Part shown: in pieces, positions 1 to 64,000 of the stretch
Numbering within the stretch: position 1 is the stretch's first letter
How the letters are laid out: every line of letters starts with the position of its first letter
Assembly: GCA_010015805.1 (NCBI GenBank)
Contig: ML978121.1
Coordinates: 3,596,001-3,660,000 of the forward strand
Reading direction: 5' to 3'
Source: Rhizodiscina lignyota
Lineage: Eukaryota
DNA: 64,000 nucleotides
The notes under the pieces: model-generated
What the model saw: the letters and a program-made list of their open reading frames with translations, nothing else
What the model was told of the DNA's origin: nothing
The model's database searches: none
Made by a program: the position numbers and the translations under genes

Positions 1-1332
1 TTGCCCGTGATTCCATCCATGAATAAGGATCGTCGGTCATTTGAGTTTGCTTTTGCCCGATTCCACCTCACCTTCCAGATGTTAACATCACGCATGCTGT
101 CCCGCCTCTCCGGATCGTCAGTTGGACGAGGAACCAGCTTCGCGTCCGACACGTGGATTTGATGAAGTCGCTCTTTGTCCTTTTCCACAGCTTTGCGCGA
201 TCAGAGACAGCCGGTAGGAGCGTTTTCCGCACGGGCGCGAGATCGGGATGGGGAAATATGGAATCGAAAAGAAAATTCCTCAGGACTTCTGCATGAGCTT
301 GTTTCTCGTACTCGGCTGGCTACCACCGTTATTCCCACCAAGACGCTCGTGCGCGCACATTTCCTTCACAAAAATGCGCACCCATGAAAGGATAAAGGTG
401 TGTGAGGGCCCAAGGAGAGTGCCGCGAGAGACTCACACCCACGTTAAAATGGGGGGAGCCGCCATACGAGAGCCGCGCCGCAACGCCGTCCCTGGCTAAG
501 CGCCACACTTCACTCGGCTCTTTTTCATGTAATTTCCGCATCACAGCAGGCTAAGTCCAGCAAAGTCAAGCTCGCGATGCACGCTGGCCAGCACGTCAGA
601 TGCGGATTGCTCCCGCTCGTGCTCCACACTGCAAGTTCGCAAGCCGTGTCGACTCCAATTATTTCTGGCCCACATCAAATTTTCCCACTGCGAGGTTTAT
701 AATGCACCTCTTGATCTTGATTCATATGACGTCTTCACTGATCAAACAAGTCGACAGCAGTCTGCCGAGCGGTCGCCTCCATTTCGTCTGCACTTTGCGG
801 CGCTTCTTCTGCAAGCAGGATACGACACGTGCAGGAAGACACATCACTGGCCCACTTGGATCAATAGTGTGCCTCGTACAATGCCTCGCTACTGAGTCCT
901 CTCGTACAATCACACGGCAACTCCAAGCTTCCCAGCGCTTCTCGAAACACGAGGTTTCTGCTAACAGATCTATTCTTGAATTGCCGTACGTCTACAAACG
1001 TAGATCTTGTATTCGATCTTGTATTCGATCTTGTGCGGTTCCAGTTCGACGTTGCCACGTTGGTAGCGAAGAATCGTCTGTTTTATTAATTCCAAGTTCT
1101 CCACTCTTCGTTACATCCTCATTGGTATATATTGGTCTACATGTGCAGGCTCGTTTTTCAACTGTTGAGAAACGTACATATCGTTGCTTTCAACCACAAC
1201 ATTTATTTGTTCAATCCGACAGTTTCCTAATCCTACATTAGATAGTCCACCGCCTCGGAGATGCACGGGAAACCCACATCGACCTTGGCAAAGTGCGTGC
1301 CGGAAATACAATGTCTTGCTCTAAGTGGTCGT

Positions 1333-2100
1333 TCAGCGAAGAGTGATCTGCTCGTTCCTTCCACCTGCAGCCTGCCGCATGCCAATGTCAATGAATGCCA
1401 ACCCTATGCGTTCAGACACTCCATTTTCGTTCATCTCCACTGCCAGCGCGACGACGTGATGCCAACTGTCACCCAGCGCAGTGGCATGACTGATGACCGA
1501 AGGAACGCCTTCACGAATCCACGCAGTGAGCCAGACAAGTTCTACTAAGAACGGCTCTTCACCAGTTTCCGCGTCCAAGTAGAGGATTTTGGGGATATGC
1601 TTCCGCTCTTCGTTTGGGACAATGCGCTCCTTTTCAGGCGGATCATTTGTTGCGCAGAGGGAAGTGGAAGCGGTCGTTGTCCTTCAGATTAACCTTCTAG
1701 CTGTCGAACGCCGAGGCGTATTTGCCCGTCCTGGGATCCAGGATATCACATGCAACCGCAATATTATTCGGGTTTCTTGCAGACTTACTCTGTCTCTACT
1801 TCTTCCCGGAATCTTGTGCGCCCAGAAATTGCGTATCGGCGAATGGCGTGCCACGAGTGCGATATATCATCCTTTCAAAGCCTCGGAATGCGTTAAGAAT
1901 GTCTGATTCGTATGTCAACAGATGCTCCCTGGATGCAAGGACGAGCTTCGAGTAGAATTCAAACGACGCTCATAGGCACCATTTCCAAGTGTCCCGTCCG
2001 AATCGAGCATATTGTGCCAGTAGTGAAAGTATGGTCAAAGTGCTCTCACCGCAGATTGCGTCCATTTGGTCAATTTGAAACATTAACAATCTCCCGAGAA
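1333..2100 (-). pseudogene. Decayed HET-domain (heterokaryon incompatibility) gene relic
   Basis: Minus-strand fragments: QIDQMDAICGESTLTILSL (2077-2021, resembles the HET core QIxxMDxIYxxAxLTII), FEFYSKLV...LTYESDILNAFRGF (about 1963-1877) and ALAVEMNENGVSERIGLAFIDI (about 1450-1385). Stops at 1972-1970 and 1798-1796, plus a frame change. Confidence 0.6.
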
Positions 2101-2769
2101 AGTAATAGACACTTTAAGGGTGTGTCCGTCGCACTTTTGCGTACCTCCCATTGTCTATCAATGAAATGACCCAGTTGACACGAGAGCCATTGAACAGTGT
2201 CGAAAAGTCTATAGTGCTGCATTACGCGCAGAAGTTGTCATCTGTGATCTTTGCGGCGAGGAGTTCGGAACGGAATGGGACGTTTCTGCAAGGTTCCAGC
2301 CATGATACATAATGAGTCGTTTGACATTAGGCACAGCGTGGAAGGGTTAGGGTTGGGGTTGATCTACTTCAAGTCAAATATACTTTTCACAGCCCTCAGC
2401 GTATAATCACGCTGAACAATCAATAAGATGTGAAATATACGCAATCTTATATTAGAAATGCTCTTAGCTCGGGACTTAGATGAAAATGGAGCTGCAATTG
2501 TAGATTGCTGTATTCCTCTGAGCTGAAACTTAATAACCACCAGGAGACAAACATTAAAGACACACATTACTTAAAACTCACATACCACCGACTTCGAAAA
2601 CCCATCAGTTCTATGCACAAGAGTTAAGCCGACGTATATCAACAAAATGAATCACCGACTGAGCAGTTTACTGCCCATCCTTCTCCGCCTCGCTCACCAC
2701 CAAGACGAGAGAGACCAGAGGTTGGCGTTCACTGACATTGTTATGTAGCTATCTCCCGACGAACGTAAC

Positions 2770-3260
2770 GAGAAGATCACCCATCGCTGAAGGGCCGCTT
2801 AGAGCAATGCATGGCACTTTTCTGTGCGTTCTCCACCTTGATCGATATGCTCCTCTGTAACTCTCCAAGCGGTATTCAGCTGCCACATCGGCATTCATTG
2901 ACATGAGCATAGCAGGCCTCTGATCGCAGAAAGCACAAGCTCACCTTCGCCAAGGACCGCTTGGAGTAATACCTGGCGCTTCATTGTACACTCTCGAGCA
3001 AGATAATTGCGCCCCTCTGTGAATCTCGAAGCGGTATTCAGCTGAGGCATTAGCGTTGATTAACATCGGTATATGGCAGTCTCTGACGGCCATAGGCACA
3101 AGATCACACCTTGCTGAAGGACTGCTTGGAGTAATTCACGGCGCTTTTTCTGCATGCTCTCCACATTCTTCGACATTAATATCTGGCAGGCCTCCGATCG
3201 TAGGAACGACATGCCAACCCTGCGCTGAAGGGCCGCTTGGAGCAACGCATGGCGCCGTGC
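2770..3260. repeat. Degenerate tandem repeat, unit about 163 bp (3 units plus a shortened fourth)
   Basis: Motif (c/t)gc(tg/c)aagg(g/a)c(c/t)gctt(a/g)gag(c/t)aa at 2785, 2948, 3112 and 3223; AAGCGGTATTCAGCTG at 2867 and 3029. Confidence 0.75.
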
Positions 3261-3625
3261 TGCATGCCCTCTGCCAAAGATTATCACGTTCTTCCATAAG
3301 TCCTGAGCATGAAAGCGGCTGTCCGCCCCCAACAAGAGACACTCCGACAGACATATCATGGCTCAGACTCTGCTGGCGGCATATCATATCGTGAGAAGTT
3401 ACTGCCTGCTCGCACGACATCACTCAAGAGACACAGTATGTATTTTCATGCCCTTCATTTCATTATTACCCGTGCCTACTCCACACGCCCTCGCTTCACA
3501 CGCAAGATGCCAAATGCTTTGCTATTTGCAGAACGCAGCACACAGAAAGGGACGCAGAAAAGCCAAAAAACCAAAATGCCGCCGGTATGCCGTGCTTGCT
3601 CGTAGTTGTACAGAAAAGAGGAAAG

Positions 3626-3642
3626 AAAAAAAAAAAAAAAAA
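3626..3642. repeat. Poly(A) tract (poly-T on the minus strand, downstream of the 4108-6945 gene)
   Basis: 17 consecutive A. Confidence 0.9.
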
Positions 3643-4107
3643 GAAAAGCTCCGCCACGCAAATGTTTTACCCAAGGACCGCACTCGCCTCGCTCGCCGTC
3701 GCCATTTTTAATCGCCAGAAAAGAGGATGTCACCGCAAACGCTTCACAATGGAAAGGAAAAAGGGGGAAGAGAAACACACCGCTACGAAGTGGTATCAAA
3801 ACTCGTCAGTTCTCCCCGCTTGAACGCACGCACGTCACCGATCCATTCCGTGCAAGGAGGCAACAAACCAAATGCCAGAAACTACAAGCAGGAAAAGAAA
3901 ATCGTCAACTTTTCACCCCTGTACTGGGCGGACACACGAAGAGAAAAGGAAAAAGCAGCCGCCAGAAGTGCACAAAGCATCCACCAATCTTCCCACCCAC
4001 TCCTCCATCTCAATGACAGCCAACCTTCCAACTTTTCACCCTGTAAAAGGGCGCTTAACCAAACCCAAAAAGCCACCAAAGTGAAGTCTCGACCAATCAT
4101 CAACCAC

Positions 4108-6945
4108 TCACTCGCCACCCCCCGTAGTGCGACTCCTCTCATCCTCCTCAATGACATCACTCAAGCGCGTCGGATGATGATGTCGTCCAGCTGCAATCCC
4201 CTCCCACGGCGGCTGTGGCTGATAGCCCTCGTAGCCCTCGCCCTCGTAGTCCGGGCGCGTCTGCACCTGCGGCGGCATCGGGGCCTGCGGCGCTTGCGGC
4301 ACCTGGAGCTGTCCCTGGCCCTGCTGAACTTGGCCCTGCTGTCCTTGCACCCTAGCGGCAGAAGTAGGACCGGCAGAAGTAAGACCGGCACGGCCACCAG
4401 CCATCGCAGCGGCAGTTTGGGCAGCGACCATCGCGGCGCTGCTTGATGGTGGAATGGATGGGTACGTCGGCACACCCGCTCCTGGGCCGTGAGCAGCTGC
4501 CGCACCATACTGTCTCGCCAACTGTCTCTCCCTCTCGACCTCAGCAGCAACGTCCATCTCATCATCATCCTGGCCATCGACACCCGAAACGCGCAAGCCG
4601 CGACGCCAGAGGATCGGTCGGCCAGTCATGTCGTACCGAATATTGCCGTGCTCGTCGATCTCGTACTCTTCTTCGCCTTCGTCGAGCTCGGAGTCTCCGT
4701 CTCCTTCGGAGGGTGAAGGAATATATGAAGCGGAACCGGACGTGCGCTGCTCGGGGGATGCAATTGCGGATGCGCCGCCTTGCTGGGACTCGACCGATGC
4801 GGTAGGGTGGGCGTACATTCCTTGTGGAGGAGGCATTGGACCCGGGTCGTGGTACGAACGCTGCTGTGAGGAGCTTGGTCCTGCGGCGGCCTGCTGCTGC
4901 GGCGTAGGGATGATAGTCCTCTGACTTGCGCTGCTAGTCGCAGGCGTTGCACTGGATGGAGGATACTGGGCGTACTGCGCGCCATGACCAGATTGTGGCT
5001 GAACCGGTCCCTGACCACGATGCTCCGTGAAGGGATCGGTATCCGTGGGACTGGGGCCTTCGGCATACTCCTGCGCAGCGTAAGTAGTACCTGCTTGACT
5101 TTGATATTGGTTAGATGCTCCCTCCCTTGTACCTGGCCTCTGGCTCACACTGGCCTGCCTGCTCGCACCCGCCATGGTGGGGAAGACCTGCACGCCTCCA
5201 ATCAGGATAGGCACACCTTCTCTCAGAGCATTGACACGCTCCCTCTCCTCAGTCTCGCGGCGTCCAAGCTCCTCCCATGCGCGTCTTGCCTCGTCCTTGC
5301 TGATGGCCAACTCGCGCCTCGCCTCTTCGGCAATCTTCTCCGCGCGTCTGGCCCGGCGTTCAATGCCCTCGACCTCCTGCTCACTGTTTCGCTTCTTGCC
5401 GCGCTCCTCGATCAGCTGGCGCTCGAGCTCGGCGTTCATCTCTTGGGCTCGTTCCATGTCGGACCTCGTCTCGAAGAACCAGCGCTGGAACTTGCGCTCG
5501 CTTGAGGCTCTCAGACGCTGCAGCTCGACCACAGCATGGAACAGATTGGCGCCCGCGGCAGCGAGATCGGTGATCTGGCGGCTCATCTGGTTGCCCAGGG
5601 GAATGCGGTTGACATCCTCCGCGTCGTTCTCCAGCTTGTGGATCCAGAATGAGGTGAGACCTTCCCAGTGGGAGGAGAGTTCTTCCCAGCGCTCGAAGGC
5701 GTGAGGGAAGGACGACTGAGTGGATCGAGGTTGCTGCTGTGTCGACGGACCGGCTTCTGCTTGGGGTTGCTGAGGCGCGGATGGAGCGCGGCGTCGAGAG
5801 GGTCCCGGTTCCGTCTGAGGGCCTTGAGGTCCGCGGGGTTGAGGAGGTGGGCCGCGCTGTTGTGCTCCTGCGGCTGCAGGCTGTTGCTGTGACGGGACTG
5901 GACGAGGCTCGCCTTGACTCTGAGTGTTCGCTCTCTGCCTACCAGGCTGCGAAGGAATGGGCGGTGGTTGGGGCAAAGGACCCATACTCGACTCTCCTTG
6001 TCCGGAAGTCATGTAGCCCGAATCACCAGTCTGACCCCTATGAGGTCCAGCAGCCGAGCTCTGCGTTCTCCTGTGACCGCTAGGTTGCAGCGGCTGTCCT
6101 GGTCCACCGACAGTTGCTTGTGCTTGCTGTGCGCGCTCTCTCCTCTTCTGCTCCTCTGCCATTGCTCGTCTCGCCCTCTCCTCTTCTTGTGCTTGGTGAA
6201 GTCTCGCTGCCTCGGCAGTCTCGGCTCTGCGTCGCCTATCTGCCATGATCTGTGTCGGTGTTCGCATGCCCGGGCTCCTGCTTCCTTCGCGCGGCGCGCT
6301 CTCTGGGATTGGTGGTGGTTGCTGGAGACCTTGCGTCACTGGAACTGGGCCAATCGATCTCGCGCCACCACCACTGGTGGCAGCTATGCGGCCGTTGCCG
6401 CCGGTAAGATCTGACATCTGGGCGTTCTCTTCCTCCAGGACTGGCGTGAAGGGTTTTGGTTCGCGGATGGCAGTTTCAAGAACCCACTGGATTGCAGATG
6501 CTCTGCCGCGAGAAATGCGAAGTGCAGGATGTGTTGGGACTGGATAGCGAGATCGGACGTCTGCCGCGGAGGTGGATGACGCGCGTGGCCGCGGTGGTGT
6601 TTCGGCGAAGCGGACTGTTGGTTGGGGCGGAGTTTGTTCTTGTTGTTCGGGAGAAGACTGGACAATTGGAGAGTCGAAAGAGGCAGATCTTGGTCGGAAA
6701 GGTAGACGTGACTCTTCAAGGTTTGGTGTTCTCCGCAGGACTTGAGATGTAGCGCTGCCGGAGGAGGTTGAAGGTCTCGAGTACGGGTTGTAGGGTGTTC
6801 GTGGTTGTTGTAGGAGGGATGGATTGAAGGTGCCTGCCCGTGGGGGAAGGTCGTGTTCGTGCTCGTGAACGTCGTGGGGCTCGTTAGGATCTGGAGTGGA
6901 TGTGCGCTGCACGCTGGGCCAGCGGAAGAGGTGTGGTGAAGTCAA
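4108..6945 (-). CDS. Fungal hypothetical protein, Pro/Gln-rich with a central coiled coil; start codon uncertain
   Basis: 945-codon open frame with a structured core (SSFPHAFERWEELSSHWEGLTSFWIHKLE...ASSERKFQRWFFETR) and an E/R-rich coiled coil. First in-frame ATG is at 6417 (codon 177); TTG at 6945. Confidence 0.85.
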   Translation of the reverse strand: MTSPHLFRWPSVQRTSTPDPNEPHDVHEHEHDLPPRAGTFNPSLLQQPRTPYNPYSRPSTSSGSATSQVLRRTPNLEESRLPFRPRSASFDSPIVQSSPEQQEQTPPQPTVRFAETPPRPRASSTSAADVRSRYPVPTHPALRISRGRASAIQWVLETAIREPKPFTPVLEEENAQMSDLTGGNGRIAATSGGGARSIGPVPVTQGLQQPPPIPESAPREGSRSPGMRTPTQIMADRRRRAETAEAARLHQAQEEERARRAMAEEQKRRERAQQAQATVGGPGQPLQPSGHRRTQSSAAGPHRGQTGDSGYMTSGQGESSMGPLPQPPPIPSQPGRQRANTQSQGEPRPVPSQQQPAAAGAQQRGPPPQPRGPQGPQTEPGPSRRRAPSAPQQPQAEAGPSTQQQPRSTQSSFPHAFERWEELSSHWEGLTSFWIHKLENDAEDVNRIPLGNQMSRQITDLAAAGANLFHAVVELQRLRASSERKFQRWFFETRSDMERAQEMNAELERQLIEERGKKRNSEQEVEGIERRARRAEKIAEEARRELAISKDEARRAWEELGRRETEERERVNALREGVPILIGGVQVFPTMAGASRQASVSQRPGTREGASNQYQSQAGTTYAAQEYAEGPSPTDTDPFTEHRGQGPVQPQSGHGAQYAQYPPSSATPATSSASQRTIIPTPQQQAAAGPSSSQQRSYHDPGPMPPPQGMYAHPTASVESQQGGASAIASPEQRTSGSASYIPSPSEGDGDSELDEGEEEYEIDEHGNIRYDMTGRPILWRRGLRVSGVDGQDDDEMDVAAEVERERQLARQYGAAAAHGPGAGVPTYPSIPPSSSAAMVAAQTAAAMAGGRAGLTSAGPTSAARVQGQQGQVQQGQGQLQVPQAPQAPMPPQVQTRPDYEGEGYEGYQPQPPWEGIAAGRHHHPTRLSDVIEEDERSRTTGGGE

Positions 6946-8666
6946 TGTGAAGCTTCAGCGTTAGGCTCCGCTGGTGCCTGAGTGAGGCAAGCAAGTGGGA
7001 GAGCACGCCTAACGCGGTGGCGGAGGAGCGGACGCGACCGCGTGTGAAGGAGGTGTTGTTGTTGTGGTTGCACAGGTGGTGTGTGAAGTGCTAGCTAGTG
7101 CTGGGTGTGGTATGACGAGGCGTGTGCTGTGAGCAAGGAAGCTCGAGTCCCTGGCAAAAGTCGAGTGTTAGAAGATCTGGCTCATCGGCGACAGCTAGCA
7201 GAGCTAGATTCATGGCGCACGGGGGTCAATGGACGCGTGGTTGGGAAAAGTGTCGAGGCTGGGCGAGTAGTAAATGGCGAGGTTGGCAGAACAGCACGGC
7301 AGCGCGCAACACTTACAACACCACCGCTCCGCACGCCCCAAACGGCGCACCGCGACCCCCGATGAGCTCTGCCACTGGCGCAACAGTGGCCGAGAGGCTC
7401 ATAATCTTGCCAGCTGCGAGACAGGCGTGAGTTGCGCGCGATTCGTTTGTCGAGCCGTACCTGGTGCACCGACCTCGACGCTGGTGCAGCGCACAGCGGA
7501 ATTTCGAGCGGGCTGCCGCGCGCGTCCACTCCGGGCGCCGCTGCAGGAGAGTGTGGCGACGTCGAGTCTGGCTGGGCGGCGCGAGTGCGAAGCTGTCGGA
7601 GTGCAATGGCTCGGTGCTCTGCGAGTGTTGCGTCTGCAGTGGGCGTGAGATGGGCGTTGGCGTGTTGCTTTGTTGCGCAGCGCAGCTCGTCGGTACGCAA
7701 GCCAGGCACATCCCTGCGCCTCCAGCGGACGGCCCGCCAGCCTGCTCGAGGCCGTCATCTCAATGCAATGCCGGGTTATCGAAACGAGCCGTCTGCGCTC
7801 TGCTCTCGCGTTGCAGAGCAGGCCGACCTCAGATGGGATGACGTCGCCCTTTTAAACGGGTCGTCTGCCACATTCCTAACGCTCGCGGCCATTGACCAAT
7901 CACCACGCCCAGCACCACCTTCACTCGGTGCGGCGCGCAGCGGGTAGCAGAGACGCGCGACGGGGATTCCCTGAGCTGGCCTTGGACAGCATCTCAAATC
8001 GAGAGAGGCTGCTCGTCGCCTGTCTCGTCGCCGCGAAGCGCTCTGGGTTCGCGTGCGGGGATGCACGGGGGTGTGGTACTGCCTAAGGCACGCTCAGGGC
8101 CGCTGCATCGGTTTGTGCTACACCAAAACCGAGACATGCACCGCATCTCCATGCCCCGATCGTGATAGCCCTAGCCGCTGCCGTCTCTTAGTTGCCTTAT
8201 GCGAGTGACAACTCGGGCCGTCCCACCAAACGCCGCTTCATTTGGTTGTGCGGACGACTTCCGTCTTCCTTCCACACTCAACATCTTTCGTCTGTCCAAT
8301 CTCTCTTCCCGAAAATATGTCCTTAACCGTCGTGAGCTTCGTTTGTCGAGGTCAATGCCGAGCCCGACTGCAGCCTGCCGTCTACGCTGTACGGAGTATG
8401 TGGCTTAATGCGAATGGCTGGTGAAGCGTTGTAGGTGCCTGATAATGCCTTGTATAATATAGCTTCTCGCCAGCTATCTGTACTATCTATAAGAATAGTC
8501 TTGTTTGAGCATATCTCAATGTTATCTCGTTCAAGATCCTTTCCAAGTCCATTCCTTAATCCCATATATTCATCCCGACAATGCCCAAGCCCGGACGCCA
8601 GCAATGCAAACCTCTCCAAAACGACTGTGTACCAATATCTAAAACTCACATATCGGCATCTGTCAA

Positions 8667-10194
8667 TCATTCTTCCCCCACTGCAGCCCTGACATACCCC
8701 TTCCTCCTCTCCACAAACCACTCAAACAGGAACGCGAACCCCGTAGTCGTACTAATCAACAGCGTCACCACTGAAAAGATCACCAAGTTCTTGAACATGC
8801 CGAGGCCATACTCTTCCCTAACGACTTCGTGCCCGAGCAATCCGGCTGCAATCGGGCCAGCCAATAACATCGACAGGCCTCTTTCGAAGCTGCACCACCC
8901 GTACACTGTATACAGCTCCGCGTGACTATGCGTAAGATGTCCTATCGCGCGGTACCACAGCACGCTGTAACTCCCCGCGAAGAACCCCCAGATACCGGAG
9001 AAGACCGCCAACGGCGTAAACGTCTTCGCCGGACCCCAAAGGAGCAGCGCAGCGAGGCCGGAAAATAGCGTTGCAACGGTGGTCGGGATGTGCGGGTGCA
9101 TCTTGTCTGAGAAGTGGCCGAGGAGCATCTGTCCCGTGACTTGTGCGAGCGAATTGATGGCGAGCAACACATCGCCAGTTGTGTGGGACAGGCCGAGGGA
9201 GGTGCTGAAGGAGGGGAGGAAGATAGGGGGCAGGAAGAATGCGAGCCCTTGGAGGAAGACGGCAAGGGCGAAGAAGTAGATGTACGGGTTGCGGAGGAAG
9301 GCGTATTTGTTCGGGATGGGCTTGGGAATCTCGGATGCAGAAGCTTTGGGTGAGGAGGAAAACGTATGGTGCTCGGGATGTCCGACTGGGGTGCGCGGTC
9401 TGACGAGGAACAGACCCGGCCCACTAAAGAAGATCGTGAAGACCACGAAGCATCGCAGCGTGTTACGGAAGCCGAAGCGGTGGCACGACGACTCGAGGAT
9501 GAAAGGTAAGATGAGTCCGCTGATGCCAGACGCGCCGAAGAAGATGCCAAATGCGAGGCCACGGCGCTTGTTGAACCAGTCTGGAATCCAGAGTAAAAAA
9601 GGGCCATATCCAATCACCCACATGAAGCCGTACATGAAGCCCTGGGTAAGAATGAGGTGCCATACTTCGGTCGCGAAGCTGGCGAGGATGAGAGAGAGCA
9701 GGGTGCCTAGCCAACCGAATACGATCATGTAGCGTTGGATATGGGGGTAGCGGAGGGCGATTGCGTTGGTGACTGGGACGCCGAGGTAGGAGAGGGAGAT
9801 GGTGAGGGCGCCGATGGTGGGGATGTTCTTGTCGTTTTTGAATTCGGGGAGTGAAGAATAGTAGGACTGGAATACTCCAAACGCAAGTGGAAAACCTATT
9901 GTCGAATGCTTCAGTCATAATACTCTTATTCCATTCTACGAATTTTCACAACTTACCCCACAGAGTAGCTTCTAGCAACCATATGCCTAGAAGAAACGAC
10001 CAAGCTCCTCTTCCTACATCCTGAGGAGGTAGTCCGGGAAAGTGCTCATCGTGCTCATGCTCGGAGAGTAGCAGTTGTGACAAGTCTGTGTTGCTCGAGT
10101 TTGTAGAACCGGACAGACGCTTTAGGGAAATGTCATCGCGGAACTCGGAGTCCGCCAGCGTCGACGAGCGTGCATACCTTTCAGAGGCAGACAT
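8667..10194 (-). CDS. MFS transporter, monocarboxylate porter (MCT/Mch-like) family
   Basis: Exons 10194-9957 and 9895-8667 (GTAAGT...TAG). Splice gives LPPQDVGRGAW...LWGFPLAFGVFQSYY; also WFNKRRGLAFG and multiple TM helices. Confidence 0.9.
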
Positions 10195-11357
10195 TACACA
10201 GAAGTGAAACCATCAGGTAAGGACTGTGAAAGGGAGGACAATTGTGAAAGTGGAACAGCATATGTAGTGACATATGAGGTAATAGACCAAGGCCCAAGAT
10301 TTGAGATGCAGGAAAAGAGGTAGGGATAAGGTATGGCTTTCCGCTGCGGGAAGGCTGAATAACGCAAATGAAATGCTGAAATGTGGAGAACTTGCCAACC
10401 GATGATGTATCTACGGAGGGGTAGAAGCTAGCTACCTAGGTAGCTGTCTAGATGGTCGTTCCAATCAAATATGTCGCTGGACGAACAGGTATCTGACCTG
10501 CATATCGTATGGTTGCTCAGGCCTCAGCAAACCTCTGTGAATGCCTGATGAATAGGAAGTAGCCCATGCTTCGTCAAACCTCACATGCTCGTCCGAAATT
10601 GCAAGTCTGTGGCTTCCCGACGGCGACACAGCTATCCGCTGAGACCTGGCCTATCGTGACTAGCCATCTGCGTATTAGGCTCGCTGTCAATCGCGTGCTT
10701 GAGCGAGCACCAAGGCGCCGTTGTGGCCGTTTTCACTGCACGTGGTCGGAGTTGGAGTAGGAGTACACAACGATGTAAGCGCAGGCTACCTATCCAGGAA
10801 CAGGAAAGCCAGGAGCATGCTTGAGGATAGATTATCGAAGACCAATATGGTCAACACAGGCAATAGAAGAGCTGAGAAGGCTTGCAGCAAATGTCTTTCG
10901 AAATGCGAAGGATGGAGGTGATAAGAAAATGGGCCAGAAAGCAGACGTGCGGACCGAAGGAGCCATATGGAGGCCGATCCTCAGCCAACCAATCAGAGGC
11001 CGCCATTTGCGGAATTTCACCTTGGAAACCTCCGCCAACTGGTCGAGCAGCATCTTTATTTCAACCTCTATCCACCAACAGCGCATTACGCTGCAAGAAA
11101 GCTGTCTGCCAACAAGCTCTACAGTGTATGCAATTTGCGCTCTCCTATTATCTGTGCCTATCTGAAACAATCTGTAGTGATGGTGACGCCTTTCCATCAC
11201 GACCAGCCTCTCCCAGCCCTTTCTGCCAGCCATCGTAAGTAGCTACTACCAATACAAGAGCACCCTCTCTCGCATCGGGGATTTTTCTAATCATGAGCTC
11301 TCTGTCGCTTCAATCCTACTCTCATTATTCTTTGCGCGCTATTGTTTTTGTCGCTTT

Positions 11358-14308
11358 ATGATGAATCTTAGTGAACCCCTCGCTCTTAGGCAGACCAACG
11401 GTGAGTGGACCTTCCACCTTGCAGCAGACGCAGGGTTTACGCAGCACTCGTCCGCCAGCAAAATCCACAAGAGCCACGCACAGAAGGCTAACGCAGCGCA
11501 TTTTTAATCCTACAGTATCGCATCCACGTCTTTCGCAAAGCAATTCCAAGCAGAGCCTCGCAGCCTCAGAAGACTACTACTCCCTCGAAGGATACTCGTC
11601 CAGCAACAACAGCGGTGATGAGAACTCGTCCAAGCACACGGTCATCAGATACAGCACACCTCCGTCGCGTCTGCGGAGTCCAGAACAGAAGGATGAACTG
11701 GAATACCCAGACACGCCAGAGACAGTGGTGAACCCACAGAGATCACGATCGCAAGAATCCGTTACCATCCCGCCCGCGGTGCACTTCGAGCCGCACCAGG
11801 TGAGACGGAAGCCGGTCGCTTCGTCAAGCTCCTTCGACGAGAAGAAGAGGACGCTGGCCATGGATCCCAATCGCTCACCTATCACCACCCCGGGAGTTGA
11901 CGATACGCCTTACATTCGTTTCGCAATTGATCAGCTCACGCGCGATGAGGAGGTACGCGGCACACGACTGTACGCGCCATCATCCTCACAGGCACGCGAC
12001 CCACGACCACAACCACAATCTCAACCTCAACCACAATCGCAACCGCAAAGGCAAAGATATGTACCAGAAGAAGATTACCCAGTCGAGACGGGCATACATG
12101 ATGAGGGACTGGGATACATGGAACAGCAGAAAGCGGCATCAGCTGGGACTGGCTTCCCTGCGCCAGCTGCTGTACCAGCCCGACATCCTCAGCATACCGC
12201 ACGGAGGCAGACAAACCAAGATCTGCCTCCTCCACTGCCGGCACCTCCAGGTACGTGTGTCCAAATAGTTTATTGTTCATATATGCTAACCATCCGTAGG
12301 CTCGCCCGATGTCTTCGTACCCTTCCGCGCACCCATCGATTCACCAAGCTACCCTCCCCTCAACTTCCTCCCAGGCATACTTCGCCCCGTATGGCTCGGC
12401 CTATACATCTTCCTCGTCATCCTCATGCTCGTCGGCCTCATGTTCTCCGCGATATGGTCAGATAAGCATAACGGATTATGGATGTATCGCGCTTTTGGCG
12501 ACGGGCGATACTTCGTTTTCGAATACCTGCCAATAATGCTGGGCATGATCCTGCTGATATGGCTCTTTGAGATTGAAAGCGCAACGACACGCCTCGCACC
12601 GTTCCTGGGATTATCCTCACAGTCTACGCGCGCACGATCCAATGCCGTTTTCCTCGACCTCTACCCCACACAATTCTTGATCCCCAGGATCGAATACTTC
12701 CGCTCTGGACAGCCGCTCATTGGAGCGTGCTTCCTCGCCTTTTGGCTCTTCCTATTCACAATCCCGCTCCTCGCCTCCGCTTTCAACGCCCAGTTCTTCG
12801 GTTCTGTCAGTACCGGACAGTGGCGTTGGGTTGCAGTCCAAGGTGTCATCTGGACCTGCATCGCACTTTACTTCATCCTCCTGATCGCCTTGATCGTCCT
12901 CACAATCTACCTCTTCCGCACCACTACAGGCTTGAAATGGGATCCGCGCACCATCGCAGATATCATTGCGTTGCTCGAGCGCTCAAATATCATGTCCGAC
13001 TACGCCGGCACAGAAACCTTCTACAAGACTCTCGAGTTCCGCCAGCGTCTCTGGAACCGCACAGACAGGCTGGGTTACTGGACTACAACCCGTCGCCCGA
13101 ACGACCTCTTCTACGGCATCGGCGAGGAGGGTGGCGCCACACGCGTCTACTCCATCGAAGGTGGCCGTATTAAAGAGAAAGCCCCTGCTCTATCCTCCTC
13201 CGGCGTTCGTGGCCGTGAACGAGCAGAAACCACATCCCAACGCCCCATCAGCGACGGCAACGGCGCTGGAGGCGTCTACTCCATCCGCTCCGACATCCGC
13301 TCCACCTCCACCCGCCGCCGCTTCCTCCCTTGGTATCTGCGCGACTCCGCACTCGTAGCATGGTCGCTCATCGCCATCATCCTCTATATCGCCTTCCTGG
13401 TCGTTTCCTTCGTCAACGACGCGTTACACAAGGGCTTCTCGCCCTCGTTGAAGGCTGGCTCCAACTCTGGCGGCTTTTCCGCCGCAAACTTCCTGTATAG
13501 CTTCGTCCCCACCCTCGTCGCAATGCTGCTCTACCTCTTCTGGCAGCCGATAGACTTCGCCTATCGACGTCTCGAACCCTTCGCGCGCCTGTCCGATCCC
13601 AGTGGTGCGACGGCAGAGAATTCGATTCTCTTAGACTACACCGCCAGCTTCCCCCTAATCGTCACCATCAAGGCCTTAGCGAACGGCCATTGGACACTCG
13701 CCTTCGTCACACTCATGACCTTCCTCAACACCACTCTCCCCATCCTCGCGGGTGGCCTCTTCTGGTCGCAGTTCTACACTTCCAACTCGGCCGTGCGCGT
13801 CGCAGCCTCACCGCCCGCCTTATACGCGCTCTGCGTGTTCCTCGCTTTCTACGCAGTCAGCTTCTTCGCCTTGTACAGAGGACGCAAGAGACGCGCGTTG
13901 CCGCACGAGGCAAGAAGTCTCGCACACATTGTCAGCTGGCTGTATATGAGCCGGCTGCTGGGTGATCGGGCATTTGCGCGGTGCAACACGAAGGCGGAGC
14001 TCGTGGCGAGGCTGCTCGGTGGGGAGATGCCGCCGTTGAGGGAGAACTTCATGGCGAGTATGACGAATCTTGTCCGAGGCAATGGAAGCAGGGCGAATGT
14101 GGCGGCGGAGAAGGCGCCTGCTGGAAGAGAGGGAAGAGGAATGCATCAGGTGCAGGTGCCGGGGCAGGTGATGTATGGGTTTGGGGTGTATGTTGGTCGG
14201 GATGGAAGAGAGCATTTGGGGATTGATAGGGTGAGGAGAGAGGGCGCGAGTGAGATGGTGTTGTTTGATGATGTGAAGGGAAGGAAGAGGAGGAGTTTAC
14301 TGAGCTGA
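11358..14308 (+). CDS. DUF3433 / SPRAY-like multi-pass membrane protein
   Basis: Exons 11358-11400, 11516-12250 and 12300-14308 (GTGAGT...GCTAAC...CAG; GTACGT...GCTAAC...TAG). Motifs TPGVDDTPYIRFAIDQLTRDEEV, TGLKWDPRTIAD, DFAYRRLEPFARLS; two hydrophobic repeat halves. Confidence 0.85.
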
Positions 14309-16097
14309 TGCTAATGCTGATGCATTTATGATTTTGATGGCTATGGCTATGAGATACGGCCATGACTTTTTAACGATTGGATAATGTTAATAATGTACAA
14401 GATATGGATAGACGATGATAGAGATGAGACGAGTAGGGAGATTGGGACTGGATTCGATCGGAGAGACTTTGGGATTGGGATTTATTAGAAAGGCTCCTGA
14501 TGCTGAAACGGGAGATGGCTGTATACCCACTGTATTCTAGCTGAACGATAATTGAAAGATATCCGACTGAAATGACCTCTTTGTCTGATTTATTTATCCT
14601 GTTAATCTTAGTTTATGTTCTGGGCTGGCCATACACTGCTGGGAACAAGTGAGAGTTTCCTGAATGAAGAGCTAGTCTCCTAAGGATTTGAGTGCGGTGG
14701 TACCGAATTTTAGGTGTCAAGGGCCCCTGGAATGGGCTGATCACCCCCAGGATACTTGCTCTTTGTACCGGTGGCAGGGTAGCACAAGCGCTGAGACAGA
14801 ACCCTACAAAATTCTCATGTAGGAGACACCCACTTCGTCTCCACCATCGTCGTCACCACAGCTCCTGAAATCCTCGTCTTTTCAACGCCACAAGTCTTCT
14901 TCCGGCCATTTTCGATCGACTTTGCATTTGCGTATGTGGGCAGTTCGATCATGCATGACCGGCAGACGAGATCCACACCGGTCTCGCCCTTTCGTCCGTG
15001 CCGTTATGAGATTTCAACTCCACAAATCCACACCTTTGGGGAGATCGTGACCACATGAAGGTATGAGAAGATTCGATCTTAGGTACTTATTCCTCATTCC
15101 TGGCCGATTATTCATCGTTGTAAGTTCCCATTTTGTGTCGAAGTTGGACATGCTTCCTCTTTCGATGTATATTTCTGGCTGTCAAAGTTCTTTCTGCTCT
15201 CCCGTCTCTTCTACCAGCCACCACGGCGTATTAAAGGTGCCGAGAAAAAAGCGTTTCAGTCTTCTTGGCCGTTTTGAATCGCGTTCCTGCATGGCGTTCC
15301 CTAGTCCGCCCACGTTTCACAGCCTTTGGCAAATCGAATCATCTCCATTATTATTCTCGTCCGGGACGGGCACGGACTACCGAGGGCATCGCATGCCAAA
15401 CGCAGCATCTAGGTTTCTTCCCAGTTCCCAAGCTTGCAACTCCACTTCGATCGTTTCCGGCTTCTTGGGATACAGTATGCTTTGCATGGTTCTATGTCTC
15501 CGCTTGATTGGGTGGTACACCTGCCGTATGGCCTCTCTCCTCTTTGCTTATGTGAACTGCGGAATAGACACAATGGCCCGCTTTGTCGACCAGTTTATAA
15601 GTGCCTCTCGTCCTGTTTGTCTCGAAATTCCCCCGTCGAAGATGGTGACATAGAGAGCTTGCGTATTCAATGTGAGTCTAATGTCTTCCTTATTGCTGCT
15701 ACTTTGTCCGTACTTGTCGTTCCAAGTGCGTTCAATTCATGCCCGGACTACTCAATTGCTTCCGGCAGTATCCGCATGCGCTTGGAAGGGTGTGTTTGGT
15801 TCTCATTGTTCACGTCAAAGCTCGCCTGCTGTGACGTTCCGCAGGCAGATGCATCATGTGAGGAGAAGTGAATAAATCTACTGCGAATTTTCTTTGTGCG
15901 CGTGCGGAGTTCCCCAGGCTTCAATTTGCTTCTCGAAAGGTGTTGTGAAACAAGTATTTAAAACTCGCCAAATCGTTCCTTCCTTCTTCGCCTCTTCACC
16001 GAACAAAGAACTACCACCTCAGCTGACCCTCTCAAGTAACTTCAATCCGCTAGATTAAGTCTGCTTGTCGACACTGCAACCAATCCTCACCGTCAAG

Positions 16098-16497
16098 ATG
16101 AAGCTCTCAGTCGTCGCTGTTGCGCTTGCTGCGCTCGTTCCCTTCAGTGCTGCCACCACCAAGTACTGCTGCCTAAAGGCGAACCCGGACTTGCTCTGCA
16201 ACTGCCGTCTTACCAACCTCATGAACACTTCTGCTCATCGTGCTGAGCTCTGTGCGTTATCCCGTCCCCCTTGCATGGAGCACTTTAGCTGACTCCCTGT
16301 TCAGGCGATTACACCAAGAAGGCGAAAACTTGTGCCTCTTCGAAGACCGCCAACTACTGCTGTTCGAGCGTAAGATCCCTTTGTCTAAGCTGTCAGAAAG
16401 AGCTGTCACTTATTTTTCCCAGGTTGCCGACGCAGACTGGGAGGGAACTGAGCCTCGCTACAACGCCAACGGCTGTGTTAAGGCTGTTGCCTGCTAG
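16098..16497 (+). CDS. Small secreted cysteine-rich protein (97 aa, 10 Cys), effector or antimicrobial candidate
   Basis: Exons 16098-16251, 16305-16369 and 16423-16497 (two 53-nt GT-AG introns). Spliced product MKLSVVAVALAALVPFSAA|TTKYCCLKANPDLLCNCRLTNLMNTSAHRAELCDYTKKAKTCASSKTANYCCSSVADADWEGTEPRYNANGCVKAVAC. TATA-like TATTTAAAA near 15955. Confidence 0.8.
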
Positions 16498-17048
16498 GCA
16501 CCTGAAAGCCGATAGCACGATATACATGGCATTACCGTGTTATTTGGGGTTCAAGTTGAGAGCGCATGGGTCTCAATGACCGTGGATTCGGGCCCCTTTG
16601 ATACGAGAGCGATCGGTGCAGACATCGATGAAATTCTGAGATTGTGAACGAACACCTTTAGAGTCCGTCTCTTAAAGATTTCATATACATAACAATCAAA
16701 GACACAATATCTGACCATTTACTCTATTAAATGTGCTATAAGTTCTGGAATAGCCGCCGCTCTGGATGCATGAGAGGCGGGGCTCTCCGATCAAGCACCA
16801 TGTGGTATTTTCTCGCCGATTAAGTTCCGAGCCTGTCTTGCCAAATATTTCAAACTTAATGGAATTTCTTGAGTAGTTAATTGCCCTACTTTAGGTAAGT
16901 AATGTATCAAGTATATCGCGAGACACACATTGAGATTAGCGCAGACTGTACGCCGTGGCCGTGGTTCTCCGCCGTCGCCGTCCTTAGCTCTACTATGAGA
17001 CTTCAGCCATCGCAACTTACTCGTTGACTTCTGAAAATAGTCTCAGCG

Positions 17049-18757
17049 ATGTCAGGTATAGGCATCGTAGCAGGCCTACTCAATGGCGATTTCCAAGCAC
17101 CTCTTGTATCTCATGAATCGTTTCATCTCTATAACTGTTCTGCGGATGCAATAAGATGGCCAACTCTCCATGGCGCAGAAATAACCTCCCTTCAAGCTTC
17201 TCTCGTCCAAGATTTTGCTATAAGAGAGTTATCTCCCATTCAAGACACCCACGCGAACGTTTACACTGGTCCTTTGAATTTCTGCAACGTCACAGTCACT
17301 CACACACACCCTGGGCAGCATGACCGCGTTTCCACCCAAATATGGCTGCCACTGTCACCAGAATGGAATGAGCGGATGAAAGCTGTCGGAGGCGGAGGTT
17401 GGATCGCTGGTATGCATCCGGGGCTGGATATGAGCATGGCAAATGCCATAAGTACAGGATATGCCGCTGTCACGACCGATGGTGGACTCCCTGGACCGAC
17501 GCCGGAAGAGTGGGCGATTCTAAGCCCGGGGAACATCAACCTCTATACCCTTCAGAACTTCGCATCCGTGTCGCTCAACGATGCAGCAATCGTCGGCAAG
17601 AGTATCATACATGCGTTCTACGGTCAATATCCAGAGTACTCGTATTGGTCTGGCTGCTCACAAGGAGGCCGTCAGGGGCTCATGCTCGCTCAACGGTATC
17701 CTAAGGCATTCGATGGCATCGTTGCTAATGCACCAGCGATAAACTGGAATGAATTCTTCATCGGCGGGCTGTTCCTTCAGCAGCTGATGAACGAACTCCG
17801 AGTGCATCCATATCCTTGTGAACTGGATGCGCTTACCTCCGCAGCCATCAATGAGTGCGACTATAAAGACGGACTTGTCGACGGTATTATCTCGTATCCT
17901 GAACTTTGCGATTTTGATCCGTATACGCACGTCGAATCTCCCGTATATTGTGCCGATACTGGTACTACACGTCCGATCTCCACAGCAGCCGCGGCTGTCG
18001 CACACGCTGCATGGACGGGGGCAAGAGGAAGCAATAATGAGTTTCTGTGGTATTTGCCTGGATTCGAAGCAAACTTGACCTCTCCGTTGTCACTAGCTCA
18101 AACCGTGTGCGGTGCCAACGGTTGTACAGGTATACCGCAGGGTATTCTTTATCCTTGGCTCACGCTGTTCATCAAGAGAAATGAGTCTTTCGACTTCTCA
18201 AAGATGACACGAAGAGAATTCGAAAGTGCATTCCACACGGGTGTGAGGGAGTTTGAGTCGATAATGGGTAGTAACTACCCAGACTTGAGGGATTTCCGCG
18301 ATACAGGTGGCAAGATGGTGACCTACCATGGTCTCGTAAGTCGAACTTCCCCTTACATATTGAGACTTAAAGCGGGACTTAGCATCTCGAAGTATGCAAC
18401 TGACCAACCTGCTGCCAGGCCGACCCAATCATACCGTCGAACGGAACGAGGCATTATTACGAAGCCGTTATGAGAACCGATCCACACACCCACGATTACT
18501 ATCGACTATTCGAATCTCCTGGCCTTGGACACTGCGCTGGGGGCCCGGGCGCATTTCCAACCGGAATATTCAACGCCCTTGTTCGATGGGTGGAGCATGG
18601 TGAGGTACCGGAGTACTTGGAGGCGACGAGCTTTCCTGACGACAATGGAAACGTGAAAGAGCGGATTCTGTGTCCTTATCCGAAGCGCGCAAAATATACC
18701 GGGAAGAACGGGGCGAACTCTTTTGATAGCTTTGATTGTGTAGACTGGGTTCCTTGA
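17049..18757 (+). CDS. Tannase / feruloyl esterase family hydrolase
   Basis: WNERMKAVGGGG, catalytic GCSQGGRQG, YHGL|ADPII across an intron (about 18336-18418), PGLGHC, and LCPYP near the C-terminus. Confidence 0.92.
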
Positions 18758-19055
18758 TTGTGAACCCGAATTGGGAAGTTGAACAACGATGCGGCTGGAC
18801 ATGGAATGGAAGCACTGTGGCCTTTGACAGGCGACAGAAAATAAATGTTAAATACCTATTACCATTAGCATAGCCATGTGGACTGTGTCCTTTTCTCGAA
18901 AGAAATGGCGCAAGCAGGTGACTTTCCCGTCCAACGGTGCGCGCTGCGCCTCCGCCATTTGATTCCTCAGGCTGCGATTATTTAAACTCACCCTCTCTAA
19001 CTCTTCAGCCTTTGGTCCTCCCACAGTTATACTTCACTAAGATAATCGAGTCAAT

Positions 19056-20051
19056 ATGTCGCTTTTTAACCCTCAATTTCAAGTCCTGTCTGATTTACAT
19101 CTCGAGACTCCAATCTCACAACCATCATACTCCTCCTTCAGGATCGATGTGCAAGCCTCGCATGTATTCCTACTCGGCGACATCGGGCTTGTCAAAGGTC
19201 ATGGATTATTCGAATTCCTCGAGCGTCTTCTGAAGTTAACGCCGAATGTTAAGATTTACTACGTCTTCGGCAACCACGAGGCTTATCAACTCACTATGAA
19301 TGCCGCTCGGCAAGCGGTGGAAGACTTTGCCTCCAGAATGACGCGAATGTACGGAGGCCGTTTCTTCTTTCTCCATCGGACGCGCCATGACATCAACCGT
19401 ACCATTACGATACTCGGCTGCACTCTATGGACAGAAGTGTTGCCTATGCAAGCCGTCGAAGCACAACGGCGGCTGACCGATTTCAACGAGACACGAGGCA
19501 TCCGTGACTGGACACTCTCAGACCATCTCGATGAACATCATCAGGATGTCGCATGGCTTAATGAACAAGTCTCTAAGATCGCGAATGAAGAGCCTGAGCG
19601 GCAAATCATCATCCTTACACATCACAGTCCGACGGTGGACGCAAGAGCAAATGATTCGGTACACGTTTCTAGCAGTATCAAATCCGCCTTTGTCACGGAT
19701 CTTTCATCGCAACATTGCTGGATGTCGAAGGAGGTCCGCATGTGGGCATTTGGACACACGCACTACAGCTGCGCATGTTGGGAGGAAGATTCGGGGAAGC
19801 TTGTCGTCGCAAACCAGAAAGGGTACAGTGGACTCGGTGCTGGATCTGGTGGTCTTGAAACGCGAATTGTTGAAGCTGTTGGAGAGCGATGGAGCATACT
19901 CCCGCAACAATCGGACGCAACCTTGATGACGAAATCCGCAAGGCCTTCCCATGGTCCGAAGAAGCCAGAGTGGGAGGCCAAGGCGAAGGGTGCCTGGGGC
20001 AAGATTAGCAGATTCATACATAAACGTCGAAAACCGCAAAATGAAAAATGA
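19056..20051 (+). CDS. Calcineurin-like metallophosphoesterase
   Basis: Motifs SDLHLE, LLGDIG, FGNHE, THHSP, FGHTH, ANQKGY; single exon, 331 aa. Confidence 0.92.
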   Translation: MSLFNPQFQVLSDLHLETPISQPSYSSFRIDVQASHVFLLGDIGLVKGHGLFEFLERLLKLTPNVKIYYVFGNHEAYQLTMNAARQAVEDFASRMTRMYGGRFFFLHRTRHDINRTITILGCTLWTEVLPMQAVEAQRRLTDFNETRGIRDWTLSDHLDEHHQDVAWLNEQVSKIANEEPERQIIILTHHSPTVDARANDSVHVSSSIKSAFVTDLSSQHCWMSKEVRMWAFGHTHYSCACWEEDSGKLVVANQKGYSGLGAGSGGLETRIVEAVGERWSILPQQSDATLMTKSARPSHGPKKPEWEAKAKGAWGKISRFIHKRRKPQNEK

Positions 20052-20718
20052 AAAGTAAAAGCTTGAACTGTTGCCAACTTATAAGTCAACCACTGCAAGG
20101 AACCTCTTTGCCATGAGTGTACTTGCGTCCGGGCACCGCTTAAAGGTCAAGTAGAATCTCGAGGCCTTAGGCTTCAGGCATGTATCATGAAATCAACGGA
20201 ATCTCGATGCTTTAGAGAATGCTTGGGTTGAAACATTATTGCCACCATTAAAGCAATCTAGACAATGTCTGTCGAAGCGGATTGGAATTTGAGCACAAGG
20301 TGTAAGGTTGCGGGAGCAAATGACGATGGACGTAACGATCGGGAACAAGCTCATCGGAGTCTTTAACGCGACAATCACGCAGAAGCTGCAGCATCAGCCA
20401 TCTAGCAAAGAGAAGTTGAAGATCTTGTACGCTTTACAGTTGTTACCTGGCCACGGATTGGGTGGAGTTCCGAGAGGTGCTGTGGCTTCAGCCCCTTTCA
20501 GGGTTCGCTTGTTCCAAGACGGGATGATGATCTGCAGAATCAAGCCACAGTGACGACGTCACGGACGTCTATCCAACTTCCAAGTCCCCGCAGTGATGAA
20601 GGCCAGGGTACATTGCACTGATCAGCGTCACTTATTTCCCGCTCATGATCTCACTGTCTCGATTCCTTCTTCAATTTTCTTCAATTACTTCCCTATTACC
20701 GCCAATTGTAACTCAAGA

Positions 20719-22251
20719 ATGGCGCCAGTTACTACCGACGGCGCGAAAGCGGAAAATCCCAAGCGTTCAAAGTGGAATCCATTCTCAAAGGACAAGCAGA
20801 AAAGTGACGAAATTAAACCTGAGAATCCGACGCCAGCTACAGCAAATACAAACCAGAACAACTATCTCCGGCCCTCGACTGACTCTGCCTACGGTAGCAG
20901 TGAGCAGAGCAATTCCTTGACTACCTCTGAGGGCGGCGCGAGCGGCCAATTAAGCTCGAAGCAAACCAATAATGCTTCTGGCGGTCAGCCTACGACGCCG
21001 ACAGGCCAACAGAACCATGAAGTGCCTGTAAATGGCAACTTGAACCACACAGGTCCGACAATCAAAAGGGAAGTACGCAATGCCGGAAATGACACCTCCG
21101 TCACAACTGTCACTACCACCACGACAACCACCACGATTGTAACTGGGCCTAATGGCTCGACGACGATCCAAGAACCACGTGCAGAGCTTCCAGATGGCCG
21201 CACGACTCCTCAACCTTCCCAGAGCGAAGCCGTCCAGAACGCTATTAATGAGCGGGGCAACGACACTGGCACTACCGGTGTGGCATCCCAAGCCCAAAAG
21301 CAACAGCGACGCCGCTCCTTGACGCCCGGCCAGCGGCCGATACCAGAGCGTGATCCCGGTCTCTTGTCTCCAATAGGTCCCAGACAAAGTCAAGACGAGC
21401 CAGCACAGAACAGCAACGGTCCTGCAATTCCATCGCGAAGTCCTCATCGGCATTCTTTCCTCGAACGAATCCTTCCAAGCAATGATAATCAATCACAAAA
21501 TCAACCAGCTCCATCAGCTACATCCCCACAACAATCACACAACTTCTCGTACCCCAGACAGAGTCGACTTGCACCTAATCAAACTCAGAATCAACCAGTA
21601 GACTCGGTACCACAGCAGCTGCGGCCAGGGGAAGCACCTGGCTCAACTAGGGATAATCTCAAGACCGCGGCTGCCGGTATACATGTAAGTATTTCCGTCA
21701 TACCTCCCTTTCCGCAATGCCAAAGCGATTTGACATTGACCATGCTTTAGGGTGTTGCAGAAACCCTCCGGGGCACTATCGCCTCCGAAGCAGACCGTCG
21801 CCTGCGAGTTGGCAGGGCTACCGAAGCCGACTACGCGAGAAACCAAGAGATTGTGAATTCCGGGCGACAAGAAATCGAGACCGGAAATTTCTCACGCCAC
21901 ACGAAAGACAACGCCGTGTCTGTACCCTTTTCACAAGCAAGAAAACCTGTAGCTGGTGTGGATCAGGATGGAAGGCCAGCAAACGGATATAGGCAGCCAA
22001 GCCCACAAGATGCAAATTCTGGAGCCCCAGTGGATGGCAATACAAGACCGCAGAGCTGGGGAACTGGATGGGCAGGCCAGCCGGAAAATACCAGCGGTAG
22101 TGGGAGAGGAGGAAAACTGGACAAGTGGCTGCACAAGGCTAGCTCTCACCCGTCCGAGCGGAGTGGAACTGGAGGCGGAGATTTGAAGCAGGAAAGAGAA
22201 AGGACAAAACTGAGACGACGAAGTGGAGGGCTGAGGACTCTCAATGAGTAA
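20719..22251 (+). CDS. Hypothetical low-complexity protein
   Basis: Exons 20719-21684 and 21751-22251 (GTAAGT...TAG). Splice joins NLKTAAAGIH|GVAETLRGTI in frame; Thr run and Gln/Pro/Ser-rich. Confidence 0.75.
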
Positions 22252-22407
22252 TGTTATGTAAGACAGGATGTAAGATACGAATGAAAGCGCTGCGAAATAA
22301 AGTCGTAAGAGGAAGATATTCAGACTGTATGGCGCTCAGGTGGCTTGGTGTTGTAGATATACCCTTTCCTTCATGCTCTGTACGATAGGCGAATAATGCC
22401 GCAGCTA

Positions 22408-23746
22408 TTACCAGTTCTTGAGCGTGTCGTTCAGTACTTCGACAAACTCTCTGATCTCCTCCACTGATTCACTGTTAACAAAGTGCACATCTCCTCGCGT
22501 GATTCTTCACTCACATGTATTGTAATGCACCATACTGACTCTGATCACGCCCAAATCTCTTGCCTCCTGCGGCAAATCCGGCATCAGAATCTCGTGTATC
22601 AATCTGTAGCTGTAAAAGCCTCCCCATCTGAATCCGAAATCGCTGTTTGCCTCGGTTCGCTCCACCACCTCCTTCGAGTTCTTCCCTTTGAACGAAAAGC
22701 TCACGGTCGGTACACGCAATTTCGGGTCTGGGCTGCGCTCTCCATATACCGTCACATCGTCTCTAGAGTTCAAATAGCTTAACAGCACATCCTGTAACTC
22801 CCCTTCGTGCTCCGCCACTTCCTTGAAGAAAGCCCCGGAGTTGTTGCCTCCGAGATACTCAACTACCTTCGGTATGGCGGACACCAATTCATAGTTCGCT
22901 GCTGCAAGACCAAGTTTATTCTCAAGTGTCGCCGTCGGGTTGAAGAAGTGGCCCAAACTGGCCAGTTTATCGAACGTCCGCCGGTGTGCGTACAAGTTCG
23001 CTATGTGCGGGCCGTATACCTTGTACCAGCTGAACGAATAGAAGTCTACATCTAAGGCTTTCATGTCGAGCTTCCGGTGCGGCGCATACGCAACAGCATC
23101 AACGCAAATCATAGCCCCTGGAATTGTGTGCACCGTGTCTGCCAGAGCGCGGATGTCATGGATGGTACCAAGGATATTGGACGCATGTGTGCAGGTGACA
23201 AGCTTCGTCTTGCTACTTAGCAGCGGCTTGAGGTTCTCCGGTGTCAGCTTTGGGTTATGGCAAGGCACAGCGGACTCTGTTGACCACCACTTGATAGTGA
23301 GGTTCTTCTGTTCTGCAAGCGTAACCCATGATGCAATGTTGGCTTCGTGGTCGAGCTTGGAGATGACGAGTTCGTCGCCTGCGGAGAGCAATGGCCCGAG
23401 AGACTGAGAGAGATTCCGGAATAGCTGGGTCGTTGATGGGCCCAGTACTACTTCATCTGCAGCGGCATTGATATAAGAGGCCGCGGCTTCGCATCCTTTG
23501 TTGTAGAGGGTTGTTGAAGCTTGCCCAACAGGGTATGTGGCGCCGAGTTGGACATTGGTGTTCGCAAGATAGTCTGTTATCCTACAAGCCTGTCAGGGCA
23601 CATGAAGAACGCAAAATAAAGACCGCGTACGATTGTATGACAGATCCAAGCACCTGACTTCCGCCGGCGTTGTCAAAGTACACCTGCTTCTTTCCCAGCG
23701 CAGGGAATTGCTGCCTTGCCTTCCGTACGTCTAAATATTCGGGCAT
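22408..23746 (-). CDS. PLP-dependent class V aminotransferase / cysteine desulfurase-like protein
   Basis: QFPAL...YFDNAGGSQ, DHEANI, VDAVAYAPH, PLP-lysine FSWYKVYGPH, IRVSMVHYNT. Introns near 23630-23582 and 22513-22464. Confidence 0.92.
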
Positions 23747-24438
23747 GCTGTTCCTGAGATATAGACGTAACTAAAATGGGTAGAAAAGAGATGGACCCCT
23801 AAAAGCCCAAGAGCAATTGCACGGGGCAGAAAAGAAGATACAAGCAGCTTATGGAGCTTGTGAAGACGCAATTGCCTTCCTAATCGGAGATGGCGGAAAA
23901 CCAACGGTATCCCGATGTCGCGCGAGTGTACTCCGTGTCGCGGGGCATTCTGGCCCTTACAGGACCGCCTACACTGCGGAGACTTCAACTTAAAGGGAAC
24001 TGCGGTGTTTCATTTTATGAAGAGCTCATTATGGAAGATATGTAGTATTGAAGGGTGCGGATACTTCAGGGGCATTGTGGACTTTCGGAAGGCCATCAAC
24101 ACACGGGGCTCGGTGAGGTCAGAGCACAGGCTTCGGATTCAAGACCATTGCTTGCATCATTGCGAAGAAATGGGCCACTTGGGGATTGAGAGGGCAGTTC
24201 ATTGCTAAGGCTTACTGAAGTTGGGAGACATTTGGCCTTGTAACGCTGCCCTGCGGCTGTTTGGATTTGCTCAATCTTGCTCCCTCACACTTATGTACAC
24301 CAAGAGTTGGGCTCGCACGAGCTATCTTATTGACAAATGACCCCAGAAAAGGCTTGAAATGCTTATAAATGCGGAGTATATCGATAATGTCTTAGATCCG
24401 GTGAACTTGCACGAATGCCCCGACGAGATAATAATACC

Positions 24439-24702
24439 ATGGAGAATCTGAACGAGATATTGAAACACGACTACAGAACGAATTTCTCTGCACGCGAGAG
24501 AGACGACTTGTCGAGGGTGTTGATGCGAACTGTACAAGCGTCCGCCATAACTGAAGTGGAGTTAAAGCACGGGATATTACATGCAGTATTCCTCCGGCAG
24601 GCTCTTGTCTGTGATGAATTGATTGTTGGCCATTGGCTTTTGCTCGATCTACACAATACAAGAGGGTCCGGCCTGGGATTCGTGACGCCGCCATATCCTT
24701 AG
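24439..24702 (+). pseudogene. Orphan family copy 1 (87 aa, internally deleted)
   Basis: ILKHDYRTNFS and LDLHNTRGSGLGFV match the N- and C-termini of copy 2; about 80 central residues are missing. Confidence 0.6.
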
Positions 24703-24954
24703 TCAGATTAAACCTAGCATACTCTATAGCTGCCACTGAATCCCGCAAAGAATGATGAATCAGTTCCGTATTCTGTCCGGATTTGCCCAATCATGAGCAC
24801 ATAGCACTCACTGTTGGGCTCATAAGGATTATTTTTACTGACAAACGGCGCTGACAAGTCCTGAGACGCTTTGTATATAAAGCTGGAGCATACCGGTATC
24901 GCTTTTGACCTGATGAACTAGTTCTAATACCTCCTTGTGTGAGCGAAGAACATC

Positions 24955-25458
24955 ATGGAGGAACTCATTCAGCTGAGGATGATATTGACTCACGACTACA
25001 CACGGAAATTCTCCGTACAGGAATCCATCAACCTGGAAAATACCCTGAAGAATCGTGAATGTGACAAGGGGAGTCTTTCCTTGATGTTGAAATGGATCGA
25101 AGATGACATTAACACTATCCTCCGCCAAAATGGTCTCGAGGCACATAAGCTCCTAGGGCAATCCCAGCCTCTGGCTGCGAACTGGCTCAACTGGGCATTG
25201 CAGACTTCTTTGATGAGCCGAGAGTTGGGTAGGGGTGGAGATTTAATAGTAAATCCTTCGCTAGCGCAATTAAAGTCGAAGGCATTACAAGCAGCGCAAC
25301 AGGCCAACATGAGTGATGAAGAGTTAAAGAGAAGAATAGTACGAGAAGTGATCTGGCGCCAGGAACTTATCATTGATCATCTCCTTGGTAACCAGGTTCT
25401 GGAGGACTTGCACAAGACCAGAGGGTTCGGGCTGGGATTTGTGAGCACAGTGAGATGA
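24955..25458 (+). CDS. Orphan family copy 2 (167 aa, apparently intact, likely helical)
   Basis: ATG ORF with upstream TATATAAA (about 24874); clear protein-level similarity to the flanking copies (ILTHDYT, ECDKGSL, WIEDDI, ANMSDEELKRRI, LHKTRGFGLG). Confidence 0.7.
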   Translation: MEELIQLRMILTHDYTRKFSVQESINLENTLKNRECDKGSLSLMLKWIEDDINTILRQNGLEAHKLLGQSQPLAANWLNWALQTSLMSRELGRGGDLIVNPSLAQLKSKALQAAQQANMSDEELKRRIVREVIWRQELIIDHLLGNQVLEDLHKTRGFGLGFVSTVR

Positions 25459-25725
25459 TATTCTTTTCGTAGGCTGTATCTTTCCTGAGGTCAAGTTAGC
25501 AAATAATACACTTACTACTAAATCTCGCAAAGGACTGACAAAGCAGCCCATGTCCTGCCTGGAATTGCCCAATCATGCTCCTGCCCGGAATTGGGCTCAC
25601 AGCAAGTGTCCCATGTATCGACAAACGACGCTAACGAGGTTTGAAATGTCTTAAAGGCGGAGGATATCAGTAACGATTCAGATCCAACAAGTTGTAATGC
25701 TTCTGTTATGTGAGTAAACAAAGCC

Positions 25726-26279
25726 ATGGACGAACTGATAGTGCCGCTGAGCATGATATTGGAATGCGACTACACACAAAAACTCAGCCAAGAGGAGGCA
25801 CATAACATGTGGGTGAATTTGCAGGACTATGAATGCAATAAAGGGACTCTCGCCTTAGCGATCCGATGGATCGAGGATGACATTAGTGTTCTCTCTCGCC
25901 AAAGAGAGCAGCGTCATCTCAGGACGGATCTGCGCAACCCTGATGATTTCGAAGGCTGGAATTTGGCCTGGATCTTCCAAAGTGCTATGATGATTCGAGA
26001 GATGTTCAGGGGTCAAAGTTCAACAATAGCACCTCCACTGCACAAATTGAAGGAGAGGGCGCTGCTCGCAGCAGAGAATGCCAACATGACTGAGCAAGAT
26101 TTAAAGAGAAGAATAATGCGGGGAGTGGAGTTCGGCATGGGCTCATCTATGATCTCTTTGGTGATCCGGTTCTAGAGCACCTGCACGCGACCAGTGGGTT
26201 CGGCATAGGACTCTTGACGCCACTAACAAGGTCAGAAACAGCACCTTTAGATTCACTACCGGAGACTGTAGACGAGTAG
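25726..26279 (+). pseudogene. Orphan family copy 3, frameshifted near 26131
   Basis: ILECDYT, ECNKGTL, WIEDDI, ANMTEQDLKRRI. The homologous tail RHGLIYDLFGDPVLEHLHATSGFGIG continues in another frame from 26133 to TAG at 26277-26279. Confidence 0.7.
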
Positions 26280-26283
26280 CAAA

Positions 26284-28026
26284 TCAGCCTGTCTTCTCCT
26301 CCCCAGCAGCAATCTCATTCGTCGGCACCTCCGTAATGAAATCCGTGATATCCTCTTTTCCCCTCTCGATCGCGACCAGATCGGGCAAGTCCGTCTTCTT
26401 TCCGTCAAAGCACGCATCCACCTCCTCAATCGTCTTGCCCTTCGTCTCCACCCACCAGAACAGGATAATAAAGAAAACCACGACATCCCAAGCTCCGTTG
26501 ATCATGTAGATCTTCCAGCCAATGTTTTGCAGGGCAATCGGCATGACGAACACGAACAGCAGCGCTGTGCCGTTGAGCCAAAATTGGAAGATGCCCATTC
26601 CATTCGCACGAATTGGGTAGTTGAGAACTTCAGCTGGATAGAGGTAAAGTACTGGCGTCCAGCCGAAAGAATATGCGCCTTGGAAGAGGAAGATGCAAGC
26701 GACGGTGCCGTAGACGCCGGATTTGTTGTCCGAGTTACCAAAGACTTTGGTGAGACCGCCGATTAAGAAGATGAAGATGGTCAGGCCTGCTTGCGAAGCC
26801 AGAGTCGTCGGTTTGCGGCCCCAGATATCGATGAACCGGGTGCCAGCGATGCAAACAACGAGGCAGAAAGCGTTGAGAATGATGTTCTGAAGAGTATTAG
26901 CATGTAGCATCTTCTAGCTAAAGATCCATAAATCTCACAATCTGCAGCTGTGTAGTAGTATTAGTGACACCTGCGTTAGTAAGCATCGTTCCGAGGTAGT
27001 ATGAGGCGACTACATTGCCCGCAATCGTACTGAAGACCGCTGAAGAGGAGGCGAGCAACACGCGCTTTCGCGCTGGCGGCGTTTTCACCAGCTGTCTGAA
27101 TGACAACGTCTCGCCATGGTTCTTCTCCCATTCAATGGTATCAGTGATCTCTTTGAATACAGCGAGTACGATCGGATCGGTCTCGTCGCCATCGGCGTGC
27201 GTCTGCGCAACGACTCTGCGTGCCTCTTCGAGGCGGTTCTGATATACGAGCCATCGTGGGGATTCTGTCGTCCTGATAAGTGGATGATTAACCAGCCACG
27301 AGAGAAGACATACCTGGAATGAACGGGAGTACAATGATACAGATTATGCTGAATAAACCCTGCACGAGAGAGGGAACGCGCCATCCCCACGTCGTCGTGT
27401 AATTCCTCGTGCCAAAAGTGACGCCCGCTGCGATCAAGCCGCCTACGTAGTAGAAGTCATTGAACATGCCCACACCCCACCCTCTCCATTTATACGGTAG
27501 CGTCTCCGCTAGGTACGCAGGCCCGCTCAAACCAGACGCAGATGTCCCAAAGCCAACAAGTATACGCGCAACAACGAACATGGCAATGTCCTGAGCTGCG
27601 GTCTGGATTACAACCGCAATGATGGTGATGATCGCGGCCCAGAGCTGCGCGGGGCGTCGCCCGATGGTGTCGGTCACTTTGCCCCAACAGAGACCAGCGA
27701 TGACCCCGCCGATCCAGATGGAAGCGGTGTTGAGCCCGATGTGTACCGCATTGTTGTTCAGGCCGAAGTAGTTGAGGTATTGGGGGAGGATATTAAGGCC
27801 GTTCCTACTCGGAAATTAGGACGAGGGGTGTTGCGTTGGGGTTACTTTACTGACACCATCGATGCATCGTAGCCGAATGTCTGAATACATTAGCGAATTC
27901 CTGGCCAGAAATTGAATGGGGTCATACTGTTGATGTGATACATGAGCTGAAGACCAGCAGTACGGATATCACGAATGATGATCGTGGAACCCAAGTGGGC
28001 ATGTACCAGTCAGGCCTCTCCCACAT
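26284..28026 (-). CDS. MFS sugar porter (lactose/cellodextrin/hexose transporter-like)
   Basis: Five exons; GYDASMVNGLNILP, DTIGRR, AYLAETLP, PESPRWL, DIWGRK, YPAEVL, VETKGKTIEE. Confidence 0.92.
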
Positions 28027-28761
28027 CTTCACGGTAAACGCTCAATTGGTTTGAATTGGCGCAATTCTCACTGATAAGAAGAAGTTCGGAATCGCAAGAA
28101 GCAGAAGACCAAAATACGAAATCAGATGAGAATAGCTCAACGCTTTGTATCTTCGCGACGCAGCCCTGCATGTCGCGTGCAGGTACTTTCGCCCTCCATA
28201 CCTTTCTTATCGCGACTTACCGGCTGCACGGAACATCTAGACGTCTCCAACCACCAGGAACGTGTTCTGGAGACGGTTCTAAACTCTGACAGGCGTTAAG
28301 CTGCGGGGTTTGTGAGTGGTTGACGCGCGCGTCAGACGTCCCGTACTGGCGTGCTTGAAGAAAAGCTTGGTAAGAGCTTGACCCTCTGCAGTGCTTCGAC
28401 CCGGACAAGGGGGTGGAGCATCTCCGCTCCAGAGCGTGGAATTGTCAGAACTTTGATAGTGACCTGCCATCTGTAGATTAGGGTGGATCGAGGTGGCAGT
28501 CAGCGTAGGGTTGCAGGAGTTGAGGCTTTTTGAGTGGTTGAGGTCCGGACTGGGCTTGGGGTAGAGTTGCGGAGAGGCTGGAACATCAGGGCGTGAGCGC
28601 CACGCACGTGCTTTGGAAAATACCTGTTGAGGGGAATGGGACCACATCAGTCACTTCCTTTCTGGCGCACCATTTAACGGAGGGGGAAACTGAACTGCTC
28701 TGAAATTGTTCTCTAGCAAAAATGAGAGTCGCTCATGCGATATGTGTAGTCTAGCGAATGG

Positions 28762-29820
28762 TTACAGATGCACATCCCAAGTCGAGTTTTGTATGCGCCG
28801 AGCATCAGTACTGTCTCTTATCAAAGACATTTCGAACTCTTTAGAACGACGGTTATGTGTGATCTCATCGTGATGGTACCCAGCCTCCATACCCCGTTTG
28901 CGCCCTTGACGGTTATACTCTTCAAAGACGCCGTCTGTCTCGATGTTCATTTCCCTGAGTACTCGTTCCTGCATTCTCTCCATGTTTTCGACATGAACCC
29001 CGATTCGGTGGACATTTTGTTCGATATCCACCCAGTCACTCAGCCGATTGCCATACAATGTGAGTGCTGTCTGTATGTCTTTCCAACCGTCAAGCCCTTC
29101 GGGAGGCGGCTCAGAAGATGGCTGAAACGGGTTCCAAGTATGATGTTCACTCGGTTGTGAATGTGACAGGTCAATGCCCACGAAATGAGATATTCCTGCA
29201 TCTAAGGGGTCCAAAATGGGATATCTGGTGCCAGTTGGGGGTATTGGGTCCACCATTTGGCTCCAGCATTTGATACAGCGCTGTGAGTACGGAACGAGAG
29301 TTGTGTTCGCTTCCGAAGCCCCATCCACAGATCCATTTGCGGGTCCATGTGCAGACTCATCTGTAAGCCCGTCCGCAGGCCCATCAGGAGTACAAATTCT
29401 TGATAGATTCCACTCTTTAAATTCTGGGCCGCTCTTTATTGACAGTAGTGGGGTGAATTCATCCATGAGTTGATCCTCAGGTTCCACTCGCTCGGGGAAA
29501 AAGCTGGCCAATTCGAAGATAACATGTCTGATACGTCTCTCGAGGACACGCAGGTTATCCGACCATGCCATGTCTTTCCAAGACTTGAGACATGGCCCTG
29601 GAATCAAAGACGGTGGATGAACTTGTAAGCGACGGGATGCGAGCAAATCAGTTTCTGGTCTGGGATCGGACGACGATGACGAAGGTATGTTGTATGTGCG
29701 TCTCACATGCCCATTTGGCTGTTGATTTCCGTCTGCAGCTGATGGTATGGAATCGACTGTTTCTGGTGCGTCTGGTATCGTAGGCGCCTCTGGTTGTTGG
29801 TCTCCGTCTGGAGCGTCCAT
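28762..29820 (-). CDS. Hypothetical acidic protein (352 aa), no recognised domain
   Basis: Long ATG-initiated ORF with protein-like composition; short internal GPADG/GPANG repeats; coiled-coil-like C-terminus. Confidence 0.55.
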   Translation of the reverse strand: MDAPDGDQQPEAPTIPDAPETVDSIPSAADGNQQPNGHVRRTYNIPSSSSSDPRPETDLLASRRLQVHPPSLIPGPCLKSWKDMAWSDNLRVLERRIRHVIFELASFFPERVEPEDQLMDEFTPLLSIKSGPEFKEWNLSRICTPDGPADGLTDESAHGPANGSVDGASEANTTLVPYSQRCIKCWSQMVDPIPPTGTRYPILDPLDAGISHFVGIDLSHSQPSEHHTWNPFQPSSEPPPEGLDGWKDIQTALTLYGNRLSDWVDIEQNVHRIGVHVENMERMQERVLREMNIETDGVFEEYNRQGRKRGMEAGYHHDEITHNRRSKEFEMSLIRDSTDARRIQNSTWDVHL

Positions 29821-32800
29821 ATTTCGGATGAGAGTTAGAAAGTAATAGGATGACGATATAGCAAAGAGTGATGCTAGATAAAGATTGTAGAATAGAAAAC
29901 CACTGTCTATAGAGCGAGAAGACGTAGACGTATTTCAAGGTACGAAGTAAATAATGGTGCTGAGGTAGCAGCGGAAGGCACATCCAGTCCATCATACCTA
30001 CCGTCGAATTCCGCACGCACTTGAAGCTTGAAAACACAACAACCTGCAGCTGATATCCGCCAAACATTGAGCTCTGCTTGCTGGTAGCTACTTTTTAGGC
30101 TGTCTCTTCTTACAAGTTCCATATCAAAGGTCATCTGTTCATTGCAACCGGCCAGATAAGGCTCGCGAACTTACTGGGAATTTTGGTGGTTTCATTGATC
30201 GTCGAAACACCGAGACTCAAGCACGCTCTCACTGTTGAAGCTGAAGCTGAAGGAAATACGCTGCGTAAAACAGTCAAAAGTTTTCGAAACGACATGATGC
30301 GAATAAAGATAGCGAGGGCCTCCATGACCGGCGTTTGAATCTGTAATACGGATAAATATACTCCGTGGAGACAAGTGCCACGATAGACTGTGAACTGTGT
30401 AATTTCGGCCCGCTGTTGTACGATGAAACGGTGGTCATCATTCGATCGAGGCGGCTCAAAGGGCGGGAGAGAAAGATAGGCGTTAGCTTTTACAGTTGCT
30501 CGTCGGTGTGCAAGTTGGGAATTGGGTCTCACCGTCCAGTTACGCAATGATATCTGCACATGTTCTGTCCAAATATGCAACCTGAACCACTTCCACCCCT
30601 CATCTCATCATAGATCTTAAACATGAGACTGGCGACGTTGAAGAGATCGGTCTGTTCTCTGCCCCCAAATCCAATGTAACGGTCCAATCAGGCCCGAACC
30701 ACATTGGCGGGAGTGAGGCGAGCGCCTCCTTAGTCCATGTCCGGCTGGCCTCAAGCCACATTGAAACCCACATCCCGCGACTCCGCGACAACGCCAGCAA
30801 GGCCAGGTCCGAACCGTTCGACGAGGAAATGCGACAGCTTTATTTGGGCTTTTATTGGGTGCAATTTCTCCGTAGCGGCGCAAATCCGTGGGGCGTAATG
30901 GAGCTGAAGGAGGTGATGCTGGTTTCGCTGGCCCCTCTACCCGTTGGGAAACAGCAGCGGGCGGGAATTCGTACCTATTTGAGGCTCAATAAATTTTCGT
31001 TGAAACTTAAATCTTGAACGTAGCTTTCGACAAGAGTCAAACTCGATAAACGGGCAAGGAGTTTGAAAGCTGCATGTTTCATGCGAGTCATTGCATGAGA
31101 GCGACAAGAGAGAGGGCGATCAAAATGTTGATCATCGGAGGACAAACCTCTGTTCCCTTTGTCCAGCTTCGCCCGCCATGACGACAGCTCAGGATTCATG
31201 ACGATGGGCGTGCCCCTCCCCCCCTTTTCCATGCTTCCAAAAGCAGTGCTGCAAAATGTGACCCACTTCCAGAAGCCAGGGAAGAAAAAAGAAGTCGAAC
31301 GCAACGCTAGGGCTCGGGGACGCACGGCGCGGGCGGCTCTACGCTTCCTAGTGCCAATTTCTCATAGGCCTTGGCTAGGAACAGGAAGCCGATTCGGCAG
31401 ATCCTGTAAGCTTTCGCGGCCTTCCAGCCTCCCTGGCTGCTATCCAATGCAGAAGCGAAGCACTGGAAGGGCACTAGAAAACCTGAAACCTGTCCGTTGG
31501 GGTCGATATGAAGTGATGGCTCAGATCGCCGGGAGCCTCTCATGGCTTGCAAATGAGGGGTGAGGTCATGATTTGCCGGACAGCTTGTCTGTTTCCTGGA
31601 CTAGCTGCGGCCTTTCCTCCAAACGAGGGCAGATGGAGCTCGGTAGATGACAGCGTGAGGAAAGTCGTTGGAGGGGAAACCCGAGGTTGCCACCCGTAAG
31701 GAGTGATGGACAGAGTGCGAAGGATGCGAAAGCAACGACGAGACCCGCGTCCATATTTTAACCTTTCCACTGCCAGACGTTCGCGGGGATGAAGGTAGCA
31801 CAAGAGGCGGGACGAAGCGCAGGTAAAGAAATGAGGCTCAGCTGGCGGCGATGCTGCAGCAACACACATATTTAGGGCACGCTTATGCGTGGGGATCTGG
31901 AAAGGGCTGAGGAGACGTCCACCAGATCGTCACAACGTGTCCTTCGGTCTTTGGAATTCGATAGACGGGTCTCTGCGCCTCTGTGTATGTTTGAAGCTGA
32001 CTGAGCAAAACGTCGAGGGCACGGTGAGCGACAACATGCAAACCCACGGTATCGATGCACTAGGAAGGTGGGACCGCTGATTTCGGAAAAAGTACACAAG
32101 ATTGCAAAGGTCTCATTTGGGGATCTGTGGCATGATGGCCGTGAGGCATCGACGACAGGATTGTGAGCGGGCAATCAGGACGCAGACGGAGGCGCAACGC
32201 TGCCTTCTGCCTGCTGTGCTCAGGAGAGTGGGCGGCGGCGAGTCGCTCCCGTCGCACCAGAGGCCATGCAAACGAGGATTCACGAAGTTTCTCGGTCATG
32301 AGAGTCAGAGAGAGAGGTGGAGAGATGGGACGAGCCGCGACGAGTAAGGCGCTCGACCGGGCACGGCGGGCCGCACGCAAGCATTACTGCGCTATTGCGG
32401 CCTGCGGTTGGCTGCGTAATGAAACAAGCGCCCTTTCTGGTGTAGAGGTGCGTGAATCACAGCTTACAGCCAGCTGCTCGCCTCCGCGCGTGCGGTGGTG
32501 CTTGCTTTCGTGCGCAACGACTGGCGCTGCCAGAACATCCCACCTTGGGTGCTGAGCCCCCTACTGCCACTTTTTGCCCGCTGCCCCTCTCCGTGCTTCT
32601 TCACCCCAATCCTCACCCCAATCCTCACCCGTCAATTCCCCCATCACACAATACCTCACTATCCATCTGCCGCTCGTGCTGCCATCGCCAGTCGCCCGTC
32701 CAACACCCCATCATTGATTTCGCGGCCAGACGCGAGCCAACACGTCTCTGCACACCCCAGCGACCAGCTCATGCACACGATCCGGAATGAACCACCCTTC

Positions 32801-32919
32801 CATCAGCATCCACAACACCGCATCGCTTTAAACGGGCCCGCTTGCGAATCCTGTTGAGGCACTGCATCGCCCTTCAACAGCTCGCGCTCCAACGAGTCCA
32901 GAGAGCATACACCGGCGCA

Positions 32920-35602
32920 ATGCCCGCTTCCATGAGCGTGCTGCCCGCCTCCTCGGCCGCGACGTCGAGCAGCAAGCACAAGTCTGCAGTCGCGCCGGAG
33001 AAGAAGTACAAGTGTCAGTTCTGCAATCGCGCCTTCAGCAGGAGCGAGCATCGGAGTCGACACGAGAGGTCGCGTAAGTGATTTCCACTCGTGCATATGC
33101 CCCTCATTGCGCTCGACAAAAAGGTGGCGGGTCGCTTTGGTGTCGCGCACGCGCGAGAGCGGGGAAGCAGCACACGCACCAAACACACTGCTAACCATCG
33201 ACTATCGTCACAGACACGAAAGAACGCCCCTTCAAGTGCCAGAAATGTCGCAGCACCTTCGTGCGCCGCGACCTGTTGCTGCGACACGACCGTACCGTGC
33301 ACGCCAAAGACAATACCGGCCCCCCTTTGCAGAGCGAGCCGAAGCGAAAGGCATCGAAAGCGAGTGCGGAGAATGGAAGTCCATCCAAAGCAAATGCAGG
33401 ACTGGATACTGCAGCGCTGGAACAGATAGAGGCGACGAGCGATGGCATGGTGGACATTGAGACTGCTGCAATGTTGCTGACCGACTACCACCAGAAAGCG
33501 ATGGCCAGCCAGGAGCCGGAGCCGATGCCAGACGCGCCAGATGTGTCCATGGTAAACAGTGGCCCAGCTCTGCTCGAGCCGTCTTATCCTCCAGGCGCAG
33601 TTGCTCTCCCTCAGATGCCCGGCTGGGACCACATGCACCCAGTGCAAGACGGAAAATCGCATTCCATCTCCTCTGCCTCAGGACTATCAGACTCCCACCC
33701 CGCATTCAAACCTGCCAGCACTCTACAACCTCATCCAAACACACTTCCTCCGCTGATGGAACGACAGACGTCAAACCCAGATGGCCTGGTGCCTTCGTTT
33801 CCGTCAATGAATGGAGGAGCGGCAATGTCAATGTCAATGTCAGATATGGGAACACCTGGTGCGCTATCGCCCTATCCATCAATGATGGGACCTGTTTCGC
33901 CTGTTGACTATCGACGGTCACCAGGTCCTTCGCAAGCCTTGACTATGACGCGAGCGCCTGTCATTCGCTCGGAGGAGCAGGTTGAGATGATCGAGAGGAA
34001 CATCAAGGAGTCAGACAGCGGTGGTGCCGTCAACTCATTTGTTCTACCCAGCATAGCTGTCTTGAACCGGTACCTGGCGACATACTTCAACCTCTTCCAT
34101 CACCACCTTCCATTTCTCCATCCTGCTTCTTTCGACCCGACTACGGCAGCTGCTCCACTCCTGCTTGCCGTTCTCTCGATTGGTGCGCTATACACTTTCG
34201 AGCAGGACCAGGCATACATGCTACACATCTCCTCGAAGATACTCGTCAACCAATTTCTCCAGAACAAGGAGAACTTCAGCTCGCGTAAATGCCCGCTGTG
34301 GACGATGCAGAGCACTCTGCTGAACATGATCTTTGCCAGCTGGAGTGGCGATCCAAAGGGCCTTGAGTGGGCATGCTCAATTAAGAGTCTGCTTGCGAAC
34401 ATGGTTGCTGGAAACCGCTATGAGCTGAAGCTGCGCTCGGAAGCTCGAGAGGATGCACAGCCAAGCCACGAGGAATGGATCGAGGACGAGGGCTGTCGAC
34501 GAACTTACTATGCTGTCTACATATTCTTTGGACTCTTGACTCTTACGTATAACCATACCCCGGCAATCTCATTCAATGAGCTCGATTCTTTGGAACTCCC
34601 GTCGTCCGAATCACTCTGGACACTAGAAGCTTCAGACGAGGAGTCCTGGAGGGAATCATTGACCGCTTCGACTATCATTTCATTTAAGGAAGCTCACGAT
34701 ACTCTGTTCCAAGGTGAAACCGCACGATACTCGGCCTTTGCAACCCGTGTCATGATAAACGCTCTGTTCCTCGAAGTCTGGTACCATAAGCGGTCTCCCG
34801 AGGCTCTCCAGGATGTTGTCACAGAATACAAGATGCGTCTGGCCCTTGAAAATTGGGAGAAAAGCCTTCAACATTGCGAGCCGGAGACTGTTGTCGTGCA
34901 ACTGTCTGCGCCTCACAAGGGACACCCCCTCATCTTCAATGCCATGGCAATGTACCGAAACACACGCGCACGTTTGATGGTAGATCTCAAATCCATCCAA
35001 GAGGCACTGCGGTATCATGACAGCTACGAGGTTGCGGCTTCTATGACAAATGCACGGGACAAGGTGCAGCGCTCCGAAGAAATGATCAAGGTCATCCAAG
35101 AGTGCTTCAATTGCATCGAAGTCGCAGCTGTCCAAGGCATTCGATGGGTTGCGAGAACATCGGCAACAAATTGGAGCGTTGAGCACCCTCTTTGTGGTAT
35201 GGATCTCATGGTCATCCTGACATTGTGGCTGTATCGCCTGGAACATGACGAGGAGCCCGCGACACAGGACGAGCTAGCAATGTACAACAAACTGCGCAAT
35301 CTCTTTGACGATGACAGCGCAGGCGTATATGGCTCGAAGCTCTCGTCAACTGTAGCGAGGCTGTGGGGTAGCATGATTGATGAGGTCGTAGTTTGGGGGT
35401 AAGTCCTCTCGCACCAACCTAGATCCATGTGAAAGCTAACATGTGATTGCACAGAATAACCAAACTCATGGGCGAAGCGTTCAAGCTCCACTCGCAAGCA
35501 CTTGTCGGATACGAAGACGCCATGTCAGATCACTCTGGCTCGCCAACCCCTTCGTTGACTGCCCAGCATGTCCAAGCACTGGAGATGCAAGCCGCATACT
35601 AG
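32920..35602 (+). CDS. C2H2 zinc-finger transcription factor with fungal-specific TF domain (Adr1/Klf1-like class)
   Basis: Exons 32920-33073, 33214-35398 and 35455-35602. Two fingers CQFCNRAFSRSEHRSRHERSH-TKERPF-CQKCRSTFVRRDLLLRHDRTVH; YFNLFHHHLPFLHP and WIEDEGCRRT motifs. Confidence 0.93.
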
Positions 35603-36501
35603 CACCAGACCTGTCTCTCTTATGAATGTTCACGTCCACTCTCACTTTTTCCTTAGTGCTTCTGTTTTAATCGATATCATGCACGGCCTCCATACCACCT
35701 AGACTGCCTTTGTAATCTCTCCTCTCAAAACATTGGCCGGAGCATGGCGCGGAGTCAGTCGGAGAATATATGGTCCCTTTGTCCTGTTTTTGCCTGTTTT
35801 AAGATGCCCGGAGGATGCGGAGAGGAGTGGTCATGACCAGGGCTGGGTCCTTGTCTGGAGAAAATAATTCTCTTACAATACTCGGCTCAGGCCACGTTTT
35901 CGCTTTAGTCTCTCTCCGCTGGGCCGGATCCGGTTTCGTTTGTGCTTCTCTTCTCACTAGTCTCTGCTTTGCAAAGCTTTTGTGTATACCATGTGCTTTT
36001 AGTTTCCTTTCTGGCCTTTTTGATGCTACTTCACTTTTGCTTGCCCCCATACTTTGCCTTTCTTCTGCTTTCCGGGTTTAACATGCCGGCGAGAAGGGAA
36101 ACATATACGGGTGCCTGGCGGAACAATGGTAGATTGGGACAACATGTGCGGAAGGGCGGCGGCTTCTGGTGCATAGCGGTGGCGGCTCTATTTTGTTCAT
36201 CACCTCGTGCTTCAGCTGCTGCTGTCTTCTGTTCACGGGGCGCTCGGGTGGTTCGGTCTTTTGGCTTATGCTTTTCAGTAGTTTCTTCGAGCATTCTGTA
36301 TTAGATATTTGAGGAAGCCCAATTTAATGTGATGCGCCTTGCGCGAAAAAGTTACATGCTTGGTAGCCTATTGCACTGCTGAGAACCGCATGTACCTCCA
36401 TTTGTGTATCTTGACATCGATGCAACTGCCGCTTTCCTGCTTGATCTGTCGCCTTCACTGTCTGCCCACTATGTCTGCCCACTATGCATTGTGCACATGC
36501 T

Positions 36502-37435
36502 TCAAAGCAATGCACTGTACACATTCTTCAAGGCAGATAGCACGATGTGCCTTCCACACGACATGCACTCATTATTGTGGTAGAAGTGATCGCCACAATG
36601 AGTGCATCTTGCCCTGCAACACTTTTCGCAGAATCCGTCGACCTGGAGCACCGTCTTGCACACAGCGCACCGGACATCCTCCTCACCCCATTCCCCTGCC
36701 GCTGAGTCATCTTCTTGCTCCTCAATGGGCTTGCGTACAGTCATGTCATGGACTGTCTGCAGCAACTCCCGAGCGAATTCTCCATTCCGATCGAGCATCG
36801 TAACGAACGCCTTGTTCAAGAGAAGCTTTTCCATATCACGGGCAGCAATGTTTAACATAGAGTCGCGGATCGTTCTATGCGCTGGCAGCGTATTGTCGTA
36901 GACGAACTCGATGAGGTCTGCGAAGTCTTGCTTGAAACGACACTCCGCTGCGGCAGCGCTGAGCCGGTTGACGGCTAGCCATTGAAGGCCGCCAACATCG
37001 TATTTGTCCGCAATTACGAAGACGCGCGCGTGGTGGAAAAGACCGTCCTTGGGATCGTAGTCGAGCGTGTAGAAGAACGACATCAGAGCATCGATGGCAT
37101 CGAGGTAAGACGCGTCATCTTTGAGTTCGATTTCGTTGTTTCCGTTTGTACTCTCCTGTTTATACGGTCGATGCATAGCGGTCCGAACATTGTATAAGTA
37201 TTGGCTACGTACAGAGAAGCCTCCACAAAGCGCGCGTTCGAACCAGCGCGATTGGCAGGAGAGGATGACCTTATGCGCACTCCACGTCCGATCTCCGCAC
37301 TTGACGGTGAGGTCATAGAACGCGGCGCTCGCGAGGCTTTGACTATTGATGAATATCAGTGATGCGCTGTCCATTTAACTGAGTGAATGGTTGGAAATAC
37401 CCGCTCAGATTCTCGCGGAGCCTGTCGATGTCCAT
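36502..37435 (-). CDS. BTB/POZ domain protein with Cys-rich C-terminal tail
   Basis: Exon 1 37435-37401, intron to 37343. DLTVKCGDRTWSAHKVILSCQSRWFERALCGGFS|ES, FFYTLDY, HARVFVIADKYDV; four CxxC in the tail. Confidence 0.85.
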
Positions 37436-39991
37436 GTTGCTGGTGCACCGCCTGGTGTTTTGGACTGGCGGTGGTTGTTGAAGGTGAAGAAGCTTGTGGG
37501 CCGTAGGAGATGATTTTATAGCCCTTCGGCAAAAGTGCGGCAATGACGGAACAGGTGTTGCGATGACGGAACGGGTGTTGCAAAAGGTGAAGTGTTTGGA
37601 TTGCGAAGTCGCTGCCCATTGACCCTCTCACGGTGAAGCTTCACTCGCCTGATGCACAAACGAACAGAACCCACAAGGCTCCAGCGACTATTCGAAAGTG
37701 ATGCGCAAAGGCCGCAGACCGGAGGAAATGCTCGTCTCCGGCGTGAGCGAAACCATAGATTCCAAACAGTTTGAAATGAGGTTAAGTCTGCTCAACTTGT
37801 GGCAGTGTACACAATTGCCACAGCCTGTGTGAAATAGAGGCTGTCTAGCTGGAAATTAACGCCCTGAAGGAAGTAACGAGAGTCACAGATACTATTGCAC
37901 CCCGTACGAGTGAATGGCTAGACTGTAGCGGGTTACAGATGGAGTTGAGGCTGTTCGAGTCGCTGCAGCCACCGCAACAAATTGCGAAATGCCCGGAGCA
38001 ACAGTGAGAACAGAATAGCATCCATCGTTCTCTTTGCAGTCGAAGATAACTCTTGTAGGCTAATTCTGGTCTATCTTCTTCTCACCTGAGGTCCAGAAGA
38101 TTCCCGCAGCAGGCTCCATGGCGCTAAAAAAGGGAGACGATGCCTTCAGCCACAGGCCAAGGGAATTAGGCGCGTTGAGTCCAGACTAACCACTATTGCA
38201 TGCGGATATACGTGAATTCAAATGAATTCAATTAACCGCTTCAATTGGATCAGAACGCTGCCCAACGGCTTGTCGCATTCCATGGTAGTTTCAATGTTGT
38301 ATTTATCGCCGGGTGGGCTGCAATATCACCCAGGCATCCGTGTATCGCTTCTTTGCCGCCTTTGGCTCCCGAAAGTCTTCGGTAGAGGTGGATTCTCGTA
38401 CTTTGTCGTTTGACTGCATTTCGATCTCGCGTCGATGTCCAGGACGATTCTGCTACTCTTACTGATCCGTGGAAAGATCGCTCAAGAACTGTGCAAGTCC
38501 TCCCAGCGCCAAAGATCTAACGAATCACCACCACTGTGCCCGGTGCATTTAGAGAAGCTTGTACATAAGACAAGATCGGAAGGGGACAGGGTATGTGCGA
38601 ACGAAATTAGGGAAAATCTTTGCCAACTTACATCTCTACGGCGGCAGGCAGGTGGATCAATAACTGCGTCACCCTGCCTATCGTTGATTGCGCCATGGAG
38701 CGGTCGCCGAAAAGCAGCTCAAGATGGCTTTATACAAGCCTTTGGGCGGTAAGGTTGTCTTGTCGTGTCGAAGTCTTGCAATCTACAGTGCGCGACGTTG
38801 AGTACACACCCAACAGGTATCTACGGAGTTGCCGAGTATGTAGCGCGAAGGATCTCGAGTCAGATCTTAGTAACTTCTAACCTACGTATTTAGTGGGACA
38901 ACTCGGCCACCGAACTCCACCGAGAATCTCATCCGCGATTATCTCATGCCCGAGCTGGGCCAAAACTCAGGGGAAACCAGACTGTCGGATCTACTCATGT
39001 ACTTTGCTGCATGCAACTGTAAGCATTTACATCATGCGTAGTGTAGGGTCGAATAGGCTAGCCGCTAGAGGTCCGTTCCGCGATTCCGCGGACCAAGATC
39101 GGATATATCACAGGATATATCGATGGCCCCTTCGAAATGTGCAACAAATCATGGTTAGGAGGAGCCACGATCTTCAGGTAGCCTATTGACAACGCTTTTC
39201 ATAGAGGCGCGGAAGACAATCCTCGATTTTCTATGTCTCCCATGTTGTGGAGCTTCGGTCGAGCCTCGGTTTCCCTGAGCTGCTTTCGAATTACTGCTGA
39301 ACTCGAGGCAGGAGTTACCTTCTTCGGAAGCATATGCTTACTGCTCTGTGCTCGTTGTACTTGATTAATTCGGACAATATAACTTGATGTTCGCGAGTCG
39401 TAACATTGAACCCGAGCGCACTGACGCAACTGTTGAGCGATTTGCATGGACGAAATCGCCCAAAATAGAGCCGCTTTTGTCTTGATCACCAGCTCACGCG
39501 TAGGGCACGTTCACCGATGTCGACTTCGCCGATGACCGGCAGTGTACGGTACGTCTCGTTCGAGAGAATCACGACGCAGGTCGGGATGCGATCGAAGGGA
39601 GAGTCGAAATTAGCTCAAGGTGCCGATCGCGCTAATGTATATGAGGAAATAATTCCGGAGAATCAGATAAGATGGAGAATTCCATTCGAAATATATGCCG
39701 TGTACAGCAGTAAGTTCAGACAAGGCTGACAATTAGTACATTAATTCCTTTCGAGTGGTAAAATGCCTCGCGAAAGTCTTAACACCGTGCATGCAAAGCT
39801 GCAGATGGCACACCAGCCCGTCAGCGGAATTGAACTGGGGCACAGGGGGTATTTCCCGAAATCCACTTTGAGAAATTAACAAAGCAGAGTAATCAATTAC
39901 TTCGAGTACAATAAATGGAAGATGCCTACAGAATTTCCAGTCAGCATTCCCAGGCAAAACAATCAGCAGCCTCAGGATCTCTCTCGCAGCA

Positions 39992-41641
39992 ATGGGAGTT
40001 CAAAATTTCCCCAGAAGACTGCTTTTGTCTGTCTCGACAATAGTCGCTCTTCTGGCAAACCAATGCCTTGCCACTCCTCAAGCCGATGTATCCGACCTCC
40101 CAGCTCATCTCGAAGCCTTGAGACCGAAATATCTTCCAGATTTCCGGAACCTGGCCGAACAAATTTATAACCACCCGGAGATAGGCCGATCAGAGTTCTT
40201 CGCGCATAACATTACCATGGAATACTTCCAAAAAGAACATCCTGGCCTTTGGGAGGTAACGCCCAGTATCCTGAAGACTCTGCCGACGGCATGGAAGCTA
40301 GAATATTCCCACAGACCTTCCGACTGGCCGGAAGATAAGCCGCTGCCGATTGTGGGTTTTATGTCCGAGATGGACGCCTTGGAGGGTATTGGACATTCTT
40401 GCGGTCACCATCTCATCCACATGCAGGGTCTGTATGCAGCCAGTCTAGCCCGTCAGGCCCTGATCGACTATAATATCGCCGGTCGTCTTGTTCACGTCGG
40501 CACACCCGACGAAGAGGAAGCTTGTGGAAAGCATGATCTTGCTGTGGCCGGCGTCTTCGAGGAAAGCCAAGTCTGGCTGATGTGCCATCCCACAATCAGT
40601 TCGGACATTCAGCCTATGTAAGAATCAATGCAACTCGCTTATTTAGGGATATGCTAACCGTAAGACGCGAGCAGGTCATGGAGAGATAACATCATTGTCC
40701 GGGTCATCGAAAAGACGCACTTCGAAGCAGTGAAAGCCGTATACAACATGCTGGTGCCGATCAGAAACCTGATAGGAAAGCTGCCTGGCACGAACTCGAC
40801 CGCGAGCATTGTTGAAGATGTTGGGATGTTCGTCTGTAACGTCGTCGAAGCCGACATTGCTCTCGGAGTCGTTGGACCGGATATCGCTACGGTGAATGAC
40901 ACCATTAACGCTATTAAGTCTTCCAATGCTGGATACGTTACCACAAACTTCACCGTCGCGAAGAACGCTAAAATTGAAGGAGGTATTGATATTATGTTCC
41001 ACGGAAATGCCGGCCATACTGCTTCGAACAACCTTGGTGCTCTGGATATGTCTGTCGATGCTTTCCAGGCACTAAATGCGTCGGATCCCAGTTTCGAATT
41101 CTACATGCCTGATAACACCACTTCAAGCGAACTCGATTTCACCGTTGATTGTCGTACTCGATGGACCGATGAGGGCCGTGACGTTATAAATGCCGTACTT
41201 CCGTTCATCACGACGAAGAATTACGTTCTCGATGTGGAATATCCTGCGCTCGAAATTGACCCGTATCTGGGCCAGTTATTCGTCGATACCATCGCACTTC
41301 CAGAGTATGGAAAGCAGATCTGGCCCATCACCCCTCTTGCGCCCGCTGCTACTGATGCAGGCTGGGTCCAACAAGCCATCGTGAACAGCGACCACACGGT
41401 AAAGGGCTTCGGCAAAGCCGTGGTTCACGCAAACTACAACATCTGCCCGAGCAACCAGACCATCTGCCCTTTCAACCATGAGCCTTTGTTCAGACCATTG
41501 GCCGGGCTGGACTTTGCCTATCAGGAGACAGAGAAGGTTGCTCGAGCTCTTGCGCAAATAGCTGTCGAGTTGCTCAACGATCCAGAGAAGATGGCTGTTG
41601 CCACGAAGGACATCATTGCCGGTCCGAAGAAGAGGGTTTGA
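39992..41641 (+). CDS. Peptidase M20D-type amidohydrolase (PM20D2/ACY1L2-like) with predicted signal peptide
   Basis: Exons 39992-40617 and 40675-41641. IYNHPEIGRSE, SEMDALEGIGHSCGHH, GTPDEEE, MCHP, ATDAG, NHEPLF; hydrophobic N-terminus. Confidence 0.85.
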
Positions 41642-42197
41642 TCTAGACAAGTTCTGTATATTCAACTTAGATCTCTAATTAGTGGGTGAGACACATGTGA
41701 ATAGAATAAGTTCACAGATTCAGATGTGTACGACGCTGTTAACTTGACCGACCTTCTGATAAGCTTCGGATCGCATGGCAACTGGAACAAAGATATGCTC
41801 CGCGGGATATATCTTCATCCAACTGCGCCCTCACCGAGGCCGTAGCTGTCGCAAGCTAGCTTTGTCGATCTGCAAAAGCTTCCGGCAGACGGCTATCTTT
41901 TAAACCCCAATACCTTGATGGCTGACCAGCTGGTGTTGCTGTCCCCTGCGCTAGCTACACTTGGCTAGAGCAAGCTGTGTGATCTTACGAGAAATGACCC
42001 GCTAGAACTGCCAACTTCACTTGCTCCTGACCAGCTTTCGAAAGCCATTTTCAGCGGTATGCGAGCAGTTATACATTGAATATGATGTTGTATATTCCTT
42101 GATACCGCCCGTCGATGGAGGACGGGCTCGATTACGCTCGGGATCTTCTAAATACTCCTGCTCTGACTACGTGGAATCGCCTCATCTTCTCCAAGTC

Positions 42198-42470
42198 TGT
42201 ATTCGAAGCAAAGCGCACTTGGAACGGAAGCAAGGTGGGCATAAGATCTCTAAGTCGGAGCATAAGCTCCACTTGCGCGTGAAGGCTGCATTCAAGTTCG
42301 ACCGGAGTCCGCCCATTGCATTTCCCCGGAGTTGCACAAACTCACCACTGTGTATTCGAAGCAGAGCCCGCCATAGACAGAGGCATGGTAGACTGAAAAT
42401 AAACAAGCCACAGGCAAATCTTCTCCTGAATGCGGAGATAGCGTCAAATTGCAACCGAGGCCACTGATCG
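42198..42470. repeat. Degenerate direct duplication, period 153 bp
   Basis: TGTATTCGAAGCA(a/g)AGC at 42198 and 42351, with weaker similarity continuing downstream. Confidence 0.5.
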
Positions 42471-42827
42471 AATACGCGCCGACTTGCGATAGCTGATATA
42501 TAAGGCGGTACGAGCCAATCTCCTACCAAAATTCTACATTCCAAAGGACAAGTGTTAAAAGACCTATCCAAGCGGTTTGAGCTTGTTTGGCTTCTCGACC
42601 GTACTTCCCTCAGGGCCGCTGGTGTGCATCTTCGACAATCATAGGCGCTTTCACCGTACTTTCGGTCATCACGAGACTCCGCAAGCTTCACTTCCCACTT
42701 GAAGGAAGATCATCTGATCACTTATCTTTCATCATTATCGGCAGCATCGTCACTCAATTTATTTGGTTCTTTTGAATTTACCATCGGAATCAGTGGGTGT
42801 CCATCGGCCACCAGCATCGTGACCGGA

Positions 42828-44041
42828 TTACTGCGCGTCATTTAATCGGCCTGGCGTTATGATAAGCCTCTTTGCACTGATTTTTCCGTCCCGAAGAAGA
42901 TTCCATGCCTCAGGGACCTTCGACAAACCTCCTAACACTTCCAAAGGCAGAGTCTTCAATCTCCCGTCCGAGAACGCGGCTTCAAAATAATCCCACCACA
43001 CCCACTCCGTGAACTCTTTGTACTTGGGATCGAGGAAGTCAAGCAGATACTGAATAAAAACTCCAGTCACACCTTCAGGGAGTTGCACCCCTGCTCGCAC
43101 GCCCATGGTGGTTAAGAATCGGCCTCCGCCTTGTGCAGCCAAGATCCGGCCAATCTTGACCTGATCCTCCGCTGAGTCCGCTGCAGCATAAACGGCTTTG
43201 AAAGGACCAAGAGCCTCAAGATCCTGCACAACGGTTGCAGAGAAACGATCTACGAAATGCGATACAGCAAGCGTCTTGGCTAGCTCGGCATGGCGTGCGG
43301 AAGCAACTCCCACTACAGTGTATCCCGCTTCCTGCGCTAGTTGGGCAGAGGTCGCACCGATGGAGGATGAGAGACCCCAGATGAGAACCTTCTCTTTCCT
43401 TTTGATCGAATGCGACTTGCCAGAAGGTCGTTCAAGATCCAAATAATGAAAGAGCGCGCGCATCGACGTGTACGCTGTAGAAAGCGCCGCCCCGTCTTCG
43501 AAAGGAGTGTTGCCGATCTGTATCATGCAGTGTCAGCCACGGACTCATAGGCTTGCGAAAGCCATGGATGATACACACTTTCGAAGTTAACTCTTGCGGA
43601 ACAAGGGAGAATCGTTGGTAAGCACCGAAGCGATGGTCATCTCGCAAGACCCCGGTCGCGATGGCCGCAATTCGATCACCCGGTGCGAATCGACTCACTC
43701 CAGTTCCTACCTTCTCCACCACGCCGGAAAGCGCGGCTAGACACAAGTGCGCTGAGCATTAATGTATCGTGATAGGGAATGCTACACTTACTTCCAATGA
43801 TTGTCGGATAGGTCAGTTTGAGGGGAATGATACCAGCCAGAAGCTTCCATTCCCCGGGTTGGGTAGCGACTGCCCTGAAATTCTTTCAGCCATGGAGAGA
43901 GTACAATTGAAGAAGCATGCACATGAGAAAACCTTACTTCACTTGAATGAGGAGCTGACCTTCTCCCGGCTCTGGAACGGCTGCTGGCCCGAGTCGTGAC
44001 TCCTTGCCAACACCGTCAACCCAGAGCGCCTTGTTTTCCAT
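42828..44041 (-). CDS. MDR-family NAD(P)H oxidoreductase (zinc-independent, enoyl/quinone reductase-like)
   Basis: Four exons: MENKALW...PEPGEGQLLIQVK-AVATQPGEWK...YPTIIG-TALSGVVEKVGTGVSRFAPGDRI...GAYQRF; Rossmann VLIWGLSSSIG; C-terminal GKISAKRLII. Confidence 0.88.
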
Positions 44042-44332
44042 GACCTGGTGTAGAAAGAAGTAACGAATTTTTCAATCAGTTCATAGACGGTGCACCAAAT
44101 ATTCAATTCAAGTCCGAATCTGCGACACGATGCTAAATTCGTTTATTCGAATCGACGAGATTGTGAACCCAGCGCCAAATATATAAAATCGACGTTCGGA
44201 TCTTCGGTACACAACCATAACGAGTACTGGTACGAGTAATTGCGCTGCATTATAAATCAAGCGTTAAACCTCACCGTATACTCTGTGAAGACGGATCCGG
44301 GTATATGTGGCACGCGATTGATTTGTAATAAA

Positions 44333-46356
44333 TCATGCAGGTACATCCGCGCTTTTCTTGTCCTCCACATGTACAACAGAGCTTCCTTGTTTCTCGGCTT
44401 GAATCACTTTCATGTCAGCTGCGTGCTGTTGCAATTCAGCTGTTGCGGCGGAGGCGTTCCCAAGCCTGCCAGTGTCGAATATGAGCGACACCTCCTCAAT
44501 CGTCAGGCCTCTCGTCTCGGGGAAGAAGAATACGACAAGAGCGAGGTACATGCACAGAAGCGCAATATAGACGATGTAGCTGGACAACGCAGTCAGCATC
44601 GACAGTCCCGAGTAGCGGTTGTTGGGCATATGAGTGGCCAGTCATACTATTTCCAAGTGATGCTCTTTAGTGCAACAGGATTGACCCATTGATTGAAGGC
44701 TTGCGCAACGCTCTGGACACTCAGAAGGATGCCCAAGCCTTTCAAGCGCATATGGTACGGGAGGATCTCTGCGCCGTACGAAAATGGGAGCGGGGTCCAT
44801 CCGAAGTCGTAGAAACCATAGAAGATGAAGAGCATGGGTATCACAGCGATGCCAGTGGCATGTTTCTTGTGCTCAGCGAAGCTCCCCTGATCACTGGTCA
44901 GCATTGATCTCAAGCGGTATCGGGTCAGGCATCTGCACTGAGAGTCCGGTTATGACGATGTACGAGGCGAGCATTCCAATAGTCGAGATCAGCCATAACT
45001 TCCGTCGTCCAAGCCTTTCGGCATTTAAGGAGCCGGCATATGCGAGAATGAGGTTCCACACAGCCAATCCACCATTGATGCCAGCTGATTAATCGTAAGC
45101 TAACATTCCAGTAGCCAACCATTGAATCCACTATACATACATATCTGGGCGGGATTCGTTATGCCGATGAGGTTCAGGACTGCGATAGTCAGCAATAATA
45201 CAGTGGCTCAAGTGTTTACGAATACAGTACCGGGTGTCAAATAGTACGAGATAATCCCATTTCCGCTCCCTACTCATTTTGAATGTATTAGTAGAGCTCG
45301 AAGAGAGGCAAACCTCAAGGTGTGGCTCCAGCTGCGGATTACTGGCAGATATACAACAGGCCAACTCACAATTAGTTCCAGTTGCCATAGTCAACAGTAC
45401 AAGAAGACGCCGCCGATTCGGAGCTGTTTTCACGAAATCGATCCAACGAGTCTTCTTGTTCATCTCTTCGAGTTCGATGATTGCGCAGATCTCCTGGTAT
45501 TCATACTGAACAAGTTCGTCGTTCTGATCTCCATTTGCATGATATTTTGCGAGAATAGACAGGGCCTTATCGGTTTTCCCGTGATGTACAAGCCACTATA
45601 AAGTTGTCAGCCCGTTATCGAAGGACATCGGAGACCGTTGAACACACGCGAGGGGATTCCGGAATGACGGCGAGAAATAGTAGGACGACGATGGGCGCCG
45701 TTATCTGGAATAAACATGGGGCTCTCCATGCCCAGTCATCTGTATCTCCCCAGTGCAGAGATCCGTAGCAGAACCACGCTGCTACTATGGAACCGACGTA
45801 GTAATTACAGTAGAAAGATGACGCTAGGATAGCTCTCAGTCGCGGATGAGCGATTTCTTGAAGCAGTGCAACTGCAGTAATCTTGCCGAATGGACCAGCA
45901 GCACCAATCAGACAGCGGCCGGCAATAAACATGCCTGCGTTCCTCGCAAAGGCATTTACAAAGGCGCCCGCAATAAGAACGACGGAACCAACTGCGAGAG
46001 AGGCTTTCCGGCCCCATTGATCGTTGATGGCGGAAGAAATGTACGGCGTCACAATCGCAGGTAGAAACAAACTGGCCGAGATGAGGCCAAGATAACTGCT
46101 GTCCGGGTCGTTGAAATATGCTTTCCATTGAGGCATTGCTTGCAGCCCGTTCAAGAGAGATGCATCGTACCCCAAGTAGAAGACTGCAAAGTATAGGCCA
46201 ATGCAGTGTAAGACATTTTGACGAAGGCCTGGGTCTTTGAGCCACCACTTGGCGGTATTGTCTTGACGAATTTTAGCATTTCCACGTCTTCTATTCCAGA
46301 AAGATGCACGCACTTTGATATCGAGCAAAGCTCATTTGATTGCTATCCCCAGCCAT
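44333..46356 (-). CDS. MFS sugar porter (lactose permease / cellodextrin-transporter-like clade)
   Basis: Eight exons splice in frame: WWLKDPGLR, GYDASLLNGLQ, DQWGRK, LQEIAHPRLR, PESPR|WL, WSGNGIISYYL, YGAEILPY, PETRGLTIEE. Confidence 0.92.
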
Positions 46357-46846
46357 GGTGCGAAAACAAAATAAATTGTGGGGAAGTGTTGATAGTGCAG
46401 CTGCGAGTGAAGGGTGTCGTGGAAAGGTGGATTATGATGTGGCACTGAGCATCTTCAATGGCTTTGGCAGTCCATCGGCCATATTTCCGAGCTCGGAATG
46501 ATTTGGGCTCTGAAGATGTCGTCCAGGGAAAGCAAATTTGACGGAGTTGGAAATTGTCGAATTTTTCTTCCCTCTACAGTGATCGTTGATTGCAAGGCAT
46601 AGGGATTTTCCATGGGCCGCTGCGAACCCGGCTTTGGAATGCTGGGGCGAGAGGCGGGGATTCCGAACCAGCTCGGTATTTCGGAAATGATGCCGAACAA
46701 GTCAATCATGATGGTAGAAGTTGGGATAGAAGGGTAAGTAACTGTCGAACGTATCGAAATCAGCATTAGAGGTTGACAAAGATAAAGGGAGCCTGATTGT
46801 CGAATTTCTTCATTTGAAGCCGAACCTGATAATCGATATCATCATC
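46357..46846. promoter_or_regulatory. Bidirectional promoter (transporter/dioxygenase) with candidate Zn2Cys6 and CreA sites
   Basis: Perfect palindrome TTCCGAGCTCGGAA at 46485-46498; TTCCG 46661, CGGTA 46674, CGGAA 46682; SYGGRG at 46378, 46642 and 46654. Confidence 0.55.
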
Positions 46847-48050
46847 ATGTCTACCGCAACGCAGACCACAACCTCAGAAGGGACTATTCCAATCAAGCCG
46901 ACGCCAGTATGGGTGCCGTTTACAGTTGAAGGGGAAGTTCCTCCGCCGTACAGAACTCCTAAGTTCGGCCTCAAGGTCATTCCCCTCCACCCGACATTTG
47001 CTTGTGAGCTGGAGGGAGTTGATTGGAGCAAGCCGGTGCCACAGGAGGTGTATGAAGAGATCAGAGACCTCTGCGACAAAGTAGGTCTGAGGATACAGCC
47101 ATACCCGTTCCAGATACTAACAACTTCGAATAAGTACGGCGTTGTAGTCTGCAGAAATACCGGACTCTCAGATAAAGCACACGTCGAATTTTCCCAATAC
47201 TTTGGTGATTTGGACGACGTTGGTCCATATCAACAAGCAGGTCGCACTCATCGTCTGCCATACTTGGAGCTTTTCGATGCAGGAAATATCGATCCAGCTA
47301 CTGGAGATGTGGCGCCTTTAACAGCAGCGCAGGTCATCGGCAACAAGGTAGCCTCCTGAACGGTTTGCTGCTGTACGAAGTGCTGACAGTCCGAAGGCAA
47401 ATGAGCAATTTCATGTCGACTCCTCGTTCAACGGACGAAGAGCAGGCCACTCGTTGCTGCTTGCCCATATACTTCCGCCGGCAGACATGGGGGGCGCAAC
47501 GGAAGTCCGTAAACGGTCCCAATGAAAGTAGTGCGAAGCTAATGTTGTTCAACAGTTCTCAGATTCCAGAACTGCATACGGGGATCTCTCAGCGGAGAAG
47601 AAGAAACAGATAGAGAACCTTGTGGCCAACCACTCGCTCTTCCATTCACGAAAAAAGGCAGTGCCGCACTATTTCAAAGATCTTGATCCCCGAGACCATC
47701 CGTTCAGCAAACACAAGCTCGTGCAGCGGCATGAATGGAGCGATCGTATGAACCTTTACATCGCATCATATTGCCATAGTATTGATGGTATGTCAGATGA
47801 GGAGGGCACGGCTTTGATTGAAGAATTGCTTTGGCATGTTTCGCAACCGAAATATCGCTACACGGTTCCTTGGAAGCAAGAGAAAGACCTGATAATCTGG
47901 GATAACACATCTGTTATGCATAGAGCAACGGGAGGAACGTATGAAGGAAAATTTAGAAGAGATATGAGACGAACAACGGTGAAGGACATGAGTACTCAAC
48001 GGTTTGGGCTGAACGGTGACGGCGCTGACTGGCGTGTTGGCATGCCTTAG
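46847..48050 (+). CDS. Fe(II)/2-oxoglutarate-dependent dioxygenase, TauD/TfdA family (TfdA-like)
   Basis: Introns 47081-47134, 47348-47396 and about 47506-47554. PLHPTFACELEGVD, facial triad NEQFHVDSSF (HxD) plus WDNTSVMHR, GGATEFSDSRTAY, RDMRRTT. Confidence 0.92.
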
Positions 48051-48579
48051 GCAGGCTGTATCCTACGTAGCTTTAGAATTACACTGTTCTCGAGGGAAGG
48101 TAGATGTGGATATGAGCTCTAAGCTTTGTACAGTGTTTCTTAACCTGCTTGCGAAGTGTTTTCGGGGACAGTAAGGGACTTACTTTGAACGCCCCTTGGC
48201 AACAGAAGCAGTGTAAGAACTCATAGGAGAAAATTGAGGGACCTTGCAGTGTACTCTCGTCAGGGATAAAGAGACTTTTATTTACCCTGAACCATTCCAT
48301 AGCAATGAGTTGGAAGGCGGCGGAAGCCACTTCAATGCCACCTCCAGTCGTGAGTAGCTTCGTGTATCTCTGAATCCGTGTCGAGAGCGGAATTACTGCC
48401 CATGTAAGACAGCAGCGGGCTACACACGCATCTGCGAGTAGTATGATTTAGCCATTTCTCCCCTTGAGCCGTGATGCGACCCAGAGGGGATTTTTTGTGC
48501 GAGAGATTGATAATGAGCGGAGTTGCTTCGTTCAAGAGGGGATCTCCGAGCTGTGAAATCGCTTCCCGCTTCTACCACC

Positions 48580-50990
48580 ATGTCCACCGAACGCCAGCAA
48601 TCTGCACAACCTACGGAGCAGCCCAGCTCTCCAAATGTGACAAGACGGACGCGAGGTCGATACGTGTCCAAGGCTTGGTAATGCCCATTCCACCCTTGTA
48701 AAGCGGCATCCGTTGTGCTCGAACCTCTACTAACGCTACTTTCCGAGCAGCATCACTTGTCGCCGGAGAAAGCTCAAGGTCGCTTTGCATATCCCTAATC
48801 GTATATCAACCCTAAACTGACGCTGCCTTAGTGCTCTGGTGAAGAGCCATGCAAGCGTTGTGCCCATCATGGTCACCAATGTTTCTATTCCGAAGACAGA
48901 GCTGCGGCCGAAATCCTCCATGGCATACAATCCTTCACGAACGGCTCCCACGCGTACATACCCCGAATCTCGCGACCTGACAGTGAGGGCCGAAGCGATG
49001 GAAGATCGAGATGGGAGCTGAGGTTGGAGAGAGTCGAGACGATGCTTGAGAAGATTCTTGCGTCCTTAAGACAAGACAGTAGTCTGAGAGCAAGCGCAGA
49101 GCCGGAAGCTGAACAGTCAGGCGCAAATGCAGTTGACTTTCAGGGCGATACAGCCTTCCGAGCCCCCATCAATACCTTCAATGCCAATCTTGCATCTGTT
49201 CGCCTCCAACTAGGCCTTCCGGAGCAGCAGAGCCAACCTCCAAGTCCTGCAACTGTCAATCCGCACGAATCCCCACATCAATCAATCCGAACTCCAACGA
49301 ACTCGCTGTCGAAGATTCGGGTGGGTCTGCGAAGTCTTCCGTTTCCCACACAAGAGGAGTACAGGCGATACATCAAATTCTTCTTTGATGATATAAATCC
49401 ATGTCATCCGTGCGTAAACGAGGCCGACTTTGAAGTGAGGAGCGAGAAGTTACTATCTAGCCTTCATCGGGGTCCAATTGACACCGGCTTCTTGGCCCTC
49501 AATTATATCATCTTTGCCTGCACAGATATCCTTACCAACATTACTCCATCCGAGCAAAGTAATGTTTTGCCTGGCTGGGATTGGTATCTCGCTGCGGACT
49601 CACTGCTTGGAAAGCGGAAGTTTGGTGGACGTGCAAACTTGACCGTCATACAATTCTTGATATTTGAAGTAAGTTTATATATATTTCAATTCTATGACGT
49701 TAGCGATGTACTCACCTTTGCACAGGCGTTCTATCTAGTTCATGCAGATAAAGGTAACGCTGCATATAATGTCATCGGCCTGGCATGTCGGCTGTGCTTT
49801 CAGCTGGGGTTGCACCAGCAATCTCGCTGGGCCCATAACCAAAGTGCCTATTGGCGACACATGAATCAGCGGATTTTTTGGACGGTTTACTTCACCGACC
49901 GGCGAATCTCGCTAAGCTGCGGCCGACCTTATGGCATTCACGACTCTGAGACCGATGTTGAAGAGCCAGAATGGATCAGCGATAGGGTGAGGATATTAAA
50001 TGCAATAGGGGTGTATTTATATGGTATACTGACAGTAGCAGGCACTACATCCCGATCGCCCGTTCCCAGATCCTGATCATGTTGATTCATTCAATATGTA
50101 TCTTTCATGCATGGTAGCATGGGCTAAGCTTGCAGGACAAGTATTCTTCGTAAGCGCATCGAACTCCATCGGAAACGATGAGAATATTGCCATTCTGGAT
50201 GCAAAAATAAGGCACTGGGCGGAAACGATACTTGCGAATATCCCTCTACTGCCGCCGCCTGGTGTAGCAGTGCCAAGCTTGAGACATCTACGCCAACGTT
50301 TGCTCGTAAACACTGTTAGTATTCTGCTTGGCATCTGGAGGTCCTTATTGACGTAGCCCTCAGCGAGTGTCACACCTTCGCCTACTTCTCAGACGCCGTC
50401 TGATGGTATCTCTCACATACGACAGGAGCTGTGGGCAACTCTGTGGAGAACTTGCCATTGACATTGTAAACCAGCTTAAAGAGCACAGCTATGAAATTGT
50501 CGAGCCAAGTTCTTTCAGGTTCCATCTCGCAACGACACTTGGTAGCGCGATTCTGATTCTATCGACCTTGCTTTGCCGACCACTTGCCGATATCGGTCTC
50601 CAGGACCAGCATTTCGCCTACGCAGAGAGTTTTCGTGGAGCCGCTCAAATGCTACAAAATCTTGCAGTCTCTCTCCAGGCGGCAAGACGAATTCAAGATG
50701 ATCTCCGAGATATCACTCACGTCGTCACGTCGCTACTAAATCAAGAGCAAGCCTCGGAGCAAGATCTCATGAGCCTACTGCCGCAAAATATCGACCACCT
50801 GTTCCCGTACGGCGCGATCGATTTTGCCCAGCAATTTTCTCCGTGGCCTCATGAGATTTTCAGTGACAGGGTGGAGATCAATGTTCACACGAGCACCGAT
50901 AGCACTTTTGATCCTGATGCTCTCGGAACCCTTGATCCTTGGGATAATGCTCTCCAATCCAACCATGGATATGGAGTGCCGTGGATTTGA
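48580..50990 (+). CDS. Zn(II)2Cys6 transcription factor with fungal-specific TF domain
   Basis: Spliced YVSKACITCRRRKLKCSGEEPCKRCAHHGHQC; FFDDINPCHP, LGLHQ...RIFWTVYFTDRRISLSCGRP; five introns. Confidence 0.92.
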
Positions 50991-51269
50991 AGGAGCAGTG
51001 GCTTTCATTCAATTGAGTCTCGCGCCCACGGATGACGGGTTTGCTCGGCTCCTAATGACTGCTATGCAACTGTGCAAGCGTTTACATCATGATGCCGAAG
51101 CCATCGCCAAGATACTCATCTGCGCAGGTAGTGATGATGATCATCATCATATTATCAGTCCTGTGCTCTAATGGCTCTGTGCCCCAATTTATCGCACTTG
51201 AGCTTTGTAAGTGACAATTTTCTTTCTAATGCCCAATTTTGCTCATTTAGCTAACTCAACCGTCCCATT

Positions 51270-52594
51270 CTACAGTGAATTCTCTACCTCGTAGATCTTT
51301 TTGAGACCTTCTCTAACGGTTTCAATGACATATTCGCTCGGTGGAGGAAGCGGTTTCCTGAACACGCCTCCCAAATATTCCACGTCCTTGACATCCGGTG
51401 CAACGTGCACGTCGAATGCCGTCTTAATGCCCAAGAATCCCTGTTGCTCCTCAACGGAATTACTCGAGCCATTTGCGAATGTATAAACTTACAACGCGAT
51501 TGATGATCGAGTCGGCTTCGGTGACGAGGTCCTGTAGCTGTTGTGCTTCCCTAAATCTGCTTAGGTTAGCCTCATGCTTATTTGCGCATCTGAGAGACCG
51601 AGAGAATTTACTTCTTCGCATTTCCAGTTTCCAGAGCTTCCACCGATGTTCTGAATAGCTTCATCATTACCTTTGGGTAGATATTAGCAGGCCCGCTCAC
51701 ACATCCGTCCTGCCTTGCCACAAGTGCCGGTAACATGTAATCAGAGCCCCCTGGCAAAACCAAGAACGGGAGCGGATGTCGAGCTCGATACTCTGGCGAC
51801 TTGACATGTAAAGCGACTCGATGACCTTTCGATATACTGTAACAAGTGAGTTTAACTCCTCTGCGCCATCGTTAGTATTTTCATATCGGCGAGAGTTGAC
51901 GTCGCCACAGACGCAATATTTTGATGTTCCCTTTAAAGCTACAGTATCAGATCAGTCCGCGACTTAAGTTCTTTGAGGATCTTACGCGATGTCCATTAGA
52001 AAGTCTGGGTCGAGATCAATACCGCCTGAGGCGAAGGGTATCTGCGGCATCTCAGCGCACCGTCTCCGCGTAGTGTCTATGACTTACATTGTAAAGCAGC
52101 AAGGGAATCGGGCTCCGGTCTGCAAGAGATTCGAAGAAGTTCTTCAGCGCACTCTTGTTTTTGCCATACGCAAAAGCGAAGTACGATGGCGCAACTACGA
52201 CTCTATACAACATCAATTTACGATCAAAGAATCGACCATTTACAGAAGTCACATACGCAGCGTCCGCGCCGGCCTCTGCAGCATCTTGGGCATGCTTCAC
52301 ACACTGTCTGAGGCTCTCTCCATTAATACCTGCAATAATGGGGATTGAATTATCCAGATCCTCCGCCATCAGAACATCCTTCGCAGCCTTGACCAAGAGC
52401 TTCTTCTCCTCCCTCTCGAGTAAATTGCCCTCCCCCAGTGTCCCTGAGAGCACGAGGCCACAATCTGCCTTCGCTAGTCGTGCAATATTTCTCTTGAAGA
52501 TTGGAATGTCGATGTCTTCATTCTGATTGAAGGGAGTGACAACCGGTACGTAGACGCCTTGTCGGAGCTTAGCACTGGAATTTGTGACATCCAT
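51270..52594 (-). CDS. DHDPS/NAL-family class I aldolase (2-keto-3-deoxy sugar acid aldolase, GaaC-like)
   Basis: GVYVPVVTPF, SGTLGE, SPIPLLLYN, GIDLD, Schiff-base lysine in HQNIAGVKLTC (assembled through an 18-nt micro-exon), ANIYPK, RKPLP; six introns. Confidence 0.88.
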
Positions 52595-53041
52595 CGCTCT
52601 GTCTCTCCTCATTTCTGAGGCTTCCGCCTTTCATGGCCCAGTTTGTATTATGCCTATCCTTTCCGACCAAGCGGAATCTGTTCGGTATCCAGTCGCAGTT
52701 CATCCCTGTTCTCCCCACAATCTCCCCGGGTTGGTCAATGCTTCCGAGATTTCCATTTTCAATTGTGCAGTTTCCGCAATTTCCGACATGGATCCGAGGC
52801 TAATGGAGCGCTTTCCTCCTACCTTCATGTGCTTGCAATATTGAAGCATGTCAAGTAGTATCGAGCATAGATCCAATTCGATAAGCATAGGACATTGTAG
52901 TGGTCACGTAGCATCCAAAACTGCTATTCACTTCTTCTTAATTGCAGTTTTTCCAACTCGGACTCTAAATCTCAACACGAAGTCGTTACGGAAGGAGCTA
53001 GTCCAGCACCATTCGATCCATTGCACTATCGCCTTCTAAAA
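52595..53041. promoter_or_regulatory. Bidirectional promoter (aldolase/dehydratase) with clustered TTCCG/CGGAA half-sites
   Basis: TTCCG at 52622, 52661, 52742, 52772 and 52781; CGGAA at 52672 (TTCCG-N6-CGGAA). Reverse-strand SYGGRG at 52713 and 52724. Confidence 0.55.
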
Positions 53042-54535
53042 ATGGGACATCAAGATATCACATTAACCTCCTTCACCGTCCGCGACCTTCGCTGGCCCAC
53101 CTCTCTAGATAACATCGGTTCTGATCCTATGAATCTTGCCGGCGAGAACTCTTATGGCTACCTTCAGTATCACACCAACGTTGGCACCACAGGTACAGGT
53201 TGGAGTTTTGCCAATGGCCAGGGCAACGAGTAAGTGCTGTAATTAACCAGATTTAACTACAGTCAATTGGTCTGACGCTAACAGTCTCGTCAAAGCGTCC
53301 TCTGCACCGCCATCCGCTCTCTCGCGCCCCGTTTCGTCGGCCGCACGCTCTCGTCCATAACTGAGAACATGGGAGCCACACAACGCAAGCTTCAATCGGG
53401 CCAGATCCGCTTTATGTCTCCTGAGCGTGGGGTACTGCAGCTCGCGACATGCGCGGTGCTCAATGCATTGTGGGACTTGTGGGCCAAAGTCGAAGGGAAA
53501 CCGCTCTGGAGACTCGTCGCGGACATGACGCCAGAGGAATTTGTGCGCTGTATCGATTTTCGGTACATGTCGGACGCGTTAACTCCGGAGCAAGCGTTGA
53601 CGATGCTGAAAGAGAAAGAAGGCGGGAAGGCGGAAAGAATAAAGATGGCCAGCGAAGACCGTGCGGTACCGGCGTACAACACGTCTGTTGGCTGGCTGGG
53701 GCACTCGGACGAGAAAGTCAAGGAGCTACTGCGAGAAGCAAAGGCACAGGGTTTCCGACACTTCAAGCTTAAAGGAGGACAGAGCCCAGAAAATGATAGG
53801 AAGAGACTCGGTCTCGTCCGTGAGGTCGTGGGAGATGAGGCAGTACTCATGGTAGATGTGAATCAGCTATGGGACGTAGATGAGGCAATCGAGTATATGA
53901 AGAAGCTTGCGGATTTGAGGCTTTGGTTCATCGAAGAGCCCACGTCGCCGGATGATGTCCTTGGCCATGCGAAGATCAGAAAGGCTTTGAAGCCTCTTGG
54001 AATAGGCGTGGCTACAGGCGAACATGTGAATAATCGCGTTATGTTCAAGCAGCTGTTGCAAGCTGAGGCACTTGATGCCGTGCAACTCGATGCATGCAGG
54101 CTAGCGGGAGTAAACGAGATCCTTGCCGTCTTGTTAATGGCGTCCAAATTCGGAGTACCTGTTGTGCCACACTCGGGGTGAGTGCTTCACATATATCACA
54201 TAACATCAAGAGGATGAGAAGTACTGACGAGATCCAGCGGCGCCGGAATGGTTGAACTCTGCTCCCATATCAGCACCATCGACTTCATCTGCGCCTCCGG
54301 AGAGCAAAGCATTCTTGAATACACCGATCATTTACACGATGCATTCGAGGCACCGGCGAAAATCACTAGTTCGGGTTTCCATGTAACCCCAACAGTGCCC
54401 GGATATTCGTGCGATGTGAAAGAGACCGAGTTTGCGAAATTCGAGTGTCCAAATGGGAGCTTTTGGAAATCAGAACAGGGTCTGAAGATGCTCAACGATC
54501 CATGGAGGGGAGTACCAGGGGAGCAAACATCTTGA
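53042..54535 (+). CDS. Enolase-superfamily (mandelate racemase subgroup) sugar-acid dehydratase, L-galactonate/L-fuconate dehydratase-like
   Basis: DLRWPTSLDNIGSDPMN, LNALWDLWAK, CIDFRY, KxK (FKLKG), metal ligands VDVNQ / FIEEP / ATGEH, QLDACR, VPHSG, LEYTDHLH. Introns 53230-53295 and about 54178-54237. Confidence 0.93.
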
Positions 54536-54981
54536 TAAACGGTACTGTGATTCCCAGTCTCGAGCCAAATTGCACAGGAATTGAGACACATCACTACGTC
54601 ATTAGTATCAACATGCACTGGCTTCCAACTTCCCGCTCAGCCGCAAAGTACAGGTACAAAAAGGGATAATCTGTTGGCAGGAGAATTATCCTGTCGCTTG
54701 TGGCTTGCTTTCTCTACGAGCAGTGAGCCACAGTGGGCGGAGGATTGTTCTGATACAATCACACGTATTAAAACAAGAACAGACCTCTATTAAACTTCGT
54801 TCAGAGAATCAACTCCATGTCATTACTCTAATAGTCGGTAATTCGCCAAAGACAAACCAACTCAATCGTTTGATAGTGCATCCTCGACCCGTTCCTCGAA
54901 ACCATGAACGCCAACTTGAACGCCTGGCCATTCATCAATGAATCCATCGAGACTGCTAGCTATCAAAAGCAACGAAACTCC

Positions 54982-56754
54982 TCACGATGGTCGCTTGAAT
55001 GGATGTGCCTCCGTGTTAAATACGTACTCGTCCAAGCTGATCAAATCCGGCTCACTGAATATCAAGTAAAAGTACTTGAGTGTCTCGGCCAGCCAAAAGC
55101 TTTCCATGCTACCGACTTTGTGCGGATTTTCCTTTACAAGCACGTCCGACAGCGCCGCATTCGCTAGTTCCGTCTCGGTATTCTTCTGGATGGCCGTGAA
55201 CATCTTCCATGCTGTTTCTCGGAAATGTTTCTCCCCTGTAATCCGATAAAGGATAAAGACGCTCTCGATGGCTTCCGGTCGGAGGATGTACCGCTTGTCT
55301 TTTGCCGACGTGAATCCCAGTGGCAGCTTCTCCTTCTGGATAACATTCGTTGCGGATTGCTGTTCGCCTTTGTGGTTCAGATTGCGTTGTGCGACCTCTC
55401 GCATGTAATGGGCTTCGTCCCATTTACAGTCCGTCGTCGAGTGGCATGGTGTCATAGTGAACTTCTCAGGCATAATGCCCAGCGGTGAGTTGTTGTATGC
55501 CCAGATGCAGCCGTCGGTTGCTTTCTTGCCAATCTCGACATGCGCAGGGATATCGAAGAGCCGGCCACCGAGAGCAAACATACCGCCCACGAAACAACCT
55601 AGATGTTGACCCTCCGGATCGAGGTTGATTGACGTAGGAGATGCTACAGCATTTCCGGAGATAAGAATATCGGCATTGTCAGGAAGCATTGGTCGGAAGA
55701 GGATGTGCTGTTTCGCAGCGTGCATGGATTGCTTGTACATTGCATGATAAGTCTGGTCGAGGCCGCCGAGAAGAGCAAAGGTCTTCGGGAGATATTCGTA
55801 CACGGAGTCGGCCATGGCGCTGAGAGTGAATGGTCCATTGGTAGAGAAATTTGCTTCTTTGGCGTTGACTACGATCGGCCACATGCCTGGAAGCAGTGTC
55901 TCCATTTGCTGTGCCGCGAATATCTCCGTGATCCTCTGCACAGCGTCGAACCACTTCATGTCCTTCGTGAGCTGCGACAGCCTAGTGAACTCCATGACCA
56001 ATGAGCCAATTTCTGCAACGAGAGTATTTTCATGGGCCTCTTGCCGAGTTCCAGTAAGCGCTTGCTGAGCGTCCCATCTTGTCAGCGGCATCCTATTCGG
56101 TGTGTCGAAAGCAGCGTAGAGCATTTCTCCGACTTCAATGGCTTTGCGTAATAATCTGACATCCGAACTGAGGTCGTAGGCGGACATGAATCCCCCCAGA
56201 TAGCGAATCGTGGTTTCAAAGACATTGATTTCGCCTGGTGGCGCGTCGAAATCTATGTTGATAGCCGCCGAGACAGCTTCGTCGAATTCAGTCTTCAGAT
56301 CCATAATCCACAGCGTGTCTAAAGAGTCAACGAGTGTTGCAGCCCAACCTCCGAACGTATTCTTTGCTCCGCCGGAGATTGGCTCGAGCTCATCTTGCAT
56401 CCATGCTTTTTCTTTGTATGAAGCCCAGCATTTCTGGAAAACTTGCTTTACTGCGAGCTGCTTCTTCTCTCTCGCCGCCTTCTCGTCAGGTGATTCAGCC
56501 TTAAATTCGTGTTGTACTTTTGGCAGTTGCTTCGGCGCGCCAGTTGGCAGCGTCCGATATGAATCAACTGGAAATTGGATTGGCCGACTTTTCCATCTGG
56601 ATCTGAGTGGAGGAAATCCTCCAGATAAGTATGTCGCAGGGTTGATTGAACGCCAGCTTGCGTATTTCTCGGTCCGCGAAATGGTGAATAGCACGAAAAG
56701 GAGACAGGCCGCGAACAGAAGAGTGGTATACGAGCGCTTGATGTAAATAAACAT
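54982..56754 (-). CDS. GH47 class I alpha-1,2-mannosidase, type II membrane anchor
   Basis: FGGWAATLVDSLDTL, NVFETTIRYLGG, EFTRLSQ, DSVYEYLPK, YILRPEAIES, MESFWLAETLKY, FNTEAHP; N-terminal TM; single exon, 590 aa. Confidence 0.96.
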   Translation of the reverse strand: MFIYIKRSYTTLLFAACLLFVLFTISRTEKYASWRSINPATYLSGGFPPLRSRWKSRPIQFPVDSYRTLPTGAPKQLPKVQHEFKAESPDEKAAREKKQLAVKQVFQKCWASYKEKAWMQDELEPISGGAKNTFGGWAATLVDSLDTLWIMDLKTEFDEAVSAAINIDFDAPPGEINVFETTIRYLGGFMSAYDLSSDVRLLRKAIEVGEMLYAAFDTPNRMPLTRWDAQQALTGTRQEAHENTLVAEIGSLVMEFTRLSQLTKDMKWFDAVQRITEIFAAQQMETLLPGMWPIVVNAKEANFSTNGPFTLSAMADSVYEYLPKTFALLGGLDQTYHAMYKQSMHAAKQHILFRPMLPDNADILISGNAVASPTSINLDPEGQHLGCFVGGMFALGGRLFDIPAHVEIGKKATDGCIWAYNNSPLGIMPEKFTMTPCHSTTDCKWDEAHYMREVAQRNLNHKGEQQSATNVIQKEKLPLGFTSAKDKRYILRPEAIESVFILYRITGEKHFRETAWKMFTAIQKNTETELANAALSDVLVKENPHKVGSMESFWLAETLKYFYLIFSEPDLISLDEYVFNTEAHPFKRPS

Positions 56755-57596
56755 GGTGTGCGGCCCGAATATTCGAGAAGCTTGTTAGCAGTGTCGTCAA
56801 AGCAGCATCATGAACGTTGTGAGCTTCGAGATGTAGCAAACAAAGTGAAAAGTACGCGAAAGTGGAATGTGTAACACTTGCCCTTGTGTGCGGCCTGTGA
56901 CGTCTGTGGTTGCGGCGCAGGGCAGTCTGAGACATCCTTGGCAGGAGCCATTCCTGTAGGCGCGTTAAAGCGTTTCAACAAACCTGTCATCCAGCGAGTG
57001 AAAGGAGACGAAGGGTAAGCAGATGCACTTGTCACCGTCAAACGTTTAAATGGGTAGATAAAAGCGGGCCGAGCCCGGTTTTAAGGTTAGGGGAGCTTGT
57101 TTTGAGGCTTGCATTGGCGTCGTTCCTCGTCAGGGGCCAATTACGTATGTACGCCTTCAAGCTTCCATCGATCTGACTTCGCTGATTGACACTTCTTCAT
57201 CATCGCCTACTCTTTTTCATTTGCTTTAAAAACTGGTGTGCCAAGTGCGATAAGCGTTCGCGCTTTTCCGTACTGCACTATGGACTATGGGTGCTTCTCC
57301 CGTATCGTCTACTCAGTACACAATGTCCTTCCTTGCGGTGGCCCTAGGAACCAATAGTCATCCGCAGCTACAGAGTCTTCACTACTCCATAGCTTGATAA
57401 CCTCCTTCACACGTACATTCAAGACTCTTGTGGTCATGGACCAGTTGAAATCCATTCCTGGGTCGCGTTGTTTGTTGACAAAGCTAGATCGGAATGCAAA
57501 TCGCGCGCGTCGTGTCAGCCTCTAAAACCACATGTCCGCAATCATGGATCAGGGGGGTAGGTCAATCCAGATTTACGATTTCATACGGTTGCAATT

Positions 57597-58740
57597 ATGA
57601 TTTTCCCATTATCGTCTTTGTCGCTCGCTCTTAATTCCTTCCTCGGAGTGCAAGATGCGGAGGCGGCCGCAGAAATAGCAAGAGATAATGCACTCAGAGC
57701 CCAATATTTGAACAAACGACAAGTTCCTCCTCCCGTCGTTGCGCCCCCTCCGGATGCAAGACTCACTACGACGGAAGCATCTACTATTACACCAAGCGTG
57801 TTGACGTATATCACACCCTCGCCATCGGCCATCCCGATCCCAATCACGGCGCAAAGTCAAGTCGTCCAGTCCTTTGTCCCCCAGGTGACGTTTTGCGCTC
57901 AGCCGCCTTTGGCGTACATATCCGGATCTTTCACGAATACCGCGACCACTGGACCGTATCTAAACTACTCGGTGTCTACGCCTTCCGGGACAGGATCGTG
58001 CCAAACCAGTCAAAGCCCGACTGAGATCACAGTGTGCGCGACGACGTTGACAGCGCTTGCTTCACAGGTCACTGTCACAGCGTGCGATCAAAACGTCACT
58101 TTCTCTAGCGAATATGGCTATGCGCTGGACACGCCAGCTCTGAATTCGACGATCCTGAATGCAACAATAACGCCTTCACCTACAATTCGGACGCTCACAA
58201 CATACTACATAGCTTCATGGCAAGACATCGCGGCCACACCAGGTGTCGCTCCTCAGGATGTCGACAAGAAGATATGCTCGACATACGCTAACGGCACGGA
58301 TATATGTGTAGTGGAGTACGAGGAATGGCATGTACAGATCGTAACGATCACGACGACCACCACGAGTCAGATCGACGTGACAGCAACGTATCCTGGGCCC
58401 GGACAGATTATCATTCACACGGCTCATTGGGAAGTCACAGACACTCTCACAACATTTGCCCTCAACAGCACAATGGAGATTGAATCGTACACGGAAACCG
58501 AATCCACAAGTCAAGGACCACGAGGAGGTGTGACCAGCACCCTAACGGTTGAGTACAACACAAACACGACGTAAGTGGGGCCTGGATTTCTCAGATTTTG
58601 AATCATGCCTTTTGGGACTGAAGCTTACATGGGACAGCTCTGCGGAACCCACGTCGACGACAACGGCCTTGATCACCTCGACGATGTATTCTGGCACAGC
58701 GACCGCTGTGATTACGCCATCTATGAACATGTACGGGTGA
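57597..58740 (+). CDS. Thr-rich, probably secreted or cell-wall protein of unknown function
   Basis: Exons 57597-58570 and 58638-58740; hydrophobic N-terminus, Kex2-like KR|Q, spaced Cys, very Thr-rich. Confidence 0.75.
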
Positions 58741-60223
58741 GGATACAACCCAAGACATTAGGGAGCTCGATCTGACCGTCAGCAGGAACAGCAGCCTACC
58801 GAACAACACGCCGCCGTGATGAAAAGTTCGGTTTTATTTAAATGCTTCTTCTTCCATGTATATTCAGATATTTAATCTGCCACGTTTTTCAATTTTCAGT
58901 ACTGCACTGATTGTTTTACTGTTTGTGTGCATTCTCAGCTTGGTAAGACTCAGCAAGGGTTTCTTTGTCTTTTGTCCATCAACATGTCGTCCCCAAACAT
59001 GACATGATGCGCGCGACATGTTTTCATGGACGATACACATGTAAACCGAAGGACTCCGTCATAAGAATTAGTTTTCCGGTGGGCTATTCTGCTAAGAGTA
59101 TCTGTCGACAGTATCAAGTTCAATTTGTTGGACAGATATCTCTCACATATATATGTCCTTCGCGAATCGCCGGTCTACCAATAGCTTTACTTTCCAATTT
59201 GATTCTGCACACTCACTTACCACTATGCAAAATGCCCTATCCCTCATTGTATTGTAGTGGCTTACCAAATCCCACGAACTCTGTTGCTTCCTCCCCTATC
59301 CCTCTCTTAAGCCAGACCACTTCCGCTGCCCCCATTTCGTCGCCCACTACCATCCAGACCATGCCGATGACTTCTCTTGACCTCCGAGTTTAACCTATCA
59401 TACCTCGGGGAACGCCACGACGTACATCGATCCCGAGACCAAGAAAGGCCGGTGCAGTGGTGGACATAACAGTGAACGTGAAACTGGTTTTGCGCCTTTC
59501 GTGCCTAGCGCTGGAAATGCAAGGGACGGAGGATGGTCATGGAACAATGGGCATGTGAGAGAGAGAGGGTGAGCGCTACTGCGGTGGTGTTGTCGTGATG
59601 TCTGTTGCTCTTATTAATTTAAGGAATGAGATATATGTGTAGTGAAATGGGAATTGAGAATGTATAGATTACCTGGCTTATACTTATAAGATCAACGCTT
59701 TGTCGTTTCGGTACATCGTTACGCATGGACATTCTACGCGTGACGTACTCTACTCTAAGTAACAACGCGAGCGAATTCCTTAATAATTTACCTTAAATTA
59801 GACCAGTACTTGTCTATTATATTATTCTTCACCGTTTGAACTGGTCGCAAATCGAGCAAATCAGTTAGATTGTTTATTACTATGTGTGAACCATGTCCGA
59901 GCGAAATCGTTGCGGCGGGAATATCTGCCCTCCAGCCGCTGAACCAGGCATCCAGTCCACAGTCCACATTTCGCATTACGATACGGTTCTTCGCCTTGGC
60001 TTGCTTTAGGGCGCCGGTTTGGCTTCCGGCGGTGAGTAGGCAGCACAATGCAATTTAATATCAGTCTCTGCAATCTGTAAAGCGCACGTTTATTTTATCT
60101 TGTCTCTTTTTCTCCATCGTCACCTAAACACTCGATACGCTCAGTTCTCGTCCAGCTTCATCTAAACTCGACATAGCTAGATTCTGTCGAGCATCCAAGC
60201 CAGGCGCTACTTTCCAACTCGAT

Positions 60224-60709
60224 ATGGCAACCACACACAAGGGAAGCTGTTCTTGCGAGGCTATCAAGATAGAAGTCCAAGCAGACCCTGCCTTCATTGT
60301 AAGCAGATATGCGTCGCTGCTAATGAGCACTGCTGAGTCTGCTCCGTAGGGACTGTGCCATTGTCGCAACTGCCAAAAGAGCACTGGGTCGACGTACAGC
60401 ACAAATTGGGTCGTGCCCAGGTCCGCGTTCAAAATCGTCTCCGGCGAGCCCACCACCTATAAAGTAACGGGCGGCAGCGGTAACCCGGCCCTTCGCCAGT
60501 TTTGCGGTACTTGTAGCTCTACAATGTGGACTGAGACTTCGATGCGTCCGGACATTATCGTCATAAAGGTGGGCGTCATGGACGACGGTGGGCTTGCAAA
60601 GTTTACTCCTGGTATCGAGACATTCACCTCCAGAAAGCCAGGGTGGGTAAAAGAGGTAGAGGGTGCGACGCAATTTGAAGAGTCGTTTCCAATCCAGCCA
60701 CAGCAATAA
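60224..60709 (+). CDS. GFA / CENP-V (Mss4-like) zinc-binding protein
   Basis: Exons 60224-60298 and 60350-60709: HKGSCSC...LCHCRNCQKSTG...RQFCGTCSS. Confidence 0.92.
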
Positions 60710-61139
60710 AATGTTCATAATCCATATAGATATGCTGCGTGCATTATTAGAAACTTGACAGGAGCATTGTGCAAATAGCTTCAAGCACTCATTATGGCAG
60801 TCAGTTACTGCAATTTGCTCAGCATCAACGAAAGTTCGAAGACTATGGCAAGAAGTACTAGAACGAGCTTGTCAGAGCTAGCGGTACTTGGTTCGCCCGT
60901 TGGGTGAATAGGTGGGTACAAATCGAGAATTTCCACGCCCATCTACATAGCCTGGCCCGCGATGCAAGCCTCTTTAATATCCCAGTTGTATGATCAAGCG
61001 GGCATACGTGTACGGCATATATACAAGCCACCGCAATCGATTGCAGCAATTCCTGATAGACGGCCCAAGTCGTAAATGGGGTGTACTTCATCAGAGCGAT
61101 GCTAGATCTGCCTGGGTAAGCCGTGGGACGAGCGACCGC

Positions 61140-61500
61140 ACACAATCGATTGAAGCTCGATCGCCACACGCAAGCTAGGAGGCAAGTCAGCGCTTTTAGT
61201 TGAAGCGACACTCGGCCTACTTGTATAACTGCAAGCAGAGTTGTCACAAATAACCAATTTGAAGCCTGCCGTTCATACGGAAATTGTGTGTTGAGGGAGG
61301 AAACGGAACTGAGGTCAAGTTCACGCTACATATACGAATCACAAGCCAGGAGCCCGAATATAATGAAATTGAAGCTCGGCCTCTGTGCAAGACAGGGGGT
61401 AAGGGAGTGCTCTAAATTGAACTGAAACTCAGTCTGTAGGTGCAAGCCGCAAGTTGAGCGCCCGCACATAATCGAATTGAAGGTCGACCTCTGTACGAAA
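61140..61500. repeat. Highly degenerate tandem repeat, period about 51-59 bp
   Basis: TGAAGCTCG-like cores near 61149, 61200, 61258, 61309, 61368, 61422 and 61476; best pair AATTGAAG(c/g)TCG(g/a)CCTCTGT at 61367 and 61475. Confidence 0.45.
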
Positions 61501-62630
61501 GCTAGAGCTCAGTAGCAAGTCAAGTAAACAGCCAAGTGCGCGTATGTACAAGCTCTCTCGAAGAAGGAATACTGCGAAAGTAGGCAAACCTGTGCGAAGT
61601 CTCGCTCACCTTGAAGTACAAGAACTTCTCGCCCTTAGGATTACAGCCTGCCTGGCATCCGTTCTTTTGTCATTGTCGAGCCACCGTAACCGTGAAATTG
61701 GTGGTTTGAGTTGAGAAGAGAAGGAGTCTCGCATCCGAATGATTCGAGGATAAACTGTCAAGAGATAAGACGTCTCGTGAAGCCTGCTGAAGTGAGGATC
61801 GCCCGATCAGCTGCTATCTGCCCCACGATAGGTGCGCTTGGATGCAATTTGCAGTAAGAGCGCAAAAGAGTTGCTGGAGGTGGCTTAGGCTGGAGCATGC
61901 GTGACCGGATTTATGCTGAACGAGTGGAGGCGCACTGCATGCGGCGCGTCACGCGTGGGCCATTCACGCTGCGAGAGCTAGAGGCTCATCCACCCAGCAT
62001 GTGCGAACGTGTCCACGCGGGCACTCCCCAAGCTCTGACGACGCGATTACAGCGGGAGTGGAAATAATCAGACGCGGCTAGCACTCCGGGCGGGTGCTAG
62101 CAATGAAACGGTGCCCGCCGATCGTCCATATCAGGTTGCCGCTTACCCTCGTGGAAAATGGCGAAGATGAGGCTGTTGGGTAGTTGGATGGGCGTGCAGG
62201 CAGAGGGCAGAGGAAAGTGCAGCTGCGTTCCGAGTTCGTGGTTCCCCAGATTTAATTGAGGCGCGCCTACGTCATGCGACAGGCTGCATGTGGCATGTGC
62301 TCAGGGTCCGCACCTGCGCTTCCACACCGTCCATTGTGGCCCTCCATAAGACGAAGCCCGACACCGCCTATCTCATCCCACCACCCAGCTGATATATGTC
62401 CTCATGATTTCCCTACCTTCTTTCACTCCACCGCAGTCGTCCATCGAGAGTCGGCCTCCTATTGCCATTTACGGCTCTCCCCTGTTCCCCTAGACGCCGC
62501 GAACCGACGCCAGCCGCATTCCACGCAAATCTCTGCTGTTAATATCTGGCCCCACGGCCGCCCTTCTACCTTGTCCTTATTACAGCATTACCTCTATCTG
62601 GAGTCCTATTGAACCCTAGACCTTAATATA

Positions 62631-64000
62631 ATGTCGAGATGGAAAGGGCTTCGGGGATCACGCTCTACCCCAGCAGACGAGGAGAAATCGAGGCAAACGT
62701 CAACGGACGACCTGGAGGCCAAGAAGCAGAGGCCACCGAAATGGAGTTTAGGGATTCTGAATGATAAGGAGACAGATGAGGTGCCGGGTAAGTCGGCTTT
62801 TGAAACTATTCTACACTCCTGTTGGAATGCCTTTGTGCGACATTGGGTTGGAGAAAACCCCTTCTCTCCCAACTGGAGGGATTAAGGAGATACTGCAGAT
62901 CGTCGTCTTTTAGGACGTACGTCTTTTGGGACGCACTGCTAATATGGATGAACATTTAGGCTCCATCTTGTTGATGTCAAAGGTTGCAGAGCGTAATGAA
63001 CCTCTTGGTCTCCAACATGTTCAAGCTCGCACCTCCTCCTCGTCCTTGCCTTCGCCATTCCCTCAACTCTCTCGCAGATCTTCGCAGACGTCGACCTACC
63101 GAGTAAAACAAGAGAAGAAAAAGACTCCAGATGGAAAGATAATTCTCGAACCACAGCCAGACGAGTCGCCCAACGACCCGCTCAATTGGCCAGCTTTCCG
63201 GAGAGATTTGGCCCTGCTCTCCCTGGGTCTATACTGCATGGTGGGAGGAGGCATGACGCCAATTCTCGCTGCTGGATTTTCAAATGTTGCAAGCACGTAT
63301 CACATCTCAACAGCCCGCGTATCTCTCACGACCGGTCTGTATATGATGGGATTGGGTATTGGATCTGTCGTTGCGTCACCAACGGCCATTCTCTTCGGAA
63401 AACGACCGGTGTATCTTGTTGGGTCAATTCTGTTCATCCTGAGTGCCGTCTGGTGTGCTTTATCGCCTAATTTCCCCTCACTGATTGTTGCACGCATCTT
63501 CCAAGGCATTGCAGTATCTCCGGTTGAGTGTCTTCCATCCGCAACGGTGGCAGAAATCTTCTTCTTGCACGAGCGAGCATATCGTCTGGGTATTTATACT
63601 CTCCTTTTGCTCGGCGGGAAGAACTTGGTACCACTCGTGAGCGCGGCCATCATCAACTCTCTTGGATGGCGATGGGTCTTCTGGATGGTCGCGATAGTCG
63701 TCGGTCTCTGCGGCGCGCTTCTGTTCCTCTTTGTTCCGGAGACTTTCTGGGATCGAACACCGCGACCCAGAAGGTTCCTGCGTCGACACGATCATGCAAA
63801 TGACAGCCGACACAGCCTCTCCAGAATTTTCTCTATCAGGACGGGACGAGAGAAGAAACGAGTTCCGACAGAAGGAGAGAAGACCCCGGGACCGACACCT
63901 GGGCTGGAGCATGAACATGTGACGCGACATGTCGGATTCGCGGATGGAAGCGCAGACTCGAACAACGCAGATCGCTGGCAGAGGCGAGAGACTTACCCCC
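62631..64000 (+). CDS. MFS transporter, Hol1/DHA1-like; truncated by the window end
   Basis: Exon 62631-62787, intron to 62959, then an open frame to the end: PQPDESPNDPLNWP, FGKRPVYL, EIFFLHERAYRLG, LGWRWVFW, VPETFWDR. Confidence 0.9.

Follow-up and report, generated by a model that had tools for sequence, protein, structure and literature searches.

Five adjacent genes, encoding a sugar porter, a TfdA-like dioxygenase, a Zn2Cys6 regulator, a DHDPS-type aldolase and a FucD/Lgd1-type dehydratase, form a real conserved cluster. Since the five occur together in distant fungi, they probably make up one undescribed breakdown pathway for a modified sugar acid; in the literature searched, no cluster of this kind is described. 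The sixth gene of the group, which encodes an MDR oxidoreductase, is most likely a neighbour and probably lies outside both the conserved cluster and the pathway.

Gene content and layout

The window, the whole 64-kb stretch of DNA that was analysed, contains the six genes between the end of the MDR stop codon (42828) and the end of the dehydratase stop codon (54535). The gene models were built by hand from three-frame views and lists of GT/AG sites, and the introns are predicted from splice signals and homologue alignment. The features are as follows.

42828..44041, minus strand: MDR-superfamily oxidoreductase, enoyl-reductase type; 344 aa, 4 exons (44041-43938, 43874-43792, 43736-43579, 43517-42828)
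44333..46356, minus strand: sugar-porter family MFS transporter, intact model; 530 aa, 8 exons (46356-46314, 46261-45648, 45595-45370, 45269-45231, 45179-45141, 45084-44939, 44886-44648, 44579-44333)
46357..46846, no strand: porter/dioxygenase divergent promoter; one-mismatch CGGAAWTYCCG at 46655-46665, ATTTCCGA half-sites at 46483 and 46681
46847..48050, plus strand: TfdA-like Fe(II)/2-oxoglutarate dioxygenase, Pfam TauD; 349 aa, 4 exons (46847-47080, 47135-47347, 47397-47504, 47556-48050)
48580..50990, plus strand: Zn2Cys6 transcription factor, Pfam Fungal_trans; 707 aa, 6 exons (48580-48677, 48751-48778, 48832-49668, 49726-49986, 50042-50314, 50364-50990)
51270..52594, minus strand: DHDPS/NAL-family class I aldolase, Pfam DHDPS; 336 aa, 7 exons (52594-52257, 52202-52088, 52041-51986, 51930-51913, 51860-51612, 51556-51493, 51440-51270)
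52595..53041, no strand: aldolase/dehydratase divergent promoter; palindrome with one mismatch at 52775-52785
53042..54535, plus strand: FucD/ENOSF1/Lgd1-family enolase-superfamily acid-sugar dehydratase, clade A, Pfam MR_MLE_N/C; 455 aa, 3 exons (53042-53229, 53296-54177, 54238-54535)

The initial annotation had described six contiguous, intact genes with short spacers, four of them in two head-to-head pairs flanking the regulator, and this description holds. All six families are found by Pfam on exon pieces of 42828-54535, and all six models are open, with no internal stop. The divergent spacers measure 490 bp between porter (-) and dioxygenase (+) and 447 bp between aldolase (-) and dehydratase (+), with the regulator gene (+) between the two pairs; spacers of 291, 529 and 279 bp separate the other neighbouring genes.

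The dioxygenase and dehydratase models agree letter for letter with database proteins P0121 and P0001. The corrected aldolase model aligns without a gap through the EHQNIA-GVKLTC stretch with its orthologues P0225 (66% identity) and P0226 (56%), while the database model, P0224, lacks the 14 residues of this stretch. The aldolase keeps the GTLGE and YNIP motifs and the lysine of GVK, and shares 56-66% identity with the cluster-type orthologues but 36% with P0228, a further fungal protein of the DHDPS family. An alternative in-frame ATG lies upstream of its start, at 52612. Pfam Sugar_tr matches four exon pieces of the porter, whose nearest Atlas cluster bears the name 'Maltose permease MAL61 family', which serves as a lead only. 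The spliced translation of the regulator has the six-cysteine pattern C-x2-C-x6-C-x5-C-x2-C-x6-C.

Conservation of the five-gene block

The co-localisation check across fungi bears out a genuine recurrent cluster for five of the six genes, the exception being the MDR gene. On two metagenomic fungal contigs, L025 and L028, collinear orthologues of the five lie in the order and on the strands seen in the window.

3849-1520, minus strand: porter (45-78% identity per exon)
4348-5393, plus strand: dioxygenase
6031-8288, plus strand: transcription factor (40-58% identity to the L025 copy)
9628-8344, minus strand: aldolase
10001-11450, plus strand: dehydratase

The head-to-head aldolase/dehydratase pair is also present on L026 and L018. 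L025, L026 and L028 represent one organism, so that full five-gene synteny comes from one independent metagenomic organism; for two of the genes, locus tags add to it. The tags of the dioxygenase and the dehydratase are 1-3 apart in five named species from two phyla: Exophiala spinifera, Cladophialophora chaetospira, Saxophila tyrrhenica, Recurvomyces mirabilis and the basidiomycete Tremella mesenterica, in which the two genes are adjacent. In five further species the entries for the two proteins have an identical longest-contig size; in Meredithblackwellia eburnea and one Elasticomyces strain the contigs of the two genes differ in size, which counts against linkage there. A clade-A dehydratase is found in the species of 13 of the 25 named close dioxygenase entries. 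Across 13 species the two proteins have correlated identity matrices (Mantel r 0.565, a value reached in 2 of 5000 permutations), a correlation that could reflect shared species history alone. The fused database model P0147 consists of the dioxygenase in its N-terminal part followed by the orthologous regulator, to which the regulator of the window is 46% identical over 627 aa. The dioxygenase is a member of the conserved block.

With dense fungal genomes and the large number of TfdA-like genes, unrelated genes might come to lie together by chance. This explanation is extremely improbable, since order and strands are kept in a fungus whose flanks have nothing in common with those of the window (L025, by tblastx), gene adjacency is found in two phyla, and the promoters have a rare palindrome in common. 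The palindrome, CGGAA(N)TTCCG, occurs in both divergent promoters. Its copies in the 64-kb window are imperfect, with one mismatch each, and two of the five places with such a copy are the two promoters. L025 has exactly two perfect copies in 21.4 kb, one per divergent promoter; the aldolase/dehydratase promoters of L025, L026, L028 and L018 all hold exact palindromes, and the one in the divergent promoter is the only one on L018. Among 75 other loci, the palindrome is found in a single one (L042).

No palindrome was found upstream of the MDR gene, and no MDR homologue on L025 or L028. The initial annotation had included this enzyme in the pathway, an assignment that is not upheld. Its Pfam ADH_N/ADH_zinc_N matches are weak and below cut-off on single exons, its best solved relative is the enoyl reductase LovC (E 3e-5), and it also resembles proteins named 'dehydrogenase azaJ'. 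The closest named relatives come from Fusarium oxysporum, Oidiodendron and Cadophora, fungi absent from the lists for the cluster; the nearest one found in Cladophialophora chaetospira has 34% identity, and its contig is not that of the cluster. LovC and the azaJ-named proteins as nearest relatives might suggest a secondary-metabolite cluster, with the MDR and the dioxygenase as tailoring enzymes for a small molecule, and TauD-family enzymes are known in biosynthetic clusters (the NCBIfam matches of the dioxygenase to PtlD and ScoE are all below their cut-offs). Such a cluster is nevertheless very improbable, as the window has no synthase or other backbone gene and the conserved block consists of a sugar porter and sugar-acid enzymes, with the MDR excluded.

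Predicted specificity of the dehydratase and the dioxygenase

The dehydratase gives full-length matches to FucD of Xanthomonas campestris (2hxt/1yey) and to human ENOSF1 (4a35), with E values from 1e-121 to 3e-129 (2e-121 for 2hxt and 3e-129 for 4a35). All catalytic positions of FucD (KxK, Asp, Glu, Glu, Asp and His) align and are kept. Even so, the protein belongs to a separate clade, clade A (SH-like support 96), with 71-84% identity within the clade and 60-66% to entries named 'L-galactonate dehydratase'. Compared with canonical Lgd1/FucD, clade A has changes at 35 positions that are conserved elsewhere; about half of these lie in the N-terminal part, equivalent to the capping domain, and the rest include positions that adjoin the metal ligands. 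Four conserved residues are replaced (W102 by F, H111 by Q, R60 by Q and I58 by N). In a review (PMC9795676), substrate specificity is attributed to the N-terminal domain. Tremella mesenterica has one clade-A dehydratase and a second copy, on a long branch, outside the clade. Judged by its sequence, the enzyme is not an ordinary L-galactonate dehydratase, nor simply the gaaB orthologue of this genome, which the initial annotation had allowed for. In the flanks examined of 74 FucD-type loci at 49-56% identity, taken as bacterial, there is no TauD or DHDPS relative.

The kept catalytic residues, together with the promiscuity of the family (fungal LGD1 and LGA1 act on L-fuconate, L-galactonate and D-arabinonate), would also suit a duplicate of the ordinary L-fucose/L-galactonate/D-arabinonate route. 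The substrate would then be a plain aldonate, and the co-inherited dioxygenase would be accessory or act on another imported acid. This is unlikely, as the dioxygenase is linked to the dehydratase as tightly as the aldolase is (adjacency in Tremella mesenterica, collinearity on L025), is itself preceded by the shared promoter motif, and the 35 clade-specific changes favour an altered substrate.

The nearest enzymes to the dioxygenase are the ether-cleaving aryloxyalkanoate dioxygenases TfdA, RdpA and SdpA. Among solved structures the best matches are TfdA (5bke, E 3.6e-36) and RdpA (8e-25), and the relation to TauD (5e-14) and an alkylsulfatase (1e-10) is much weaker. The iron triad (H155-x-D157 and H307) and the arginines of RDMRR are invariant in 32 sequences. 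Unlike their bacterial relatives of the TfdA type, the fungal proteins are extended by about 20 residues at the C terminus, and those of ascomycetes also by about 40 at the N terminus. Identity to the closest bacterial loci is 38-45%, and no FucD, DHDPS or sugar-porter gene is found among the neighbours of 80 bacterial relatives.

The Pfam family (PF02668) is shared with TauD, AtsK and a sulfoquinovose dioxygenase of bacteria, and the existence of the last lends some appeal to a route in which the dehydratase and aldolase cut a 6-sulfo or sulfated aldonate and the dioxygenase frees sulfite or sulfate, either from the sugar or from the C3 fragment. On L025, a sulfite-oxidase-type molybdoenzyme (Oxidored_molyb + Mo-co_dimer) begins 637 bp past the dehydratase. 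However, it has no palindrome in front of it, the 64-kb window contains neither such an enzyme nor any other sulfur-related gene, and no CYS3-type site was found in the cluster promoters. Clade A loses the basic residues Arg60 and His111 and, of basic residues, gains only His306, and the gluco configuration of sulfoquinovose is not expected to match the stereochemistry of FucD. With a dioxygenase so much nearer to TfdA and RdpA, a sulfur route is quite unlikely.

Proposed pathway and its relation to known routes

There is about an even chance that the core is a catabolic cluster of five genes with its own regulator, in which a substituted sugar acid is unmasked, then dehydrated and cleaved. 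We infer that the pathway is catabolic, in which order its steps run, what the dioxygenase does and to which class the substrate belongs; the best guess for the substrate is an O-substituted acid sugar from the L-fuconate/L-galactonate series. The regulator would switch on both gene pairs, probably through CGGAA(N)TTCCG in the two divergent promoters, and the porter would take up an anionic sugar derivative. The dioxygenase may hydroxylate the carbon bearing the O-linked substituent, which would then leave, as in ether cleavage by TfdA and RdpA, giving a free aldonic acid of the L-fuconate/L-galactonate stereochemical series. The clade-A dehydratase would remove water to give a 2-keto-3-deoxy acid, from which the aldolase would release pyruvate and an aldehyde by way of a lysine Schiff base. 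Since the conserved block contains no sugar dehydrogenase or lactonase, either the imported compound would already be an acid or genes outside the block would supply those steps.

The succession of a FucD-family dehydratase and a DHDPS-family aldolase, with pyruvate and an aldehyde as products, is also found in D-galacturonate breakdown by fungi (GaaB/Lgd1, GaaC/Lga1). The same dehydratase-aldolase core is present in the L-fucose route of T. reesei (FDH1-LGD1-LGA1, controlled by FUR1; PMC12370193), in whose description the word 'dioxygenase' does not occur. These routes and the cluster are alike in being non-phosphorylative and under the control of a Zn2Cys6 regulator. The cluster differs from both fungal routes in its head-to-head dehydratase and aldolase genes, accompanied by a porter, and in having its own transcription factor and a dioxygenase. 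A precedent for the use of such a dioxygenase to unmask a sugar in catabolism would be the sulfoquinovose dioxygenase pathway of bacteria.

Gene models and layout of the locus

All six protein families named in the initial annotation are found by Pfam in open-frame pieces between 42.8 and 54.5 kb of the window, and the genes, described there as apparently intact, each give a model with an uninterrupted coding sequence. To build the models, three-frame views were used together with listed GT/AG sites, and intron positions are based on splice signals and homologue alignment. The porter and the dioxygenase (490 bp spacer) and the aldolase and the dehydratase (447 bp spacer) form two head-to-head pairs with the regulator between them, and with the families and the uninterrupted frames this arrangement confirms the original observation.

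Gene models of the six-gene locus (strand, product length, exons)
MDR oxidoreductase: minus strand, 344 aa, 4 exons
sugar porter: minus strand, 530 aa, 8 exons
TauD/TfdA-type dioxygenase: plus strand, 349 aa, 4 exons
Zn2Cys6 factor: plus strand, 707 aa, 6 exons
DHDPS-type aldolase: minus strand, 336 aa, 7 exons
enolase-superfamily dehydratase: plus strand, 455 aa, 3 exons

The models of the dehydratase and dioxygenase match the R. lignyota database proteins P0001 and P0121, respectively, without any difference. Homologue searches with the porter, the Zn2Cys6 factor, the MDR protein and the aldolase were run with single exons as queries, and Atlas look-ups yield family-level names only. Four exon pieces of the porter match positions 2-196, 197-266, 342-414 and 415-452 of the Sugar_tr profile (PF00083), positions 267-341 being encoded by small exons outside the porter Pfam scan. 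The spliced translation of the Zn2Cys6 factor contains the C-x2-C-x6-C-x5-12-C-x2-C-x6-8-C motif, which spans three exons, and the protein also carries a Fungal_trans domain (Pfam, E 3.5e-17).

In the public aldolase model, P0224 (322 aa), ...DFLMDIA is joined directly to ISKGH... and 14 residues are missing, including the lysine of the GVK motif, where the orthologues P0225 and P0226 carry EH(Q/K)NI(A/V)-GVKLTCY. The missing segment is encoded in the window (region 51860-52041, minus strand) by an 18-nt micro-exon at 51930-51913 and an earlier acceptor at 51861; the loss is therefore due to the model skipping the micro-exon and part of the next exon. The corrected 336-aa model aligns with the orthologues without gaps and has the GVK lysine restored; models A and B were replaced by model C on the orthologue alignment. 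The G-V/I-K lysine, the YN-x-P tyrosine and the GT-x-GE motif of the class I DHDPS/NAL family (PF00701) are all present and align in P0225, P0226 and P0228, and exon 1 matches the Pfam DHDPS profile with an E value of 1.4e-14. In the DHDPS/NAL family the GVK lysine is the Schiff-base residue. Five relatives of the aldolase were recovered with single-exon queries.

Conservation of the block and its promoters

In the dehydratase scan 80 loci were returned, six of which are 62-75% identical with intron-like gaps. Searched by tblastn with the six window proteins, two contigs of one metagenomic fungus from two samples (L025 and L028) carry the porter, dioxygenase, regulator, aldolase and dehydratase in the same order and on the same strands as the window. 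The head-to-head pair of aldolase and dehydratase is also found on another contig of this organism (L026) and in a second organism (L018). Since a tblastx comparison of the L025 flanks with those of the window finds nothing in common, the conserved unit is the stretch from porter through dehydratase. In the window, the outer neighbours are a GH47 alpha-mannosidase (54985-56784, minus strand; E 1.7e-167) on one side and a two-piece open frame (39893-41641, plus strand; no Pfam match at 1e-4) on the other, neither of which is kept beside the cluster on L025.

The cluster had been proposed with six members, and that proposal holds for the five genes that recur together but not for the MDR gene, which is absent from the syntenic contigs. 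The MDR protein has no tblastn match at 1e-5 on L025 or L028, and its best solved relative is the enoyl reductase LovC, at a weak E value of 3e-5. Among 1.84 billion proteins it has nine representatives at E 1e-30; named relatives among the ten representatives looked up come from Fusarium oxysporum, Oidiodendron, Cadophora and Hypsizygus and are called 'enoyl reductase domain' or 'dehydrogenase azaJ'. The nearest relative found in Cladophialophora chaetospira, H2200_002911, is 34% identical and lies far from the cluster of that species (H2200_002018-21). Because of its LovC- and azaJ-type relatives, its absence from L025 and L028 and the position of the C. chaetospira copy, the MDR gene is probably a neighbour of the pathway genes and not one of them.

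Among named fungi, close relatives of the dioxygenase comprise 26 rows at 63-77% identity, after which identity drops to 55% or less. These rows come largely from species that also have a dehydratase of the window's clade (clade A, described below), 13 of the 25 named rows matching at species level and others at genus level. Five species have the two genes within one to three locus tags of each other.

Locus tags of dioxygenase and dehydratase in five species
Exophiala spinifera: 09533 / 09536
Cladophialophora chaetospira: 002018 / 002021
Saxophila tyrrhenica: 006165 / 006163
Recurvomyces mirabilis: 003214 / 003212
Tremella mesenterica: 02381 / 02382

For five others, the dioxygenase and dehydratase rows give a longest contig of equal length, whereas in Meredithblackwellia eburnea and one Elasticomyces strain the longest contigs of the two genes differ. 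In one fused database model, P0147, the dioxygenase is continued by a sequence that shares 46% identity with the window's Zn2Cys6 factor over 627 residues. Over 13 common species the pairwise identities of dioxygenase and dehydratase are correlated (Mantel r 0.565, with 2 of 5000 permutations as high), a correlation that shared species history could also explain. By these comparisons the cluster is real for five of its six genes, and its distribution is wide but patchy. Chance adjacency of the genes is poorly supported and barely credible.

For both enzymes (dehydratases P0005, P0008 and P0013; dioxygenases P0136, P0138 and P0122), the copies of the Eurotiales Penicillium herquei and Aspergillus lucknowensis have their closest relative in the xylarialean Nemania (84% and 78%), and not among the Chaetothyriales, which belong to the same class as they do. 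Since this placement is common to dehydratase and dioxygenase, it hints that the cluster may have moved between lineages as a unit. Fused public models (P0147, P0227, P0193 and P0209) join a dioxygenase to a Zn2Cys6 factor in Neophaeotheca, a DHDPS aldolase to such a factor in Penicillium expansum, and a TauD protein to an MFS transporter in Cudoniella and Polytolypa. The P. expansum fused aldolase is 37.5% identical to the window's aldolase, and the Cudoniella fused transporter merely 25% identical to its porter.

L025 has two copies of the palindrome CGGAA(N)TTCCG in its 21.4 kb, both of them in its two divergent promoters, and L018 has one, again in the divergent promoter; among 75 other loci it is found in one (L042). 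The 64-kb window has one-mismatch copies at five sites, and two of these sites (46655 and 52775) are in the divergent promoters, which make up 1.5% of the sequence; there is none upstream of the MDR gene or of the Zn2Cys6 gene itself. The palindrome fits a candidate Zn2Cys6 site that would drive both gene pairs. Weight is given to this palindrome, which comes from L025 and L018; ATTTCCGA by itself, drawn from 8-mers of the window promoters, is post hoc. The latter was set aside as a lone promoter element, the two promoters of the window sharing 11 8-mers where roughly six are expected by chance on our own estimate. CreA-like SYGGRG sites (three and two in the two promoters) are at about chance level by the same kind of estimate and were not used. 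A CYS3/MetR-type consensus has two matches in the window (1.1 expected) and none in the cluster promoters.

In the bacterial loci sampled, the genes do not occur together. The 74 FucD-type loci (49-56% identity, taken as bacterial) contain no relatives of TauD, DHDPS, MDR or porter proteins, and the 80 bacterial TfdA-like loci, mostly of Erythrobacteraceae, contain none of FucD, DHDPS, MDR or porter proteins, so that within these samples the combination of dioxygenase, dehydratase and aldolase is confined to fungal loci. Near the TfdA-like relatives (L081-L160), cysD/cysNC sulfate-activation genes and Dak1/Dak2 dihydroxyacetone kinase genes are found repeatedly within a few kb (for example at 543-3439 and 13315-14310 of L092); valine-type acyl-CoA genes, HAD and MarR also recur. 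A Sphingomonas relative adjoins an aromatic-type FAD hydroxylase and an AraC regulator, a context unlike that of the window's dioxygenase. The recurring genes resemble synteny within a lineage, and the neighbours in the Sphingomonas locus are different ones. The bacterial context is judged uninformative.

The dioxygenase and the dehydratase

Over its full length the dioxygenase is closest to ether-cleaving enzymes, TfdA (5bke, E 3.6e-36) and RdpA (8e-25), and far more distant from TauD (5e-14) and the alkylsulfatase Rv3406 (1e-10). Its likeness to TfdA proper, the 2,4-D dioxygenase that cleaves aryloxyacetates, is one of sequence (E 3.6e-36 to 5bke). The key residues of the TauD/TfdA family (PF02668), namely the H155-x-D157...H307 triad and arginines R320, R323 and R324 of the RDMRR motif, are present, align with TfdA and are invariant in 32 aligned fungal and metagenomic relatives. 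From work on TauD and TfdA, the triad presumably provides the iron ligands and the arginine binds 2-oxoglutarate. With this invariant triad and these arginines, the dioxygenase appears to be active and to use an anionic substrate.

The best solved relatives of the dehydratase are human ENOSF1 (4a35, E 3.2e-129) and the Xanthomonas L-fuconate dehydratase FucD (2hxt, E 1.8e-121), to which residues 8-436 align; Pfam identifies MR_MLE_C (E 5.5e-50). The catalytic set of KxK base, Asp/Glu/Glu metal ligands and Asp-His dyad is kept, and the motifs FKLKGG, VDVNQ, IEEP, TGEH, QLDAC and PHSGG match their FucD counterparts in the alignment.

The best 120 of 8000 scored homologues fall into two groups. 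The first 39 rows, at 71-84% identity, come from scattered ascomycetes and basidiomycetes, while those from row 40 on, at 60-66%, are mostly named 'L-galactonate dehydratase' (Trichoderma, Fusarium, Botrytis and others). In an unrooted FastTree of 101 of the 120 (400-500 aa; 19 were dropped for length), a branch with SH-like support of 96 separates the window's protein and 23 others from the rest. The dehydratase, then, is not simply a gaaB orthologue: it lies outside the clade of the proteins with the name L-galactonate dehydratase (GaaB/Lgd1). Tremella mesenterica has one clade-A copy (P0020), and a second copy, P0062, outside clade A on a long branch.

Thirty-five positions, each at least 85% conserved within either clade, separate clade A from the other clade in a comparison of 24 rows with 76, P0062 being left out. 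About half lie in the N-terminal part, the counterpart of the capping domain (for example Y36N, I58N, R60Q, W102F and H111Q), and further changes adjoin metal ligands (A251V, M306H and Q308N). According to one review, the substrate specificity of these enzymes is set mainly by the N-terminal domain (PMC9795676). Given that role and the N-terminal changes, a changed substrate for the clade-A dehydratase may reasonably be inferred. These changes bear on the possibility that the cluster is a plain duplicate of an L-fucose, L-galactonate or D-arabinonate route with an accessory dioxygenase. The enzymes of such routes are promiscuous, so a duplicate is possible, but it would leave both the clade-specific changes and the tight dioxygenase linkage unexplained, and we regard it as unlikely.

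A route for a sulfo- or sulfated sugar is quite improbable. It is suggested by a sulfite-oxidase-type molybdoenzyme (Oxidored_molyb and Mo-co_dimer domains) directly after the dehydratase on L025 (12088-13140, plus strand, starting 637 bp after the dehydratase) and also on L028. However, the window has no such molybdoenzyme, the L025 gene lacks an upstream palindrome, the dioxygenase is much nearer TfdA than TauD, and the clade-A changes add no basic residue except His306. On L025 the molybdoenzyme is followed by housekeeping genes, encoding an E2 ubiquitin-conjugating enzyme, a mannosyltransferase and a condensin subunit.

A putative pathway and its setting

The family chemistry of the two carbon-chain enzymes is well established: FucD-type dehydratases convert an aldonate to a 2-keto-3-deoxy acid, and DHDPS-type aldolases cleave such an acid to pyruvate and an aldehyde. 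This dehydratase-then-aldolase logic is known from the fungal D-galacturonate route, and a recent description of the T. reesei L-fucose route gives the same logic (PMC12370193). In contrast to both routes as they are known, the cluster has a TfdA-like dioxygenase locked to the dehydratase, aldolase, porter and a private regulator. It is highly probable that the five genes, dioxygenase included, form a functional catabolic unit; a biosynthetic cluster is poorly supported and very improbable.

The most economical reading is a four-step scheme of import, unmasking, dehydration and cleavage. An anionic, O-substituted acid sugar would be imported, and the dioxygenase would hydroxylate the carbon beside the ether oxygen, causing the substituent to leave. 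The dehydratase would then remove water and the aldolase would cleave its product. As neither a sugar dehydrogenase nor a lactonase is part of the conserved block, the imported compound would already be an acid, or those steps would be encoded elsewhere. The unmasking role of the dioxygenase and this order of steps are proposed tentatively, as a serious possibility that falls short of probable. It is rather doubtful, though conceivable, that this is the first eukaryotic sugar-acid pathway to open with an oxidative deprotection, in which the dioxygenase strips an O-linked group from an acid of the L-fuconate or L-galactonate type and the five-gene unit, complete with regulator and cis-element, is patchy across Ascomycota and Basidiomycota as though moved as a unit. 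The O-linked group might be a carboxyalkyl ether or a methyl ether, the latter being known from 2-O-methyl-fucose in glycans of nematodes and plants.

To our knowledge, no fungal route has been described for many modified sugars (O-methylated, ether-linked or sulfated) of plant, algal, bacterial and animal glycans, and many fungal TfdA-like dioxygenases have no assigned natural substrate. The cluster connects a dioxygenase of this kind with two enzymes of understood chemistry, and with its own transporter, regulator and candidate DNA motif it offers a defined, testable handle on both questions. Its biological meaning hinges on the substrate, which sequence alone cannot name; if found, the substrate would provide a new entry step for non-phosphorylative sugar-acid pathways, and it would assign a function to an entire clade of proteins that are probably misannotated as 'L-galactonate dehydratase'. 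In the literature searched, to which subscription-only papers did not belong, there is no description of such a cluster, nor any paper naming both 'dichlorophenoxyacetate dioxygenase' and 'galactonate dehydratase'. The accessible part of an A. niger galactarate study has no dioxygenase among the induced candidates (PMC5153877). What would be new is the extension of a known kind of non-phosphorylative sugar-acid module by an Fe/2OG dioxygenase.

Elsewhere in the window, G+C is raised to 0.61-0.62 at 4001-8000, compared with about 0.50 in the remainder. A 948-aa open frame without a Pfam match lies at 4111-6954 on the minus strand, and many other long frames overlap it on both strands. Several further genes are recognizable.

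Other genes in the window
12290-14305, plus strand: DUF3433 protein
17028-18470, plus strand: tannase/feruloyl esterase
26287-27815, minus strand: second sugar porter
33195-35399, plus strand: second Fungal_trans-domain protein
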